NCBI GenBank assembly: GCA_037441705.1
Contig: JBBIRR010000001.1
Span: forward strand, 64,001 to 128,000
Length of the DNA stretch: 64,000 bases
From: Ignavibacteriales bacterium
Lineage (GTDB): Bacteria; Bacteroidota; Ignavibacteria; UBA10030; UBA6906
Direction of reading: 5' to 3'
Below are positions 1 to 64,000 of this stretch, one piece after another. A program made the translations under genes and the position numbers. The notes under the pieces are model-generated. The model did no database searches. It was not told the origin of the DNA and saw nothing but the letters and a program-made list of their open reading frames with translations. Position 1 is the first letter of the stretch, and every line of letters begins with the position of its first letter.

Positions 1-714
1 CCGTTGTGCGACGATCATGCTCACCATTTCTTCGACCACATCCACGTTGGACGCTTCGAGATAGCCCTGGTGAATCTCCCCGAACCCCTCGGAGCCTGCT
101 GCACCAACCAGCGGCGGACCGCTTGCGGGCGTTTCCACGAACAGATTGTTCCCGATGGCCTTGAGACCGGCAACGTTGACGAACTTTGCCAGTTCGATCT
201 GCGCAACCCGTATTGGCGCATCACCTGTTTTTTCGATCACTTCGATGACCCCTTCGCGGCTGATGGAGAGAGATTGCGCGTCGCCGCTAATGGAGACACC
301 GGGTTCGATAACGTATCCCTGCGACGTCACCAGCGTCCCGTCTCCCGAGAGCTTGAAGGCACCGTCACGGGTATAGGCAAGTGTTCCATCAGGCCGGCGC
401 ACCTGAAAGAAACCGTCTCCGTTGATGGCAAGATCAAACGGATTCGACGTTGCCTGCAGGTCGCCCTGCAGGAAGCTTTTCTGCGTGGCCGTCGGCGCGG
501 TTCCCGTTCCGATTTGAATCTCATTCGTTTCGCGCGTCGTGCCGGAGGCGGGCGCGCCACCGGCCTTCAGCGTCTGATACATGAGATCCTGAAACTCCGC
601 TCTCGATTTCTTGAAGCCCGTCGTGTTCACGTTGGCGAGGTTGTGCGCAATCGTGTCCACATTCAGTTGCTGTGCGGCCATGCCCGCCGCCGCTGTTCGT
701 AGTGCTCTGTTCAT
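1..714 (-). CDS. flgG: Flagellar distal rod protein FlgG (3' end runs off the window)
   Basis: Not in the ORF track. Manual translation from ATG 714 gives MNRALRTAAAGMAAQQLNVDTIAHNLANVNTTGFKKSRAEFQDLMYQ, the rod-protein N-terminal motif. It follows flgF and has a GGGAGG RBS. Confidence 0.93.
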   Translation of the reverse strand, partial: MNRALRTAAAGMAAQQLNVDTIAHNLANVNTTGFKKSRAEFQDLMYQTLKAGGAPASGTTRETNEIQIGTGTAPTATQKSFLQGDLQATSNPFDLAINGDGFFQVRRPDGTLAYTRDGAFKLSGDGTLVTSQGYVIEPGVSISGDAQSLSISREGVIEVIEKTGDAPIRVAQIELAKFVNVAGLKAIGNNLFVETPASGPPLVGAAGSEGFGEIHQGYLEASNVDVVEEMVSMIVAQR

Positions 715-729
715 GTGTGTCCCTCCCTT

Positions 730-1470
730 TTAAAACTTGCCTGCCTCGAGAATTTTATCCAGCGTTGCGTCCTGCGATGCAATGGCCTTCTGGTTCGACT
801 CGAAGTGTCGCGTTATTTCAATCATTTCAATCATCTCGGCGATGCCATCTACATTGGATTCCTCCAGAAAGCCCTGTCGCACCGTCGGCTCCTGCACTTC
901 TTTCAACCCCGGATCATCCTCCGGATCAATGCTGAACAACGATCCGCCCGCTTTCTTCAGCCGCTGAGGCTGCTCGAACTCCACAATCCGCAGCGTTCCG
1001 ATGACATTCTTCCCAACCGTAATCTCGCCGGTGGGTGTTACGGCAACTGCTTCGTGCGTTAGTTTCTGGAGATCGGGAAACTTGATGCTGCCTTCCGCTC
1101 CGATCACGGGATACCCCTCGCGGGTGGCCAGAGTGCCATCAAGCGTGATCGAGAAACTCCCATTGCGCGTGTAGCGAAGACCCTGCGGGGTTTGCACAAC
1201 AAAGAATCCGGAACCCTGCAGCGCAAGATCGAGCGGATTGTTGGTTTGGACTAACGCGCCTTCAGCAAAGTCGGTCACGCGTTGAACACGCACGCGCGAG
1301 GAAATCTCTCCGGCCCCCGATGCGACGCCCTGATCGTTCATCATCTGGATGAAGAGCGCATCCTTCTTGAACCCGTTCGTGTTGATATTGGCAAGATTGT
1401 TGGCAATCATTTCCATTCGCACCTGCATGGGCGGCATCCCGCTGCTGGAGCTATACAATCCCTTGATCAT
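730..1470 (-). CDS. flgF: Flagellar proximal rod protein FlgF
   Basis: ANNLANINTNGFK, TNNPLDLALQG, YTRNGSF and GFLEESNVD motifs; 246 aa; immediately upstream of flgG. Confidence 0.88.
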   Translation of the reverse strand: MIKGLYSSSSGMPPMQVRMEMIANNLANINTNGFKKDALFIQMMNDQGVASGAGEISSRVRVQRVTDFAEGALVQTNNPLDLALQGSGFFVVQTPQGLRYTRNGSFSITLDGTLATREGYPVIGAEGSIKFPDLQKLTHEAVAVTPTGEITVGKNVIGTLRIVEFEQPQRLKKAGGSLFSIDPEDDPGLKEVQEPTVRQGFLEESNVDGIAEMIEMIEITRHFESNQKAIASQDATLDKILEAGKF

Positions 1471-2144
1471 CGTGTCTCCTTTCGTTGTTGTGCCTGCATT
1501 GACTGCAGTATGTGCAGAAGCCTGAGTTCTCCGGTTCCCACGCCGAGGTTCTTCGCCGAAGCGGCGGTGCTTTCCCCGGCAAGCAGGGGATTGTCCTTAC
1601 GAATTCTCTGCTGCCACGGATACTCGGCGGCGCTCGTTTGCAGTTTTTGTGCAAGTGCCAGTTCTCCTTTTCCTCTCCCAAACGTTCGTGCAAGCGCCAG
1701 CCCGGTATCGAGGGGTTGCGATCGCTGGGCTGCATGCAGTGTACGCTGCGCTTTCTTTTCATGAATGATCAACTGCGCTTGCCGCAGCAGTGCATCCACC
1801 GGGTTCTCGCCTGGCGGCTTCGGCTGCACGGCCGGTGTCACGGGCGGTACGACAGAACTGCCCTTCGGACGCGGCTTGCGTACGACGATCCACAACACAG
1901 CAATTGCCCCGAGAAGAATAGCCATGAGGAATGCCATCGGAAGCAGCGGGTTGGCGGTTTCCGGCCGCATGCTCGGCTGGATTGGAACGGCGCGCTGAGC
2001 GTTCTTTGCCATCTCTATTTGTTGGCGAGCTAAGGCTCGCACATCCACCACCGGCCGCGTCGTGTCGTTCGATGCATGCAGCTGTTGCGCCGCGATATCA
2101 ATTCCCGTCAGCGCCAGGATAAGTAAGAGGACCGAGAGTCTCAT
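1467..2144 (-). CDS. Membrane-anchored hypothetical protein with two SwrB/DUF6115-like 'A+xLGxGxGELxL' motifs
   Basis: Signal-peptide-like N-terminus, one TM helix (LLPMAFLMAILLGAIAVLWIVV), then ARTFGRGKGELALA and AKNLGVGTGELRLL. 4-bp overlaps with both neighbours. Confidence 0.6.
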   Translation of the reverse strand: MRLSVLLLILALTGIDIAAQQLHASNDTTRPVVDVRALARQQIEMAKNAQRAVPIQPSMRPETANPLLPMAFLMAILLGAIAVLWIVVRKPRPKGSSVVPPVTPAVQPKPPGENPVDALLRQAQLIIHEKKAQRTLHAAQRSQPLDTGLALARTFGRGKGELALAQKLQTSAAEYPWQQRIRKDNPLLAGESTAASAKNLGVGTGELRLLHILQSMQAQQRKETR

Positions 2145-3523
2145 CGCAACAACCTCCTGCGCGTTGGAAGAAAGATGCTGAAAGTTGTGCCCTTCCCTTC
2201 TTCGCTTTCCACTTTGATTTCTCCTTTGTGCTCGCTGATGATCTTGCGGCAGATCGAAAGACCGAGTCCCGTTCCCTTTCCTTCCCCCTTCGTCGTGAAG
2301 AACGGCATAAAGATCTTGTCGAGATGGTCCTTGCGTATGCCCGTTCCGGTGTCGGAGAACTTCACCACCACATAGAAGCCCGATGATTCGGTCGCGATAG
2401 TGATGGTTCCGCCGTTGGGCATCGCGTCGCGGGCGTTGATCAGAAGATTCAGAAAGACCTGCTGCAGCGCCCCGGGGTTCGCTACCACAGGCGGCAAATT
2501 GTTCTGGAGTGCCAGCACAATGTCAATCTTGTTGATGCGGTACTCGTGCTGAATGATCGCCACCGTCTCTTCAATCGGCTGATCGACGTGGATCTCCTCC
2601 ATGCGCGGTTCCTCCGCTACATTGCGTGAGAAGTTCATCAGACGGCGGGTGATTTCCGAGAGACGTTTCACCTGCAGCGCCACCATTTCGATCCAGTTGG
2701 GCAGAGGCTTACCTCGCTGGACCATCTCCATATGCATCACCATCACCTGGATCGGATTCTTGATCTCATGAACAATGCTTGCCGCCAGCTCGCCGATTGC
2801 GGCAAGCTTTGTGGCATGCATGGTTTGCGCCTGCGACGATTTCAGTTCCTTGTTCAGCGCCACGACTCGTTCGTAGCTCCGCCAGTTCTCGACGCCGATG
2901 GCCGCCTGGTTGGCCAGAACGGTCAGCAGCTGGATGTCATGATTGGCGATATCTTCGTGGGACTTCGAGGAGCGGATCATGTACATGCCGATGGCTTCGT
3001 TGCGAATGATCAGCGGAACGATGACGATGATGGCCTTCGTGCCGTCCCTGCCCATGGACTCAAGGTCCGGGAAGATCACCGTGCGCTGCTCGGCAATGAC
3101 CCAGTCGACGATGCCCGCTTCAACATGTTTCTGGGCTTCCGCGAGGAATGCCGGGGAACCTTTCTGCGACAGCGGGACGAGCCTGCGCGCTTCACCTTCG
3201 AAGAGGAACACGTTCGATTCGATGACGGGCAGGACCTGCCTGGTCAGATGAATCAGTGTGCCGACGATCGTCTCGGGTTCTCGCGCCGTGCTGATACTGT
3301 TGGACAGTTGCTGCATTGCCATCAGCTCGCTGATCGAGTCCCGAATGGCACGGGTATTTTCTGTCGCCTGCAGGTTCGTCCGCTTCAGCACCGCGATGGT
3401 TTCCTCCAGCGCCTTGATGTATTGCTCGCGGCTTTCCATAAACGACTCGAACTGCGGCGCCATCGCATCCAGCAGCTGCATGCGATTCAATCGGATCCGT
3501 GTTTGTTGACCTGCAGAGCGCAT
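2141..3523 (-). CDS. Soluble GAF-domain sensor histidine kinase
   Basis: H-box SIVHEIKNP, N-box QVFLNLLINARDA, DTGTG, FFTTKGEGKGTGLGL, preceded by a GAF-like region. Start moved to ATG 3523 (AAGGAA RBS) because the longer ORF overlaps the HDOD gene. Confidence 0.9.
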   Translation of the reverse strand: MRSAGQQTRIRLNRMQLLDAMAPQFESFMESREQYIKALEETIAVLKRTNLQATENTRAIRDSISELMAMQQLSNSISTAREPETIVGTLIHLTRQVLPVIESNVFLFEGEARRLVPLSQKGSPAFLAEAQKHVEAGIVDWVIAEQRTVIFPDLESMGRDGTKAIIVIVPLIIRNEAIGMYMIRSSKSHEDIANHDIQLLTVLANQAAIGVENWRSYERVVALNKELKSSQAQTMHATKLAAIGELAASIVHEIKNPIQVMVMHMEMVQRGKPLPNWIEMVALQVKRLSEITRRLMNFSRNVAEEPRMEEIHVDQPIEETVAIIQHEYRINKIDIVLALQNNLPPVVANPGALQQVFLNLLINARDAMPNGGTITIATESSGFYVVVKFSDTGTGIRKDHLDKIFMPFFTTKGEGKGTGLGLSICRKIISEHKGEIKVESEEGKGTTFSIFLPTRRRLLR

Positions 3524-3527
3524 GACG

Positions 3528-4403
3528 CTATTCCTTTGTTGCGCTGAAGATGGAATCAATCTGCCGGAGATCGGACTCGATGATCGAGCGATAGGTGGTG
3601 ATGTACTGCTCGAGCACGAGGGGATCTTCCAGACCGAGCCGCACCAACACATCATGCTGGAAGTCCAACCCTTGATCGAAGGGCACCACACGGGTGTGGA
3701 GCCGATTGGCCAGCACATCGGCGCAGTGGATAATGCTGACAAGGTCGGGATTCTCCTTCGCCGAGAGCGGCGTGTGATGGGCCGCTATTGCCTCCACAAG
3801 CTGGTTGGGGAAATTCCACCGCTCTGCCAGCCATCCGCCGATCTCGGCGTGCGTCACGCCTAAGACGCGCTGTTCTGCTTCGAGAAACGGCACGCCCGAT
3901 TCTTCCACTTCTTCAACAATCTGCTCATACTCATCGTGAAAATGCTGGTGCAGCACCGAGATACCCATATCATGCAGCAATCCGCCCACGAACACTTCGC
4001 CGCTGACCCGATACCCGAGATCACGCGCCAGGCGGCGCGCAATGACAGCACTGAAGATGGCATGATCCCAGAAGCCGCGCGTATCGAACGAGGCATCGTG
4101 CTTCTTGTGCAGCGCGCTCACCAGCGAAATGCTGATGATGATCTCCTTCAACGCGTCGAAGCCAAGAACGATGATGGCGAAATCCACGGTCGAGATCTGG
4201 CGTGGGAACCCGTAAAAGGCCGAGTTGGCGATCTTCAACACCTTGCTCGTCAAGCCCTGATCGGTCTCAATGACCTTCCCCAGGCGCGACGCCGACGTGC
4301 GCGGGTTATCCACCAGCTCGATAACTTCCTGCGCCACCGCGGGAAGCGCAGGCAGATGTATGATACTCTGAACCTTGTCCCGTATGAATCTCGGCGAGAG
4401 CAT
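3528..4403 (-). CDS. HDOD-domain signal transduction protein (stand-alone)
   Basis: LPALP, DQGLTSKVLKIANSAFYG, FWDHA, GLLHDMG, HAEIGGWLAERWNFP and AHH motifs. Confidence 0.92.
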   Translation of the reverse strand: MLSPRFIRDKVQSIIHLPALPAVAQEVIELVDNPRTSASRLGKVIETDQGLTSKVLKIANSAFYGFPRQISTVDFAIIVLGFDALKEIIISISLVSALHKKHDASFDTRGFWDHAIFSAVIARRLARDLGYRVSGEVFVGGLLHDMGISVLHQHFHDEYEQIVEEVEESGVPFLEAEQRVLGVTHAEIGGWLAERWNFPNQLVEAIAAHHTPLSAKENPDLVSIIHCADVLANRLHTRVVPFDQGLDFQHDVLVRLGLEDPLVLEQYITTYRSIIESDLRQIDSIFSATKE

Positions 4404-4691
4404 TCAATCCTCAAACCTGAAGAGATGAATCTTTGATTGCAATTTGTTCAAAGCCTCCGTGTGTAACACCATAGCGTCCCACTCGCTGATTCCCATCAGG
4501 AATCCGATTTCGGCAAAGGACAGTCCCTCATAGTAGTGCAGCGCGAGAAGCAGCTTTTCATTCTCCGGCAGGTTTTCCACCTGATCGAAGAGGCTTGCTT
4601 TCGGCTCGATGTATTCCTTCCACACTTCCTCCGGCATCAACAAGATCGGGTTGACATGCCTGTCGTTGCCCTGCAGATGTCTCATGGCCAT
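4404..4691 (-). CDS. Stand-alone sigma70-family region-4 protein (FliA sigma4-like, 95 aa)
   Basis: LPENEKLLLALHYYEGLSFAEIGFLMGISE aligns with the adjacent FliA C-terminus LPPQDRLVISLYYYEELTFKEIANIMHLSE. No region 2. AGAGGG RBS best spaced to ATG 4685. Confidence 0.8.
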   Translation of the reverse strand: MAMRHLQGNDRHVNPILLMPEEVWKEYIEPKASLFDQVENLPENEKLLLALHYYEGLSFAEIGFLMGISEWDAMVLHTEALNKLQSKIHLFRFED

Positions 4692-4740
4692 CCCTCTGTT
4701 GACAAATGCATGAAGCGTTCGGAACCTGCTCGCACACCCT

Positions 4741-5505
4741 CTACACCAATTCGCTTACCGTCTCACGCAATCGCTCGAGAATCGCCGCGTGCCGCTGAAA
4801 CACGCGTGACTCCGAGAGATGCATGATGTTGGCGATTTCCTTGAACGTCAATTCCTCATAGTAATACAGCGAAATCACAAGCCTGTCCTGCGGAGGCAGG
4901 CTTTCGATAATCCTCACCAACATTTCCTTCATCTGTTCGTCGGCAACGCGCTGCGCCGGGTCGGTATCCTCGTCTGCGGCGATGCTGTCAAGCACATCCT
5001 CGCCATGATCGCTTGACCCGATCACCTCCGGCACGCCGAGCTGGACGTCCTGCATCATGGTCATGTACTCGTCGAGCGACATGGCAAGAGCGCGCGCGAG
5101 CTTTTTGGCCGACGCGCTCAGAAGCTCGCCGCATTCGATCTTCTGCGTGGCACGATCAAGCGTCCGCATCTTCTCTCGAACCGAGCGGGGGACCCAATCG
5201 AGCTTGCGCAGCTCGTCCTGCACCGTTCCGCGGATGCGCGTGATGGCGTAGGTTTCGAACTTGACGCCGCGAGCAGGATCAAACCGGTCGATGGAATCCA
5301 ACAGCCCGATCATGCCAAGCTGGAGAAGATCGTTCTCGTCGATGATGGACGGCGCCTGACGCGCATTGCTGCGAAACTTGCTCACCACAAACCGCACCAG
5401 TCCGATGTACTCGTTCACCAACGCGCGCCGCGCGTCGGCGGATTTCGTTTGCAGGTAGTTCCGCCACAGGGTCTCGTGTGTGCGATCTGGAGATGCTGTC
5501 TGCAT
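4741..5505 (-). CDS. fliA: RNA polymerase sigma28 factor FliA/WhiG
   Basis: DLLQLGMIGLLDSIDRFDP, FETYAITRIRG, DELRKLDWVPRSVR and a region-4 HTH; lies after flhFG. Confidence 0.95.
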   Translation of the reverse strand: MQTASPDRTHETLWRNYLQTKSADARRALVNEYIGLVRFVVSKFRSNARQAPSIIDENDLLQLGMIGLLDSIDRFDPARGVKFETYAITRIRGTVQDELRKLDWVPRSVREKMRTLDRATQKIECGELLSASAKKLARALAMSLDEYMTMMQDVQLGVPEVIGSSDHGEDVLDSIAADEDTDPAQRVADEQMKEMLVRIIESLPPQDRLVISLYYYEELTFKEIANIMHLSESRVFQRHAAILERLRETVSELV

Positions 5506-5518
5506 GATCTTCCGTTGC

Positions 5519-5764
5519 CTATTGATGTCGTTGCGCGGCAGCTGATGCCTGGGCTTCGTCGCGCTCCTGCATCAGTTGTCGCCGCCTGTTGCTTTCGAGC
5601 ATCGTTCCCCCGATCATCACCACCATAACGATGGCCAGCACGATGCCGACAAACACCAGGAAAGCACTGCTGATGATGTCCAGCAAACCGGCGTTGCCTG
5701 TTCCGAACACGACCGCCGAAACGCAGAACCCCAAAATGCCGAGTTGATAGATCAACTTATTCAT
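5519..5764 (-). CDS. Small two-TM membrane protein (81 aa), unknown function
   Basis: ATG 5764 overlaps the flhG stop (ATGA). Two hydrophobic segments, then a charged tail. Fills the flhG-fliA gap. Confidence 0.65.
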   Translation of the reverse strand: MNKLIYQLGILGFCVSAVVFGTGNAGLLDIISSAFLVFVGIVLAIVMVVMIGGTMLESNRRRQLMQERDEAQASAAAQRHQ

Positions 5765-6600
5765 GCCGTTGCGAATCTCCTTCTCTGCGTGTGCTTGCTT
5801 TGATCGAGAAGCGTTTCGGCGAGAGCGGCAAGCGCGCGCGACGCGCTGCACAACGGGAATTCATTCACCACCGGGCTTTGGCGCGCGACAGCCTTCTCCA
5901 CATGCAGGTCATGCGGAACATATCCGAGAAAGTGAACATGCCGTTGCAGAAAATGCCGCACGGCCATCTGGAGTTTGCGAGCCGTCTCCTCTGCCTCCCC
6001 GGGCGTGCGTGCCTCGTTGACCAGGAGTTTCACGGGCACCATCGGATCGGCGGCCGTAATGAGTTTGATCATGGCATAAGCATCCATGACCGACGTCGGT
6101 TCGGGCGTCGTCACCACAAGCGCCTCGTGTGAACGCACGGCAAATCCGATTTCGATGCTGCCGATGCCGGCAGCCGTGTCGATCACGACGTACTCGAATT
6201 GTTGCTCAAGATCGGAGAGCGAATGCAACAAGTCTTTTTGCTGTTCGATGGTCATAGGACGAACGTCCGGATTGCCGGAGTCGGCAGGAAGCAGAAAGAG
6301 TCGGTGCGTTAACGGAACGATCACCTCGCTGATATCCTTCTCTCCCGCCAGAACGTTGCCGAGCCGAAACTTGGGTGCCGCACCAACCATTACATCCACA
6401 TTGCCGAGGTTCTGGTCGGCATCGAGCAGGAGCGTATTGCTGCCGCGCGCGGCAAGCAGCACGGCAAGGTTCAGCGCGACGATGCTTTTGCCAACCCCGC
6501 CTTTACCGCTCACGACGGCGATCATGTGCGGACGCGAACGTGCGGGCTGTGTCCCGAATCGATCGGCTATTTCCCGCAAGCGAGAGGCTTGATCAAGCAT
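5761..6600 (-). CDS. flhG: MinD-like flagellar number regulator FlhG/FleN
   Basis: N-terminal DQAxxLR motif, Walker A SGKGGVGKS, DTAAGI, TPEPTSVMDAYA; follows flhF. Confidence 0.95.
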   Translation of the reverse strand: MLDQASRLREIADRFGTQPARSRPHMIAVVSGKGGVGKSIVALNLAVLLAARGSNTLLLDADQNLGNVDVMVGAAPKFRLGNVLAGEKDISEVIVPLTHRLFLLPADSGNPDVRPMTIEQQKDLLHSLSDLEQQFEYVVIDTAAGIGSIEIGFAVRSHEALVVTTPEPTSVMDAYAMIKLITAADPMVPVKLLVNEARTPGEAEETARKLQMAVRHFLQRHVHFLGYVPHDLHVEKAVARQSPVVNEFPLCSASRALAALAETLLDQSKHTQRRRFATA

Positions 6601-7828
6601 TCGTCATCCCTCCTGTAAACACCATGCCGGCAAGCTGCATATTGTTTGCCAAGACTATATCTTCGGGAACATTCTGTCCCATCGTCAGGTAGGAGATTGG
6701 TAACCCCGACTGGTGCACAACATTCACCAGGTGTCCATAAACAACCGCCTCGTCGAGCTTCGAGAAGATGATTCGATTGGGACCTGCGGCTCTGAAGTTC
6801 TCTACCGTTTCGTTGATGACACGATGGTCGGCGGAAGCACTTATGACGAGATGCACCTCCGCAGGGTTTGCCGCACTGACGAGGTCGGCAATCTCCTTCA
6901 CATCCTTCGCCACGCGCTGACTCCGCCCGACGGTATCAATGAACACGACATCGCGCTCGCCTAACCGGGCAAGCGCCGTTCGCATCTCGGAGGGTTCGTA
7001 GACGACCTGCATGGGGATGTTGGCGATGGCAGCAAACGTACGCAACTGTTCAATGGCCCCGATGCGATACGTGTCCGCAGAGATCAATCCGACATTCTTC
7101 CCCTTCATCAGCTTTTGAATCGCTGCAAGCTTGGCGATGGTTGTCGTCTTGCCGACGCCGGTCGGTCCGATGAGCGCCACGACCTTCGGTTTGTGCGCCG
7201 TCTCCGATTCGGGAGCGGTTGCAACCACCGAGGCAATCTCCTTCACCACCGATTGTTCGACGAGATGCTTGTTCTCGAGCAAATCCTCTCCCAGACGCCT
7301 GTACACCTTCTGCGTCAGCTCGGCGGCAAGCTGTTCGTCAACGCCGTGCGCAACGAGCGTAACATACGCGTTCTTGAGATGCTCAGGCAATGCCGGCATG
7401 CGTGCATGCTTCAGGTGGACGGCAACCTCCTGCATCATCGAGCGCAGGCTCTCCACCTCATCACGCAGTTCACGATATGGCGCCGTGTTCAACACCGAGG
7501 TTGTTTCGGTGCCGAGCTTTTTCGCCGCGCGCTCTTCAAAATGCCGCGCCATGTGCTGGAGACTTTCAAGCGTACTCTCTGCGGCGGCGACTGCCGTCGA
7601 ACGCTTTGCGTCAGCCAGGGCTCCCTCAAACGCCGGCGAGGATCGTGCAGGCAAGACCTGATCGTCAATCGCCGCCGTGATTTCGAACTCTTCTTTTCCC
7701 AGAAAGTTCAACACACCACCGCGCGCAACTTTGCGTGTGCTGAGAATGATCGCATCGGCACCCAGTTCGCTTTTCATCATGTCCGTTGCCTCTTTCAGCG
7801 TTGCGCCGGTGAACTTCTTAATGCGCAT
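6593..7828 (-). CDS. flhF: SRP-family GTPase FlhF
   Basis: GPTGVGKTTTIAKLAA, DTYRIGAIEQL, DTVGRS, SKLDE, GQNVPEDI. Confidence 0.96.
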   Translation of the reverse strand: MRIKKFTGATLKEATDMMKSELGADAIILSTRKVARGGVLNFLGKEEFEITAAIDDQVLPARSSPAFEGALADAKRSTAVAAAESTLESLQHMARHFEERAAKKLGTETTSVLNTAPYRELRDEVESLRSMMQEVAVHLKHARMPALPEHLKNAYVTLVAHGVDEQLAAELTQKVYRRLGEDLLENKHLVEQSVVKEIASVVATAPESETAHKPKVVALIGPTGVGKTTTIAKLAAIQKLMKGKNVGLISADTYRIGAIEQLRTFAAIANIPMQVVYEPSEMRTALARLGERDVVFIDTVGRSQRVAKDVKEIADLVSAANPAEVHLVISASADHRVINETVENFRAAGPNRIIFSKLDEAVVYGHLVNVVHQSGLPISYLTMGQNVPEDIVLANNMQLAGMVFTGGMTNA

Positions 7829-9923
7829 GATCCACCTCCAGTTTGCCTATGAATTCGACATCCGTCTCCGGGGGAAGCTCGGTAAACGACAGCACGGCCA
7901 CATTCGGAAAGGCCGTACGGATGAGCCGATAAAAGTACGGGCGCACGGTGGCAACGCACAGCACAACCGGTTGATACCCGCCGGCCAATGCCGCCTCCAG
8001 ATTGGCCGCCATGCCCTTGTGTATCGCTTCGATAACGTCCGGCGCCAGGCCAAGGCTCGGGCTGCTCTCGCGCTGGTTCTGCAGCGCGTTGGTGATCAGC
8101 TGTTCAAGGCGCGGGCCCATCGCAATTGCATGGATGATTCCCCGCGCATCTTTGTACATCCGCGCAATCGTTTCCGAGAGTGAATGGCGGACGTATTCGG
8201 TCAACACGTCAACGTTCTTCGTCACCCGTGAATAATCCGAGAGTGCCTCGAGAATCGTGACGAGGTCACGGATCGGAATCCCCTCGCGCAGCAGATTCTG
8301 TAACACTTTCTGAATCGTTCCGAAGGGCAGCGTGTCGGGCGTGATCTCTTCGACGACCGCCGGATAGTCCTTCTTGAGATTGTCAATCAGTTTCTTCGTT
8401 TCCTGTCTGCCGAGAATCTTGTCGCAGTTCCGGCGCAGCACTTCCTGGAGATGCGTAGAGAGAACCGCCGCAGGCTCCACCACCGTGTAGCCGGCAAGCT
8501 CAGCAGCCTCCCGATCATGCAACGCGATCCAGATCGCCGGCAAGCCGAACGCCGGCTCCTTTGCCGGAAGACCGTGGATCGTTTCGGAAGCCGCGCCCGG
8601 ATTCATCGCCAGCAGGCGGTCAACAATCAGGGTGTTGGTGGCAACGACGTTGCCGCGTATTTTGATGACGTACTGGTTCGGGTCGAGCTGCAGGTTATCG
8701 CGTACACGGACGGGCGGAATGACGATGCCCAACTCCATCGCAAGCTGTTTGCGGAGGTTGGTAATGCGACCGAACAAGTCACCGCCCTGCGCCTCATCAA
8801 CAAGGGAGATCAAACCATACCCAATCTCGACTTCTATCGGGTCGACCTGGAGATAGTCTTCAATCTTTTCCTGCTGCGGTACGGCGGCTGTTGTCACCGC
8901 TGCGCCGTTCGATTCCTCCTCCTGCTGCTGGTTCTTCATCGTAACCAGGCCGACGGCGCCTGCCACCGTCGAGAGAATCAGGAACGGAATCGTCGGCAGG
9001 CCCGGCACGACGGCAAACAACGCCAACGCGCCGGAAGCAATCAGCATGGCTTTGGGTTTGCCCAGAAGCTGCGCGCGCATTTCACGATCTAACGCATTGC
9101 CCGACGCACTGCGCGTCACGATCATGCCTGCAGCAGTTGCTGTAATCAGCGCGGGGATCTGCGACACAAGGCCGTCGCCGACGGTTAGCAGCGTGTAGCT
9201 CTGCAAGGCATCGAGAAACGTCATTCCCCGCTGCGCAACCCCGATGACGAACCCGCCGACGATGTTGACGAGATTGATCAGCAAACCGGCGATGGCGTCG
9301 CCCTTCACAAACTTGCTTGCGCCGTCCATGGCACCGTAGAATTCCGCCTCACGCGCAATTTCGCGGCGGCGCTGGCGGGCTTGCTCTTCCGTAATCAATC
9401 CGGCGTTCATGTCAGCGTCGATGGCCATCTGCTTCCCGGGCATCGCATCCAGCGTGAATCGTGCAGCAACCTCGGCGATACGTCCGGCGCCCTTGACAAT
9501 CACCACAAACTGAATGATCACCAGAATGATGAAGATGATGAAGCCGACCACGTAGTTCCCTTCCACCACGAACGCGCCGAATGCGTTGATGACTTCTCCC
9601 GCGTACCCGTTGCCGAGGATGAGACGCGTCGATGCAACGTTGAGTGACAGACGGAAAATCGTAAGGATCAGCAGCAGTCCGGGAAACACCGACAGCTCCA
9701 ACGGGTTCGTGATGTACATCGAGACGGTCAGAATCAGAATCGCCAGCGTGATGTTTGCCGAAATCAACACATCCAGAACTACCGCCGGCAGCGGAATGAT
9801 CATCATCGCGAGGATGAGGATGACGCCTACCGCCAGCAGGATGTCCGTATTCCTGCTGAGCAATCGCAGGGAGGGTGACTGCAGCACGCTGCTATTTCCT
9901 GCCGTGGCTTCCATAATGCTCAT
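7818..9923 (-). CDS. flhA: Flagellar export gate protein FlhA
   Basis: FHIPEP motif AEVAARFTLDAMPGKQMAIDAD, FYGAMDGASKFVKGDA; 701 aa. Confidence 0.98.
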   Translation of the reverse strand: MSIMEATAGNSSVLQSPSLRLLSRNTDILLAVGVILILAMMIIPLPAVVLDVLISANITLAILILTVSMYITNPLELSVFPGLLLILTIFRLSLNVASTRLILGNGYAGEVINAFGAFVVEGNYVVGFIIFIILVIIQFVVIVKGAGRIAEVAARFTLDAMPGKQMAIDADMNAGLITEEQARQRRREIAREAEFYGAMDGASKFVKGDAIAGLLINLVNIVGGFVIGVAQRGMTFLDALQSYTLLTVGDGLVSQIPALITATAAGMIVTRSASGNALDREMRAQLLGKPKAMLIASGALALFAVVPGLPTIPFLILSTVAGAVGLVTMKNQQQEEESNGAAVTTAAVPQQEKIEDYLQVDPIEVEIGYGLISLVDEAQGGDLFGRITNLRKQLAMELGIVIPPVRVRDNLQLDPNQYVIKIRGNVVATNTLIVDRLLAMNPGAASETIHGLPAKEPAFGLPAIWIALHDREAAELAGYTVVEPAAVLSTHLQEVLRRNCDKILGRQETKKLIDNLKKDYPAVVEEITPDTLPFGTIQKVLQNLLREGIPIRDLVTILEALSDYSRVTKNVDVLTEYVRHSLSETIARMYKDARGIIHAIAMGPRLEQLITNALQNQRESSPSLGLAPDVIEAIHKGMAANLEAALAGGYQPVVLCVATVRPYFYRLIRTAFPNVAVLSFTELPPETDVEFIGKLEVDHAH

Positions 9924-11011
9924 TCATGCACGTACGATGTCCGGCGTTCGTCCCTCATGCGATAGACAAACGCAAGAACGTGGGCGACGGCCTGGAAGAG
10001 TTTTTCGGGAATCTCCTCTCCAACCTCCACCATTTTGTACAGCATCTGCGCGAGAGGTTTGTCCTCGACGATCGGCACGTCGTGCTCGCGCGCAATCTCC
10101 TTGATGCGTTCGGCAATCAGGTTGGCGCCTTTGGCAACGACGCGCGGAGCATTCATCTTGCCCATCTCGTACTTGAGGGCGACGGCAAGGTGCGTCGGGT
10201 TGGTAACGACAACATCGGCCTTCGGAACATCCTGCATCATGCGGCGGTACGCGATCTGACGCTGGATGGTGCGGATGCGGCTCTTGATGAGCGGATCGCC
10301 TTCCGCTTCCTTCGCCTCTTCCTTTTGTTCATGCTTCGTCATCCGCAAGGATTTCTCATACTCGAACCGCTGGAACAGATAGTCTGCAGCAGCAAGCACG
10401 AAGAACGCCAGCCCCACTTTCATCCCGACCTGTACCGCCGACTTGGCCATGAACTCGAGAATCGCCCCTGTGTCACTGTCGACCAGCACCACCGCTTCGG
10501 AGATAACGGTCTGCGTTGCGTTGTACGCCACAAGTCCGACGATCACGATCTTCAGCATGCCCTTCGCCAATTCCACAAGAGAGCGAACGGAAAGCATCAC
10601 GCGCTTCATGCCGGCAAGCGGATTCAGTTTGGAGAATTTCGGTTTCAGCGGCTCCCATGTAAATAGAAAGCCTACCTGCGCGACACTGGCAATCACTCCC
10701 ACCATCAGTAAGCCCGCGAGAATCGGGATGAGCGCGAGAAGAAAACCGAACAGCCCGTCGGCAAACAGACGATGAATGTTCTCTGCATTGAGATCGAGGC
10801 CGGAAAGGTTGCCAAACAGCTCTCGCGCCATCGCGGCAAGCTTTTCCGCCAGCAGCGCTCCGCTGAAATAAAGGATCAGCAGGCCGAACAGCAGAACGAG
10901 GGCAGAATTCACGTCCAGCGATTTCGCCACGCTTCCCTTTGCTCGTGCGTCCCCGCGTTTTTTTGGGGACGCCGGTTCGGTTCTTTCTTCAGCCGATTCG
11001 AATTCCGCCAT
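9920..11011 (-). CDS. flhB: Flagellar export switch protein FlhB
   Basis: TEPASPKK N-terminus, EGDP, NPTH autocleavage motif. Confidence 0.97.
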   Translation of the reverse strand: MAEFESAEERTEPASPKKRGDARAKGSVAKSLDVNSALVLLFGLLILYFSGALLAEKLAAMARELFGNLSGLDLNAENIHRLFADGLFGFLLALIPILAGLLMVGVIASVAQVGFLFTWEPLKPKFSKLNPLAGMKRVMLSVRSLVELAKGMLKIVIVGLVAYNATQTVISEAVVLVDSDTGAILEFMAKSAVQVGMKVGLAFFVLAAADYLFQRFEYEKSLRMTKHEQKEEAKEAEGDPLIKSRIRTIQRQIAYRRMMQDVPKADVVVTNPTHLAVALKYEMGKMNAPRVVAKGANLIAERIKEIAREHDVPIVEDKPLAQMLYKMVEVGEEIPEKLFQAVAHVLAFVYRMRDERRTSYVHE

Positions 11012-11014
11012 GAC

Positions 11015-11782
11015 TTACAGGACCTTCACCAGTTCGAGCATGTTTTCCTGAAATGCAGCCAACAGCTTCTTGAACACAAACACCAACAGCGGCAGCGACG
11101 TCATGAACGCCAACAGCCCGACGCCCACCTTCAACGGGAAGACAACCGCAAACAGATTCATTTGCGGCATCACGCGCGAGAGGATGGACAGGGCGACATT
11201 GATGAGGAACATCGTCACCATCACGGGCGCGGCAAGCTTCACGGCAATCACGAACATCATCCCGCCCACCTTGATGAGCTGACCGACCGCCTCGCCGCCG
11301 AGCGTGAAACTTCCCATCGGCACGCTCGCGTAACTCAGTTGTAGCGCCTCGAGTACGTAGTGATGGCCGTTCAGCAGAACGAAGACCATGATCATCAGCA
11401 GATACAAGGACTCGCTGATGACCGACGCATGCGTGTTACTTTCAGGGTCGAACATCGCCGCCAGCGAGAGACCCGAATCGATCGCAATCAACTCACCCGC
11501 ATAGCGGACGCCGGCAAACAGCAGGCCTGCCGCGAAACCGATCAGCAGGCCGACGGCGGCCTCCTTGAGAACGGTGAGGCTCAGGGGAATCAGGTCGGCG
11601 TTCACGACTGCACCCTGGCCTGCCGCAAGAGGATACATGACGAATGCAACGAACATCCCGATGGCCACCTTTACCTGCACGGGAATCGCCATGTGCCCTA
11701 ACATCGGCGCGACCACGATCATCGCGGTGACGCGGACGAACAGCATGAGGAAGACAAGAAATTGGTCGGCAAACACTTCCAT
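11015..11782 (-). CDS. fliR: Flagellar export protein FliR
   Basis: Hydrophobic 255 aa with RVMPQMNLFAVVFPLK; lies between fliQ and flhB. Confidence 0.95.
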   Translation of the reverse strand: MEVFADQFLVFLMLFVRVTAMIVVAPMLGHMAIPVQVKVAIGMFVAFVMYPLAAGQGAVVNADLIPLSLTVLKEAAVGLLIGFAAGLLFAGVRYAGELIAIDSGLSLAAMFDPESNTHASVISESLYLLMIMVFVLLNGHHYVLEALQLSYASVPMGSFTLGGEAVGQLIKVGGMMFVIAVKLAAPVMVTMFLINVALSILSRVMPQMNLFAVVFPLKVGVGLLAFMTSLPLLVFVFKKLLAAFQENMLELVKVL

Positions 11783-11785
11783 GGC

Positions 11786-12055
11786 TCACCGCACAAGTGA
11801 TGGGATTTGGTGATACAGATTTGTGGTAAAGCCGACAAGTGTATCAATCATCCATGGCAGCGTCAGCACAAGCACAATGGCGAGTACGATCAGCTTGGGG
11901 ACGAACGATAACGTAAACTCCTGGATCGACGTTGCTGCCTGAAGAACCGAGACGACCAGGCCGACGATCAGCGATGCAAGAAGCAGCGGCGCCGCCACCA
12001 TCATCCCGGTAGAGAACGCCTCGCGAAACAAATGCACGACGAATTCAACATTCAT
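11786..12055 (-). CDS. fliQ: Flagellar export protein FliQ
   Basis: QAATSIQEFTLSFVPK motif; 89 aa. Confidence 0.96.
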   Translation of the reverse strand: MNVEFVVHLFREAFSTGMMVAAPLLLASLIVGLVVSVLQAATSIQEFTLSFVPKLIVLAIVLVLTLPWMIDTLVGFTTNLYHQIPSLVR

Positions 12056-12064
12056 ACACTCTTC

Positions 12065-12814
12065 CTATCGAAAACTCTGCATGAGAGAATCAACAACGAG
12101 ATGCCATCCATCGACCAGAATGAAGAGCAGAATCTTGAACGGCATCGACACCATGACGGGCGGCAGCATCATCATGCCCATGGACATCAGGATGCTGGCC
12201 ACCACCATGTCGATGATGATAAAGGGAATGAACAGGATGAATCCGATCTGAAACCCGACGCGCAGCTCGCTGATAGCATACGCCGGCACGAGCGCATAGG
12301 TCGGCACCTCATTCCTGCTTTTCGGCTTCTCGACGCCGGCAAATTTCAGGAACAGCCCCAGGTCCTCTTCTCGCGTCTGGCGGAACATGAACTCGCGGAT
12401 CGGCTCGACGCCCTTGTCGTACGCTTCCTGCAGCGTCATCTTTTTCTGCAAGTACGGCTGCAGTGCCTGATCGTTGACTTTACTCCACGTCGGCGCCATG
12501 ACGAAGAACGTGAGAAACATCGCCAGCCCGATCAAAACCTGCGCAGGCGGCATCTGCGGCGTGCCCATGGCCTGCTTGAGAAAGTGAAACACGACGATGA
12601 TGCGCGTGAAGGCTGTTGTGAGAATCAAAATCGCCGGCGCAAGGGAAAGGATTGTCATCAGGAACAGAATCTGCAGCGTCACCGACACGTCGTCGGGACT
12701 GGTTGCCTTGCCTACCTCAACGGAGAGTTTCGGGAAAGGCAACGTCTTTTCTTGCCCCTGCGCAATGCCGCTCACCATCAACAAAAAGAAACCCAGCAGA
12801 AGAACTCGCCGCAT
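12065..12814 (-). CDS. fliP: Flagellar export protein FliP
   Basis: FTRIIVV, QMPP, LMSMGMMMLPP, PFKILLFILVDGW. Confidence 0.97.
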   Translation of the reverse strand: MRRVLLLGFFLLMVSGIAQGQEKTLPFPKLSVEVGKATSPDDVSVTLQILFLMTILSLAPAILILTTAFTRIIVVFHFLKQAMGTPQMPPAQVLIGLAMFLTFFVMAPTWSKVNDQALQPYLQKKMTLQEAYDKGVEPIREFMFRQTREEDLGLFLKFAGVEKPKSRNEVPTYALVPAYAISELRVGFQIGFILFIPFIIIDMVVASILMSMGMMMLPPVMVSMPFKILLFILVDGWHLVVDSLMQSFR

Positions 12815-13215
12815 CAGGAAGCTCCTTTGGCTGCAAGCTTGGTGAGCTGAAGCGCCAACGCACGCGCGAAGGACGGCGATGTCCCGGCGCCTGTGCGTAC
12901 CGCTGCTGCGGTGTCACCGTTTCGCGCGGCAAGTTTGTCCGCAATCTGCTGTAGACTCCGCTCGTCGTTCAGCTCTCCCAACGTCTGCATCCCGTGCTCG
13001 CTCACGCCGAGGATCAAAACCTTGTTCATCACCTTGACGACGGAGATGACCCGTTTGGGTTGAAGCATCATCGTTCCCAATACTCTCATCTCTACGATGT
13101 GAGACGAAGAAGATCGTCCGCCGAGCATGAATCTTTTCATGACGAACACGACGGCTCCCATCAACGCGAGGACGGCGGCCAGCGAAAGCAACGTTTTGAC
13201 AACGACCCACTCCAT
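12814..13215 (-). CDS. fliO: FliP chaperone FliO/FliZ
   Basis: N-terminal TM helix and a short beta-rich domain (VKVMNKVLILGVSE); lies between fliN and fliP. Confidence 0.82.
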   Translation of the reverse strand: MEWVVVKTLLSLAAVLALMGAVVFVMKRFMLGGRSSSSHIVEMRVLGTMMLQPKRVISVVKVMNKVLILGVSEHGMQTLGELNDERSLQQIADKLAARNGDTAAAVRTGAGTSPSFARALALQLTKLAAKGAS

Positions 13216-13218
13216 CAG

Positions 13219-13638
13219 CTATTTCCCGAGGCCCTTGATCCGTTCGGAGGTGTTCACCAGATTCGTGACCCGAATCGCGAAATGCTTATCAATCACGACC
13301 ACTTCGCCTTCTGCCATCTTCTTGCCGTTGACGACGATATCCACCGGCTCACTTGCCATTTTGTCGAACTCGATGATGGACCCGCGCCGCAGATCGAGCA
13401 CGCTGCGAATCTCCAGCTCCGTTCTGCCCAACTCGATCGAGACGGGCAGCATTAGACCCATCAGGAGATCCAGCTTTCGATCGTGGCCGCTCGACGTCAC
13501 TTGCTCGTCCGCGGCTTCGAACTGCTGAAACTCCGCTGCCCGAATTTCCGTGTCACCGGCAGGGACGTCTGCCTCTCCCTCTTTCTTCTGCTCGCGCGAA
13601 GGAAACTTCAACATCTCGTCGTTCTTGATTTGTTCCAT
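13219..13638 (-). CDS. fliN: C-ring protein FliN
   Basis: SpoA domain: VSIELGR, GSIIEFDK, EPVDIVVNG, AEGEVVVI, FAIRVT. Confidence 0.95.
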   Translation of the reverse strand: MEQIKNDEMLKFPSREQKKEGEADVPAGDTEIRAAEFQQFEAADEQVTSSGHDRKLDLLMGLMLPVSIELGRTELEIRSVLDLRRGSIIEFDKMASEPVDIVVNGKKMAEGEVVVIDKHFAIRVTNLVNTSERIKGLGK

Positions 13639-13644
13639 GATATT

Positions 13645-14646
13645 CTACCCGTTGTTGTCACTATCCACGATGATGCGAGTGATTTTCAATGCCGCCTTGC
13701 CGTTGGAGATGCCGGGGCGCCCGCGTGCCCGCAGACGCCCGCCTATGAGCAACTGCATCTCGCCGTTGATGGGCGTGTTGGTGATCAGGAGGTCCCCCAC
13801 CTCCAACTCTTTCAGCTGCCGCAGCGTCATCGTCGTTTCGCCCAAGATACAGGCGGCCGGAACTTTGGTCGGTTCGAGCGTGTGCAGGATGGCGCCCGTC
13901 CATTCCTTGTGCTCGAGTGTCCGCTGCATGTTTGTATGATGCTGGATTTGAAGAGTTGCCAGCACGTCTTCCAGAGCCAGCGTCGGGAAGCAGAGCGACA
14001 TGCCGTAGCGATGCTCGCCCAGCATAACATCCAACTTCACCACCAGCACAATTTCGCTCGTCGGCGCAATCTGTATGAAGTCCGCTTCGGTCTCATAGCG
14101 ATCGAGGGCAAAATCGCTTTCGATGATGGATGACCATGCACGCTGGAGTTCGCTCAGCGCACGCTGGACAATGCTCTTGACGATGTTTTGCTCAATCCGG
14201 GTAATGGGGCGAGACTCAGCAACCTTCTCCGTCGCACCCCCAAGCATGCGCGAGATAATGGCAAGCAGAAGCGCCGGGTTGAACTCCATCACCGCTTTCG
14301 CACCGAGCCGCTCTATATTGAACACATACAGACAACTCGGCCGGGCTGTCGCAACAACATACTCCGCGTAGAACATCTGATCAACCGACACCACGCTCAC
14401 CGATGCTGTTGTCTGCAAGCGCGAGACGAGGAACGAGCTGAACGCCTCGGCAAAGTTATCATGAACGGTGTTGAACGTCTGCATCTGACGGCTGGAAAGA
14501 CGGCGCGGCATACGGAAATCGAACCGCACGATCTCGCGCGGCAGCTCCTGGCTGCGTTCCTTCCGCTGCTCGCCCCCTTCTGCTTCCTTCTCGCCGAGAT
14601 CGGACAGCAAGGTGTTGATTTCCTGTTGCGAGAGAATCTCTGCCAT
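13645..14646 (-). CDS. fliM: C-ring switch protein FliM
   Basis: N-terminal LSQQEINTLL (CheY-binding peptide variant), FDFRMP, C-terminal SpoA domain. Confidence 0.94.
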   Translation of the reverse strand: MAEILSQQEINTLLSDLGEKEAEGGEQRKERSQELPREIVRFDFRMPRRLSSRQMQTFNTVHDNFAEAFSSFLVSRLQTTASVSVVSVDQMFYAEYVVATARPSCLYVFNIERLGAKAVMEFNPALLLAIISRMLGGATEKVAESRPITRIEQNIVKSIVQRALSELQRAWSSIIESDFALDRYETEADFIQIAPTSEIVLVVKLDVMLGEHRYGMSLCFPTLALEDVLATLQIQHHTNMQRTLEHKEWTGAILHTLEPTKVPAACILGETTMTLRQLKELEVGDLLITNTPINGEMQLLIGGRLRARGRPGISNGKAALKITRIIVDSDNNG

Positions 14647-14656
14647 TGCTGTACGG

Positions 14657-15205
14657 TTATTGGATGATGTACTTGCTGAAGTATACGCTGGTCAGCTTGC
14701 CGGATTTCACCAGCTCCTTGCCGCGCTGAAAGATCTCCTGTCGCAGCAACTCACGTTTCGAGACATCAATCAAATCTTCCATGCTTTTGCTGGTGAGAAT
14801 CGAGTTCAGGGCGTCACGCACGGCCATTTCTTTTTTCTCCATTTCCTTCCGCGCTTCTTCCGAGTTGAGATTGAAACCGATGGTGGTTAACAAATAGCGC
14901 TGGCCGTTCGTCCCGGCGGGATTGATAATCAGATCCTTGATGACAAAGACAAACTCTTCCTGCGGCTCGGCAGCGGTTTCTTCTGCGACGTCAGGGCTGG
15001 TCGCATGGGTTTGCGTTGCATGGGCCGGAGAAATGGCCGCGGCATTTTGCAGCGATAAGGGCACAAGAAACCGTGCCGTCAGGAAATACACCAGCACGAG
15101 TTGAACAAGAAATGCAGGCACGCCGATGAGCAACACTTTCTTGAGCGTCCCGGGTTCTTTCTCGGCCTTCTGGTCGGTCGGTTGTGGGGAAGTTTCATCA
15201 GCCAT
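14657..15205 (-). CDS. fliL: Flagellar basal-body-associated protein FliL
   Basis: Single TM helix, then DLIINPAG, VRDALNSIL and VYFSKYIIQ. Start at ATG 15205 with AAGGA RBS. Confidence 0.92.
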   Translation of the reverse strand: MADETSPQPTDQKAEKEPGTLKKVLLIGVPAFLVQLVLVYFLTARFLVPLSLQNAAAISPAHATQTHATSPDVAEETAAEPQEEFVFVIKDLIINPAGTNGQRYLLTTIGFNLNSEEARKEMEKKEMAVRDALNSILTSKSMEDLIDVSKRELLRQEIFQRGKELVKSGKLTSVYFSKYIIQ

Positions 15206-15245
15206 GGACAAATCCTTGTGAGTATTCGTGTTGCACACAGAAAGG

Positions 15246-15260
15246 TCAAACCGTATGCCA
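15246..15260 (-). promoter_or_regulatory. Putative sigma54 (-24/-12) promoter for the fliL-fliA operon
   Basis: Minus strand TGGCAT-ACGGT-TTGA against consensus TGGCAC-N5-TTGC (-12 is GA, not GC); about 40 nt upstream of fliL. Confidence 0.6.
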
Positions 15261-15355
15261 TCGGAAGAATTCTTGAAATCTTAAGAGGAAGGACGAGGAA
15301 TCGTGGAGAAACGCACGCGCATGTGCAGTCGCAGATCCGACGTGCCGTGCGTTGG

Positions 15356-15371
15356 TGGCTAATATCGGCCA
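15356..15371. promoter_or_regulatory. Putative enhancer (UAS) motif copy, TGGCTAATATCGGCCA
   Basis: TGGC-N8-GCCA inverted repeat, 14/16 identical to the copy at 27157; about 96 bp upstream of the -24 element. Confidence 0.5.
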
Positions 15372-15422
15372 ACTGGTTTTCGCACGCTGCGGGTGATGCG
15401 TTGATCGGCAGCGGAAGAATAT

Positions 15423-15453
15423 CGGGCAGCTCGCTGCGTCAGCAAGCTGCCCG
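15423..15453 (-). terminator. Hairpin after flgE, probable intrinsic terminator
   Basis: Perfect 9-bp arms CGGGCAGCT/AGCTGCCCG plus an inner 4-bp stem, 11 nt after the flgE stop; followed by ATATTCTT on the minus strand. Confidence 0.65.
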
Positions 15454-15464
15454 GTTCGTTCCGA

Positions 15465-16709
15465 TTACCGCCGCAGGTTGATTGTTTCCTGGAGAATCTC
15501 GTCGGTCACGGTGATGATTCTGGCGTTTGACTGGTAGCCGCGCTGCGCTACAATCATTCTCGTGAATTCTTCCGCAAGATCCACGTTGGATTGTTCCAGC
15601 ACGCCGCTCGCAATTTCGGAGCTGGAGCCATCACCGGCAACCACATACGCCGCGTTTCCGGAGTTTCCGGTTACTGAATACAGACCGTCTCCCTCCTTGA
15701 ACAAGCCGCCCGGATTGTTCAACTCGGCAAGAATGATCTGCCCCAGCGTAATGGTTGTGCCATTGGAGAATTTCCCCTGCACCTTCCCGTTCTTCTCCAC
15801 GATGATATTCTCCAACGTGCCGGAGGCGTATCCATCCTGATCCCGCATGCTGATGAGGGAGTTGCCGGAGGTTTGCGTGATGCCGCCGAACTGTCCGGGC
15901 GTCCCTGCATCGAGCGTAAAGCTCACGGGGTTCGCACCGTTGGTCGGCGTAAACGCAATGGGAGTGCCTGTCGATGTCAGCAGCGTACCGCTTCCGTCGA
16001 ACGTCAGTGCGCCGTTGCCGATGGAGCCCGATTGTCCCGTGAGTGTCGCATCCCACGTCCACGTGTTGGGACCCGTCTTTGTGAACGTAACGGTGACGGA
16101 GTGTTGGTTTCCTAGAGAATCATACACCTGGAATGTTGTTTGGACGGTTCCGTTGACCGCCGTGCCGCTGTCGAGGTTGCCCGCCAGTTTCACCGACGTC
16201 GTTGCTTTCGCCGGTGCTTTCCGGTCGAATGCGAACCGTAGGTTCGTGATGGGCGCATCCACCGGAATCGTTCCATCGGGATCGGCAAGGCGTCCTTGCA
16301 GCACCGCCCCGTTGCTGGGCAACACCATATTCCCCGCCGCGTCGAACGTGAAGTTCCCGACGCGGGTCAGGTACTCCTGATTGCCTCGTTTGACCACGAA
16401 GAACCCTGCGCCCGTGACCGCCAGATCGGTTGACGAGCCTGTGCCTTCGAGATTGCCCTGCGTGAACAGCGACTGAATGGCGCCAACGCTCGCACCCAAC
16501 CCGATCTGCTGTGGGTTCACGCCGCCGTTCTCGCCCGTCGGACGGAAGGCGCTGAGGCGAGTCTGTGAGAACATCTCCGCAAACATTGCACGCGAGGTTT
16601 TGAACCCGATGGTGTTGATGTTGGAGATGTTGTTGCCGATGACATCCAGCATCACCTGATGGTTGCGCAACCCGGAGATGCCGGAGAAGAGTGACGTGTA
16701 GAGTGACAT
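15465..16709 (-). CDS. flgE: Flagellar hook protein FlgE
   Basis: GNNISNINTIGFK, TDLAVTGAGFF, VYDSLG, LEQSNVDLAEEFTRMIVAQRGYQSN. Confidence 0.96.
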   Translation of the reverse strand: MSLYTSLFSGISGLRNHQVMLDVIGNNISNINTIGFKTSRAMFAEMFSQTRLSAFRPTGENGGVNPQQIGLGASVGAIQSLFTQGNLEGTGSSTDLAVTGAGFFVVKRGNQEYLTRVGNFTFDAAGNMVLPSNGAVLQGRLADPDGTIPVDAPITNLRFAFDRKAPAKATTSVKLAGNLDSGTAVNGTVQTTFQVYDSLGNQHSVTVTFTKTGPNTWTWDATLTGQSGSIGNGALTFDGSGTLLTSTGTPIAFTPTNGANPVSFTLDAGTPGQFGGITQTSGNSLISMRDQDGYASGTLENIIVEKNGKVQGKFSNGTTITLGQIILAELNNPGGLFKEGDGLYSVTGNSGNAAYVVAGDGSSSEIASGVLEQSNVDLAEEFTRMIVAQRGYQSNARIITVTDEILQETINLRR

Positions 16710-16740
16710 AGTTGTACCCCCTTGTGTTTGTTGTTGATGA

Positions 16741-16803
16741 AAAATGTGTCGGACCTCTGTCAGTCAGTCCGACCGGGGGCCTCCTCGTTTCGAGGACCGG
16801 CCC
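16741..16803 (-). promoter_or_regulatory. Structured flgE leader (two hairpins followed by a U-tract)
   Basis: Hairpin 1: GGGCC(GG)TCCTCG-AAA-CGAGGA-GGCCC. Hairpin 2: GTCGGAC-N12-GTCCGAC, followed by ACATTTTT. Confidence 0.5.
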
Positions 16804-16816
16804 ACTTCTGTTTGTT

Positions 16817-17203
16817 CTATCCTGCGATCACCGCACTATCAATATTGGTGAAGACATTGTCCTTCATGTTCTCACCGTGCATCGCGGTGACAACCGTTTT
16901 GTTCTTGACGCTGACGATGAACGCCATATCACGCAAAAGCACCAGCGAATCAGTAGCTCCCTTCTTCTCAGCAAGAGCAATCGCGTGCTGAAGGTCCGCA
17001 AGGTCCTGTTGATCGAGCCGGATGTTCCGTTCGTTCAGGCGATCCTGCGCGTGTTTCGAGAAACGTACCTCCTGCAGTTCCTTCTGGAACACGGCGTCGA
17101 ACGAACGCTCGGCCGGAAGCGGCACCGGCGGCTTTTGCTTCAGCCCTTCGACTCCGCCGACCGGCAGGAAAGGCACCTTCACGCCGTTAATGATCTCCGC
17201 CAT
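16817..17203 (-). CDS. TIGR02530-type flagellar operon protein
   Basis: FSKHAQDRLNERNI, KGATDSLVL, AFIVSVKNKTVVTA, VFTNIDSAVI; typical position between flgD and flgE. Confidence 0.88.
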   Translation of the reverse strand: MAEIINGVKVPFLPVGGVEGLKQKPPVPLPAERSFDAVFQKELQEVRFSKHAQDRLNERNIRLDQQDLADLQHAIALAEKKGATDSLVLLRDMAFIVSVKNKTVVTAMHGENMKDNVFTNIDSAVIAG

Positions 17204-17208
17204 CGTCT

Positions 17209-17907
17209 TCAGCCCTCCAACACTTCCAGGATACTGCCGAGCAGAACTTCCTGTCCGTTGATCACGAACTTCGTCCCCTCCGTCGTGAAGCGTACCGCCG
17301 AGACGGTTCCGTACATGAACAGAGAGGCGTTGATCGTGTTGTTGTTCGCGTCCTTCGCTTCGACGACAAACGTGTACTTCCCGGCCGGAGCCTCGTTATT
17401 GGGATAAATGTTCGGATCGGTTCGTCCGTCCCACGTGAACGTGTTATCGCCTTTGTTCGTCCCATTCACGTGCAGCGTCCGCACCACGCGGCCCGACTCG
17501 TCCTTGATTTTCACCGTCACCGTAGTTGCCGCCGAGGGAAGTGTGTAGCCGAGCTTGATGTCGCGCGTCCGTTCTTCCGGCGCACGCAGGTTGAACGTGT
17601 CGCTGCTCGCCCGTACTTCCTTTCCCACAAAGCCCGCAGAGAGACCGTTGTTGATTGCCTGCGTGAGCACGTAGTTTGCGTTGATGCTGTCGGTCAGCGA
17701 GCTGCTGATGTTGTTGAGCTGCTCCACCGATGCGAACTGCGCAAGCTGCGATGCAAACTCGGTCCCTTTCAGCGGGTTCATCGGGTCCTGAAACCGCAGT
17801 TGGTTCGTCAGCAGCATCAGGAAGTCATCCTTGCCGAGGAGACCGTTTCCCGTGCGTGCGTTCCTCACTTGCGGCGGACCCAATCCCGTCGCCTGAAAGA
17901 CTGGCAT
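17209..17907 (-). CDS. flgD: Hook-capping protein FlgD
   Basis: LGKDDFLMLLTNQLRFQDPMNP, EFASQLAQFASVEQL, FTWDG. Confidence 0.96.
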   Translation of the reverse strand: MPVFQATGLGPPQVRNARTGNGLLGKDDFLMLLTNQLRFQDPMNPLKGTEFASQLAQFASVEQLNNISSSLTDSINANYVLTQAINNGLSAGFVGKEVRASSDTFNLRAPEERTRDIKLGYTLPSAATTVTVKIKDESGRVVRTLHVNGTNKGDNTFTWDGRTDPNIYPNNEAPAGKYTFVVEAKDANNNTINASLFMYGTVSAVRFTTEGTKFVINGQEVLLGSILEVLEG

Positions 17908-17932
17908 TGTTCCTCCTTTTGTTGATGTTGTG

Positions 17933-19810
17933 TTAGATAATGTATTCCACCGTGTTGTAACCGAGATCCCGCATTGCTGCGTACGTCTCCGTTACATCCA
18001 CGTCCGTTTGGCGTCCCGACTGCGACTGATGCTGGAAGCGCTGCTGCTCGCGGTGCGCATTCCTCTGTTCATCCGCCACCACGTCGAACCGCCGAATCTC
18101 GATGCCCTGCGAGGCAAGCGCCTCGCGCAATTGGGGAAGTTGCGCGTCAAGCGCTGCCTTCACGGCGGGCACACTCACATCCAGGCGCGCGGCAAGCTCG
18201 CCTTCCTGCATGGTCACCTTCAGGGACAACTCTCCGAGATGGTCGGGCTTCAGTCGCACACGCACTTCCGACGTTCTGCCCGCGACATGCAGCCGCAGCT
18301 CATCGGCCACCCTCACAACGAAGTCCCGCGCAAAGCCCTCCGGCAATTCGATCGTCAGGCCTCCAGTTCTTGCCGGAACATCTTTGACACGCGCACCATC
18401 AACCTTCGTACTCGTCAATGGTTGTTGAACGTGCATCACGATCGTCTTCTCCGTTCCCTCCACAGCATGATTCGAGCTTGTAGCCTGTAGGAGTTGTTCT
18501 GCTTGTTCCTTCATCGTTGCTCGATGTATTGACCAATTCGGAACACCTTCTTCAATGGTGTTATCGGCATCGGCAGCCGTCGTATTCTCGTGCGAGCCAT
18601 CAGGCTTACGGTTCATCTCCACAACCACAGGCTCCGGCACATCTCCGGCAGATTGCGCGACGTCAGGTGTACCGTCTGTGTCAGGGAACGGGTTAACTTC
18701 CTGTCTCGTCCGCGTCGGAGGTTCATTCTGCAAAGTGAATATCCGCCCCATGGAAAAGCTCTCAGCTACGGCTTTCAGTGCCACGGTTGTTTCAGCGGGC
18801 GTGAATTCGTGAACGGGCAGGGCACCGCGTGCCGTTAACTTCATCTTACCCCAATCTGCAGGCAATGTCGAGTGTGTGCCCGCTTCAACCTTGTGTGCCT
18901 CTCGAAGCACCTCAGCCGCTTCGGGGCTGCGCTCGCCCCGATCGGCACGCCAGATATCGGCTGGACTTTTTGCCGTTGCAGATGGACGCAGGTCTGCGTG
19001 CCCACTTTGAACTTGTGCCGCTGCGTCTGCTACGTGAAGCGGTTGCGGTTCCGAGTGAGGCTGTCCATCACCACGAACGCGAACAAATTCGCTGGTGGGG
19101 ATTGCTCTATCTTCCTCGCTTAAGTTCGTTGGTATTTGCCTTTGCCTCTGATCTGCCACAGAAGAGACCTCATCATCAACACTCATCGGCGTAGGCACAG
19201 TGATAGGACTGTCTTTCTCCGTCTGCCTTGTTTGTGGAGGTACGCCGGACTTTGAGTTTTCTGATACGCTCTCCCGGCTTATAGGAATATTCTCCGCCAC
19301 ACGATCATCGAGCGAAGAAAGAGATGGCGGAGCGTCGCCGCTGTCGTGACGTGTTCGATCAACCGGCTCGACATACTGCACCGATTCTTTCGGCGCTGTT
19401 GCAGCCTCGGTCGGCTGATTGTCGAACCTCTGGCGCTCTGCCCATTGAGAAGGCAACAGCTCCGTCATCACTTGTTCACCCTGTGCCGGAACAGGAAGCG
19501 GAGGTGAAAGAAGAATCCGTGAGGATGAGTCAGTCGCTCTCGGTGATGCCTTCACGAACGTTTCCACCTTGACAGGCACGGGAAGTACATGGCCCGGCGT
19601 TGTGTTTTGTTCCTGTTCGGAAGACGCGAGAGTACCTTCAGGTTTTTGCACTGACGGATGGACGATGCCGCCGAACAACTGCAAAAGCAGAGAAAGGAAA
19701 CTCGCTCGTTTTTCGTTGGCCTCCTTGGGAGACTGCTGTTCATCACTGCCGGCCGGTTGGGACGGAATCGCCGGTTTGCCTGTGAGAAGTTGCTCGACCA
19801 AGCCAATCAT
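17933..19810 (-). CDS. fliK: Hook-length control protein FliK
   Basis: Long low-complexity P/S/T/E-rich region plus C-terminal RLKPDHLGELSLKV...LPQLREALASQG; upstream of flgD. Confidence 0.88.
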   Translation of the reverse strand: MIGLVEQLLTGKPAIPSQPAGSDEQQSPKEANEKRASFLSLLLQLFGGIVHPSVQKPEGTLASSEQEQNTTPGHVLPVPVKVETFVKASPRATDSSSRILLSPPLPVPAQGEQVMTELLPSQWAERQRFDNQPTEAATAPKESVQYVEPVDRTRHDSGDAPPSLSSLDDRVAENIPISRESVSENSKSGVPPQTRQTEKDSPITVPTPMSVDDEVSSVADQRQRQIPTNLSEEDRAIPTSEFVRVRGDGQPHSEPQPLHVADAAAQVQSGHADLRPSATAKSPADIWRADRGERSPEAAEVLREAHKVEAGTHSTLPADWGKMKLTARGALPVHEFTPAETTVALKAVAESFSMGRIFTLQNEPPTRTRQEVNPFPDTDGTPDVAQSAGDVPEPVVVEMNRKPDGSHENTTAADADNTIEEGVPNWSIHRATMKEQAEQLLQATSSNHAVEGTEKTIVMHVQQPLTSTKVDGARVKDVPARTGGLTIELPEGFARDFVVRVADELRLHVAGRTSEVRVRLKPDHLGELSLKVTMQEGELAARLDVSVPAVKAALDAQLPQLREALASQGIEIRRFDVVADEQRNAHREQQRFQHQSQSGRQTDVDVTETYAAMRDLGYNTVEYII

Positions 19811-20400
19811 AGTTCACCTTTCACCTTGAGTATGCGTGCGGCCTGTTGTGGATCGAGGGCGGCAAGGATTTTGGCGCTCTGCCTTTTTTTCATCGCGGTC
19901 AGAACCTGTTTCACCGCCCGATCGTCCATGTTATTGAGAATCCGCGCTGCACTTGCGGGATCCATTGCCTCGAATATCTGTGCCATTGCTTTCGCCTCCG
20001 CCTCGGAGAGCGAGTCCGCGATTGGAGATGCGCGTTTGCCGAACCGTTCCTGGAGTTGCGCAACTGTTTGCACCAATGCCTTGATCGAATCCTGTGCCGC
20101 CGCCTGCGAGCGTTCGTTCTGCGCGGGCAGAGATTGGAGTTTCTGCGGCGTTGTCGTGCTCGTGTCTGCCTTCCGTGGTTCGCTCTGCAATGCCTGAAGA
20201 CCGTGCTCGTGCGGTGTGTGAGTCGAATCCATCAGCACCCCGGCGGAGTCGGCTGGTAGCACAGCAGAGCCGGGCAAGACGTCTGCGGGAACGATGCCCG
20301 GCATGAGCAAAAACACCTGAGGCCACACAAAAGCGAGGAGGGTCATGATAGCCGTCAGCGAAACAAATGATGAAATGAGCATGGCGACGAGCGATTTCAT
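19807..20400 (-). CDS. MotE/YlxF-like flagellar protein (MgtE N-terminal-like helical repeat)
   Basis: N-terminal TM helix, then IFEAMDPASAARILNNM...LTAMKKRQSAKILAALDPQQAA; lies between fliJ and fliK. Confidence 0.75.
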   Translation of the reverse strand: MKSLVAMLISSFVSLTAIMTLLAFVWPQVFLLMPGIVPADVLPGSAVLPADSAGVLMDSTHTPHEHGLQALQSEPRKADTSTTTPQKLQSLPAQNERSQAAAQDSIKALVQTVAQLQERFGKRASPIADSLSEAEAKAMAQIFEAMDPASAARILNNMDDRAVKQVLTAMKKRQSAKILAALDPQQAARILKVKGEL

Positions 20401-20843
20401 GGTCTTCCTTCCTTCGTTTTCGTCGTTCGTTGTGCCAGTTCATCCATGATGTACTGCTCCTTGCGATCAAGCTCGCGCAGCGTTTCTTCCTTCCTTTTTT
20501 CTTCGAGTTTCTCCACCATCTGGCGTGCCTGTGCACGCTTGGTGAGTTCCTCGCGCGTTGCGTCTTCACGCTCTTTCATTTCATTCACTTTCGTTTCCTG
20601 GCGATGGATCTGGCGTGTCAGGTGAAAGATGAACGCACGATGAGTCTGCAGGTCGGTGGCTTTTGCCCGGCCTGTACTGTAGGATTCTTGTACCGCCTCT
20701 TCGCGCGCTTCCTGAAGGCGATCGAGCAATTCCTTTTCTTGCTGATGCGATTGTTCGATCTGGCGAAGCTGCTGCTGCGTGAGCTTTTCCTGATGCTTCT
20801 TCACACGCAGCACGGTTGAGAAACGTGATTTCGGTTTTGTCAT
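20397..20843 (-). CDS. fliJ: Flagellar export protein FliJ
   Basis: 148-aa coiled coil with FSTVLRVK and EQYIMDELA; follows fliI. Confidence 0.88.
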   Translation of the reverse strand: MTKPKSRFSTVLRVKKHQEKLTQQQLRQIEQSHQQEKELLDRLQEAREEAVQESYSTGRAKATDLQTHRAFIFHLTRQIHRQETKVNEMKEREDATREELTKRAQARQMVEKLEEKRKEETLRELDRKEQYIMDELAQRTTKTKEGRP

Positions 20844-20855
20844 GATCGAATCGTG

Positions 20856-22202
20856 TTACGCTTTCATCATGTCAATCAACAGGGCAACACTCGTTTCAAA
20901 CTCTTCATGCTCATCCGCTTGCTGGCGGAGAAATGCGCGAATGATTTCACGCATCTTCAGTGCCTCATCGATCTTGGGATTGCTGCCGCGGACGTACGCG
21001 CCGATGTTGATCAGGTCTTCTGCTTCACGATACGTTGCAAGAAGGTCCAACAGGCGTGCTGCCGCCGCGCGGTGTTCGGGAGTCGTAACCGCCGGCATCA
21101 CGCGGCTGACGCTTTCAAGCACGTCCACCGCCGGGTAGTGGCCTGCCGATGCAAGGCTCCGCGAGAGCACGATATGGCCATCAAGAATCGAGCGTGCCGT
21201 ATCGGCAACAGGTTCGTTCATGTCGTCGCCCTCCACGAGCACGGTGTACAACCCGGTAATGCTGCCCTTCTTGCTGTTTCCTGCGCGCTCTAACAATCTT
21301 GGCAGCATGGCAAACACGGACGGCGTGTAGCCCTTCGTCGTCGGCGGTTCGCCGATGGCAAGTCCCACCTCGCGCTGTGCCATCGCCAGTCGTGTGAGAG
21401 AATCCATCATCAGAATCACATTCAGTCCCTGATCACGGAAGTATTCCGCAATCGTGGTGGCCAGGAACGCTGCCTTGATCCGAATGAGCGCGGCCTGGTC
21501 GCTTGTGGCCACAACCACGACGGAGCGTCGCAAGCCTTCTTCACCCAACTCCTTATCGAGAAACTCGCCGACCTCGCGCCCTCGTTCGCCGACAAGACAG
21601 ATGACGTTCACATCCGAGCTTGCGTAGCGCGCAATCATCCCGAGCAATACGCTTTTGCCGACCCCGCTGCCTGCGAAGATGCCGACGCGCTGGCCAACGC
21701 CGCACGTCTTGAGCGTGTCGATGGAGCGAATGCCCGTCGCAATGGGCTTGCTGATGCGTTTGCGCTCCAAGGGATTCGGCGGAGCCGCATCGATGGATCT
21801 CTTCTCAAACGCTTCGATAGGCCCTTTTCCGTCGAGCGGGCGCCCGAGGCCATCCAGCACGCGACCAAGCAGCGCATTGCCGACGCGTACCGACAGGGCA
21901 TGCCCTGTTGCAACAATCTCGCTGCCGGGGCTGACGCGGCCGGCGTCGCCCAGCACCATCGAGAGCACCCTGTTCCCGCGGAAGCCCACCACTTCCGCGG
22001 TGCACAGGTCTTCCCCGTTGCGCGCCTTCACCTTACACACTTCCCCTAAGAAACAATTTGGCCCGGTGGATTCGATCACCAATCCGATCACCTGCGACAC
22101 CCGGCCGTTCACCTTCAGGAGATCGGCATGATGAAGCCGCGCGTAATAGGCCGCAAACGGATGCTCGGCCTCCGGGGCCGCTGTCGGTTCGGCATTCATC
22201 AC
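20856..22202 (-). CDS. fliI: Flagellar export ATPase FliI
   Basis: GIFAGSGVGKS, LVGERGREV, DSLTRLAMAQRE, GEPPTTKGY, DGHIVLSR. Confidence 0.97.
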   Translation of the reverse strand: MMNAEPTAAPEAEHPFAAYYARLHHADLLKVNGRVSQVIGLVIESTGPNCFLGEVCKVKARNGEDLCTAEVVGFRGNRVLSMVLGDAGRVSPGSEIVATGHALSVRVGNALLGRVLDGLGRPLDGKGPIEAFEKRSIDAAPPNPLERKRISKPIATGIRSIDTLKTCGVGQRVGIFAGSGVGKSVLLGMIARYASSDVNVICLVGERGREVGEFLDKELGEEGLRRSVVVVATSDQAALIRIKAAFLATTIAEYFRDQGLNVILMMDSLTRLAMAQREVGLAIGEPPTTKGYTPSVFAMLPRLLERAGNSKKGSITGLYTVLVEGDDMNEPVADTARSILDGHIVLSRSLASAGHYPAVDVLESVSRVMPAVTTPEHRAAAARLLDLLATYREAEDLINIGAYVRGSNPKIDEALKMREIIRAFLRQQADEHEEFETSVALLIDMMKA

Positions 22203-22927
22203 CGTGTTTCCTGATCGTTGAACAGCGCAGCTTCGATCCGCTCGAGCTGCGTCGTGATGCTTGCATCCACATTGCCTGCGTCGCTTTCCAACACGCAGCT
22301 GCCGCGTTCGATCTTTTCGTCTGCTTCCAGGGTCAGCTCACGGACGGCATCGGCGCTCGTGAGGAGTTCCGCACGATGCGCCCGGACGAACTCTTCATCC
22401 TGCGGGTTGATGCGAATCCGAATCCGATCCACACCCACAACGCGCTTCATCGCTTCGTGAATTTGCCGCAGCACAACCTCATGGTCGAGAGCGATCGTCC
22501 GCTTCACAATACGTTCGGCAACGGCAACCGCCAGTCGCACGACATGACGTTCGGCGGCCGCCTGAAATTCCTTATACTGTCGCGCGATGCTTTCCAGAAG
22601 CGCATCTGCTGCGGCCTGCATCTCCGCATGCTTCTTCTGATACTCGTCGCGGATGGTTCGCTCGGCATGACGTCGCCCTTCATCGAACCCGGCTTTGAAC
22701 TCCTCACGCAGTCGCTCTTCCACATCATGGCGCGGCGCGGCCTCCTGCGATCGCTCCTCGTGCCGCCTGGCCAGCGCTTCCTCCGATGCCTCATGGTCTT
22801 CGAAGACCGGGAGGGGCATCGTTCGCCGCGTCGCGCTTCGGGGCTGGAGAATGCGGACGTTTCCCACGGGCGTATGTATTTTTACCGTTCTAGACAACAA
22901 GTTCCTCCGTTCCGCCGGGACCGACAA
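22199..22927 (-). CDS. fliH: Flagellar assembly protein FliH
   Basis: AGFDEG repeat region, IRINPQD, GSCVLES, VDASITTQL; lies between fliG and fliI. Confidence 0.9.
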   Translation of the reverse strand: MSVPAERRNLLSRTVKIHTPVGNVRILQPRSATRRTMPLPVFEDHEASEEALARRHEERSQEAAPRHDVEERLREEFKAGFDEGRRHAERTIRDEYQKKHAEMQAAADALLESIARQYKEFQAAAERHVVRLAVAVAERIVKRTIALDHEVVLRQIHEAMKRVVGVDRIRIRINPQDEEFVRAHRAELLTSADAVRELTLEADEKIERGSCVLESDAGNVDASITTQLERIEAALFNDQETR

Positions 22928-23963
22928 TGATAATCTCTCCTGCCTCCTCTAACTGCTTCACGATCGCAACAATGCGTGCCTGAGCGGCCTCCACTTCCTT
23001 CAGACGTACCGGGCCCATGTATTCCAACTCCTCTTTGAGAAGGTCGCGTGCACGCTCCGACATGTTCGCCAGAATCTTCGCTTTGAGCTTCTCATCAACC
23101 ACTTTCAGTGCAAGCGCCAGGTCTTTCTTATCCACCTCACGCAGCATCCGCTGGATGCCGCGATCATCAACGTACACGATGTCATCGAACATGAACATGA
23201 GGTTCTTGATTTCCTGCGCGAGCTGCGGCTCTCGTTTTTCCAGATGCTCCATAATCTCCTTTGCCGCATCGCCGCCGACGCGGTTAAGGATGGTGGCAAC
23301 GGACTTCGGCCCGCCGGTTTCGCTCATCCCTAACGCCATCTCCGATTGGGCAACGGTTTCTAACGCCTCCTCCATCTCTGCGATCAATGCCGGTGAAACT
23401 TTGCCGAGCGTGGCCATCCTGTAGATGACATCGTTGCGGAGTTCCGGCGAAAACTCCGAAAGAATCTCCGCCACCTGTTCCGTCCGCAAGTTCGAGAGGA
23501 TCAAGGCGATTGTTTGAGGATGCTCCTTCTGTACGAAACTGGCAATCTGATACGCATCAACTTTTTTCAGGTTGTTGAAGCCGCGGACGTTCGTCACGCC
23601 GCGTACGCGTTCGAGGATGATCGCGGCACGTTCCGGACCGAGCGATTTTTCTAACAGCGCCTGCGCCTGTTCCGTACCGCCCTCAATCAGAAACTCCTGC
23701 GCCGTAATCAGCTGCTGAAACTCTTCGATGACTTTCTCGGTCACGGCAGCAGGAACGCTTTTCAGCCGCGTGATTTCCACGGTGAGATCTTCGATTTCCT
23801 GCTGGGAGAGCGCGCGCATCAACGCGGTTGCTGTGGGAAGATCCAGCGACAGCACCAACAACGCCGCCTTCTGCTTGTTGGTAAGATTGGCCGATGTGTT
23901 TCCTGTGACCATGTGATGTTCGTTCGCTTTCGTCATGCTCGCACCGAGACCCCGATCAGACAT
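22890..23963 (-). CDS. fliG: Motor switch protein FliG (start uncertain)
   Basis: KAALLVLSL, EHPQTIALIL, MFMFDD, NMSERA, GPVRLKEVEAAQ. Confidence 0.96.
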   Translation of the reverse strand: MSDRGLGASMTKANEHHMVTGNTSANLTNKQKAALLVLSLDLPTATALMRALSQQEIEDLTVEITRLKSVPAAVTEKVIEEFQQLITAQEFLIEGGTEQAQALLEKSLGPERAAIILERVRGVTNVRGFNNLKKVDAYQIASFVQKEHPQTIALILSNLRTEQVAEILSEFSPELRNDVIYRMATLGKVSPALIAEMEEALETVAQSEMALGMSETGGPKSVATILNRVGGDAAKEIMEHLEKREPQLAQEIKNLMFMFDDIVYVDDRGIQRMLREVDKKDLALALKVVDEKLKAKILANMSERARDLLKEELEYMGPVRLKEVEAAQARIVAIVKQLEEAGEIIIVGPGGTEELVV

Positions 23964-25518
23964 CGGCAAGCCACACCTTCAGCAAACGACCGGCATCCTT
24001 CGGTCGCTGCTCAATGTATGTTGTGACCGCCCTGGTCTTCGCCTCACGCGTGCGTGCTTCATCCGACATCATGTCCGAAGGTGTGGACAACACCTTTCGT
24101 TCCTGTTGAGGGCCGAGCGCACCAACCACGGTGCTTATCTCTCTCCCCAAGCGCTCCTCGACCACGAGGGGACCCCTGAACCTGCTTAACAAGCGCCAGA
24201 GCACAAACGCGGCGCCGCCCATTGCAACGAGGAGGAAAATCTTGCCGTAGATTTTATTTTCAAAAATCTCCTGCCATGAGGTCCCCGGCTGGTCTTTGTA
24301 CAGGAAGCCTTCCGGCTCGAGATTCGTGCCGAACGGGAGGTTGACCACGGAGACCTCGTCGTTGCGTGTGGAATCGTATCCAACAGCCCGCTTCACAATC
24401 TCCCGAAGCTGTTCCATTTCTTCGGGCTTCCGGGACTGGTACTCGGTCACCGTTTGGCCATCGCGCTCCTGAGAAACCGGAATGCTGTTGACCACCGCGG
24501 CGACAGAAAGTCGCTTGATGCCTCCGACGTTCTCGATGATGTGCTCGAGGGTCTTGTTGATCTCATAATTCGTAACGGTGTTGCTCCGCGTTGACGGCTG
24601 GCTGGAGTCCTTCGTGACGTTCTTCTCTTCGGTGATTTGCTCGCTCCGCACAACCGTTCTGTCCGGATCGTACTGTTCCAGCGTACGCTCAACCTGTCGA
24701 AAATCTAGCTCGGCAGTTACCTGCACGCGGGCGTTGCCGATACCCACAACACCTTCCAGCATGCTCTGCGCTTTTTGTATCAGGTAGGACTCGACCTTTT
24801 GCTGTAGCTCGTATTGTGCGCCCGTCTTTGCGGTGAGGGAATGCGATTTTTCGCTGTCGGAAAGAAGCGTGCCCCGTGAGTCAATAACGGTCACGTTGCC
24901 CGGCTCCAATCCCTCCACGCTGCTGGCTACCAGATGAATGATGCCCTGAAGCGACTCCTGTCGGAGAGGTTTGCCGGATTTGAGTTTCAAAACGACTGAA
25001 GCGGTCGTCGGCTTTGCATCCTCTCGAAACAATGTTTTTTCCGGCACCACAATGTGAACGCGAGCAGCCTCCACTTCGTCAATGCCCAGGATCGTTCGGG
25101 CAAGCTCTCCCTCCATCGCCCGGCGATAGTTCACCTTCTGCACAAAGTCCGACATGCCGAGATTCGTGCGGTCGAAGATCTCATATCCGATGATGCTGGA
25201 TTGAGGCAGACCTTCGCCGGCGAGCGCGAGCCGTACGTCGTAGATTTTTTCCTTCGGAATCAAGATTGTTTTGCCCGCGTCTTCAAGCTGGTAGGGCAGC
25301 TTCCTTTCCTGGAGCTTCTCGACGATTTTGGCAGCATCCTGCGGCGCGAGATTGCTGAAAAGGATGCCGTAGGTCGGCTTGTTGGCGATGGTTACCAACA
25401 CAACGATCGCCGCCACTGCGCCAAGCGCCACCGCGCCGAGCGCTACACGCTGACCGAAAGAAAGGCGCCGAAGAAGATCGATGAATTGCGTGCGAACCTG
25501 CTTCTGGAATTCCGCCAT
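23956..25518 (-). CDS. fliF: MS-ring protein FliF
   Basis: GYEIFD, RAMEGELARTI, ARVHIV, ASSVEGL, IKRLSVA; two TM helices. Confidence 0.96.
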   Translation of the reverse strand: MAEFQKQVRTQFIDLLRRLSFGQRVALGAVALGAVAAIVVLVTIANKPTYGILFSNLAPQDAAKIVEKLQERKLPYQLEDAGKTILIPKEKIYDVRLALAGEGLPQSSIIGYEIFDRTNLGMSDFVQKVNYRRAMEGELARTILGIDEVEAARVHIVVPEKTLFREDAKPTTASVVLKLKSGKPLRQESLQGIIHLVASSVEGLEPGNVTVIDSRGTLLSDSEKSHSLTAKTGAQYELQQKVESYLIQKAQSMLEGVVGIGNARVQVTAELDFRQVERTLEQYDPDRTVVRSEQITEEKNVTKDSSQPSTRSNTVTNYEINKTLEHIIENVGGIKRLSVAAVVNSIPVSQERDGQTVTEYQSRKPEEMEQLREIVKRAVGYDSTRNDEVSVVNLPFGTNLEPEGFLYKDQPGTSWQEIFENKIYGKIFLLVAMGGAAFVLWRLLSRFRGPLVVEERLGREISTVVGALGPQQERKVLSTPSDMMSDEARTREAKTRAVTTYIEQRPKDAGRLLKVWLADV

Positions 25519-25519
25519 G

Positions 25520-25816
25520 TCACACCTGCATCCTCATGATCTCCTTGTAGGCATCGATGGTTTTGTTGCGGATTTCCATGAGCAATTCGAAACTGGTCTT
25601 TGCCTTTTCGACCGCAATCATCACCTCGTGCATGTCGGTGGCTTCGCCGCTCACCATTCGCTCGATGGCCTTGCCCGCTTCGCCCTGAAGCGCGTTCACG
25701 TCCCGTACGGCCTGGCTGAGCGTTTCACTGAACGAGGTGTTCGTTTCCTTCAAAAATTTGTCGATCGCCCGACGGTTTGATCCCGAAAGCTCGGGCATGA
25801 GATGAAGTTCTTGCAT
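25520..25816 (-). CDS. fliE: Hook-basal body protein FliE
   Basis: HEVMIAVEKA...IRNKTIDAYKEIMRMQV. Confidence 0.95.
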   Translation of the reverse strand: MQELHLMPELSGSNRRAIDKFLKETNTSFSETLSQAVRDVNALQGEAGKAIERMVSGEATDMHEVMIAVEKAKTSFELLMEIRNKTIDAYKEIMRMQV

Positions 25817-25820
25817 CGCG

Positions 25821-26093
25821 TTATCCTTTCCGATCCAGAATCGATCCCACCTTCACTGCTTCCCGCTGCCCGTCCCGTTGGTACGGCGTGTACGAGCGCA
25901 GCGCCTCCGCCGATGCCGGATAGAGTTGCACGAAAAACTCCTTCTCCGACGACGTGAGCACTGCTTGTTGTTCGTCGGTGGGTTTCGTTGTGCTTTGGGT
26001 AAGATGGTCAGCAAAGGGCCTCTCCGCCGCCGGCGCAGCCGATCGCTGCGGCACTTGCGGGGGAGGAGGAGTATGTATGCGATTCACAGTCAT
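25821..26093 (-). CDS. Hypothetical 90-aa protein between flgC and fliE
   Basis: Fills the flgC-fliE gap with 2-4 nt spacing. Pro-rich N-terminus, then LTSSEKEFFVQLYP...GSILDRKG. Confidence 0.65.
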   Translation of the reverse strand: MTVNRIHTPPPPQVPQRSAAPAAERPFADHLTQSTTKPTDEQQAVLTSSEKEFFVQLYPASAEALRSYTPYQRDGQREAVKVGSILDRKG

Positions 26094-26095
26094 TG

Positions 26096-26596
26096 TCAGA
26101 TCTCCAGAGTATCCTTGGCCATAGCTTTTTGCGCGTTCAGTACCGTGATGTTCGCTTCGTACGCGCGCGAAGCGGACATCATATCCACCATCTCGGTTAC
26201 AATGTTCACATTGGGCAGCTTCACATAGCCGTTCTCGTCCGCATCAGGATGAGTGGGATCGTGAACAAGCTTGAAATCGGATGGGTCTTCCGTCTCCTGT
26301 GCTTCGACACTTCCCGGCAGTGTTTGCACGTCGCGAAAGGTCGCCTCAGCGCCCGCAAAATGCCCCGGCTGCGTGGCGTCCATACGAATGCCGGATGAAT
26401 GAGCGATGGCTGTCTCGAACGTTTGCGCCTCACCCGACTGCATGCTGACTACCTTGCGCCGGTACGGCGTTCCGTCTTCTGTGCGCGTGGTTTCGGCGTT
26501 GGCAATGTTGTTGGCAATCGCATTCATCCGCTTGCGCTGGGCGCTCATTCCCAACGCGCTGATGGTCAGCCCTGCAAACAGCTTCTCGATCCTCAT
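26096..26596 (-). CDS. flgC: Proximal rod protein FlgC
   Basis: ANNIANAETTRT, PYRRK, DPTHPDA, PNVNIVTEMVDMMSASRAYEAN. Confidence 0.97.
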   Translation of the reverse strand: MRIEKLFAGLTISALGMSAQRKRMNAIANNIANAETTRTEDGTPYRRKVVSMQSGEAQTFETAIAHSSGIRMDATQPGHFAGAEATFRDVQTLPGSVEAQETEDPSDFKLVHDPTHPDADENGYVKLPNVNIVTEMVDMMSASRAYEANITVLNAQKAMAKDTLEI

Positions 26597-27021
26597 AGCG
26601 TCCCTCGTATCGCCTTTTGAAGTCCTTTGAACGTATCCCCTAACATGCGCGAGCTAAACTTGAATTGGATTTGATTTTTCACAAGCTCTGCCATCTCATG
26701 GTCAATGTCCACGTCGTTGAACCCGCTCGCCGTTTCGTTGTACCCCGGAGGCGGATCGTCGGCCGTGGGATGGACTGCTGGCTGTGTGCTGTCGAGAGTG
26801 CTTGAGCCGCCCAGCGGAAGATGGTGAGCATTCGTTTGCGCCACTTTCACCTGCAATCCTTGTTGTGCCTGAGTCAGTTGCTCTTCAAACGAGACGCGCT
26901 GGCTTTTGTAGCCCGGGGTCGTAACGTTCGCGATGTTGGCGGCTGTAACCTTCTGTCGGAGCGCGTACGCATCGAGCGCCTTGCTCAAGAGAGGGATTTT
27001 CGTTGCGTCAAACAGCCTCAT
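26593..27021 (-). CDS. flgB: Proximal rod protein FlgB
   Basis: LDAYALRQKVTAANIANVTTPGYK, NDVDIDHEMA. Start at ATG 27021 (GGAAGGA RBS, downstream of the sigma54 promoter). Confidence 0.95.
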   Translation of the reverse strand: MRLFDATKIPLLSKALDAYALRQKVTAANIANVTTPGYKSQRVSFEEQLTQAQQGLQVKVAQTNAHHLPLGGSSTLDSTQPAVHPTADDPPPGYNETASGFNDVDIDHEMAELVKNQIQFKFSSRMLGDTFKGLQKAIRGTL

Positions 27022-27064
27022 GTCTTTGATCCTTCCCGAATGTCCATTCTGCGCGTGTTGACGG

Positions 27065-27080
27065 TGCAACCGAAGTGCCA
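27065..27080 (-). promoter_or_regulatory. Sigma54 (-24/-12) promoter of the flgB operon
   Basis: Minus strand TGGCAC-TTCGG-TTGCA, a full consensus match, 43 nt upstream of the flgB ATG. Confidence 0.88.
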
Positions 27081-27156
27081 ACCGAGCATGCACATGGTTG
27101 ATCACCCAAATCACGAAGGAACACGCCGTTGGCAGGAAGGGCACACGTGCCCATGT

Positions 27157-27172
27157 TGGCTACTATCGGACA
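27157..27172. promoter_or_regulatory. Putative enhancer (UAS) motif copy, TGGCTACTATCGGACA
   Basis: Shared with the 15356 and 31590 copies; about 77 bp upstream of -24. Adjacent palindrome GGGCAC-AC-GTGCCC at 27139-27152. Confidence 0.5.
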
Positions 27173-27184
27173 GGTGGCGGAAGT

Positions 27185-27760
27185 TCAACCGCGATGCGCT
27201 TTCCGAAGCTGTTCAAGCTGCGGCACCATGTGCTTTTGATAACACTCGGGGCAGATTCCGTGCGAGAAGTTCGCTTCCGTCCGATGGGAGATGTACGTCT
27301 CCATGTGCTGCCACTGGTTCTCATCGTCTTTGATCTTCTTGCAATATGCACAGATCGGAAGCAATCCCTCCAGTTGTTTCACCTCATCCTGCAGCGCCAG
27401 AATGCGTTCGGCAACGCGGATGCGCGCTGCAAGCGTCTCGCGGTCGAACGGTTTGGTGATAAAATCATCTGCTCCTGCTTCCATCCCCTCCAGATATTTT
27501 TCTTTTCCTTCAAGGGACGTGAGAAGAATAACGTAGGTGTATTTCGCTCGCTGCTCGCTCCGCACGCGACGGCACAGCTCCACGCCGGTCATGTTCGGCA
27601 TCACCCAATCAGAGATGATGAGCCGGACATGATGCAGGCAATACGTTCTCCATGCCTCAAGCCCGTCATGGGTCTCGATGACCTCGTGACCAAATGAGCG
27701 CAGGGCGGCTGAAAGCACCTTTCGGGATACGGTATCGTCGTCAGCAGTTAGAATCTTCAT
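27185..27760 (-). CDS. Response regulator with C-terminal Cys/His (putative zinc-binding) output domain
   Basis: REC domain (ADDD, ISDWVMP, LTS, TKPF), coiled coil, then [10 protein letters not shown]...FSHGICPEC. Start at ATG 27760. Confidence 0.88.
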
Positions 27761-29993
27761 GATCGAGCTGTGATGTAATGTGTTGAGATAGTGTAGCGAA
27801 TGCTTGCTGAACTCTTGAGACTTCGTTTTCAATGCTTGTCACCAGGTCGCCGGCGCCCGCGAGGTTGTTGCTCTTCGCAGCGAGTTCGAGACTCTGGCAG
27901 TAGGCGGCAAGCTGGGCCGCGCCGATGTTGCGACTTCCGCCCTTCATTGTGTGGGCCACCATTTGCACCGAGCGCGCATCGCCCGCGTCGATTGCCCGAC
28001 GCAAAGCGGCAAGCTGCACCGGCACATCGTTCCGGAACACATGCACCAGCTCCAGCACAAGCGATTCTCCTCCCAGCTCGTTCAGCTCCTGCAAGCGCGC
28101 CTCATCGAGAACCCCGGCGAGGGCCGCCATCAACGGAGGGGTATGCGCCGGCTTCGCTTCGTGACCGGAAGGCTCTTGTTCATCGGACACAGACTCAACC
28201 CAATGCATGATCGTGTTGAAGAGAACGTCGGCTTTGATCGGCTTGGTGACGTAAGCGTCCATACCACAAGCAAAGCAACGATCACGCTCGCTCTGCAACA
28301 CGCTCGCTGTCATCGCCACAATCGGGACATGACTGCCCTTGTGTTCTCGTTGCCGAATGGCTTGCGTTGCCTCGAAGCCGTCCATTTCCGGCATCATGCA
28401 GTCCATCAGAATGATGTCGTAGCGCTTGCGCGATACGGCCTCCAGGGCTTCGCGTCCGTTGTGCGCGATATCCGGAGTGCAGCCAAATTTCTCCAGCATG
28501 CGGACGGCAACTTTCTCGTTCACGGCATTGTCCTCGACGAGCAACACACGCAGCCCGGCCGGAAGTCGTTGTACCAGCCGCGGTTGCTCAAGGGACTCAA
28601 CACCCTGCACAACAGAAGAGGCGGAAGGATCCGGTTCGAGCACGACGCTGAACCAGAACGTGCTGCCCTTACCGGACACGCTATGCACGCCGATCGTCCC
28701 CCCCATCAACTCGGCAAGCTGTTTGCAGATGGCAAGCCCGAGGCCGGTGCCGCCATATTTGCGCGTCGTGGACCCATCCGCCTGGACGAAAGGTTGGAAC
28801 AATGTTCGCTGAACCTCTTCTGGAATACCGATGCCCGTATCGGTGACGGAGAATTGTAGCATGATGTTCTTTCCCGCAGTGGAGACGCGTGAAACGCGCA
28901 CAATGATCTCGCCCTTCTCGGTAAACTTCACGGCGTTGCTCACAAGATTGGTGATGATCTGTCGCAGGCGAATCGGGTCGCCGCGTACCATCCTCGGCAC
29001 ATCGGAGTGTACGACAGCAGCAATCTCGATCCCTTTTGCACGGGCTTTCTGCGTAAACAAGCCGATGGTGCCGTCCAGAACGTGACGCAGGTCGAATGTT
29101 ACCGTCTCTAACGTGAGTTTGTTCGCTTCGATTTTGGAAAAATCCAGGATGTCATTGATGATGGCGAGCAGTGTCTCGCCGCTGGCGTGGATGGTCTCGA
29201 CATAGTCGCGCTGCACCGGATCGAGCCTGGTATCCAGCAACAGTTCGGTCAAGCCCAACACACCGTTCATGGGCGTCCGAATCTCATGACTCATGTTGGC
29301 AAGGAACTGACTTTTTGCTTCGCTCGCTGCCTGCAGCTTGTGCATCGTGTTCTGCAATTCCTTCGTCCGCTCCTGCACGGTTTCTTCGAGCGCGCGATTC
29401 TGCTGATTGATGGTCGAATAGAGCATGGCGTTTTCCAGAGCGCTGGCCGTAATAAACAGCAGAATGGAGAGCAAACTCAGCGTGCCATCGGCAAGCTGGC
29501 CCTGTTCTGCATCCAGCACGCCGACGAACATGCCGAGGACGCGTTCGCGGGTCGCTATGGCATGCAGGGTTACAAGAACTCCGGGCGTACGCGACTCGAC
29601 GATGAGGGGCCGGTTGTGGTTCAATGCCCACGCAAACATCCGCTGCTCGGTTTGATAGGCTACCTCCTGACGGATGACATCCTCATGCTCGGGCGGAAAG
29701 CACTCCGTCAGCACAAATTCATGCGTCGCATCATCGACCATACAGTACGCTACGGTGCGAAACGTGACGAGGCGGAGAACGTGGTCCCTGGCTGCCGTCA
29801 GGATATTCCTTCGATTCCACTCGGTTCGAGACGACGTGTAGAGATCGCTCATGGACGCGACGATATCCAGCGCGTCAAGGTTCATCCGGTTGATTTCCTC
29901 GAGGTACCGGATGCGCGTCTCCAGGTGCTCGATCTGCCGAACGATTTCGGGCGGAAGAGGCCCGTTTGGCCTCGGTAGTGATAGATGCTCCAT
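27741..29993 (-). CDS. Soluble hybrid histidine kinase (GAF-HisKA-HATPase-REC-Hpt)
   Basis: [37 protein letters not shown] (VEDN...MDCMMP...TKP), Hpt AHTMKGGS. No TM segments seen. Confidence 0.95.
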
Positions 29994-30004
29994 TGCGAAT
30001 TCTC

Positions 30005-30847
30005 TTACAGAATCAGTTTCACCGCATCGGCAAACTGCCGGTCAATCTGCTCCATCGTTGGCGCGAGGATGCTGATGGAGAAACCCAAACGCTCCCACGC
30101 ATCCGGATGCAACGCCGGTACAAACTGTTCCCCGCTGCTGCCAAGACCCATGCTGTGCGCGATAATGTCCGCAACATGAACGATTGCGGTTTCGATGGGA
30201 AAGCGTGTTGCCTGCGACGGGCGATGGTGAAACGCAACCACCTCTTCCTGGTGCACAGGCAGTCGCCAGGCCTGCATCAGCGCGCGACCAACGGCGGCAT
30301 GATCAAAACCAATGGACTGTTCTTCTGCGACGTGGAGCAATTCGTTGTTTTTCCTCGCCCGTAGCAATGCCGTACGGGAAAGGTCGGGAATCTTCACATA
30401 CATCACGAGGCGCCCGATGTCGTGAAGAATACCGGACACGAAGAACCGTTCAACATTCGGCTCTCGACGAACTGCCGCCATTGCGCGCGCAGCGATCCCC
30501 ACGCCGATGCTGTGCTTCCAGAATCTCTCCATATCCACCAGATCGTCAGGAATTCCGGAGAAGACTTTCATAACGGAAGTCGCGAGCGCCAGGTCCCGCA
30601 ATTGCTGCGTTCCAACGATTGCTATTGCCTGTGTGATCGAGTCAATCCTTTGGGGAAAGCTGAAGAAGGCGCTGTTCACGACCATCAGAAGGCGTGCGGT
30701 GAGGCCGGCATCCTCGCTGATGATCCTGGCGATGTCCTGCATGGACGAGCGGGGATTGTTGACTGCTTCATTGACGCGCGCAAAGATGGTGGGTAGCGAG
30801 GCAACCTCTACGTAACCCTTGAGCAGATCATGCGGACCGGTTATCAC
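30005..30847 (-). CDS. HDOD-domain protein (second stand-alone copy)
   Basis: [54 protein letters not shown] start at 30847 overlaps the upstream TGA. Confidence 0.92.
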
Positions 30848-31191
30848 AACTCCATCCCTTTCATGGTCTGCTGCACGGCCCGAACCACACACAGGCGCAA
30901 GAGTTCTTGACTGAAGGGATGTTGAAGATCGCAGTGTCGAAACAGGCTGCGATAGGATGCCTCTGCGTGCGCGAGCAGTTCTTGATCCAACTCCATACAC
31001 TCCTGTGCATTGATCTCTTCTCGATCAACGCCCTGAACATCGGCTTCCGGAACACCCCACTGACGGAGCACCGTCAAGTGTCGCTCCGTCAATTCCAGAC
31101 CGGCTTTGAGCAGGACACGGCGATTGCGGTCGAGAATGTCCGCCGCCAGCACCATGCCGGGCCGCAATTGATCCAAATTGAGTTTTCCCAT
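30844..31191 (-). CDS. 115-aa protein resembling the N-terminal (DUF3391-like) domain of HD-GYP proteins
   Basis: LRPGMVLAADILD...VLLKAGLELTERHLTVLRQWGV; stop/start overlap with the HDOD gene. Confidence 0.7.
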   Translation of the reverse strand: MGKLNLDQLRPGMVLAADILDRNRRVLLKAGLELTERHLTVLRQWGVPEADVQGVDREEINAQECMELDQELLAHAEASYRSLFRHCDLQHPFSQELLRLCVVRAVQQTMKGMEL

Positions 31192-31208
31192 AGGACCTTG
31201 CAAATCAT

Positions 31209-31433
31209 TTAGTCGGCATTGCGCTGAAAGCGTCTTGCTTCGACCGTCAGAGATGTTCCGCACGTGGGGATAACATGCGTGAAGACCAGTACCCCGTCGG
31301 CTGGAAGGCCAACGAGGACTTGCTGCGTTCTCCATTGGTAGCCCTCCAAGCGAAGGTCGCGGTCGGCAAGAAAATCGTCCTTCGACTTCCACTGCATGCC
31401 GCAGAGTGAACATTGTTTGAATGATTCGTTCAT
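31209..31433 (-). CDS. Small Cys/His protein (putative zinc ribbon), 74 aa
   Basis: FKQCSLCG...FTHVIPTCGT; AGGAG RBS; first gene after a consensus sigma54 promoter. Confidence 0.7.
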   Translation of the reverse strand: MNESFKQCSLCGMQWKSKDDFLADRDLRLEGYQWRTQQVLVGLPADGVLVFTHVIPTCGTSLTVEARRFQRNAD

Positions 31434-31482
31434 AACCGGTCACTCCTGCTCAGCCGATGACTGTCTCACGATGCCGCTAAGG

Positions 31483-31497
31483 GCAAAGCATGTGCCA
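31483..31497 (-). promoter_or_regulatory. Sigma54 (-24/-12) promoter of the accessory signalling operon
   Basis: Minus strand TGGCAC-ATGCT-TTGC, a consensus match, about 50 nt upstream of the 74-aa gene. Confidence 0.82.
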
Positions 31498-31589
31498 CGA
31501 CTTACGCGATGCGAGATGCAAGCAGATGGGTATCTGTGCGAGAACGAAGGGACTGCTTCCGGAGAGGAATGTTCCCCGGAAGAGCGTGC

Positions 31590-31605
31590 TGGTTACTATT
31601 GTTCA
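31590..31605. promoter_or_regulatory. Putative enhancer (UAS) motif copy, TGGTTACTATTGTTCA
   Basis: 12/16 identical to the flgB copy; about 93 bp upstream of -24. An inverted repeat CTTCCGG-N13-CCGGAAG lies at 31556-31582. Confidence 0.4.
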
Positions 31606-31642
31606 GATGGTCAGAAAGGATGGAACAGAGATGGGCGCAGGC

Positions 31643-32089
31643 TCAATTCGCTGCAAGCACATCGCGTACAGTCTGCACGAACTCCGAAGGGCGAAACGGT
31701 TTTTGGAGTGCCCGCAGAGATTCCTGTTCGAGCAAAGCACCGATAATCTCCCCGGGAGTGTACGCCGTGCAGAAGAATGCTTTGACCGTAGGTTTGATCT
31801 TTTTCATCTCAAGATATGTCTGGCCCCCATCAAGTTTCGGCATCAGGAGGTCAAGGACGACGAGGGCGATCTCGTCATGGTGGCGGCGAAAAAGCTCAAC
31901 GGCCTCCAGCCCATCGCCCGCCACCATCACGCGATATCCGTTCTCCTCCAGCAATTCTTTCCCCAACTCCTGCATCAACGATTCATCATCAACGAGCAAA
32001 ATCAACTGCTTGGGCAAAGGTTCAACCTGGTGTTCGGACGTCTGATACGACCGGCCTGGAGATTGCGCAGGGAGTGCCGATGTTGTCAT
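31643..32089 (-). CDS. Single-domain response regulator (receiver only)
   Basis: LLVDDE, VVLDLLMP, CTAY, QKPF. Confidence 0.9.
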   Translation of the reverse strand: MTTSALPAQSPGRSYQTSEHQVEPLPKQLILLVDDESLMQELGKELLEENGYRVMVAGDGLEAVELFRRHHDEIALVVLDLLMPKLDGGQTYLEMKKIKPTVKAFFCTAYTPGEIIGALLEQESLRALQKPFRPSEFVQTVRDVLAAN

Positions 32090-32107
32090 GGAGGGGTCTT
32101 TCCAAGG

Positions 32108-33571
32108 TTATTGTTGAATGTCCGCCGGGCGATCTGCAACAACGGTGAAGCTCCGCTGCTCAGGGTGAATACCAAGCTGATCCATGCGGTAGCGGAGCTT
32201 CGAGCGTGTGAGGCCGAGAATCCGTGCGGCGTGCACCTGGTTGCCGTTGGTGAGAGCGAGCGTCTGCAAGATGAGATCCCGCACCACATGCGCCATGGTG
32301 ACACCGGTTCGAGGGATCTCAAGGCGGTAGGTATTGCTGCTTGCCTGTCCATTCGTCGCTTTACTGTTACCGGAAGCCAGGAAGGAAAACTGCTCGGCGG
32401 TGAGCAACGGCCCGTTATTGAGAAGGACAACGCGTTCGATTGCATTGCGCAGTTCTCGTACGTTCCCTTTCCAGGGCAAGCTTTGCAGGAGCGTGAGCGC
32501 ATCGTCCGAAAGTTTTGGCACCTGTTTGTTGAACTTCTTGCTGAACTCCTGCAAGAATGCATACGAGATGACGGCAATGTCTTCCTTGCGCTCGCGCAGC
32601 GGGGCGATTCGTACCAATGCAACGTTCAATCGGTAGAAGAGGTCTTCGCGGAATCTCCCCTCTTCGACTTCCTTGGCAAGGTCCCTGTTCGACGCGGCAA
32701 TCACGCGAACGTCGACCGTCAGCTCGCGGGTGCCGCCGAGCCGGTAGAAACGATGATCCTCCAGCACGCGCAGCAGTTTGACCTGCATGTCCAGCGACAG
32801 TTCGCCGATCTCGTCCAGGAAGATGGTGCCGCCGTTTGCCAGTTCGAACTTGCCCTGCCGCATCCGATCCGTCGCGCCGGTGAAGGCTCCTTTCTCATAG
32901 CCGAAGAATTCACTTTCGGCGAGATTCTTCGGGATGGCTCCGCAGTTCAGGGTGATGAACGGCTTGTCGGCGCGAGCACTTTTCTGGTAGATGAAACGCG
33001 CCAGCAGTTCCTTGCCTGTCCCGCTTTCTCCTTCCAACAGAACCGTCGTATCCGTCTGTGCGAGTTTCTCAGCCGTCTCCAGCGTGCGCCGGAGGGCCGG
33101 GCTTCTGCCGATAATCCCGCTGCGCACACGCTGCTCCTCCAATTCGGTTTGCAGGAGCTCGACCTTCCGCTTGAGGCGCGACTGTTCCATCGCCTTTTCA
33201 ATCAACACACTCAAATGCGAAAGATCGAACGGCTTGAGGACGAAATCGATCGCCCCTTCCTTCATGGCCTCAACGGCAAGCGCAACATCAGCGTGGCCCG
33301 TCATCATCAACACGGGTGTGTCGTTCCCCTCTTCCTTCATCTTGCGCAGCAATTGTAGGCCGTTCACCTTCCCCATGAAGATGTCCAGCAGCACCAGGTC
33401 CGGATTCACGTCGGCGAGTGTCGACAGAAACTGCTCACCGGAAAGACACGTGCTGACGGAGTAGCCCGAAGAACCAAGAATGTTCTGCAGGCTTTCGGTC
33501 AGAATTTTTTCGTCATCGACGACGAGGATTCTCCCTCTTGACATAAATGGTTCGTCCCCCCAATGGTTCAT
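32108..33571 (-). CDS. Sigma54-dependent enhancer-binding response regulator (REC-AAA+-HTH; FlgR/FleR/NtrC-like)
   Basis: REC domain with LLDIFM, Walker A GESGTGKE, intact GAFTGA, Walker [37 protein letters not shown]. Confidence 0.95.
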
Positions 33572-35232
33572 TGAATAGGAAACAGGAGCCGCGCAATGGT
33601 GCCCCCACCAACTGCCGGCTCGATGCGAATCTCGGCTTTGTGTTTGTCCATGATCTGCTTGGAAAGCGCTAAGCCCAACCCGGTGCCGCCGAGTTTGGTG
33701 GTATGGAACGGCTCGAACAGATGCTTCATCTGTTCGGGCGGGATACCGGGCCCGCGATCGAGAATGACAACCGCTACACGCTGACCGGCCTGTGTGCCGC
33801 GCGCCTTCACATCCTCAAACAGACACGTCGAGACGGTGACGGTGCCGTGCTCGGGCGTGCAATCAATGGCATTCTGGATGAGGTTCAGCACCACCTGCTC
33901 GATTTGCTTTGCTTCCACGTTGACCGGCGGAAGGTCATCGGCGAGGTTGGTTTCGACCGTGATGTTCTTCTGCGCAAGATGGGTTTTCAGAAAGCGGACT
34001 GCCTCGCTGACAATCCCGTTGATATTTTCAGGCCTCACAATTGGAGGCGTGACGCGGGCAAGGTTCAGCGTGTTCTCGATAATTTTGCCGATGCGCTGCG
34101 CACCATCGATCGCGAAGTCCAACGCCGTCTTGTCGGGAAAGTTAGGCGGAAGACGCTTTGCAAGGTACTGCAGGTTCAGCGTGATGGCCGCAAGCGGATT
34201 GCGGATGTCATGCGCGATGCTCGCCGCAAGTCGCCCCATGAACGCCATCTTCTCCGACTGAAGCAGGTGCCGTCGCATCTTCTTCTGCTCGGTAATGTCA
34301 AGGGCATAGAGCAAGATCTTCTTGTCGGTTTGCTCGGCATACGGACCGACAGCAAGCTCTACTTCGACGAACGCGCCGTCTTTCCGCCGCAGGAAGGTTT
34401 CCTTGGAAAAGAATGCGCCGGATTGGAGGATGGACTTGGCCGTGGAGGCATCCTCCACGAACGAGAGCGGCTCCAGCGACAGGAGTTCTTCACGTGAGTA
34501 CCCCAGAAGCGACAGGCCCTCGGCATTCACGTCCAGCACGGAGCCGTCTTCTCTGCTCAGAATGAAAATCCCGACGCTGGCGTGCTCGAAGAGATTGCGA
34601 TACCGCGCTTCCGACGCCTGAATCTCTCGGTTCTTGCGCGCAAGGGTCTCGGCATACAACTCCAACTCGTGCATCTTCTCTTCGAGTTTCTTGACAATCA
34701 ACGCGTGATGGCGCTGAAGAAAGGCAACATCGTCCACGGGCGCCGTGGACACCTGCACGAGCGAGGGCCGTGCTTCTGTCGACTTCCCATACTTCTGACG
34801 GAGAAGATCGTCCACGGCCTGCATGAGAGCCGTCAGCCCCTCAACCTTCATTACATAGGCATCGACGCCGATACTTTTGGCAAAGTCCTGATCCTCGACA
34901 TCAACGTAGTGGCCGGTGTAGATGATGAATGGAATGCCAGAGTACTTTCGGTGTTGCCTCACCTCGCGGCAAAGCTGGAAGCCGTCCATCGTCGGCATCA
35001 TCGCATCCGACACAATAAGATGAATCTCCATCTCCTCGAGACGCTGCAGCGCCTCTTCGCCCGATTCCGCCGAAACGACCGCAAACCCCTGGCCCGAAAG
35101 TACCTCCTGAAGCAGGTGCAGGTTCTCCGCCAGATCATCAACCACCAGAACGCGCACGCTGCTCGGGGTGAGTTCCGCTAAAGTCGCTGAAGGGCTGCTC
35201 ACCCCCGTGACCATATCTCCCCTGATAGACAT
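33568..35232 (-). CDS. Soluble REC-PAS histidine kinase, probable partner of the sigma54 activator
   Basis: N-terminal REC (VVDD, VSDAMMP), PAS (YRNLFEHA...RRKDG), H-box [30 protein letters not shown] overlap with the activator. Confidence 0.92.
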   Translation of the reverse strand: MSIRGDMVTGVSSPSATLAELTPSSVRVLVVDDLAENLHLLQEVLSGQGFAVVSAESGEEALQRLEEMEIHLIVSDAMMPTMDGFQLCREVRQHRKYSGIPFIIYTGHYVDVEDQDFAKSIGVDAYVMKVEGLTALMQAVDDLLRQKYGKSTEARPSLVQVSTAPVDDVAFLQRHHALIVKKLEEKMHELELYAETLARKNREIQASEARYRNLFEHASVGIFILSREDGSVLDVNAEGLSLLGYSREELLSLEPLSFVEDASTAKSILQSGAFFSKETFLRRKDGAFVEVELAVGPYAEQTDKKILLYALDITEQKKMRRHLLQSEKMAFMGRLAASIAHDIRNPLAAITLNLQYLAKRLPPNFPDKTALDFAIDGAQRIGKIIENTLNLARVTPPIVRPENINGIVSEAVRFLKTHLAQKNITVETNLADDLPPVNVEAKQIEQVVLNLIQNAIDCTPEHGTVTVSTCLFEDVKARGTQAGQRVAVVILDRGPGIPPEQMKHLFEPFHTTKLGGTGLGLALSKQIMDKHKAEIRIEPAVGGGTIARLLFPIQ

Positions 35233-35285
35233 TATTCCCCTGACGAACTGTAGAACGATGAAGTCTCTTCGTACTTCTCTCCAGC

Positions 35286-35316
35286 CAAATGTACAATAGT
35301 TCTCATCTGTTCACAA
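35286..35316 (-). promoter_or_regulatory. Putative housekeeping-sigma promoter of the kinase/activator operon
   Basis: TTG-N20-TACATTTG, matching the Bacteroidetes-type -33 TTG / -7 TAnnTTTG; also readable as TTGTGA-17-TACATT. Confidence 0.5.
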
Positions 35317-35438
35317 TACGCCAAAGAGCGTAATTTCATCACGTTCAACATCGTATTTTTTGTTCGGAATGAGCAACGCGTGTGTGTAAAGCGCGGGCAA
35401 ACAGACAACGATGTGTGGAGGGGAGGCGGCGTTACCGC

Positions 35439-36104
35439 TTACCGCTGCATGATCACAATTCCGTTCTTGATGGCGTACGTCACCAACCCGGCGGTGTCGT
35501 GGATGTCGAGCTTCTTCATGATATTATGACGGTGGGTGTCAACGGTTCGCACGCTGATCTGCAGACGATCGGCGATCTGCTGGTGGAGATAGCCCTCGGC
35601 AATCAGTTGAAGAATCTCGCGTTCACGGGCGGTGAGAGGTCGCGACGGTTTTCTGCCGGGCGCGGTTGAGGGACGGCTGACGTAGCTATCGATGATGATC
35701 TTCGAAACCGATGGACTGAAGAACGCCTGGCCGCTATGAACACTCCGGATTGCGGCGTAGAGATCTTCCAGGAAACTATTCTTGAGGATGTAACCGTTGG
35801 CTCCCGATTGAATCGTCTGCAGGATGTACTCGTCGTTGTCGTATCCCGAGAGCACCAACACTTTCATCTCCGGCATCCTCTTCTTGATCTGCCGGGTCGC
35901 TTCCAGCCCATTGAGGATGGGCATGCCGATATCCATGAGCACGACGTCGGGATTTTTGCTGACGGCAAGGTCAACAGCCTCGCGCCCGTTCTCCGCCTCG
36001 GCGACAACCTCGAAATCGGGATTCAGTGAAAGAAGAGACACTATGCCGCTGCGAACGATCGTATGATCGTCCGCAACAAGGATGGTGATTTTTTTTGCTG
36101 ACAT
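35439..36104 (-). CDS. NarL/FixJ-family DNA-binding response regulator (REC + LuxR HTH)
   Basis: VADDH, LMDIGMP, GYILK, LTAREREILQLIAEG, RTVDTHRHNIMKKL. Start at ATG 36104 (GGGGAG RBS). Confidence 0.95.
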   Translation of the reverse strand: MSAKKITILVADDHTIVRSGIVSLLSLNPDFEVVAEAENGREAVDLAVSKNPDVVLMDIGMPILNGLEATRQIKKRMPEMKVLVLSGYDNDEYILQTIQSGANGYILKNSFLEDLYAAIRSVHSGQAFFSPSVSKIIIDSYVSRPSTAPGRKPSRPLTAREREILQLIAEGYLHQQIADRLQISVRTVDTHRHNIMKKLDIHDTAGLVTYAIKNGIVIMQR

Positions 36105-36161
36105 CAGTGCATCTCCCCCATTACCATTGGATGCCGAGAGAAGAGGTGGAGCGAACACCGT

Positions 36162-36190
36162 CAATATAACGAAACGAAAGGGAAAATCAA
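36162..36190 (-). promoter_or_regulatory. Putative housekeeping promoter of the NarL-type regulator
   Basis: TTG-N19-TATATTG with TTTCGT directly before the -7/-10 box, the same pattern as at 55900. Confidence 0.5.
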
Positions 36191-36251
36191 TCGCTGCGAG
36201 GTGGGTGCGTGAGATGGGTCAAGGGTGACCTGATGGCAAGAAATGACCCCG

Positions 36252-36518
36252 CTACGCCGTCGGCGGCCGTTTCAAGTCCTTCATCAGCCCCTCAACAACT
36301 TTTTCGGTCACCGCGCGGGTTTCGTAGAACCCAGACTTCACGCGCTCCTGGATTTCTGCAAATCGCCGAACCCGTTCTGCTGCAAACAATTGCAGCGACT
36401 CTTCCGAAAGCTCGACCTTGTCCTGGCCACCGGGTGCCAGAGTGGACTTGTCTTTGGTTTTTGCGTTGTCAACAACGGGCGGTACGGTATGTCCGAACCC
36501 AATTCTTTCGATAGCCAT
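36252..36518 (-). CDS. flgM: Anti-sigma28 factor FlgM
   Basis: DKVELSEES...RFAEIQERVKSGFY...EKVVEGLM matches the FlgM DxVxLS...IxxGxY pattern; last gene of the fliC operon. Confidence 0.78.
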   Translation of the reverse strand: MAIERIGFGHTVPPVVDNAKTKDKSTLAPGGQDKVELSEESLQLFAAERVRRFAEIQERVKSGFYETRAVTEKVVEGLMKDLKRPPTA

Positions 36519-36529
36519 GACGCTTCCTC

Positions 36530-36880
36530 TCAACGTGAATAGGCAAGAAGCTGTTTTTGGTTGCGTGCCTGCCGCAATTGTTCTGCAACTTCATCCTTTT
36601 TGTGAACGACCAACGTCCTGAGCTGGTGATCGGTATTCTGCAACAGGTCGGTGAGGGGTTTCAACCGAACCAGGTCTCCTCGGATACTATCGGCATTCTG
36701 CCGGAAATCTTTCCACTGCGCCAGCAGAACGGACTGCTGTTCTAACAGTTTTTCGCGGCGGTCCAGAAGTTCGTGCAACGATGAAAGATCGTCGCCCTGG
36801 ACGGTCGAGCAGAGCTGCCGCGTCACCTCGATCAGCGAAAGCAGCGTTGAACGAAGCAGGTCAAACGTCGCCGTGCTCAT
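36530..36880 (-). CDS. fliT: FliT-like helical chaperone
   Basis: 116-aa helical protein with LLDRREKLL and a C-terminal LLAY; lies downstream of fliD/flaG. Confidence 0.6.
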   Translation of the reverse strand: MSTATFDLLRSTLLSLIEVTRQLCSTVQGDDLSSLHELLDRREKLLEQQSVLLAQWKDFRQNADSIRGDLVRLKPLTDLLQNTDHQLRTLVVHKKDEVAEQLRQARNQKQLLAYSR

Positions 36881-37233
36881 GCGTTCCCGTCAATCAAAAG
36901 ACCCAGGAGCTTGCTGAGCCGGGAAGCAATCCGCAGCGCTTCTTCTGCCGGAATCTGGCGGATGACCTCGTGCGTCTTGCTGTTGATAATCTTCAGCACA
37001 ATCTTGTCGGTCTCTTTATCGACCGAGAAGTTCAGCTCCGTGTGCATGGCCAGTAGATTGTCGTTCACCTCTCGCACAATTCTTTCCACTTCTTCTTGCG
37101 AGAGTTTTTTTTGCTGATGGGACTGCTGCACCTGCGCGTCGCCCTGCATCGAGCGGCGTGTCGGCTCCATGAACAGTTTTTCGGGGGAAGACACTTGCAT
37201 CGGTGCAAGTGGTGTTTCAATCGCTAATGACAT
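36877..37233 (-). CDS. flaG: Flagellar protein FlaG
   Basis: LNFSVDKET...EVIRQIPAEEAL...GLLID. Confidence 0.93.
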   Translation of the reverse strand: MSLAIETPLAPMQVSSPEKLFMEPTRRSMQGDAQVQQSHQQKKLSQEEVERIVREVNDNLLAMHTELNFSVDKETDKIVLKIINSKTHEVIRQIPAEEALRIASRLSKLLGLLIDGNA

Positions 37234-37250
37234 TTCCTTGTCCTCCCTGC

Positions 37251-38690
37251 TTAATAACCATAAAGTTGTAATGACAGTCTCGAAATCGCTTGTGATTGTA
37301 ATGAGATTCTGTTGAGCGTATTTTGCAGCGCCTCAAACTGAAGTCTGAAAGCCTCCACCCTTCGGTCGATTTGCGCATTGGTTCTGGTCAGCGCCGTACG
37401 GATGTTGGTGAGCTGATCCTGCGTCCCGTCGCGCACAACATCAATCTGTCCGCCGAACGAGGTGAACGTTTCCAACAAGCTGCTCAGTCGTACCGCCAAT
37501 CCATCCGAGGCATTGAACAGATCCGACACCTTGCGCACGTCGCTGGCGAGTGCATCGTTAAGTTTTGCCGGATCGCTCAGACTCAACTTGCCGTCACTTC
37601 CCGCCTTGATGCCGATCTCCGAGAGCAGCGAGGGATTCCCCGGACTCACACCAGTAACGGCACTGCTCATCAGGGTACGCAGATTGATCTTCAAATCCTT
37701 GAAGAGCTGATCGCTCGCCAGAATCTCTCGTGTCTTGTTCTCCGGATTCACGGACGTCTTTGACTGCAAGAAGCCCAAGGCGTCGTTGTAGGCGGTGATA
37801 AACTGCTCAATCGCCGCCTTCACTTTCTCCTTATCTATTCCGATCGTGAGCGTCACGGGGGTATCGTTTATTCCCTGAACGCCCTTCAGCTCCAGGGTCA
37901 CACCGGTCAGCACGTCGCTCACCGAATTGCTGCCGCGCACGATATCAATCCCATCAAGCTTAAACTTTGCATCAAGTGCATCGGTCGAGGAAACGAGATA
38001 TCCCCCTGTCGTGCTCGTCGAAGCCGTCCTGCCGGCGATGACGTTGTCATCGAGACCGATTGCATCGAGGATATTTCCCGATACATCCTCGAGCACCACA
38101 GCGTTGCTCGAACCGGTTTCCTTGCTGGTGACCACAAGGCGACTGGTGCCGGTGGTATCGGCAACGACCGAGGCAGTTACCTTCGCTCCGGAAGCGGCAT
38201 TGATGGCGGAAGCGAGATTGCTGAGTACCGTGCTGTTGGACTGTCCTGCCTCCACATCAAACGACACGTCCGTCGCTACGCCGTTGACCGTGATGCGGAT
38301 GGTTTTTGTTCCGGGTCCATCTCCGTCGGCAATGCTCGTTGACGCGCTCGACAGACGCGACGAGAGCACCGTGTCATTCTTTGCAAGCTGGGTGACCAGC
38401 AGCGTGTGCGTGCCGGGCGCAGCCGAAGACGTGGCCGTCCCCCCGACAACCGACGGCAGCGAACTTTCCACGGAATACACGCTGAACTTCGACAGCGAGC
38501 CTGTCGCTTTCATCTCCTTTGCAAGCGAGTGAAGCGCCGTCAGCTTTGTCTTGAGATCCGCAAGAACGGACAGCCGCGCGTTCAGCGACGTCCGCCGGCT
38601 CTCCAACGTGCGTACCGGCTTGCTGATGCTGAGCCGATACTGCTGTACGAGAGACTCGATCTGACTTGCTATGTTGGAAATCTCTGCCAT
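37251..38690 (-). CDS. fliD: Filament cap protein FliD
   Basis: VTQLA, RLVVTSKETGSSN, SNSVSDVLTGVTLEL, FITAYN, LSEIGI. Start at ATG 38690. Confidence 0.93.
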   Translation of the reverse strand: MAEISNIASQIESLVQQYRLSISKPVRTLESRRTSLNARLSVLADLKTKLTALHSLAKEMKATGSLSKFSVYSVESSLPSVVGGTATSSAAPGTHTLLVTQLAKNDTVLSSRLSSASTSIADGDGPGTKTIRITVNGVATDVSFDVEAGQSNSTVLSNLASAINAASGAKVTASVVADTTGTSRLVVTSKETGSSNAVVLEDVSGNILDAIGLDDNVIAGRTASTSTTGGYLVSSTDALDAKFKLDGIDIVRGSNSVSDVLTGVTLELKGVQGINDTPVTLTIGIDKEKVKAAIEQFITAYNDALGFLQSKTSVNPENKTREILASDQLFKDLKINLRTLMSSAVTGVSPGNPSLLSEIGIKAGSDGKLSLSDPAKLNDALASDVRKVSDLFNASDGLAVRLSSLLETFTSFGGQIDVVRDGTQDQLTNIRTALTRTNAQIDRRVEAFRLQFEALQNTLNRISLQSQAISRLSLQLYGY

Positions 38691-38709
38691 CGTCGTTGCT
38701 TCTGAACAC

Positions 38710-39069
38710 TTAGAGTTTGAACGCCTCTTTCCATGCCGAGCGGAGTTCCTCAAGGACTTCCGCAGCGTCGTCGTGTTTGCCCTGCCGTAGACAGTATTTT
38801 GAGTACTGATAGAGCCGGTACAGGCTTACGGCGACCTCCTGGTATTCAAAATTCAATGCAGCAATCAGTTCATTCACGGCTCGGTTTGCCAGCGGCACAT
38901 CGTTCTTCTTGATGGCCTGAATGGCAATGCCATAGAGCCTGTGGATGACCTCCACGGGAGACAGATTCAAGAGCTGCTCGTTGCGATAGGTTGCCAGCGC
39001 CGATTGAACGCGTGGACCAACAAACAACCGCTCAGCCGCGGGGACTTGTGCCTGTGTTGCTGCCTGCAT
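38710..39069 (-). CDS. fliS: Flagellin chaperone FliS
   Basis: YRNEQLLNLSPVEVIHRLY, ELIAALNFE, LYRLYQY, ELRSAW. Confidence 0.9.
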   Translation of the reverse strand: MQAATQAQVPAAERLFVGPRVQSALATYRNEQLLNLSPVEVIHRLYGIAIQAIKKNDVPLANRAVNELIAALNFEYQEVAVSLYRLYQYSKYCLRQGKHDDAAEVLEELRSAWKEAFKL

Positions 39070-39112
39070 GAGAGATCAACCTCCGTTCGTCGTCATTGTG
39101 TGAGATAATACG

Positions 39113-39139
39113 GGAGGGCGCCTTACGGGGCGCCGCTCC
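39113..39139 (-). terminator. GC-rich hairpin between fliC and fliS (partial terminator or mRNA stabiliser)
   Basis: GGAG(C)GGCGCC-CCGTAA-GGCGCC-CTCC on the minus strand, with a weak U-tract. Confidence 0.55.
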
Positions 39140-39170
39140 TGTTGTTCGTCAGGCCACTGTGTCGTCGAGA

Positions 39171-39995
39171 TTATCGAAACAGTGACAGGAACACCTGCGG
39201 CGATGCATTCGCCTGCGCCAGCATCGACGTGGCCGTTTGCTGGAGGATCTGCAGCTTCGCAGCCTTGATCTGCTCCTTGGCAATGTCGGCATCGAAGATG
39301 CGGCTCTTTGCTGCCTCCGTGTTCGTGATGGCGGTGTTGAGGTTCGCCTCCTTCGCGGACAGGCGGTTCAACGAGGCGCCGATATCGCCGATGGCAGTGT
39401 TCACCGTCGCCAAGCCCGTATCCACCGTCAATGTGGAGACGTTGGCCGAGGTGATGCTGCCCGCTGTAACGCCAAGCAGTGCCGCCGAGGAAACACTCGC
39501 GCTGAACGACACGGTGTACACCTCTGTGCTTGCCTCACCAACCTGGAAGTTTTCCGAGTAGGTACCGCTGAGCAGTTGCACACCGTTGAACTTCGCCGAG
39601 GCGACGATGTCGTCGATTTCCGCAGCAAGGGCGCTGATCTCGGTCGCGATGGCTGTCTTCTCATCGGCACCGAAGGCACCGTTGATGAAGCGCGTCTGCT
39701 TCTCCTTCACCTGCACCAGAAGATCGGCAATCTTCTGATACGCGCCTTCAGCAACACCGTAGGTGGACTGGGCATCGCCGACGGTGTCCAGAGCAGAGTT
39801 CATCGCGCGAATGCGTCCCTCCATTTTCTTGGAGATGACGTATCCCGACGGATCATCTGCAGCCGTGTTGATGCGCCGACCCGTTGCCAGACGCTCCTGA
39901 TGCATGCTGAGATCACGGTTGATTGCGTTCAACGCATTCAACGCGTTCATCGCAGCAACGTTCGTGTTGATACGAGCACCACCGGTTAATGGCAT
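39171..39995 (-). CDS. fliC: Flagellin, minimal type (274 aa)
   Basis: RINTNVAA, RLATGRRINTAADDPSG, FQVG, IGASLNRL, SRIFDADIAKE, QILQQ...MLAQAN. Confidence 0.97.
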   Translation of the reverse strand: MPLTGGARINTNVAAMNALNALNAINRDLSMHQERLATGRRINTAADDPSGYVISKKMEGRIRAMNSALDTVGDAQSTYGVAEGAYQKIADLLVQVKEKQTRFINGAFGADEKTAIATEISALAAEIDDIVASAKFNGVQLLSGTYSENFQVGEASTEVYTVSFSASVSSAALLGVTAGSITSANVSTLTVDTGLATVNTAIGDIGASLNRLSAKEANLNTAITNTEAAKSRIFDADIAKEQIKAAKLQILQQTATSMLAQANASPQVFLSLFR

Positions 39996-39999
39996 AACT

Positions 40000-40046
40000 A
40001 CCTCCTTGTATTGTGTGTATTGATCTCCCAGGCTTCCCTGCCCGGG
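40000..40046 (-). promoter_or_regulatory. Putative CsrA-binding sites in the fliC leader
   Basis: Hairpin CCCGGGC-AGGGAA-GCCTGGG with GGA in the loop, plus ACAAGGAGGT overlapping the SD. Confidence 0.55.
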
Positions 40047-40082
40047 CGTTCTTTGTTGGAGCAGTTTTTTGCTCTACACTCA

Positions 40083-40109
40083 TTATCGGAGATGCGCGGA
40101 ATTTCTTTA
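40083..40109 (-). promoter_or_regulatory. Sigma28 promoter of the fliC operon
   Basis: TAAA-N15-TCCGATAA against consensus TAAA-N15-GCCGATAA. Confidence 0.88.
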
Positions 40110-40213
40110 GGGGCAGGCGGGCTAATCTTTTGTGGTACAAAGACTTAGGTGACAGCGCGGCGCCCTTCAGAGAAAGTGTGAAATACGCTTCGTTTCTTGC
40201 GCGCCCGAAGGGG

Positions 40214-41782
40214 TCAGGTTTCTGGCGCGGCCGACGCGGAGAGTTTTTCTGCGAGCGCGGAAAGACGATTGCGCACCGGCGTGAGGTCGACGTCACTCGT
40301 CTGGGCCATCAATTCCAGATGGCCAAACGCTGCATGCACATCGCCTTTGGCGAGGGTGAACTGAAGGGCGGCCTTGTGAAGTTCGAACGCCCTGATGCGT
40401 TTTTCCTCAGCCGCATTGATCAGGCGCTCAGCCTCCTCCATCTCGCCGGCCTCGGTACGCCAGCGAATTGCAAGTGCGTACAGCTCGCCATTCGTCGGCT
40501 CTGCATCAATTGCCTTGTCGAGGTAGCGTAATGCCGTTCTCCGGTCACCACTGGTGTAGTGCCGTACAGCAAGCGGAAGAAAAAACTCGTGTCGGTGCGG
40601 AGCTGCTCTTGCCGCTGCTTCAAGCTGTTCCATGCACACACGCGGCTGAGCAATCTTCTTTTCACAGCGAAGAAGTCCGTGAAGCACATCCTCCGCATCG
40701 GGATTCCGCTGCAGCATCCGAACGTAGACTTCGAGGGCTTCGGTCCACTTCGACGCCGCTTCGTACGTGAAGGCCAACCGCCTGTCAACTTCAGCAGCGG
40801 TCAGCTCGAGATCGGAAGAAATCTGGGACGAGCGCTCTGTGCGCGGCGTGCGAAGGAGGGGATAGATCTGTTTGAGAACACCGATTGCCTTCTCATACTC
40901 GCACAGATCATAATACAGCAGCGCGAGAAACCAGCGCGCCATGATTTGCAACGGGGCGAGATCGAGAGACCTCAAGCAAAGCGTCACTGCCTCCCGCAGG
41001 TTGCCCGATCGGACGGCAACCTCGGCGAGAAGATTATAGCACGACGCCTGAACACTCCTATCCAGCTTCGGATGTACAACGGCCTGTCCAAGAACAGCCT
41101 TCGCCTCGTCGTATCGCTGAAGCACGACGAGGCTGTTGCCCATCTGAAAGCGTGCATATGCATCATCAGGATCATCGGCAACCTGCTTTTCCAAGAGTTC
41201 CAGATTGCGCCTTGCCTTCTCCTTCACAACATCGTAGCCGCGGTTGTAGCCCACGTGGAATATGGTGAGAGGCGATGACTGAATCTTAAGCTTGAGTCGT
41301 TTCAGGGAGGGCCAGATCTGTTCATGCACACGCCCTTCAAACTGAACTCCGGGCAGTTTTCGGAACAGCCTGGGGTAAGCATTCTGTTGGTGGAACGTCC
41401 CGTGCTGCATTGTCTGAGGATTCTGGATCGTCACCGCGTAGGCATCCGCCTTTGCGCGGGAGATCAACTCAGGCAGAAGGCGCATGGACTCGGGTGTCAG
41501 TCGCTCATCGGCATCAATGTAGAGAATCCAATCACCCGAACATTGCTGCAGCGAGAAATTCCTTGCCGCGGCAAAGTCGTCACGCCATGGGTACTCAAAC
41601 ACTCGCGCCCCCAAGCTCAACGCAATGTTCTTTGTCGAGTCCGTCGAACCCGTATCCACGACAATAATTTCATCGGCGATCGGCCGAACGCTCTCCAGGC
41701 ATTCTTTGAGGAAGCATTCCTCGTTCCTCACGATCATGCTTACTGAAAGCGTCGGCCGCGTCTGGTCGTCTTTTGAGGACAT
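40214..41782 (-). CDS. GT2 glycosyltransferase with TPR repeats, probable flagellin-initiating glycosyltransferase
   Basis: SVSMIVRNEE, VVDTGSTD, WRDDFAAARNFSL, YIDADE, FEGRVHEQ, HVGY, RNLELL, then TPRs; adjacent to fliC. Start at ATG 41782. Confidence 0.88.
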   Translation of the reverse strand: MSSKDDQTRPTLSVSMIVRNEECFLKECLESVRPIADEIIVVDTGSTDSTKNIALSLGARVFEYPWRDDFAAARNFSLQQCSGDWILYIDADERLTPESMRLLPELISRAKADAYAVTIQNPQTMQHGTFHQQNAYPRLFRKLPGVQFEGRVHEQIWPSLKRLKLKIQSSPLTIFHVGYNRGYDVVKEKARRNLELLEKQVADDPDDAYARFQMGNSLVVLQRYDEAKAVLGQAVVHPKLDRSVQASCYNLLAEVAVRSGNLREAVTLCLRSLDLAPLQIMARWFLALLYYDLCEYEKAIGVLKQIYPLLRTPRTERSSQISSDLELTAAEVDRRLAFTYEAASKWTEALEVYVRMLQRNPDAEDVLHGLLRCEKKIAQPRVCMEQLEAAARAAPHRHEFFLPLAVRHYTSGDRRTALRYLDKAIDAEPTNGELYALAIRWRTEAGEMEEAERLINAAEEKRIRAFELHKAALQFTLAKGDVHAAFGHLELMAQTSDVDLTPVRNRLSALAEKLSASAAPET

Positions 41783-41786
41783 AGTC

Positions 41787-44700
41787 TTATGTTGGGTTAT
41801 TCTCAGCAACAAGCACGGCTTCATCCGAACCGCAAGCGCCATCCGGATCGAGGAGTGAGTTGTGATCCTCCGCCATGCCGAGTTCGGTGTTCACGCGCGC
41901 GAGAGCCTCCCGGGCAGCGATGTTTGCCGGCTCGTTCACCACCGCATGCTCGAGCATTGTTTTGGCCGGCATCAGCATGCCCGCGTGGAGGAACACTTCA
42001 CCCAAACCCACACACGCACGCGCCGAATGAGGCGTCACCGTCAGTTCTTCCTCGAAATACTTCTTTGCTTTCTCCAACAATCCCAACGCCATTGCCACAT
42101 GCCCTGTCAGATTGAGCAAGTCGGGGTACTCCACCGCACACGACGCGCGTTCCGAGGCATGGAAGACCGCGAGAGCCTTCTCGAGCGTTTCCAGCGCAAG
42201 CGCCATCTCCTGTTCCTCGATGAGGATCTGTGCTCGCTCCCAGTACTGAACAAATGCATCGCGATGGAGAGGAACTGTCAACGACCGTTTCCGCACGTTC
42301 CTCTCTCCCCGATGGGTCCACAGGGTGTCCGGGTCAACGCCCCATTTTTCCAGAAAGACAAGCCGGTTGGTCTGCAAGCGGGCATGATACTTCTCTTTCC
42401 CTCCAGCAAGAAAACTCCTGGAGCCGTAATGATGGATGAATACGTCATTCGCCACAACGGTCTTAAAGCCCGCAAGTGCAGCTCGCAGACAGAAGTCATC
42501 GTCCTCGTAGTTCCCGGGCGTGAAACGCTCGTCCAGCCCACCGATAGCATCAATCACCTTTCGCAGGATGAGCGTGCAGAGGAACGCAACTCTCGGAAAG
42601 ACGCGACGCTCGCCCTTCCTTTCCTCGCGCACCCTCCGTGCATACGCATACATCTGCTCGATCGTTTGATACACCGCCTGCTCATCTCGCTGCACACCGC
42701 TGGCATAGTTACTCACCGTGCCAACGATCCCGACCTCCGGATCGGCATCCGCCACTTCCAGCAGTCGTTCGAGCCAGCCTTCGGTGACGATCGTGTCGTT
42801 GTTCAAAAGCACGATATGTTCCCCCACGGCTGCGTTGATGCCCTGATTCACACCGGCAGGAAAACCGACGTTCTCTCTGTTGCTCACGATCCGCACCTCG
42901 GGAAACTCCTGCTCGATCTTCTTCACCGTGCCATCCGTGGAGGCATTGTCCACCACGATCGTTTCATGCGGCGTGTGGGTGAACCTGCTGATGCTTTCGA
43001 GGCACTGGTGCGTGTATGTGTATTGATTATGGGCAAGCACAATGATGCTCACCTTCGGTGGCAACGCACATTGCAGCGCACGCGAGGAGAGGAAGGCCCG
43101 ACGTGTCTCAAAGCTCGTGAGATGCTCGATGCGTCGGCCCATCAGAGCGCTGGAATACTGTGCCGCGACAAGCTTCTGTCCCGCGACGGCAAATTCCTTC
43201 CACAGCCCCTCGTTCGTGTACAGCTCGACTGCATACCGCGCAAACTCTTCCGGCGTGTCAGCAATGAATGCGTGTACCCCGTGCACGATGTTCATTCCTT
43301 CCGCCCCGATCGACGTTGAAACCATCGGCACTCCGTGCGCCATCGCTTCGCCGACTTTCCCCTTGTTTCCCGCGCCGTACCGCAGCGGAATCACCGCCAC
43401 ACGGCATCGTTCGAGATAGGGACGCGTCTCGGGCACCCATCCGGTGACGGTCACATGCGACGAGGCAAGACTTTTTACTTTCGGCGTCGGATTGTTCCCG
43501 ACGATCCAGAAGTGTGCATCCGGCAGCTTCTTCCGTATCAACGGAAAGATCTGTCGAACAAAGAAAACAACGGCATCTTCATTTGGGTCGTGATTGAAAT
43601 TGCCGATAAAGAAAAAGTCCTTTCTGCGTTCGAAAGGTGTGGCTGACGGCTGTGGGTCATGCACATCGGTCATGATAAAGATGGGCTTGTCGGGGAGTTC
43701 CTTCTGCAAAACGGCTCTATCCGCCTCCGTCACCGTCGTCACGGCATCTGCACTTGCGTAGACGGCAAGTTCTTGCTTCTTGATCTTCTGCGCCGCCTCC
43801 TTTAGTCTGTGATCGTTGAGCATCTCTGCCCGACGGGCTTCCCGCAGGAAATGAACATCCATAGAGTCCACGATGATGGGAACGTTCGGATCGGCTGCAC
43901 GAATCAACTTCATGAAGTAACGCGCGATATGCCAGAAACAGATGTACACCAAATCCACCTTACGCAGCGGCAATTCAAGGCTGGCGATCAGACGCTCAAG
44001 GATAGGCTGAACATGATCTGTCTCGCGAAACTCCCACCACGCTTCGTATTCGAACCAAATCAATTCCACTCCTGAACTTCGCAACTCCGTCATGTGCTTC
44101 ACTGCCGCTTCATCCGTAAGCCGTCCCGTCAGGTGGACATACGTAACGTGATAGCCAAGCGCCAGCATCTGCTTGACGGTATGGTACAGGCGCAAACTTC
44201 CGGCCGCGCGATCGGGAAGCGGTGGGAGGTCATCAATGATGAGAATGCGCTTGCCGCGATGACGATGCGAAAACTGATAGCGCAAGCGTTCGTCGCAGGG
44301 ATACTGAAGCGCAAGTTCTTTCTTCCACTTCTGTTTGAACTTCGGCGCGTTCAACGCCTGAAACTTCTTGAATCCCGCGGAAAGATTTGTGCCCGCTGTT
44401 ATGCCTTCATGATGGATGACTTTGGACATCGGGCAGTACAGCACCTTGTACCCGAGCTTCCGCACCGCGAAGCACAGATCGGTATCCTCATAGTATGCCG
44501 GAGCGAAACGCGTGTCGAAACCGCCGAGCCGTCTGAACAGGTCGGCTTTGATGGTCAGCGCCGCACCCGAGCAATAGTCCACCTCTCGCACAAACTGGAA
44601 GCGAGAGCTGTTCGGGGGATGTCCCCGACCGTAGTTCCAGCCTGTCGCGTCATTGAAGATGACCCCGCCGGCTTCTTGCAGCACGCCATTCGGATAGATC

Positions 44701-45497
44701 AGCATCGAGCCGACGATGCCTGCACACGCGTTGCGCGCAAAACAGTTGTACACCTCGGTCAACCAGCCCGGTTGTACTTCCGTATCGTTATTGAGAAACA
44801 CGATCAGCTCCCCTTCGGCGCTTTGCGCGGCAAGATTGTTGCCTCCAACAAACCCCAGATTCGAAGGAGAATGAATGAATTTGATGCGGGATCCGTATGC
44901 CTCTAGCATGCCGGGCGTAAAGTCCGTCGAGGCATTGTCCACAACAATCAGCTCGTAGTTGGGGTAGTCCGTGTTTCTCAACACCGCCTCGATGCAGCGC
45001 AGTGTGTACTCCGCTTTGTTGTAGCAGAGGACGAGAATCGAGATAAGGGGAACAGTCTGGCGCCGCAGCGGTTGGCGTTCCGGTTTCCGCGCGAACATCG
45101 CAGCAAGGGTGTCTTCTTCCCACGGCATGTCGCGCAGGATGTTGCTCACGCGAGCTGCCACGTGGACAAACGGTGCAGTGGTCTCATACACCTCAGCATA
45201 GAGCTTCAGCGCCGTGTTTCTGTCGCCGCACTCTTCGGCAATACGTGCGAGATAGAGTTTCGAGTACGGATTATCCGGATCCATCGAGAGGCTTTCGATG
45301 AAGAAGCGTCGTGCCTCGTCATACTCCTGCGCATAGAAGCAGGTTCGCGCCAGTAGATGTCGCAGATAGGCTCTCGCAGAAGAGGGAAGATCGGGCCCTT
45401 CGCTGGACTGCATGAGGAACGTTCTGGCGCGCTGTTCGTCGTTCGCATCGAACATCTCCTGCACTTCCTGGAGCAGGTCTTCGAGTCGTTGCATCAT
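41787..45497 (-). CDS. Multidomain glycosyltransferase TPR-GT2-GT4-GT2-TPR (about 1236 aa)
   Basis: Two GT2 domains (VVDNASTD...LNNDT...EDxD), a GT4-like domain (FIGNFNHDPN, PLRYGAGNKGKVGEAM) and terminal TPRs. Start at 45497 or 45518. Confidence 0.88.
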   Translation of the reverse strand: MMQRLEDLLQEVQEMFDANDEQRARTFLMQSSEGPDLPSSARAYLRHLLARTCFYAQEYDEARRFFIESLSMDPDNPYSKLYLARIAEECGDRNTALKLYAEVYETTAPFVHVAARVSNILRDMPWEEDTLAAMFARKPERQPLRRQTVPLISILVLCYNKAEYTLRCIEAVLRNTDYPNYELIVVDNASTDFTPGMLEAYGSRIKFIHSPSNLGFVGGNNLAAQSAEGELIVFLNNDTEVQPGWLTEVYNCFARNACAGIVGSMLIYPNGVLQEAGGVIFNDATGWNYGRGHPPNSSRFQFVREVDYCSGAALTIKADLFRRLGGFDTRFAPAYYEDTDLCFAVRKLGYKVLYCPMSKVIHHEGITAGTNLSAGFKKFQALNAPKFKQKWKKELALQYPCDERLRYQFSHRHRGKRILIIDDLPPLPDRAAGSLRLYHTVKQMLALGYHVTYVHLTGRLTDEAAVKHMTELRSSGVELIWFEYEAWWEFRETDHVQPILERLIASLELPLRKVDLVYICFWHIARYFMKLIRAADPNVPIIVDSMDVHFLREARRAEMLNDHRLKEAAQKIKKQELAVYASADAVTTVTEADRAVLQKELPDKPIFIMTDVHDPQPSATPFERRKDFFFIGNFNHDPNEDAVVFFVRQIFPLIRKKLPDAHFWIVGNNPTPKVKSLASSHVTVTGWVPETRPYLERCRVAVIPLRYGAGNKGKVGEAMAHGVPMVSTSIGAEGMNIVHGVHAFIADTPEEFARYAVELYTNEGLWKEFAVAGQKLVAAQYSSALMGRRIEHLTSFETRRAFLSSRALQCALPPKVSIIVLAHNQYTYTHQCLESISRFTHTPHETIVVDNASTDGTVKKIEQEFPEVRIVSNRENVGFPAGVNQGINAAVGEHIVLLNNDTIVTEGWLERLLEVADADPEVGIVGTVSNYASGVQRDEQAVYQTIEQMYAYARRVREERKGERRVFPRVAFLCTLILRKVIDAIGGLDERFTPGNYEDDDFCLRAALAGFKTVVANDVFIHHYGSRSFLAGGKEKYHARLQTNRLVFLEKWGVDPDTLWTHRGERNVRKRSLTVPLHRDAFVQYWERAQILIEEQEMALALETLEKALAVFHASERASCAVEYPDLLNLTGHVAMALGLLEKAKKYFEEELTVTPHSARACVGLGEVFLHAGMLMPAKTMLEHAVVNEPANIAAREALARVNTELGMAEDHNSLLDPDGACGSDEAVLVAENNPT

Positions 45498-45514
45498 CCA
45501 CCTCTTCTCGGCGA

Positions 45515-48500
45515 TCATGAAGTCACAAGCGACGGGGTTTCCACCCGGCGTGTATCCGGGGCACCCCACACAAATTCTTTTCGTCCGATCTCTCGCGATC
45601 GTAACTGGATAACCTCCTCCGGTGTTTGGAACAGGTAGCGGAGGTGACGGACTGCTCCCTTCGTGCGCAGTTTCATCAGACACTGCACCGGAGCGAGCTT
45701 CTTCTCCTTCAGAAGCGCCAGATCGAGGTCAAGGATACGCATGATGAGGTCTCTGTCCTGCGGGTCATCGGGATTGAAGTTGTGCCCATATCCTCGATCC
45801 GTGAACCGATTGATGATGGTAGCGAAGGGAAGGAACATCTCGCAGTCGAACCGTTGGATCAGGAGTGGCAGAATATCCTGCGCGCGGATGCCTTCAAAAC
45901 CCTCGCTGCTGCAATCATGATTCATCGGCTCATCATCATAAGTCTTCCAGTACGCGTTGTATTTGTACTTCCTGTCGAGCGTATCCCAGATCGTTCGCAC
46001 AACGGAGGAGGTGGCGGGCCACATCACGTGGCCGTTCCGCCCGATCATATCATTCACAAGAAAGATAAACTGCTCGGACGCTGCAGCATCAATGGCGGCA
46101 AATAGCTTCTCTAATGCAACGATATGGTGAAGTGAATGGCTGGCAAGCACAACATCGAATTGCCCGCTCAGGTTCACGTTGTTCAGGTCCTGCACCGAGA
46201 AGACCGCATACGGGAAGCCCCGTTGGGCGGCCAGAGCGTTGGCTCGTTCAATCATCGTGGGATTCAGATCGAGACCGAGAAGCTGCACGCGTTCGGGTTC
46301 GCACACCCGGGCAAGCACATCCAGCTCAACATCTCCGTTGCCGCACCCGATCGAGAGGACACGGACGTTGCCGGCGCGGCTCTTCAGCATCTCCGAAATC
46401 TCTCTTGCCCACCAATCCCTGATATCCGACTCCCCGGTCAATTCCTTCAGCCATTGGGAGAGCGAAGCCTCGTTCACGACGTGATTGATTGGCGGAAGAT
46501 CATGGACGTTGATCTCTCCGGCATAGCGGGCTATTTCTGCCCCGAGCTTTCTCCGGTACTCACCTTCGCCTGTATCATTGGGGTTGTGCGCATCTCGTCG
46601 GGTAAGCGTAAGCACGGGGTGATACCGGCGGTCGCTCGATGTCGGCCGGAGCAATTCGTTCAGCTCAGACTCTGCGGTTACCGGTGTGAAGCCTTTCGCT
46701 TGCAACGCCTCAACCAACTCGCGCGCGGTTTCGTTCGAGGGATCTACGGCAAGCACACGATTAAAAAAGTAGAAAGCATCTCCGTACCAATCGAGACTCA
46801 CGCAAATGGAGCCAAGTGACAGAAGCGCCTCCGCGTCATCGCTGGACCGGCTGAGGACATAGCGGAGATGCGGAATTGCATCCTCGGGGCGACCGGTGTG
46901 GACATACAGGTCTGCAAGATTCTTCCGGGCATCCAGGAAGTCCCTGTCCAGGCGGACGGCGCGTTCAAAGTTCTGCAACGCAAGTTTGAGATTTCCCCGA
47001 TGGAACGCCCGCACGCCAAGCTCATTATGGATTTCCGGCAACGACGGATCGTATTGCATCGCGAGATCGAAGGCGAAGTCTGCCTCCGCTGTTCTGCCCA
47101 AAGCCTGCAAAAGCCTGAAATAGCGGAACTGCAGCTTGGCCTGTTCGGGGAAGCACGTGAAACTTCGGCGGAGGCGCTGCAGCGCTGCTGTTGTATCATC
47201 CCGCTCCAGCACCGCGTCGATCTCGGCAAGGAGATGTGCAATGACTGGCTTCTCGGCCGCGTGTTTCGGGCTCAACCCTGCGCGCCCGGCCAGTTGATCA
47301 TACTGCTGCTTGAGCTGTTTGTACTGATTTTTCCAATAGGCCATTTCGAGTCCGGCGTTGAGCTGCGTGTTTGCCTGATCGCCCGAATGCTGCCGATACT
47401 CCAGGAGAAACTCCGCACAATGAACAGCACTCCATCCGGCATTGACCATCCGAACAAACAAATGATGATCCTCGGGTCCCGCGGAATCCTTATACCCTCC
47501 GACCTGTTCAAAAGCTTTTCGCCGGTACATCGAAGACCCGTGGATGAAATTGTTCTGCGCCAAGGAACGCCTGGTCTCCTCGGTAAAATCCACAAAGCGC
47601 CAGAGGAAGACATCCGCCGTTCCAGCCGCAGGTGTTGCGCCGACCTTTTGTGCAAGCACTTCTGCACGCGGGCCGAAGAGGGCAACATCCGTATAAGCAA
47701 TCGCCGCTTCAGGATGAGTATCGAGGGCGAGTTTGCACTTCTCGACGTAGTCGCTTCGCAGGCGATTGTCGGCGCCGAGGAAGCAAATGTATTCGCCGTT
47801 CGTCAGACTGACCGCTTTGTTGAAGTTGGCAACGATACCCAGATTTCTCTCGTTGCGCACGATACGAATCCTGTCTTTGTATCGCTCGGCAATCTCCATC
47901 GAGTTATCGACCGAGCAGTCATCAATGAAGAGGATTTCATCGGGGAGAACAGTTTGGTGCAGCGCACTTTCGATTGCTTCGGCGGCGAAGCGGCCGTAGT
48001 TGTAGTTGGCAATGATGAGTGAAACGGATGAAGAAGGGAAGCGGGTCTCACTCGTCACTTCGAGACGATTGAGCTGGTACCTGTCGCTGTTGTTTCCTCC
48101 AACGCACGACAATGCCCCGCGGAAGCGCCGCTTCACCTCGTCAACAACGGTGGGATTGTGTTTGCCGTAGGGATAGGCAAACCACCCAAAGCCTTGGGGG
48201 TCGAGCTTACGGACGTCCTCGGGCACGGTCAGTTCGTAAGCCAATGCGGCAGCATCGAGTGTTGTGCAGTCCGGATGTGTCACTGTGTGCCATTGGAGGC
48301 GCCCGCCTGCTCTTACACACTTTGCGAGCTGCTCGCGGGTCGCAAAGCGAGCCGGGGGTTCTTCAGCCTGATCAAATTCGTTCGACCGGCCTATCACCGC
48401 GCTGGTAATGAATAGCTCAAACGGGTAGCCGAACTTTCGCAGGATTGGAAGGGCAAATTGATATACATTCTCGTACACACCATCGAATGTAATGCATGCG

Positions 48501-48643
48501 TGTTTCGGGTCGTCGGGATTGTATTCATCGAGAGAGACGACCTTGTAGCGTCTCAGCTCTTCCATTTGCCGCCAGAAGGCATCAACACTCACCCACCACT
48601 TGGTCGGTGTTTCAGGGTGGACTTTGTGATACATGAGAATCAT
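45515..48643 (-). CDS. Fusion: polysaccharide deacetylase (CE4/NodB-like)-GT2-TPR-SAM methyltransferase
   Basis: ILMYHKV, ITFDG, WHTVTHP, FAYPYG; GT2 (IIANYN, IDDCSVD, FLGAD, ED); TPRs; methyltransferase VLSIGCGNG...FDVV...LHH. Confidence 0.85.
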   Translation of the reverse strand: MILMYHKVHPETPTKWWVSVDAFWRQMEELRRYKVVSLDEYNPDDPKHACITFDGVYENVYQFALPILRKFGYPFELFITSAVIGRSNEFDQAEEPPARFATREQLAKCVRAGGRLQWHTVTHPDCTTLDAAALAYELTVPEDVRKLDPQGFGWFAYPYGKHNPTVVDEVKRRFRGALSCVGGNNSDRYQLNRLEVTSETRFPSSSVSLIIANYNYGRFAAEAIESALHQTVLPDEILFIDDCSVDNSMEIAERYKDRIRIVRNERNLGIVANFNKAVSLTNGEYICFLGADNRLRSDYVEKCKLALDTHPEAAIAYTDVALFGPRAEVLAQKVGATPAAGTADVFLWRFVDFTEETRRSLAQNNFIHGSSMYRRKAFEQVGGYKDSAGPEDHHLFVRMVNAGWSAVHCAEFLLEYRQHSGDQANTQLNAGLEMAYWKNQYKQLKQQYDQLAGRAGLSPKHAAEKPVIAHLLAEIDAVLERDDTTAALQRLRRSFTCFPEQAKLQFRYFRLLQALGRTAEADFAFDLAMQYDPSLPEIHNELGVRAFHRGNLKLALQNFERAVRLDRDFLDARKNLADLYVHTGRPEDAIPHLRYVLSRSSDDAEALLSLGSICVSLDWYGDAFYFFNRVLAVDPSNETARELVEALQAKGFTPVTAESELNELLRPTSSDRRYHPVLTLTRRDAHNPNDTGEGEYRRKLGAEIARYAGEINVHDLPPINHVVNEASLSQWLKELTGESDIRDWWAREISEMLKSRAGNVRVLSIGCGNGDVELDVLARVCEPERVQLLGLDLNPTMIERANALAAQRGFPYAVFSVQDLNNVNLSGQFDVVLASHSLHHIVALEKLFAAIDAAASEQFIFLVNDMIGRNGHVMWPATSSVVRTIWDTLDRKYKYNAYWKTYDDEPMNHDCSSEGFEGIRAQDILPLLIQRFDCEMFLPFATIINRFTDRGYGHNFNPDDPQDRDLIMRILDLDLALLKEKKLAPVQCLMKLRTKGAVRHLRYLFQTPEEVIQLRSREIGRKEFVWGAPDTRRVETPSLVTS

Positions 48644-49176
48644 TTCTGGTACACCTCAAGGATGTGGGTATACTCTCGATACGAGTAGTACTCCCGATGC
48701 AACGTGACGTACGGGAACCGCAGCGCGTACCACTCATGAATGTGAACGCTGACCAGGATGCCGCCCGGAACCAGAACCCGATCAACGATTTCATACACGA
48801 GCTTCTTGCTCTGCGCGAGATACTGAGGATAGAATACCCCTGTGGCAACAACGAGGTCGAAGGCGTTCTCCCATTCCAGCTCAGGAATGTCGAAGAGAGA
48901 ATGCTGTTCGTACGTGATCTGCGGCGGCGCATTCTGCCTCGCCCATCGAATGGCATTGGCTGACACGTCAATGCCCATCACGCGTTTGCCCGGGAGGCGT
49001 TTGGTGATGAAACCGTCGCCGCACCCGATATCCAGCACGCTTTCGTATTCCCGCTTCGGCAGCGCCCCAAGAAGCATCGCACGGCGGTTGAGGTCGTCGG
49101 GATTGGTCTCGTAGTGCCACGGATCAGGCCTCTCGTACCATTGTTCCAGCTCGTCGATCGGTTGAAGAACGTTCAT
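48640..49176 (-). CDS. NodS-like class I SAM-dependent methyltransferase
   Basis: N-terminal YERPDPWHYE..DD..R...L..LP resembles NodS. SAM motif VLDIGCGDG, GIDVS, FDLVV. ATGA overlap with the deacetylase fusion. Confidence 0.78.
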   Translation of the reverse strand: MNVLQPIDELEQWYERPDPWHYETNPDDLNRRAMLLGALPKREYESVLDIGCGDGFITKRLPGKRVMGIDVSANAIRWARQNAPPQITYEQHSLFDIPELEWENAFDLVVATGVFYPQYLAQSKKLVYEIVDRVLVPGGILVSVHIHEWYALRFPYVTLHREYYSYREYTHILEVYQK

Positions 49177-49461
49177 TGTATGCGTCGATAGTGGATTCGT
49201 TTGCGCGTAAGAACTCTTTCCGCATCGTACAACCTGCATGCCGCGAAACCTCGGCGATTTGGAAAACATTATCGGCCTGACCCCTCTTCGTGGTGCACAA
49301 TATTGCGCAAGTGTCTTCCTTTATCTTTTTCTTTGCATCTCCTCCCCCATCTTCCTATTTTTCGATCAACAATAGGGGCCGTTGTGGAGGCACAACTACC
49401 GGCCTGATCCCATGGAATTCCACACATCCATGCAACCAGACGGCCCGTTCGCAAATCATCC

Positions 49462-50664
49462 ATGCTTGCAGCAACACAGCGACACGTACAGAACGAACTC
49501 CTGTCGGACGAACGCATAGCCGGTATTCGGGCTTTGTTCCCACACACGGCTCAGCGCAAGGTCTACCTCAACCACGCAGGCACGGCACCGATGTGTACCC
49601 GCGTGGTGGAGGCGATCACGGCACACCTCCGGGAACGCTCGGCAGGCATGATCGAGACCTACATGGCGCAGGACGTTGCGAAGTTCGAGGAATGCAGAAA
49701 ACTCGTGCAGGAGCTGATCAATGCCGAATCGCCCGACCGCATCGCGCTGATGATGAACACGTCGGATGCAATCAATGCCGTAGCGTCGGGGCTATCGTGG
49801 AAGAGCGGCGACCGCATCCTGCTGCATGAGGCGGAGTTCCCGGCCAATGTGTGGCCCTATCTCGGACTCAAACGTCATGGGGTCGAGATCGATATCATTC
49901 CGCAGAGCAAGGGACACCCGACACCTGAGCTGATCGCCGATGCCGTCACGACGCGAACGAGATTGATTGCGTTGAGCGCGGTGCAGTTTCTCACGGGCTA
50001 TCGTGCCGATCTCGAAATGATCGGATCGTTCTGCCGCCGCAACGGGATCATTTTCGTCGTGGATGGAATTCAAGCGGTTGGTGCTCTGCGGCTGGATGTG
50101 CAACGAATGAAGATCGACGCTCTCGCTTCCGGCTGTCAGAAGTGGCAGTTGGGTCCGCAGGGAACCGGCTGGCTCTACCTGACGGAGGAATTGCAGCAAC
50201 GCATCCATCCTGCCTTCGTGGGTTGGCTCGCCGTGGAAGACCCGTGGGATTTCTTCAACTACGATCAACGACTTTCCACAACTGCGCGTATGTTTGAAGG
50301 GGGAACGAAGAACATCCCCGGCTTGTACGGCATGGCGGCCGCGCTGAAGGTGCTTCTCGACGTTGGCCTTGAAAGCATCGAGGCGCGCATCCTGACTCTC
50401 ACACAACTCCTGATCGAGGAATTTCAGGAAATCACCGGACTGACGCTTCTGACGCCACCCCATGCGCATGAACGCGCAGGCATCGTCACCGTTGAGCTGC
50501 AGCCGGGAGTGAACGCAAAGGAAGTCTACAAGTTCTTGCTCGGACAGAACGTTACCGTGGCTTTGCGTGAGGGGAGATTGCGCTACGCTCCACACTTCTA
50601 TAATACGCAGGATGAAATTGCTCTCGCGATCGAGCGCACACGCGAAGCACTTGCACTATACTAG
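49462..50664 (+). CDS. PLP-dependent aminotransferase class V enzyme (cysteine-desulfurase-like fold)
   Basis: YLNHAGTAP, VVDGIQAVG, GCQKWQLGP (PLP lysine), FEGGT, RYAPHFYN. No SufS/IscS catalytic Cys loop seen. Confidence 0.85.
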   Translation: MLAATQRHVQNELLSDERIAGIRALFPHTAQRKVYLNHAGTAPMCTRVVEAITAHLRERSAGMIETYMAQDVAKFEECRKLVQELINAESPDRIALMMNTSDAINAVASGLSWKSGDRILLHEAEFPANVWPYLGLKRHGVEIDIIPQSKGHPTPELIADAVTTRTRLIALSAVQFLTGYRADLEMIGSFCRRNGIIFVVDGIQAVGALRLDVQRMKIDALASGCQKWQLGPQGTGWLYLTEELQQRIHPAFVGWLAVEDPWDFFNYDQRLSTTARMFEGGTKNIPGLYGMAAALKVLLDVGLESIEARILTLTQLLIEEFQEITGLTLLTPPHAHERAGIVTVELQPGVNAKEVYKFLLGQNVTVALREGRLRYAPHFYNTQDEIALAIERTREALALY

Positions 50665-50714
50665 CTCTTTCAATGGGGGGAAACATGCTTCCACCAAGCG
50701 ATGTCAGTACCGAT

Positions 50715-51095
50715 ATGAAAAAAGGACCGACGATTCTCCTCATCGACGACAACGAGGACTTCCGGGAAGCCCTGAAGCATCTTCTTGTCTCCCACGGCTA
50801 CCGCGTTTGCGAGGCGGGCAACGGCGAGCAGGCGCTGGAGCTGATGCACGTCGAAACTCCCGACCTCGCAATCGTGGACCTCGACATGCCGAAGATGAAC
50901 GGGATTGAATTCTCGCGCCGCGTGAAGAAGGACTGGCCCGGCTTTCCTATCCTCATGGTCACTGCATACTCGCGGTTTTATTCCACCAAGGAAGTTCTTG
51001 CCGCGGGCATTGATGCCTTCTTGCAGAAGCCGATTGACGGCGACAAGCTGATTGAGGTCATCAACCAGTTGCAGATTCCCGCGAAGAAAGCCTAA
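50715..51095 (+). CDS. Single-domain response regulator (start 50685 or 50715)
   Basis: LIDDN, IVDLDMP, VTAY, QKP. Confidence 0.88.
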   Translation: MKKGPTILLIDDNEDFREALKHLLVSHGYRVCEAGNGEQALELMHVETPDLAIVDLDMPKMNGIEFSRRVKKDWPGFPILMVTAYSRFYSTKEVLAAGIDAFLQKPIDGDKLIEVINQLQIPAKKA

Positions 51096-51124
51096 CGCTG
51101 CTCGGCGTCCCTCCGGTCAGGCCC

Positions 51125-52078
51125 TTGCGCGCCATCGTCCAATACGTTCGGCAGTACTTCCGCTCGGAATACGACCCCCGGCTGTTCGGGTTGACTGCCG
51201 CGCTGCTTGCCGTCTCCTTTGCGATCAACTACGGACTTGACTTCGAGACAAACGTCATTCGTCGGCTGACGACACCGTGGGAGCAGGCGGCGTTCTTCTA
51301 CGTCTTCTATGCCGTGCCGTATTTCCTCACCCTCGTGTTCTGGAGATCTTCCACACATCGAAGGGGTCCGTTCCGCGATCGGCGGTTCTGGTTTCTCTTT
51401 CATTTATGCTTCGTCACCCTCGCAGTATATGTCACGCTCCATAACGTTCCGTACTTCCTTCTTCAGCACCAGCCGCGTGCTTATTCGTTCTTCCCAGCAC
51501 ATCTGCACACGTACATCGTTCGCTATGCGAGCAACGTGCTGCCCGGCATCATTGCCGTTATGCCTCTTGCCATCTATTGGTATGCACAGGATCGGTCGAC
51601 GTCGAGTTTCTACGGCTTCAGCACGTCGTACATCCGGTTGAGAACGTACACGGCAATTCTGCTCATCCTTGCACCGGTTATTCTCGCCGCATCGTTCAGC
51701 CCCGACTTCCGCGAGGCATATCCGCGGTACAAATTCGGTTTGCCAACCAACCTCCCGATGGGCGAGCAGCAAGTGCTTGTGGGATTGTTCGAGATTTGTT
51801 ATGGGATTGATTTCGTGATGGTTGAGTTGTTCTTTCGAGGATTTATGGTGATGGCATTTGCGCGGTTTCTCGGATCGGCCGCCATCCTGCCCATGGTTGT
51901 GGTATATGCATTCATCCATTTCCAGAAGCCGATCGGCGAGGCGCTCGGTTCCATTATCGGCGGACTTGTTCTCGGGATTATTTCCCACAACACCAAATCA
52001 ATCTACGGCGGGGTGATCCTTCATCTCGGTGTGGCTTATCTGATGGAGTTGGCGGGAACGCTGCAACGAGTCCTATGA
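51125..52078 (+). CDS. CPBP/Abi (CAAX) family intramembrane metalloprotease
   Basis: Multiple TM helices with ELFFRG, FIHFQKP and KSIYGGVILH. Confidence 0.85.
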   Translation: MRAIVQYVRQYFRSEYDPRLFGLTAALLAVSFAINYGLDFETNVIRRLTTPWEQAAFFYVFYAVPYFLTLVFWRSSTHRRGPFRDRRFWFLFHLCFVTLAVYVTLHNVPYFLLQHQPRAYSFFPAHLHTYIVRYASNVLPGIIAVMPLAIYWYAQDRSTSSFYGFSTSYIRLRTYTAILLILAPVILAASFSPDFREAYPRYKFGLPTNLPMGEQQVLVGLFEICYGIDFVMVELFFRGFMVMAFARFLGSAAILPMVVVYAFIHFQKPIGEALGSIIGGLVLGIISHNTKSIYGGVILHLGVAYLMELAGTLQRVL

Positions 52079-52107
52079 GGGGGGTAACGGCTCAGGTTTG
52101 GGGCGTC

Positions 52108-53334
52108 TTACGGATACTCCGCAGCAACCTTCTCGACCTCCGCCCACACCCGCATGAGATTCTCACCGCAGATTTTCCGGATATCCTCCTCTGAGTAGCC
52201 CCGATCCAGCAGCTCAGCGATCAGATTCGGGTACATCGAAACATCCTTCAAGCCGGTCGGAAGCGAATCGCCGACGCCGTCGAAGTCGGAGCCGAGGCCG
52301 ACATAGTCGATGCCGACCAACTGCACCACATGGTCAATGTGGGCGACCACGTCTTTCACATCGGCATAAATGGGGGGATGCTGCTCGCGGTACTGCCTTG
52401 CGTATTCCTGCGCAAGTGTGTCGGTTGGCTGCAGGTTGTGTTCTTCGTAGTATTTGTTCAGCGTGTTGCGTGCCTCTTCGTGATACCGACGCACCTCGTC
52501 TTTCAGAAAGCTCGAACCGAAGTTGATCTGGATGACGCCGCCGTTCTTTGCCAGCGCACGAATCATGTCATCGCTCATGTTCCGTTCCCAGCCCGGCGTG
52601 AAGTGCCGGCAAGACGAGTGCGATGCAATCACCGGCGCCTGCGTGACGCGTAGAATCTGGTAGAACGCACTGTCCGAGACATGCGACACGTCGATCATGA
52701 TGCCGAGGCGATTCATCTCCTTCACGACTTCTACGCCAAAGGGACTGAGACCGTCCCATCGTTTGTCCGGGTCGAACGATGAGTCGCAGATGTGATTGGA
52801 CTTTGCATGGGCCAGCGTGATGTAGCGGATGCCGCGTGTGTAGAAGTAGTGGAGATTTTCCAATCGTCCTTCGATCGGCGTTCCGTTTTCCATTCCCATC
52901 GGCAGCGAGATGACGCCGCGTTGAAAGTTCGCGCGTACATCTGCAGTGGACAACGCAAGCGCAAACTTCTCGGGCCACGCAGCCGCCAACTTCTCGACCA
53001 TCTGGATGAGCTGCTCGGCAAGGGCCCTGCCTCCTCCACTTTCCTCATACGCGGAAGGGACGTAAATAGACATGAAGGCCACGTCCAAGCCTCCCGCTTT
53101 CGCCCGTGGGTAATCGAAGTCGCCACTTTCCGTCCGCACAGAGATATCCTCCATCTTCGCTTGCAACCGATAGGGGACGTCAATGTGCGTATCAACAAGA
53201 AGAAGTCGGCGGGCAAGCTGTTCGGCCCGAAGTTCACGTTCCATATCATCCTTTGGTATGAAGACACGAGTCGGAGTGGCGCAGTAGAATGCAACCAGAC
53301 AAATAAGGAAAAAGCCAATCAGGCGGTAGTACAC
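52108..53334 (-). CDS. Membrane dipeptidase (peptidase M19), probably exported
   Basis: DTHID, GMENG, IDVSH, IASHS, GLGSDFDG, GENLMRV; N-terminal signal peptide. Confidence 0.93.
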   Translation of the reverse strand: MYYRLIGFFLICLVAFYCATPTRVFIPKDDMERELRAEQLARRLLLVDTHIDVPYRLQAKMEDISVRTESGDFDYPRAKAGGLDVAFMSIYVPSAYEESGGGRALAEQLIQMVEKLAAAWPEKFALALSTADVRANFQRGVISLPMGMENGTPIEGRLENLHYFYTRGIRYITLAHAKSNHICDSSFDPDKRWDGLSPFGVEVVKEMNRLGIMIDVSHVSDSAFYQILRVTQAPVIASHSSCRHFTPGWERNMSDDMIRALAKNGGVIQINFGSSFLKDEVRRYHEEARNTLNKYYEEHNLQPTDTLAQEYARQYREQHPPIYADVKDVVAHIDHVVQLVGIDYVGLGSDFDGVGDSLPTGLKDVSMYPNLIAELLDRGYSEEDIRKICGENLMRVWAEVEKVAAEYP

Positions 53335-53346
53335 GCATCCTCCTGT

Positions 53347-55848
53347 TTAGAACGACACACTCAATCCGAACGAAGGAAAGATGGGAATCCCATAGATCAC
53401 CCGCTCACGCAGCACGCCTTTGTCGTCAATGAAATAGCTGAGCGCTTGCTGATTCTTGCGATAGTACGCGTTCTGGACGTCGAGATAGACGGCCCAGTTC
53501 AGTCCCCACCAAGATGGATACGTGGTGAGCCGGATATCGAGTGTATGATAGAGCTTCAGACGTCCCGAAAGGGCATCACGCTCGTAGTCGACATCAAGGA
53601 TCACCTTGCCTTCTCTGTCCGTTTGAATGACGGCGGTATCCAGGGAGCCGACCCGCGCGACGAGCACGCGGGGCTTCACGCCCAGCGCCTTCGCAAACGG
53701 CCTCCCCGAGCGCAGGGTGAAGCGCACACCCAGTTCCCACTTCTCGGCAAAGCGATAGTTCCCCACAATGTTCATCGCATGCCGCTGATCGAAGAAGAAC
53801 GGCGTCACCACACCGTCCCGATCGCGCTCGGCGAAGGAGAGTGCGTAGCTGATCCAGCCGTTGAACCTGTCGGTCGGGAGCGACGCGATCTTTTGCAGCA
53901 TCACTTCAAACCCATAGGCTCTGCCGGTTGCATCGTTCGTCGGGAAGGAGGTGAGAGAATCCGAGGGAATGCGGACGGGCGGCGTCCACCCGCGCACGGA
54001 GAAGATGCTTTCCGACGTCCGCTGCGAATACCAGCGGCCTCCCTGCAGTTTCTGCGGCACGATGACGTCGGAGAATCGCTTGTAGTATGTTTCCGCTTTG
54101 AATTGCCACGACGCCGTCACCATTCGCTCGATGCCGAGGATGTAGTGCTGGGCTTTTTCGGCAACCAGCGTCCTGAAACTTTCGTCGTCGAATGTGATGC
54201 GCGTCTGGAAGTTTTCCTTCTCCATGCCGGGCGATTGAAAGTACCATCCGTACGCGGCGCGTAGGGTTGTCAGATCGTTCAGCTTGTATGAGAGATTCAA
54301 ACGAGGAGAGAGATAGAGTTTCCTGGACAGGAACGGATAGAAATCCAGGCGCAGGCCCGGCTGAATGAACCATTTGTCGCCGATGGCAATCCGATCCTGC
54401 GCGTAGAGGTTGTACCGATTGTAGCGGACGCTTTCCGTCTGATTGGTCGGCACGACAAACCCGCGCTGTGCGATGAAGTCCTTCAGTGCCTGATCGATCT
54501 CGAAGAAGCGGGTAAAGTCCGTGCGAAGAAAATCAACCCCAACACCCGTTTCTACGGTGTGCCGCTCGAGCGTCCACACAAGCCGATGCTGCAGCGAGAA
54601 TTTCTGGTAGGCGTACGCATAGTCCACGGCAAAGCGAACGAAGCGGAGGCCGAGGGTATCGCCGCGGCCGATGCTGCCGGTGTTCTGGGACGGATCAACG
54701 AATGTTCCATCGAATGCGCCTTCACCCGAGTTGCGGTACCACGAGAGTTGCGTGCTGAGCAGCAGGTCGGTCGAGGGCGTAAATTGCCACGTGGCACCGA
54801 TCATCGAGTTGAATGATTCGTCGAAGACACTCACGCTGTCGGCGCGATCGCGCTCGGCGCCGGAGACTACCGAAGCGCCATCGCGCGAGGTCAGGGCATT
54901 CACGATCAGCCGGTGTGATTCGTTCAGCGGAAGAAGCCCCCGGAACTGCAAATCACGGAAGTTGGGAAGAGCAACGTCGCCTTCGACGAGCTTCGCCTTC
55001 TTGAGAATGGGACCGAGGATCAGATCGTAGTACGTGCGGCGCAGCGAGAGGAGGTACGACGAGCCTTCCCAGGGCAACGCCCCTTCGGCGATCAGATTCA
55101 TGTTGGTGAGACTCAAGTTCAGCTTCGCCGAGAGACCCACGTCGCTGCGCCCATCGCGGTTTTTCACATCAATAACTGCTGACAGACGGTCACCGTATTG
55201 CGCGGCAAAGCCGCCCGTCTGCAGACTGATGTCCCGCACGGTTTCAGGATTGAACATGGAGATGACGCCGTAGAGGCGATACGGGTTGATCACTTCAAAC
55301 CCGTCGATCATGATGAGATTCTGGTCGGGACCGGAGCCGCGCACGACGAGCTGCGAAGAAAAGTCGTTGACGCTGGTGACCCCGGGAAGTGCTTGCAGGC
55401 TGCGCAGCACATCCTCGGCGGCACCGGGGAGGTACTTGGCTTCGCGGGGCGTCATGGTCGTGACGCTGGGTCGAGTGTCTTCGGCGGCCTGCCGTCGGCT
55501 TCCGGTGATCAGAATCTGACTCAGCTCGATTTCGTTTTCGCGCAGCGTTATCTGCACGCGTACGGTATCATCAGCACGCACATGAACGCGCAGCGGCGCC
55601 GTTTGTTCGTAGCCGATGAGCCGCACCTGAAGGTTGTATGTGCCGACCGGAACGTTTGTGAGAACAAACGAGCCGTCCTCTTCCGCCACCGTGCCGAGTT
55701 TCGTGCCTTCCAAAACGATTGCAGCGTTGGCTGCGGCATCCCCCGTCTCCAGCGTCACCTTCCCGGTAACACTTCCGATGGGCTGCTGCGCGAGCAGTCT
55801 TCCGTTGAACACGAACAGCATGAGCAGCACTACCAAAGGCCGAAGCAC
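53347..55848 (-). CDS. TonB-dependent outer-membrane receptor with N-terminal carboxypeptidase-regulatory-like domain
   Basis: Signal peptide; GSVTGKV...GTVAEEDGSF; plug LPGV...VRGSGPDQNLIMIDG, GGFAAQYGDRLS; C-terminal Phe. GTG start at 55848. Confidence 0.92.
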   Translation of the reverse strand: MLRPLVVLLMLFVFNGRLLAQQPIGSVTGKVTLETGDAAANAAIVLEGTKLGTVAEEDGSFVLTNVPVGTYNLQVRLIGYEQTAPLRVHVRADDTVRVQITLRENEIELSQILITGSRRQAAEDTRPSVTTMTPREAKYLPGAAEDVLRSLQALPGVTSVNDFSSQLVVRGSGPDQNLIMIDGFEVINPYRLYGVISMFNPETVRDISLQTGGFAAQYGDRLSAVIDVKNRDGRSDVGLSAKLNLSLTNMNLIAEGALPWEGSSYLLSLRRTYYDLILGPILKKAKLVEGDVALPNFRDLQFRGLLPLNESHRLIVNALTSRDGASVVSGAERDRADSVSVFDESFNSMIGATWQFTPSTDLLLSTQLSWYRNSGEGAFDGTFVDPSQNTGSIGRGDTLGLRFVRFAVDYAYAYQKFSLQHRLVWTLERHTVETGVGVDFLRTDFTRFFEIDQALKDFIAQRGFVVPTNQTESVRYNRYNLYAQDRIAIGDKWFIQPGLRLDFYPFLSRKLYLSPRLNLSYKLNDLTTLRAAYGWYFQSPGMEKENFQTRITFDDESFRTLVAEKAQHYILGIERMVTASWQFKAETYYKRFSDVIVPQKLQGGRWYSQRTSESIFSVRGWTPPVRIPSDSLTSFPTNDATGRAYGFEVMLQKIASLPTDRFNGWISYALSFAERDRDGVVTPFFFDQRHAMNIVGNYRFAEKWELGVRFTLRSGRPFAKALGVKPRVLVARVGSLDTAVIQTDREGKVILDVDYERDALSGRLKLYHTLDIRLTTYPSWWGLNWAVYLDVQNAYYRKNQQALSYFIDDKGVLRERVIYGIPIFPSFGLSVSF

Positions 55849-55899
55849 TTCCTCTCCTCTTCCTGATGATCGTTCGGTCGGGTTCCGTCTTGACCAACA

Positions 55900-55929
55900 C
55901 AATCTAACGAAACTTTTGTTCCGCGCAAA
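55900..55929 (-). promoter_or_regulatory. Putative housekeeping promoter of the TonB-dependent receptor
   Basis: TTTG-N19-TAGATTG with TTTCGT directly upstream of the box. Confidence 0.45.
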
Positions 55930-55966
55930 GGGGATGACGATTGTGTGTGCGGGTGGAGCATCATCG

Positions 55967-57532
55967 TCAGAGACTGATCACGCCAAAGATCATCCACCCA
56001 AAGACAAATAGAACGCCGATTGCTAAGAGCCAGCCCACGATATCCAGCACGACGCCGGCACGCATCATATCTTTCATCTTCACATAGCCCGTTCCGTACA
56101 CGATCGCGTTGGGCGGCGTCGCAACGGGCAGCATGAACGCCAATGACGACGCGATGGCCGCAGCAACGGCAAGTGCCACCGGATTCTCTCCCGTTCGCTG
56201 CGCGATGGAGATCACAACGGGAGCCATCATGGAAATGACCGCCGAGTTGGTGGCGATTTCGGTGAGGAAATCTATGAACAACACGACGGCAAACATCATG
56301 ACCACCGTCGAGGGGGAACCGACCAGCGAAATGAACGACGTTGCGATCCACGACGCGAAGCCGGTCTTGAACATTGCGTCGGAGAGGCCGATGCCTCCAC
56401 CGACGATGGCGAGCGCGCCCCATTCCACGTTGCGCAAATCTTTCCAGTGAAGAAGAAACGTCCGCTCTCGTACGTTGACGGGAATGATGAACAGGAGCAA
56501 TCCCGCGATCAGTCCGGTCGTGTATTCATCCAACCACTTCATGTGTGTGAGAACGCTCGCGGGAAAAAGTTCCGCTCGAAACGGGAGGGTCAACCATAAC
56601 ACCACGGCCAGTGAAAAGACGGCTATGGAACCCTTCTCTCCGCGGGAGAACCTACCGAGACGATGAAACTCATCGAGCAGACGCTTCTTACCTCCTTCGA
56701 ACGCCTCGACTTCCGGAGGAAAGAGTTTGATGAGAACCAACCAGGCAAGGGGAAGGAAGCAGACGACGAGCGGGACGCCGAACTTCAACCAGTCGAGAAA
56801 CGTGATGTGATGATACGAAGGGTCGTGCGCGAAGTGAGCATTGAGGACGCCGACGGCAATCCCGTTGGGCGGTGTGCCGATCAGCGATCCGACGCCGCCG
56901 ATGGACGCGGCCCATGCGATGCCGAGCATGAGCGACGTTCCGTACCGGGATTGGCCCGGTTCAGCACCGATGTACCCGAGAATACCGAGGCTGAGCGGCA
57001 ACATCATGGCGCAGGTTGCCGTGTTCGAAATCCACATGGAGAGGAAAGCACTCACCGCCATCATTCCAAAGAGTGTCGCCCGCGAACTCTCGGCCAGAGC
57101 GCCGCGGGTGAGGAACCACAACGTGATTCGTCGGTCGAGGTGCCAGCGGCGCATGGCGGCCGCGAGGAGAAATCCGCCAAAGAACAGAAGAACCACCGGA
57201 CTGACGTAGTGTCGTGCAACCATCGGCAGGCTGAACTCGACTACACTGCCATTGCTCAGGCCAACAATGCCCAGCGGCGGCACAACGGCCAACGGAAGAA
57301 GCGCCGTCCATGCGAGCGGGATCGCCTCCGTTATCCACCATATCACCATCCACGCCATGAGACCGGCGACGATTTGCATGGAGCGGGCAAACCGCCCTTC
57401 GTCGAGCGCGGCTATCCTGTGCTCGGCAATGAATGCACCCGATGCATCACGAAACGTGTCAAGCGGCGGCGCTGCGATCGCGAGAACGAAGAGGAGAATT
57501 CCGAGGGCAAACCCAAAGCGGCGCAGAGTCAT
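55967..57532 (-). CDS. DASS/SLC13 family sodium:dicarboxylate or sulfate symporter
   Basis: WWITEAIP, LSMWISNTAT, GTPPN, TEIATNSA, AFMLPVATPPNAI. Confidence 0.93.
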   Translation of the reverse strand: MTLRRFGFALGILLFVLAIAAPPLDTFRDASGAFIAEHRIAALDEGRFARSMQIVAGLMAWMVIWWITEAIPLAWTALLPLAVVPPLGIVGLSNGSVVEFSLPMVARHYVSPVVLLFFGGFLLAAAMRRWHLDRRITLWFLTRGALAESSRATLFGMMAVSAFLSMWISNTATCAMMLPLSLGILGYIGAEPGQSRYGTSLMLGIAWAASIGGVGSLIGTPPNGIAVGVLNAHFAHDPSYHHITFLDWLKFGVPLVVCFLPLAWLVLIKLFPPEVEAFEGGKKRLLDEFHRLGRFSRGEKGSIAVFSLAVVLWLTLPFRAELFPASVLTHMKWLDEYTTGLIAGLLLFIIPVNVRERTFLLHWKDLRNVEWGALAIVGGGIGLSDAMFKTGFASWIATSFISLVGSPSTVVMMFAVVLFIDFLTEIATNSAVISMMAPVVISIAQRTGENPVALAVAAAIASSLAFMLPVATPPNAIVYGTGYVKMKDMMRAGVVLDIVGWLLAIGVLFVFGWMIFGVISL

Positions 57533-57576
57533 GATCAGAATTATGGTGATTAACGCGTGACAGAACGATCGGCCGA

Positions 57577-58563
57577 CTACAGCGTCATCGCTTCATCCAA
57601 CACACGCTGGTTTGCAAGTGCATTCTCGGCTGAAAGCAGGGGCTCGCGATCGCTCAGGATACACTCCGAGAAATGAATGATCTCCTCTACATACAAATTC
57701 GGAATCTCGAAGGACTCCGTAATAGCATCCGGCGTGCCGCCGGTGCGCCGTTCGATAAGCAGCTCGCCTCGACGCTCTCCGACCGTGAAATCGAGCGCCG
57801 ATAGCCGCGCTTCCGTTCCGAGAATCTCGATGCGGCTTTCGCGCAGCGGCGATTCATACGAGGAGAAAACCAGGCCGATTGCTCCCTTCGAAAACCGCAG
57901 GAGAAGCTGAGACGTGGTCTCCGTCTTCGTCTCCGTTGGCTTCGGCTCGAGGGTTCCTTTCACCGAGACGACCTCGTCATCCAGAATGAACCGAAGGGTA
58001 TCGAGGCAGTGCACGCCAACGTCAAACGTCGGCCCGCCGCCGGCAAGCGTCCGATCCATCAACCACGATCGAGAGCTGAGTCTGCCATCGTACACAAAGT
58101 CGGCGACGGCGCGAACGACACGTCCGACCGCCCCGCTGTGCACAAGCTCACGCATGCGCCGCACGAGCGGCGAAAGGCGCACCATGTGCCCCACCATCAA
58201 CTTCACGTTGCGCTGCCGGCAGACTTCGATCATCCGCATACACTCGGATGCGTTCATCGCCATCGGTTTCTCACACAACACGTGTTTGCCTGCCTGTGCC
58301 GCAAGCACGGTCTCCTCACAGTGGTTCGCATTGGGAGATGCAATGAAGACGGCATCGACATCGGGATGGGCGACCAACTCCGCAACCGACTCGAACGCAA
58401 GCGGGGCACCACATTGCAGAGCAGACACTCGCGCTTTTGCAAGCGAGCGATTTTGAATCGCCACCAACTCCGCATTGCGCGACCTGCCGATGGCTGGAGC
58501 TATGGCCTTTTCCGCAAACCTACCGAAGCCGACAATACCGTAGCGAACGCGACGCGCTGTCAT
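57577..58563 (-). CDS. Gfo/Idh/MocA family oxidoreductase
   Basis: GIVGFG, DAVFIASPN, KHVLCEKP, GGGPTFDVGVH. Confidence 0.93.
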   Translation of the reverse strand: MTARRVRYGIVGFGRFAEKAIAPAIGRSRNAELVAIQNRSLAKARVSALQCGAPLAFESVAELVAHPDVDAVFIASPNANHCEETVLAAQAGKHVLCEKPMAMNASECMRMIEVCRQRNVKLMVGHMVRLSPLVRRMRELVHSGAVGRVVRAVADFVYDGRLSSRSWLMDRTLAGGGPTFDVGVHCLDTLRFILDDEVVSVKGTLEPKPTETKTETTSQLLLRFSKGAIGLVFSSYESPLRESRIEILGTEARLSALDFTVGERRGELLIERRTGGTPDAITESFEIPNLYVEEIIHFSECILSDREPLLSAENALANQRVLDEAMTL

Positions 58564-59357
58564 CGTTCAATCACGACTTCATCACCGACATGAAGCGTTC
58601 CGGTCGCCGCATGCAGCAGGTTCTGTCCAAACATCACCTTGTTGCCGACCGAGCGAAACGTTGCAAGCGTGCGCAGCGGTTCTTCGCCTGTTTGTGCCGT
58701 GTGCGTATCCACTGACGTCACAACACACCGGGCGCAGGGCTTCACGACCCGAAGCGGGACGGTGCCGATGCGGACTTGCTTCCAGGTGTCCTCAGCAAAG
58801 GGCGTGCAGCCGTCCACGACCAGATTCGGCCTGAACCGCTTCATCGGCAGAGGCGTTGCAAGACGGGCGTTGAGATCGTCCAACGACGGTTGAGAGATAA
58901 GCAGCAGCGGAAAGGCGTCGGCGAAACTCACCACCTCGCCGTTGCGAGCGTAACGCGTATCAACCCGTCGGATCGAGTTTTCCGTCATTGCAACGAGCGA
59001 ACAACGGATGCCGAGCAGCGTGCTGAACCACTCTGCCGCTGTTTTTCCGGCGGAAACGGCCTTGACGGTATCGCTCCACACCTGAACCGAGACGTGATCG
59101 TCTGATGGCGTCTCCAACGGCACAAGTAATGGAGACATTCCCGGCGCTTCCACATGCAGACGATCGGAAAGAAGTCGAACAGCAATCAACGTCATGCGCG
59201 GGAACTCGCGCTGCGTTACGAACCGACCCTGTTCATCCACCACCATCCAGTGCCGGTCATACCGAAGGCCACGCGCCTCAAGCTCCGCAGACGCTCGCTC
59301 AATTCCTCCGCAGCTCTTGATGGGATAAATCGTGATTGCGGAAAGTGTTATGCTCAT
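58560..59357 (-). CDS. MOSC domain protein (YcbX/mARC-like)
   Basis: IYPIKSC, DRHWMVV, FADAFPLL, RFRPNLVV, PCARC, FGQN. Start at ATG 59357; TTG-N20-TATATTG at 59391-59420. Confidence 0.92.
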   Translation of the reverse strand: MSITLSAITIYPIKSCGGIERASAELEARGLRYDRHWMVVDEQGRFVTQREFPRMTLIAVRLLSDRLHVEAPGMSPLLVPLETPSDDHVSVQVWSDTVKAVSAGKTAAEWFSTLLGIRCSLVAMTENSIRRVDTRYARNGEVVSFADAFPLLLISQPSLDDLNARLATPLPMKRFRPNLVVDGCTPFAEDTWKQVRIGTVPLRVVKPCARCVVTSVDTHTAQTGEEPLRTLATFRSVGNKVMFGQNLLHAATGTLHVGDEVVIER

Positions 59358-59470
59358 CGAAAGGAGTGACTCGAATGGTGTAACCTGCTGCAATATATCG
59401 TATTCCTATCTCAGTCTCAATGAATCGAGCGCAAGAGGTTGCATCCGCAAAGCGGTGGTATCATCGATAA

Positions 59471-59617
59471 GCTTCGAGGTTCGGCGTTTGAGGTTGGAGG
59501 TTCAGGGTTCAGGGTTCAAGGTTCAGGATTCACGGTACATAAGCGTGCGGAGGCGCGGGTGACGATGTTCAATCGCGGATGTAGGATGCGGTTTTGGGGT
59601 TTGAGGTTCAGGATGCA
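59471..59617. repeat. Degenerate heptamer tandem repeats (GGTTCAG-like), two tracts
   Basis: 59471-59533: gcttcga ggttcgg cgtttga ggttgga ggttcag ggttcag ggttcaa ggttcag gattcac. A looser tract lies at 59577-59617. Confidence 0.75.
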
Positions 59618-59634
59618 GGTTGATTCTCGATCTG

Positions 59635-59670
59635 GATTCTTCGCCTCTGAAAAACGAGGCTCAGAATGAC
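59635..59670. repeat. REP-like palindromic element GATTCTTCG...GCTCAGAATGAC
   Basis: ATTCT-TC-GCCTC-(8 nt loop)-GAGGC-TC-AGAAT-GAC, an imperfect hairpin with an internal loop. Confidence 0.55.
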
Positions 59671-59697
59671 GAGGGCCGTCGGATTCCCATCGGAACG

Positions 59698-59737
59698 CTC
59701 GCCGGCGGCCTTACGCACTTAACGGGGCCGCGGTGAG
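59698..59737 (-). terminator. GC-rich hairpin just after the hemW stop
   Basis: CTCGCC-(G)-GCGGCC ... GGCCGC-GGTGAG arms, 17 nt from the stop codon; no clear U-tract. Confidence 0.4.
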
Positions 59738-59754
59738 TCGGCGTTCAAGCAGTC

Positions 59755-60888
59755 TCAACAACATTGGCTCATCAACCTCGCGGCGATCTCGTCGCAGAGC
59801 AGGTAGCCTTTGCGTGTCAGGCGAAAGAAACCGCTCTCCACCATCGCTGCACCTTCGTCCATAAGAGAAGCAATGAACGAACGCGAGGAACTTGAATGTT
59901 GCTCAAGAGTCTGCAAGCGCACGCCATCACTCCGCAAACCGAGGAAGATTTCCTCCTCGAGAAGTTGTGTAGCATCCAGGCTCTCCTCCTGGAGGATGGG
60001 AAGCCTGCCGATGTTCAGCGCCGTGCAGTAGTGTGAGAGGTTCGGGAGGTTCCACCAGCGTCGTGCCGTTGCGCGCTCCTGTCTCCAGAACGAATGCGCC
60101 GACGGCCCGAAGCCAAGATAGTTGCTGTGGCGCCAGTAGTTGTAATTGTGGCGGGATCGAAATCCGGGCCGTGCGTAATTGGAGACTTCGTACTGCTCGA
60201 AGCCGTGCGCTTCAAGAAACGCCATTGTGAACTCGTAGAACTCCGCTTCTTCTTCCGGCGGTTTGGGAGAGACGAGACGCGCTCGCACCATCCGCGCAAG
60301 AGGAGTCCCATCTTCCACAATCAACCCATAAGCAGAAATGTGGTTGGGCTGGAGAGCGATCGCCTTCCGGAGTGTCTCTTCCCACCGCGCAACTGTCTGT
60401 CCCGGCAGCGCATAGATCAGGTCAATGCTGACGTTATCGAATCCTGCCTGCCTCGCCAGCTCGATGCACTGCATCGCCTGCGACGAAGTATGTATGCGTG
60501 TGAGAAACCTCAGCTCATCCTCGTGGAGCGACTGCACGCCGATGCTGAGCCGATTGATGCCGAGCGCGCGGTACGCTTCAAGCTTCTCCTTCGTCACCGT
60601 GCCGGGATTGGTCTCGACGGTGACTTCGGCACCCTGCTGGATGGAGAATGTTTTGTGCAGATGGCTGAGGATGCCCTCAAGCTGAAGCGGCGAGAGCAGG
60701 GAAGGTGTCCCGCCTCCGAAGAAGACCGTCTCGAACGTCTCTCTCACGGCGTAATCCGCATAGAGATTGATCTCGCGATGAAGTGCCGCAAGAAAATCCT
60801 CCATCGAGGAGAGATGCTCGATGGAGTAGAAGTCACAGTACAGACACTTCTTCTCACAGAAGGGAATATGGAAATAGAGTGATGCCAC
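59755..60888 (-). CDS. hemW: Radical SAM heme chaperone HemW
   Basis: LYFHIPFCEKKCLYCDF, FGGGTPS, YEVSNYA, RHNYNYW, GFGPSAH. Confidence 0.93.
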   Translation of the reverse strand: MASLYFHIPFCEKKCLYCDFYSIEHLSSMEDFLAALHREINLYADYAVRETFETVFFGGGTPSLLSPLQLEGILSHLHKTFSIQQGAEVTVETNPGTVTKEKLEAYRALGINRLSIGVQSLHEDELRFLTRIHTSSQAMQCIELARQAGFDNVSIDLIYALPGQTVARWEETLRKAIALQPNHISAYGLIVEDGTPLARMVRARLVSPKPPEEEAEFYEFTMAFLEAHGFEQYEVSNYARPGFRSRHNYNYWRHSNYLGFGPSAHSFWRQERATARRWWNLPNLSHYCTALNIGRLPILQEESLDATQLLEEEIFLGLRSDGVRLQTLEQHSSSSRSFIASLMDEGAAMVESGFFRLTRKGYLLCDEIAARLMSQCC

Positions 60889-60914
60889 GAAGACTCTCGT
60901 TCACGATTCAGAAT

Positions 60915-61808
60915 TCATCGGATGATCGTCCCAATCCTCTCCCAACGAATGTGGTTGAATCCCTGGCGTGCTTCATCTTCCTCCCACGACCAATAAATCA
61001 GCATCGCTTTGCCGATGATCAAATCCTCAGGGACGAATCCCCAGAAACGGCTGTCCAGGGAATTATCCCGACTATCTCCCATCACAAAATAGTAGTCGCC
61101 GGCAATGACATACGAACGCTGCGGCCTTCCATCAATCATCACCGTTCCCGTGCTGTCCAGCCCGATGGTGTGCCCTTCAAAGGCGATGATGTCTTTGTAG
61201 AGAAAGAACGTTGTGCTGGAGAGTTGCACCGTGTCGCCTCGCTTAGGAAGAACGACGGGGCCGTACTGGTCTTCATTGAAGTTCGATCCTTTCGGAAACA
61301 CGCGCGGATCGCCAAAGCCGCGTGGAAGCAGATGGCGTTCACTCAATCGAATGCTCGAGACGACAAGCTCCTCGCCGTTCACGTACACGCGTCTGTTTCG
61401 GATCACCAACGTATCGCCGGGCAGCGCAATGCAGCGCTTCACGTAGCGTTCATCCTTATTGCTGTAGGCATCTCGCGCGTACGGAGGAAGCTCGAAGACA
61501 AGAACGTCTCCGCGGCGCGGGGCAACAAGCCGGGGCAAGCGGATTCTCGGAAGGGCGATCGCGGTAAAGGGAACCGTCGAAGGCGTGCGGACTCCGTAGA
61601 TGAATTTGTTCACAAGCAAGAAGTCCCCGGCCTTCAACGTGTTTTCCATGGAAGCTGTCGGGATGCGGAACGCTTCGACGACGCACGCTTTCAGCAGCAG
61701 CGCGACAAGAACCGTGACAAACAGAATCTGCGCGTAATCGCGAAGGCCCAACGTTCTGGAAGCCGGTCGCGCCTCAACGACAGTGTCCGTTGCAGCATCG
61801 CCGTTCAT
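60915..61808 (-). CDS. lepB: Signal peptidase I (copy 2)
   Basis: IPTASMENTL, YVKRC, MGDSRDNSLDSRFWG. Confidence 0.94.
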   Translation of the reverse strand: MNGDAATDTVVEARPASRTLGLRDYAQILFVTVLVALLLKACVVEAFRIPTASMENTLKAGDFLLVNKFIYGVRTPSTVPFTAIALPRIRLPRLVAPRRGDVLVFELPPYARDAYSNKDERYVKRCIALPGDTLVIRNRRVYVNGEELVVSSIRLSERHLLPRGFGDPRVFPKGSNFNEDQYGPVVLPKRGDTVQLSSTTFFLYKDIIAFEGHTIGLDSTGTVMIDGRPQRSYVIAGDYYFVMGDSRDNSLDSRFWGFVPEDLIIGKAMLIYWSWEEDEARQGFNHIRWERIGTIIR

Positions 61809-61810
61809 TG

Positions 61811-62734
61811 TTACCTGATAATCGTCCCGATGCGATGAAAGCGGATGGATTTGATTTTATTGAACGGATCGCTGAACAGCGAAATGTCGGGGTCCCACGA
61901 CCAGTACACGATGAGCGGCGTTCCGACGATATCGTTCTTGGGAATGAAACCCCAGAAGCGACCGTCGAGACTGTTGTCTCGATTGTCGCCCATGCCGAAG
62001 ACGTAATCTCGTTCGACGACGTAGCGCTGCGTGGGCACACCGTCGATCGTAATGCGCCCCTGGGCATCAATCGCCACGCGATGACCCTCTCGCTCGATAA
62101 AGGTTTTCCATCGGTCGAGCGTTTCAAGAGAGAGCGTCACGATATCCCCCTTTTTAGGAACGACAACGGGTCCCCAGTTATCCTCGTTGTAGGGCGCGCC
62201 CTTCGGAAAGATGCGCGGATCGGCAAGCCCGTGCGGCATGATGCGCGGACTGTTGAACTTGACGTTCCGCGGGAACGGCATCTCCTTGCCGTTGACATAG
62301 ACGCGCCGCTCGCGAATCTCGACCGTGTCGCCCGCAAGGGCAATGCAGCGTTTCAGATAGAACATGAACTCCGGCGATCGCACCTCATCACGCTGTCCCG
62401 GAAACTCGAAGACAATCACGTCGCCGCGTTCAACGTCGCGCCACTTCAGAAACGGAAGAACATCGGTAACACGAAACCACGGAATGCGAATGTTGGTCAG
62501 GGGAATGGTGCGCGGCGTGCTTCCTCCATAAATAAATTTGTTGACGAACAGGAAGTCGCCGGCCATGATTTCGTTCTCCATCGAGCCGGTCGGCACTTCG
62601 AACGCTGCCAGCACCATACTGTTGAGAACGAGAAACGCGCCAACGACGAACACGACGTCCTTGATGAAGTCCTTCACCGGCTGCTTCTTCACCGGCGCGC
62701 TCGGAATCGCTTTTGTTGCTGAGTCTTTGGCCAT
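61811..62734 (-). CDS. lepB: Signal peptidase I (copy 1)
   Basis: VPTGSMENE, YLKRC, MGDNRDNSLDGRFWG. Confidence 0.95.
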   Translation of the reverse strand: MAKDSATKAIPSAPVKKQPVKDFIKDVVFVVGAFLVLNSMVLAAFEVPTGSMENEIMAGDFLFVNKFIYGGSTPRTIPLTNIRIPWFRVTDVLPFLKWRDVERGDVIVFEFPGQRDEVRSPEFMFYLKRCIALAGDTVEIRERRVYVNGKEMPFPRNVKFNSPRIMPHGLADPRIFPKGAPYNEDNWGPVVVPKKGDIVTLSLETLDRWKTFIEREGHRVAIDAQGRITIDGVPTQRYVVERDYVFGMGDNRDNSLDGRFWGFIPKNDIVGTPLIVYWSWDPDISLFSDPFNKIKSIRFHRIGTIIR

Positions 62735-62789
62735 GCTTGGCTCCTTTTGGTTCTGAAATACGACTTCTGCCCTCGGACCGTTTTCTTGC

Positions 62790-64000
62790 CTACGACTCCT
62801 CGTCCATCGAGAGCACGGCGAGGAACGCCTCCTGCGGTATCTCGACTCTTCCTATCTGCTTCATGCGTTTCTTTCCCTCTTTCTGCTTTTCCAGCAGCTT
62901 GCGTTTGCGGGTGATGTCGCCGCCGTAGCATTTGGCAAGAACGTTTTTGCGCATCGGAGAGATCGTCTCGCGTGCAATCACTTTGCTGCCGATGGCGGCC
63001 TGAATCGCCACCTCGAACATTTGACGCGGAATGAGTTTCCGGAGTTTACCGCAGAGCTTCTTGCCCCATTCGTGAGCTTTGTCCCGATGCACAATCGTCG
63101 AGAACGCATCCACCGGTTCCCCGTTCAGGAGGATGTCGAGCTTGACGAGGTCGGCTTCGCGAAAGCCGATGATCTCGTAGTCGAATGAAGCATAGCCGCG
63201 GCTCAAGGATTTCAACTTATCATAAAAATCAAAAATGATTTCCGACAGCGGCATCTCGTACTGAATGTCTGCACGCGTGGGATCGAGATACGTCGTGTTC
63301 TTGTAGATGCCGCGTCGATCCATGCACAGCTTCATGATGTTGCCGACATACTCCGTCGGGACGATGATCTGCGCTTTGATGAACGGCTCTTCGATCTTCT
63401 CAATCTCTCCCAGCGGTGGCATCAGCGAGGGGTTGTCCACAAACACGACCTCACCGTTGCGTTTGGTAACCCGGTATTCGACGTTCGGGACGGTGTTGAT
63501 GATGTTCTGATTGTACTCGCGCTCCAGCCGCTGTTGCACGATCTCCATGTGCAGCAGACCGAGATAGCCGCAGCGGAAGCCAAATCCCAGAGCCGCCGAG
63601 GTTTCCGGCTCGAAGATGAGGGCCGAATCATTCAGACGAAGTTTTTCGATCGAAGCACGCAGATCCTCGAAATCCTCGGCGTTGGTCGGATAGACGCCGC
63701 TGAACACCATCGGCTTGACCACTTTGTAGCCTGGCAATGGCTCGGTGGCCGGGTTATGCGCCGAGGTGACCGTGTCGCCCACTTTCGTATCGTGCACATC
63801 CCGGATGCCGGCAATCAAGTAGCCGACGTTGCCCGCGGTCAGCTCGCCCGTCCGGATCTTCTTCATCCCGAGGATGCCGACCTCTTCCGCCTCAAAGACT
63901 TTTCCGTTGTGAAAGAAGCGGACCTTTTCTCGTTCACGCAGCGTCCCATCAAAGACGCGCAGATACACGATCGAGCCGCGATACGTATCGAACACGGAAT
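62790..64000 (-). CDS. lepA: Elongation factor 4 / LepA (5' part outside the window)
   Basis: [47 protein letters not shown]. Confidence 0.97.

What the first reader, a model, noticed from the sequence alone, without database searches (positions are those of the whole stretch)
40214..49176. Flagellin glycan assembly line with Nod-factor-like chemistry (NodS-like methyltransferase plus NodB-like deacetylase)
Seen: four tightly packed genes directly upstream of fliC. Together they carry four GT2 domains, one GT4-like domain, TPR arrays in all three glycosyltransferases, a CE4-type deacetylase and two SAM methyltransferases. No flippase, polymerase, ABC exporter or polyprenyl-phosphate transferase is in the block. 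Established: GT2-TPR genes beside flagellin glycosylate flagellin in several Firmicutes, and in rhizobia NodB de-N-acetylates GlcNAc and NodS then N-methylates the free amine. Inference: a cytoplasmic TPR-scaffolded complex builds an oligosaccharide on flagellin, de-N-acetylates and N-methylates a HexNAc, and caps the chain with the fused methyltransferase. I know of no described flagellin system with this NodS/NodB-type pairing.
Basis: partly seen in the sequence, partly recalled or inferred. Interest (0 to 1): 0.78.

Follow-up and report, generated by a model that had tools for sequence, protein, structure and literature searches.

The report
Flagellin sugar-coating genes from O-antigen machinery
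Four tightly packed genes next to the flagellin gene most likely build and trim a sugar chain on flagellin, using enzymes borrowed from a widespread but unstudied cell-surface polysaccharide module.

Summary
Four translationally coupled minus-strand genes (40214-49176) lie 218 nt upstream of fliC. Together they carry four GT2 domains, one GT4, TPR arrays, one CE4 and two SAM methyltransferases.

- G4 (GT2-TPR) is a close relative of Listeria GmaR, the flagellin O-GlcNAc transferase.
- The small methyltransferase G1 has NodS as its best solved relative in both sequence and fold, but it fails the NodS equivalog cut-off.
- The CE4 domain belongs to the PplD/IcaB/PgaB subgroup and invariably lacks the metal-binding Asp (TFDG, not TFDD).

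The main new result is that G1 plus the CE4-GT2 module is a conserved two-gene cassette, found in 71 of 80 loci across many phyla. A complex model supports binding (0.89, best control 0.00).

The cassette is not flagellin-specific. Of 71 TPR-less loci, 45 carry Wzm/Wzt polysaccharide exporters and none carries flagellar genes. Of 9 TPR-bearing loci, none carries an exporter and 5 sit among flagellar or chemotaxis genes.

Best reading: an ABC-transporter-type glycan assembly line that lost its exporter and gained TPRs and a GmaR-like primer enzyme. De-N-acetylation followed by N-methylation is plausible but unproven.

The parts
48640..49176 (-). G1: small class I SAM methyltransferase (178 aa) of a compact NodS-like family; predicted partner of the CE4-GT2 module
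   Evidence: Pfam and NCBIfam. Best PDB sequence hit is NodS 3ofj, E 1.9e-9. AF2 model has pLDDT 95.5. Top Foldseek hit is NodS 3ofk, TMq 0.83. A homologue lies directly upstream of CE4-GT2 in 69 loci.
48044..48643 (-). G2 residues 1-200: CE4-type deacetylase domain of the PplD/IcaB/PgaB subgroup; motif 1 reads TFDG
   Evidence: Pfam PF01522, 52.3 bits. Alignments to 6dq3 and 4wcj. Invariant H6, D54, G55, H119 and H123. AF2 pLDDT 95.9; top Foldseek hit PplD, TMq 0.81.
47324..48043 (-). G2 residues 201-440: GT2 glycosyltransferase domain fused to the CE4 domain
   Evidence: Pfam PF00535, 98.1 bits. The module is 45-65% identical across phyla.
46694..47221 (-). G2 residues about 475-650: TPR array
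   Evidence: Pfam TPR families. PDB TPR and OGT hits at res 480-647.
45515..46576 (-). G2 residues about 690-1042: second SAM methyltransferase domain with a C-terminal extension
   Evidence: Pfam Methyltransf_25/31 at res 745-866. Only generic methyltransferase PDB hits. Stand-alone homologues in L042 and L066.
41787..45518 (-). G3: TPR - GT2 - GT4 - GT2 - TPR multidomain glycosyltransferase (1243 aa); proposed chain extension
   Evidence: Pfam. ATGA overlap with G2. The GT2-GT4 pair has homologues in Wzm/Wzt loci L008, L042 and L053 and in flagellar loci L002 and L038.
40214..41782 (-). G4: GmaR-like GT2 (res 1-205) plus TPR (res about 210-500); proposed flagellin-priming O-HexNAc transferase
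   Evidence: PDB GmaR 22ao, E 8.4e-36, 127 bits, res 4-203; SunS is next. The top NCBIfam hit is SunS-family, below cut-off. Homologues in 6 of 80 loci: L001, L002, L038, L039, L045, plus a weak match (61 bits) in TPR-less L061.
40083..40109 (-). sigma-28-type promoter-like site (TAAA-N16-CCGATAA) upstream of fliC
   Evidence: Exact pattern match; 0.26 matches expected by chance at one mismatch or fewer. Sequence read.
39171..39995 (-). fliC: short flagellin (274 aa); the central stretch 146-195 has 17 Ser/Thr in 50 residues
   Evidence: Pfam Flagellin_N and Flagellin_C. Ser/Thr count.
36877..39069 (-). fliS (38710-39069), fliD (37251-38753, start uncertain), flaG (36877-37233)
   Evidence: Pfam.
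49269..49276 (-). GCCGATAA, a sigma-28 -10-like octamer about 90 nt upstream of the G1 start, with no TAAA -35 at the usual spacing
   Evidence: Sequence read; suggestive only.

Best explanation
The block is a cytoplasmic flagellin O-glycosylation line that descends from ABC-transporter-dependent (Wzm/Wzt-type) polysaccharide machinery.

Proposed order of action:
1. G4, a GmaR-like GT2-TPR enzyme, puts a HexNAc (probably GlcNAc) on Ser/Thr of the exposed central part of flagellin.
2. G3 (GT2-GT4-GT2, flanked by TPRs) extends the chain.
3. G1 and the N-terminal CE4-GT2 module of G2 form a three-activity complex. The complex adds a HexNAc, removes its N-acetyl group and methylates it, most likely as a non-reducing-end cap.
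4. The fused C-terminal methyltransferase of G2 adds a further methyl group.

The TPR arrays replace the coiled-coil or membrane context of the polysaccharide versions and hold the enzymes on flagellin. No exporter is needed, because flagellin leaves through the flagellar type III system.

Shown here: the domain content, the GmaR and NodS likeness, the conserved G1/CE4-GT2 pairing, the split between exporter and flagellar contexts, and a model that supports binding.

Inferred: flagellin as the acceptor, the sugar identities, the order of action, CE4 activity, N- versus O-methylation, and the cap position.
For: Context. The window is a flagellar regulon on one strand. The block is translationally coupled and ends 218 nt before a fliC that has a sigma-28-like promoter.

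G4. Its GT domain matches GmaR at E 8.4e-36 over res 4-203. GmaR transfers GlcNAc to flagellin and has the same GT-then-TPR layout (PMC9638930, passages read). The FlmG TPR domain binds flagellins in two-hybrid assays (PMC7591256, passages read). G4-type GT2 homologues occur in 6 of 80 loci, five of them the flagellar-type loci.

Cassette.
- A G1 homologue is present in 71 of 80 loci and adjacent on the same strand in 69.
- Six of the nine loci without it are cut by a contig end within 195 nt of the match.
- Complex model of G1 with G2 residues 1-440: score 0.89, best control 0.00. That mark was reached by 116 of 157 solved complexes and 2 of 215 mismatched pairs. The runs agree in at least 87% of contacts, and partner pLDDT is at least 89.
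- NodS is the top relative of G1 by sequence and by fold, followed by a phosphatidylethanolamine N-methyltransferase.
- The CE4 domain keeps H6, D54, H119 and H123 invariant. It is closest in fold to the GlcNAc de-N-acetylases PplD, IcaB and PgaB.

Origin.
- 45 of 71 TPR-less loci have Wzm or Wzt, and 41 of the 54 with at least 5 kb upstream do. None of the 71 has flagellar markers.
- None of the 9 TPR loci has Wzm/Wzt, and 5 of the 9 have flagellar or chemotaxis markers (Pfam).
- G3-like GT2-GT4 and G2-like methyltransferase genes occur in the Wzm/Wzt locus L042.

Cap position. In 7 of the 25 long homologues the N-terminal CE4-GT2 is followed by a coiled-coil-like stretch. That is the layout of WbbB and WbdD terminators (PMC11231755, passages read).

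Flagellin. Residues 146-195 contain 17 Ser/Thr in 50 residues.
Against: - There is no experimental datum on this flagellin. Every TPR-type locus comes from a metagenome-assembled genome.
- The CE4 domain lacks the canonical metal-binding Asp in every homologue (TFDG), so it may be inactive or use other chemistry.
- G1-like methyltransferases are fused to GT2 without a CE4 in 4 of 7 fused representatives scanned. The Fontibacillus locus L072 shows no CE4 match. Methylation therefore does not always depend on a deacetylase.
- The Wzt carbohydrate-binding domains next to the cassette are not conserved: median identity is 0.19, against 0.51 for the ATPase domain, over 30 loci. This argues against a common cap read by Wzt.
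- 41 of 79 CE4-GT2 proteins are stand-alone, without a long coiled coil.
- G1 fails the NodS equivalog cut-off (47 against 300 bits).
- No sugar-nucleotide synthesis genes lie in the block.
- Only 2 of 80 loci have a flagellin within 10 kb.
Confidence: 0.45

Rival explanations
1. Same flagellin line, but the G1/CE4-GT2 complex works at the reducing end. It would recognise the carrier-linked GlcNAc primer (undecaprenyl-PP-GlcNAc in the polysaccharide loci, Ser/Thr-O-GlcNAc on flagellin), de-N-acetylate and methylate it, and add the second sugar.
For: - The module is more conserved (45-65% identity across phyla) than the neighbouring Wzt ATPase domain (median 0.51). The other glycosyltransferases and sugar pathways around it differ: rhamnose, heptose-like and nonulosonate genes. 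A constant substrate would explain this.
- The Wzt binding domains vary.
- The nearest solved CE4 is PplD, which I recall as the de-N-acetylase of the linkage-unit GlcNAc of streptococcal rhamnopolysaccharides.
- The module is linked to protein O-GlcNAc-type transferases twice: a GmaR-like G4 here, and a GT41 domain fused to CE4-GT2 in cyanobacterial P0097.
Against: - The coiled-coil layout in 7 of 25 long homologues, including a WbdD-like CE4-GT2 plus coiled coil with no further GT (P0089 / L023), fits terminators and not adaptors (PMC11231755).
- An alpha-linked lipid-PP-GlcNAc and a peptide-linked GlcNAc are different acceptors.
- I know of no glycan with an N-methyl-GlcN at its reducing end (recall only).
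Confidence: 0.2
2. The CE4 domain is a catalytically inactive scaffold that docks G1 onto the GT2. G1 O-methylates the sugar that the GT2 adds, making a methyl cap as in other ABC-transporter pathways. No Nod-like N-methylation takes place.
For: - The metal-binding Asp is invariably replaced by Gly.
- CE4 pseudoenzymes exist among the structural neighbours (BA3943, rank 17).
- MT-GT2 fusions exist without a CE4, and L072 has no CE4.
- Methyl and methyl-phosphate caps made by methyltransferases are the known terminators (PMC11231755 and PMC7820976, passages read).
- The predicted interface uses both the CE4 (res 10-25, 62-70) and the GT2.
Against: - The catalytic-type residues H6, D54, H119 and H123 and many other polar residues (E76, D91, E95, R115, Q117) are invariant across phyla. 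That is more than a scaffold needs.
- The two best fold matches of G1 are N-methyltransferases acting on amines.
Confidence: 0.17
3. The block does not modify flagellin. It would make a cell-surface polysaccharide or glycosylate another protein, and its place next to fliC would be coincidental or regulatory, as with the GmaR anti-repressor.
For: - Most homologous cassettes are polysaccharide genes.
- GmaR is also a transcriptional anti-repressor (PMC9638930).
Against: - The window scans found no exporter, flippase, initiating transferase or ligase.
- Every enzyme carries a TPR.
- The same arrangement lies between flagellar genes in other phyla: L002, L045, and L038 next to FlaF.
- The C-terminal part of G4 matches only generic TPRs, with no GmaR anti-repressor domain at E up to 0.01.
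Confidence: 0.08

Closest known systems
GmaR of Listeria monocytogenes (flagellin O-GlcNAc transferase, GT2 + TPR)
   Same: The G4 GT domain aligns over its whole length with the GmaR GT domain (E 8.4e-36). Both have a GT followed by TPR, and both genes belong to the flagellar regulon (PMC9638930, passages).
   Different: G4 gives no match to the GmaR linker or anti-repressor part. Listeria adds a single GlcNAc, whereas here three more multi-domain enzymes follow.
Clostridioides difficile flagellin glycan loci (type A: GlcNAc plus phospho-N-methyl-threonine; type B: HexNAc-linked methylated oligosaccharide)
   Same: A HexNAc-primed flagellin glycan is extended and methylated by neighbouring genes (PMC4441256 and PMC5207245, abstract openings seen in the search listing only).
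   Different: Those abstracts mention no CE4 deacetylase and no NodS-like partner. In type A the methyl group sits on an amino acid, not on a sugar amine. Sequence relation was not tested here.
NodB / NodS steps of rhizobial Nod-factor synthesis
   Same: CE4 fold next to a NodS-like methyltransferase, together with a GT2. NodS is the best solved relative of G1 in sequence and in fold. The order of NodB de-N-acetylation followed by NodS N-methylation at the non-reducing GlcNAc is recalled knowledge.
   Different: G1 scores 47 bits against the NodS equivalog cut-off of 300 and is shorter (178 aa). The CE4 is of the PplD/IcaB/PgaB subgroup and has TFDG. There is no nodA or nodC and no chitooligosaccharide context.
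Terminator-polymerase proteins of ABC-transporter-dependent O-antigen assembly (WbbB, WbdD/WbdA, K. pneumoniae O7 ORF6)
   Same: Homologues of the cassette lie directly after wzm-wzt. In some, the N-terminal CE4-GT2 is followed by a coiled-coil-like stretch and then polymerase-type GT domains. That is the layout described for WbbB (PMC11231755, passages).
   Different: The window has no Wzm/Wzt and carries TPRs in place of a coiled coil. No known terminator has a CE4 domain (0 occurrences of 'deacetylase' in PMC11231755 and PMC7820976). The Wzt binding domains are not conserved.
FlmG of Caulobacter crescentus (TPR + GT-B flagellin glycosyltransferase)
   Same: A cytoplasmic flagellin glycosyltransferase whose TPR domain binds flagellins (PMC7591256, passages). 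This is the precedent for TPR as the flagellin-recognition part.
   Different: FlmG transfers pseudaminic acid with a GT-B domain. No homology was seen or tested here.
PplD / IcaB / PgaB GlcNAc de-N-acetylases
   Same: These are the best fold matches to the CE4 domain (TMq 0.73-0.81). The N-terminal ILMYH, TFD, HxxxH and AYP(S/Y)G stretches align.
   Different: I recall those enzymes as extracytoplasmic. They carry TFDD. This domain is cytoplasmic, fused to a GT2, and has TFDG.

Membership tests
NodS nodulation N-methyltransferase | Reaches the NCBIfam equivalog model NF041650 cut-off (300 bits) | tested here: not met
   47 bits, although it is the top NCBIfam hit.
NodS nodulation N-methyltransferase | Reaches the Pfam PF05401 gathering score | tested here: met
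   31.9 bits against 24, but generic methyltransferase models score higher (62.5). Most family members also carry PF05401.
NodS nodulation N-methyltransferase | NodS is the nearest solved structure | tested here: met
   phmmer against 3ofj gives E 1.9e-9 over res 8-144. Foldseek against 3ofk gives TMq 0.83, rmsd 2.7 and 24% identity at rank 1.
NodS nodulation N-methyltransferase | Encoded with nodA/nodB/nodC and acts on chitooligosaccharides | tested here: not met
   No nod genes in the window. NodC appears only as a weak GT2 hit for G3 (42.5 bits against a cut-off of 550).
NodS nodulation N-methyltransferase | N-methylates the free amine of a de-N-acetylated hexosamine | not testable with these tools
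   Needs an enzyme assay or glycan MS/NMR.
CE4 (NodB-homology) de-N-acetylase | Pfam PF01522 above the gathering score, and a CE4 fold | tested here: met
   52.3 bits against 23.1. Foldseek gives PplD TMq 0.81, IcaB 0.75 and PgaB 0.73-0.78.
CE4 (NodB-homology) de-N-acetylase | Catalytic-base Asp of motif 1 (TFDD, first D) | tested here: met
   D54 is invariant in 22 and in 25 aligned sequences. The role assignment is recalled.
CE4 (NodB-homology) de-N-acetylase | Metal-binding Asp of motif 1 (TFDD, second D) | tested here: not met
   G55 is invariant, whereas 6dq3 and 4wcj have TFDD at the aligned place.
CE4 (NodB-homology) de-N-acetylase | His-His metal ligands (HxxxH) | tested here: met
   H119 and H123 are invariant and align with HTVNH of 6dq3.
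CE4 (NodB-homology) de-N-acetylase | Catalytic-acid His (N-terminal YH in the permuted PgaB-type subgroup) | tested here: inconclusive
   Y5-H6 is conserved and aligns with ILMYH / VLCYH of 6dq3 / 4wcj. The role is recalled and was not measured.
GmaR-type flagellin O-GlcNAc transferase | GT domain homologous to the GmaR GT domain, followed by TPR, in a flagellar locus | tested here: met
   E 8.4e-36, res 4-203 against 3-201 of 22ao. TPR by Pfam. fliC follows 218 nt downstream.
GmaR-type flagellin O-GlcNAc transferase | C-terminal linker and anti-repressor domains that bind MogR | tested here: not met
   G4 residues 205-522 match only generic TPR proteins at E up to 0.01.
ABC-transporter-dependent O-polysaccharide assembly (terminator/polymerase type) | Wzm/Wzt exporter encoded with the glycosyltransferases | tested here: not met
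   None in the window. Present in 45 of 71 TPR-less homologous loci and in 0 of 9 TPR loci.
ABC-transporter-dependent O-polysaccharide assembly (terminator/polymerase type) | Coiled-coil molecular ruler in the terminator protein | tested here: not met
   In G2 the longest Pro/Gly-free stretch after the GT2 is about 40 aa, followed by TPR (close relative L001). A crude test was positive in 7 of 25 long homologues.

The most novel reading that the evidence does not exclude
G1 and the CE4-GT2 module form a previously unrecognised three-enzyme complex that spans many phyla. It would carry out Nod-factor-like chemistry on glycans in general: add a HexNAc, strip the acetyl group, and N-methylate the amine. 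It would serve as a new kind of chain cap in ABC-transporter-dependent polysaccharides. A TPR-bearing clade, spread across Bacteroidota-labelled MAGs, Thermodesulfobacteriota and Fidelibacterota, would then have been re-aimed at flagellin. The flagellar filament would then carry an O-antigen-like chain ending in a cationic N-methyl-hexosamine.
Probability: 0.25. Interest if true: 0.78.

Novelty: new variant of a known kind. Interest (0 to 1): 0.58.

Why it matters
Flagellin glycosylation islands built around GT2-TPR enzymes are known, so the block as a whole is a variant of a known kind. Two points are new.

First, the NodS-like methyltransferase and the CE4-GT2 protein form a strongly conserved gene pair, and a complex model supports their binding. 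In nine of the ten TPR-less loci scanned with Pfam the pair sits directly after the Wzm/Wzt exporter genes; these loci come from Proteobacteria, Bacteroidota, Nitrospirota and Firmicutes. Homologous cassettes also occur in Chloroflexota, Cyanobacteriota and Patescibacteria. My four full-text searches and the two O-antigen papers I read in part turned up no description of it. If it is a chain terminator or a linkage-unit editor, it adds a new chemistry to a well-studied pathway, and it can be tested in cultured carriers such as Pedobacter heparinus, Flavobacterium and Xylophilus ampelinus.

Second, the window shows how a lipid-linked polysaccharide line can be turned into a protein glycosylation line. 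The exporter is dropped, TPRs are added, and a GmaR-like enzyme is put in front.

Tried and rejected
- Wzt binding domains. I tested whether the Wzt carbohydrate-binding domains next to the cassette are conserved, as expected for a common cap. They are not: median identity is 0.19 against 0.51 for the ATPase part, over 30 loci. This weakens the cap reading but does not exclude it.
- Coiled coil. A crude test after the GT2 was positive in only 7 of 25 long proteins, and 41 of 79 proteins are stand-alone. The WbbB-like layout is therefore not general.
- PDB searches. G3 and the C-terminal methyltransferase of G2 gave only generic GT2 and methyltransferase hits, so no donor or acceptor could be assigned.
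- Promoters. The sigma-70 and terminator scans were near the shuffled expectation. The strict sigma-28 pattern with GCCGATA found nothing. The sigma-54 pattern at up to 2 mismatches was at chance level, 74 matches against 73.9 expected.
- Word-based search with G1. It returned only its own compact family and no true NodS, so no tree of G1 against NodS and other methyltransferases could be built.
- Phylogeny. The careful tree did not finish in the time allowed, so only the quick tree is reported.
- One Pfam call was over the size limit and was repeated with fewer proteins.
- GmaR anti-repressor function. I considered it for G4 and set it aside.

Full report
**What is there.** The window is one long flagellar regulon on the minus strand. 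It holds rod, hook, export-apparatus, C-ring, fliA, flhF and flhG genes between 730 and 27144. Two-component and sigma-54 regulators follow between 27 and 36 kb, and then flaG, fliD, fliS and fliC between 36877 and 39995.

Directly upstream of fliC lie four genes:
- G1: 48640-49176.
- G2: 45515-48643.
- G3: 41787-45518.
- G4: 40214-41782.

The G1/G2 and G2/G3 junctions are ATGA overlaps, and G4 starts 4 nt after the G3 stop. fliC follows after 218 nt and has an exact TAAA-N16-CCGATAA site.
- G1: a small SAM methyltransferase.
- G2: CE4, GT2, TPR, methyltransferase.
- G3: TPR, GT2, GT4-type, GT2, TPR.
- G4: GT2, TPR.

None of the window ORFs I scanned encodes a flippase, a polymerase, an ABC exporter or a polyprenyl-phosphate transferase.

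**The single parts.**
- G4. Its GT domain matches the GT domain of Listeria GmaR over its whole length (PDB 22ao, E 8.4e-36), ahead of the peptide glycosyltransferase SunS. GmaR transfers GlcNAc to flagellin and has the same GT-then-TPR layout (PMC9638930, passages read). The rest of G4 matches only generic TPRs, not the GmaR anti-repressor part.
- G1. NodS is its best NCBIfam hit, but at 47 bits against a cut-off of 300. NodS is also its best PDB sequence hit (E 1.9e-9). With a confident model (pLDDT 95.5), NodS is the best fold match too (TMq 0.83). A phosphatidylethanolamine N-methyltransferase comes next (TMq 0.71).
- CE4 domain. It aligns with PplD and IcaB, and its model (pLDDT 95.9) is closest to PplD, IcaB, BC0361/BA0330 and PgaB. 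H6, D54, H119 and H123 are invariant. The second Asp of the TFDD motif is Gly in every homologue I aligned: 22 sequences and 25.
- G3 and the C-terminal methyltransferase of G2 gave only generic hits.

**The conserved pair.** The N-terminal 440 residues of G2 (CE4 plus GT2) are 45-65% identical to proteins from many phyla, fused to varied further domains. A scan of one genome per species found 98 confirmed loci, of which 80 were returned.

I searched six-frame ORFs of these loci with the window's proteins. A full-length G1 homologue (E 1e-33 to 1e-105) is present in 71 of the 80 loci. It lies on the same strand directly upstream in 69, usually with its stop overlapping the start of the CE4-GT2 gene. 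Of the nine loci without it, six are cut by a contig end within 195 nt of the match (L004, L031, L035, L040, L071, L076). The other three are divergent or partial matches (L077, L078, L080).

G1's own family is compact. There are 28 representative clusters at E up to 1e-30, 184 at up to 1e-10, and 3851 at up to 1e-3; the last figure includes generic methyltransferases.

A complex model of G2(1-440) with G1, each given as an alignment, scored 0.89 (three runs: 0.89, 0.90, 0.88) against a best control of 0.00. That mark was reached by 116 of 157 solved complexes and 2 of 215 mismatched pairs. The runs agree in at least 87% of contacts, and partner pLDDT is at least 89. So the model supports binding; it does not show it. 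The interface joins G1's near-invariant RFPY region (151-161) and residues 120-133 to both the CE4 domain (10-25, 62-70) and the GT2 domain (198-231, 294-298, 321-347, 412-415).

**Two contexts.** The 80 loci split cleanly.

| Locus type | n | Wzm or Wzt homologue | Flagellar markers |
|---|---|---|---|
| No TPR after the CE4-GT2 | 71 | 45 (41 of the 54 with at least 5 kb upstream) | 0 |
| TPR after the CE4-GT2 | 9 | 0 | 5 |

In 30 of the TPR-less loci wzt lies directly before G1. Pfam confirmed an ABC-2 permease, a Wzt (ABC_tran plus Wzt_C), or both, immediately upstream in nine of ten TPR-less loci scanned. These were Xylophilus, Aureimonas, Wocania, Pedobacter, Flavobacterium, Algoriphagus, a Nitrospiraceae MAG, Pseudoxanthomonas and Fontibacillus. 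The exception was Nostoc L068.

The five TPR loci with flagellar or chemotaxis genes are as follows:
- L001 is collinear with the window.
- L002, a Thermodesulfobacteriota MAG, reads: flgG to flgL, fliW, flgM, a nucleotidyltransferase, G1, a 1727-aa fusion of the G2- and G3-type domains, a GT2-TPR, then fliC, flaG, fliD, fliS.
- L045, Fidelibacterota, has the cassette after flgK, flgL, fliW and csrA.
- L038 has FlaF next to it.
- L039 has CheX and CheD nearby.

The other four TPR loci are too short or are cut by contig ends. A flagellin itself lies within 10 kb in only 2 of the 80 loci.

G4-type GT domains occur in six of the 80 loci: the five flagellar-type loci plus a weak match (61 bits) in TPR-less L061. 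G3-type GT2-GT4 pairs and the G2-type C-terminal methyltransferase also occur in Wzm/Wzt loci (L008, L053, L042, L066).

In a quick maximum-likelihood tree of 68 CE4-GT2 modules, 9 of the 10 TPR rows, the window among them, fall in one 12-row set with SH-aLRT 98. The other three members of that set are Nitrospirota rows without TPR. One TPR row (L033) lies elsewhere. The careful search did not finish. Nine partial or split rows, and four rows lacking one of the two domains, were left out.

**Mechanism.** The most economical reading is that a Wzm/Wzt-type glycan assembly line lost its exporter, gained TPR arrays, and acquired a GmaR-like enzyme as a substitute for lipid-linked initiation. TPR arrays are the flagellin-binding part of FlmG (PMC7591256, passages read).

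In this reading G4 primes Ser/Thr of the Ser/Thr-rich central stretch of the short flagellin (17 of 50 residues). G3 extends the chain, and the G1/CE4-GT2 complex adds and tailors a hexosamine. All of this is inference from homology and context.

Where the complex acts is open.
- For a non-reducing cap: the position directly after wzt, and an N-terminal CE4-GT2 followed by a coiled-coil-like stretch in 7 of 25 long homologues. That is the layout described for the terminators WbbB and WbdD (PMC11231755, passages read). The NodB/NodS precedent also points this way.
- Against a cap: the adjacent Wzt binding domains are not conserved (median identity 0.19 against 0.51), and 41 of 79 modules are stand-alone.
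- For action on the GlcNAc primer: the module's unusual conservation across loci with different sugar pathways, the PplD likeness, and a cyanobacterial fusion of CE4-GT2 with a GT41 domain (P0097).

Whether the CE4 is active, and whether G1 methylates nitrogen, are also open. The metal-binding Asp is missing. G1-like domains are fused to GT2 without a CE4 in 4 of 7 fused representatives scanned.

**Comparison and novelty.** Flagellin islands with GT2-TPR enzymes are known, and GmaR is a true relative of G4, so the block is a variant of a known kind. Four full-text searches combined flagellin glycosylation or O-antigen termination with deacetylase and methyltransferase terms. None listed a paper that describes this pairing. 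The word 'deacetylase' does not occur in the two O-antigen papers I searched. This covers only the open-access library that was searched.

It is not met for the TPR-bearing clade to which the window belongs.

**Limits.**
- Only 80 of the 98 confirmed loci were seen, each with at most 10 kb of flank.
- Genes in the loci were called from six-frame ORFs.
- All flagellar-type loci are from MAGs. The closest records are titled 'uncultured Chitinophagales bacterium', an unexpected label for a flagellated organism.
- No model coordinates could be inspected.

Noticed in passing
window 27066-27080 (-) and 31483-31497 (-); activator gene 32108-33571 (-): Two perfect sigma-54 consensus sites (TGGCAC-N5-TTGC) lie inside the flagellar regulon, near an NtrC-type sigma-54 activator (Sigma54_activat, 237 bits). 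The pattern at up to 2 mismatches is at chance level overall, so only the two exact sites stand out.
   Followed up: partly
window 36530-36880 (-): A 116-aa ORF directly after flaG has no Pfam or NCBIfam match and no homologue in the 80 loci. It may be an unrecognised flagellar chaperone or regulator.
   Followed up: partly
window 49462-50664 (+); L001 7988-9214; L041 8011-9204; L068 15024-16214: A class V aminotransferase / cysteine-desulfurase-like gene is transcribed divergently from G1. It keeps that place in the two closest loci. An Aminotran_5 gene also lies about 3.5 kb from the isolated Nostoc cassette. Any link to the glycan is unknown.
   Followed up: no
L039 10001-13678 (also P0013): In a Syntrophales MAG the CE4-GT2-TPR protein carries a C-terminal radical SAM / SPASM domain in place of the methyltransferase. 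A second radical SAM gene lies just upstream of G1.
   Followed up: no
P0097 (cyanobacterial, 1362 aa): The CE4-GT2 module is fused to a GT41 (O-GlcNAc-transferase family) catalytic domain, 98.8 bits. This is a second link between the module and protein-type GlcNAc transferases.
   Followed up: partly
P0224, P0226, P0233, P0215: G1-like methyltransferase domains are fused directly to a GT2 (and in P0224 also a GT4) without any CE4 domain.
   Followed up: partly
window 3528-4403 (-) and 30005-31000 (-): Two HDOD-domain proteins lie inside the flagellar regulon. An HDOD gene also lies next to the cassette in L038.
   Followed up: no
window 60915-61808 (-) and 61811-62734 (-): Two tandem signal peptidase I (S26) paralogues lie next to lepA.
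   Followed up: no
L008 14309-17323; L042 18455-20394: Wzm/Wzt loci that share the G3-type GT2-GT4 also carry GHMP-kinase and nucleotidyltransferase genes, and L008 carries a SIS-domain gene as well. This looks like a heptose-type nucleotide-sugar pathway. L002 has a nucleotidyltransferase directly before G1. It may hint at the sugar that G3 uses.
   Followed up: no
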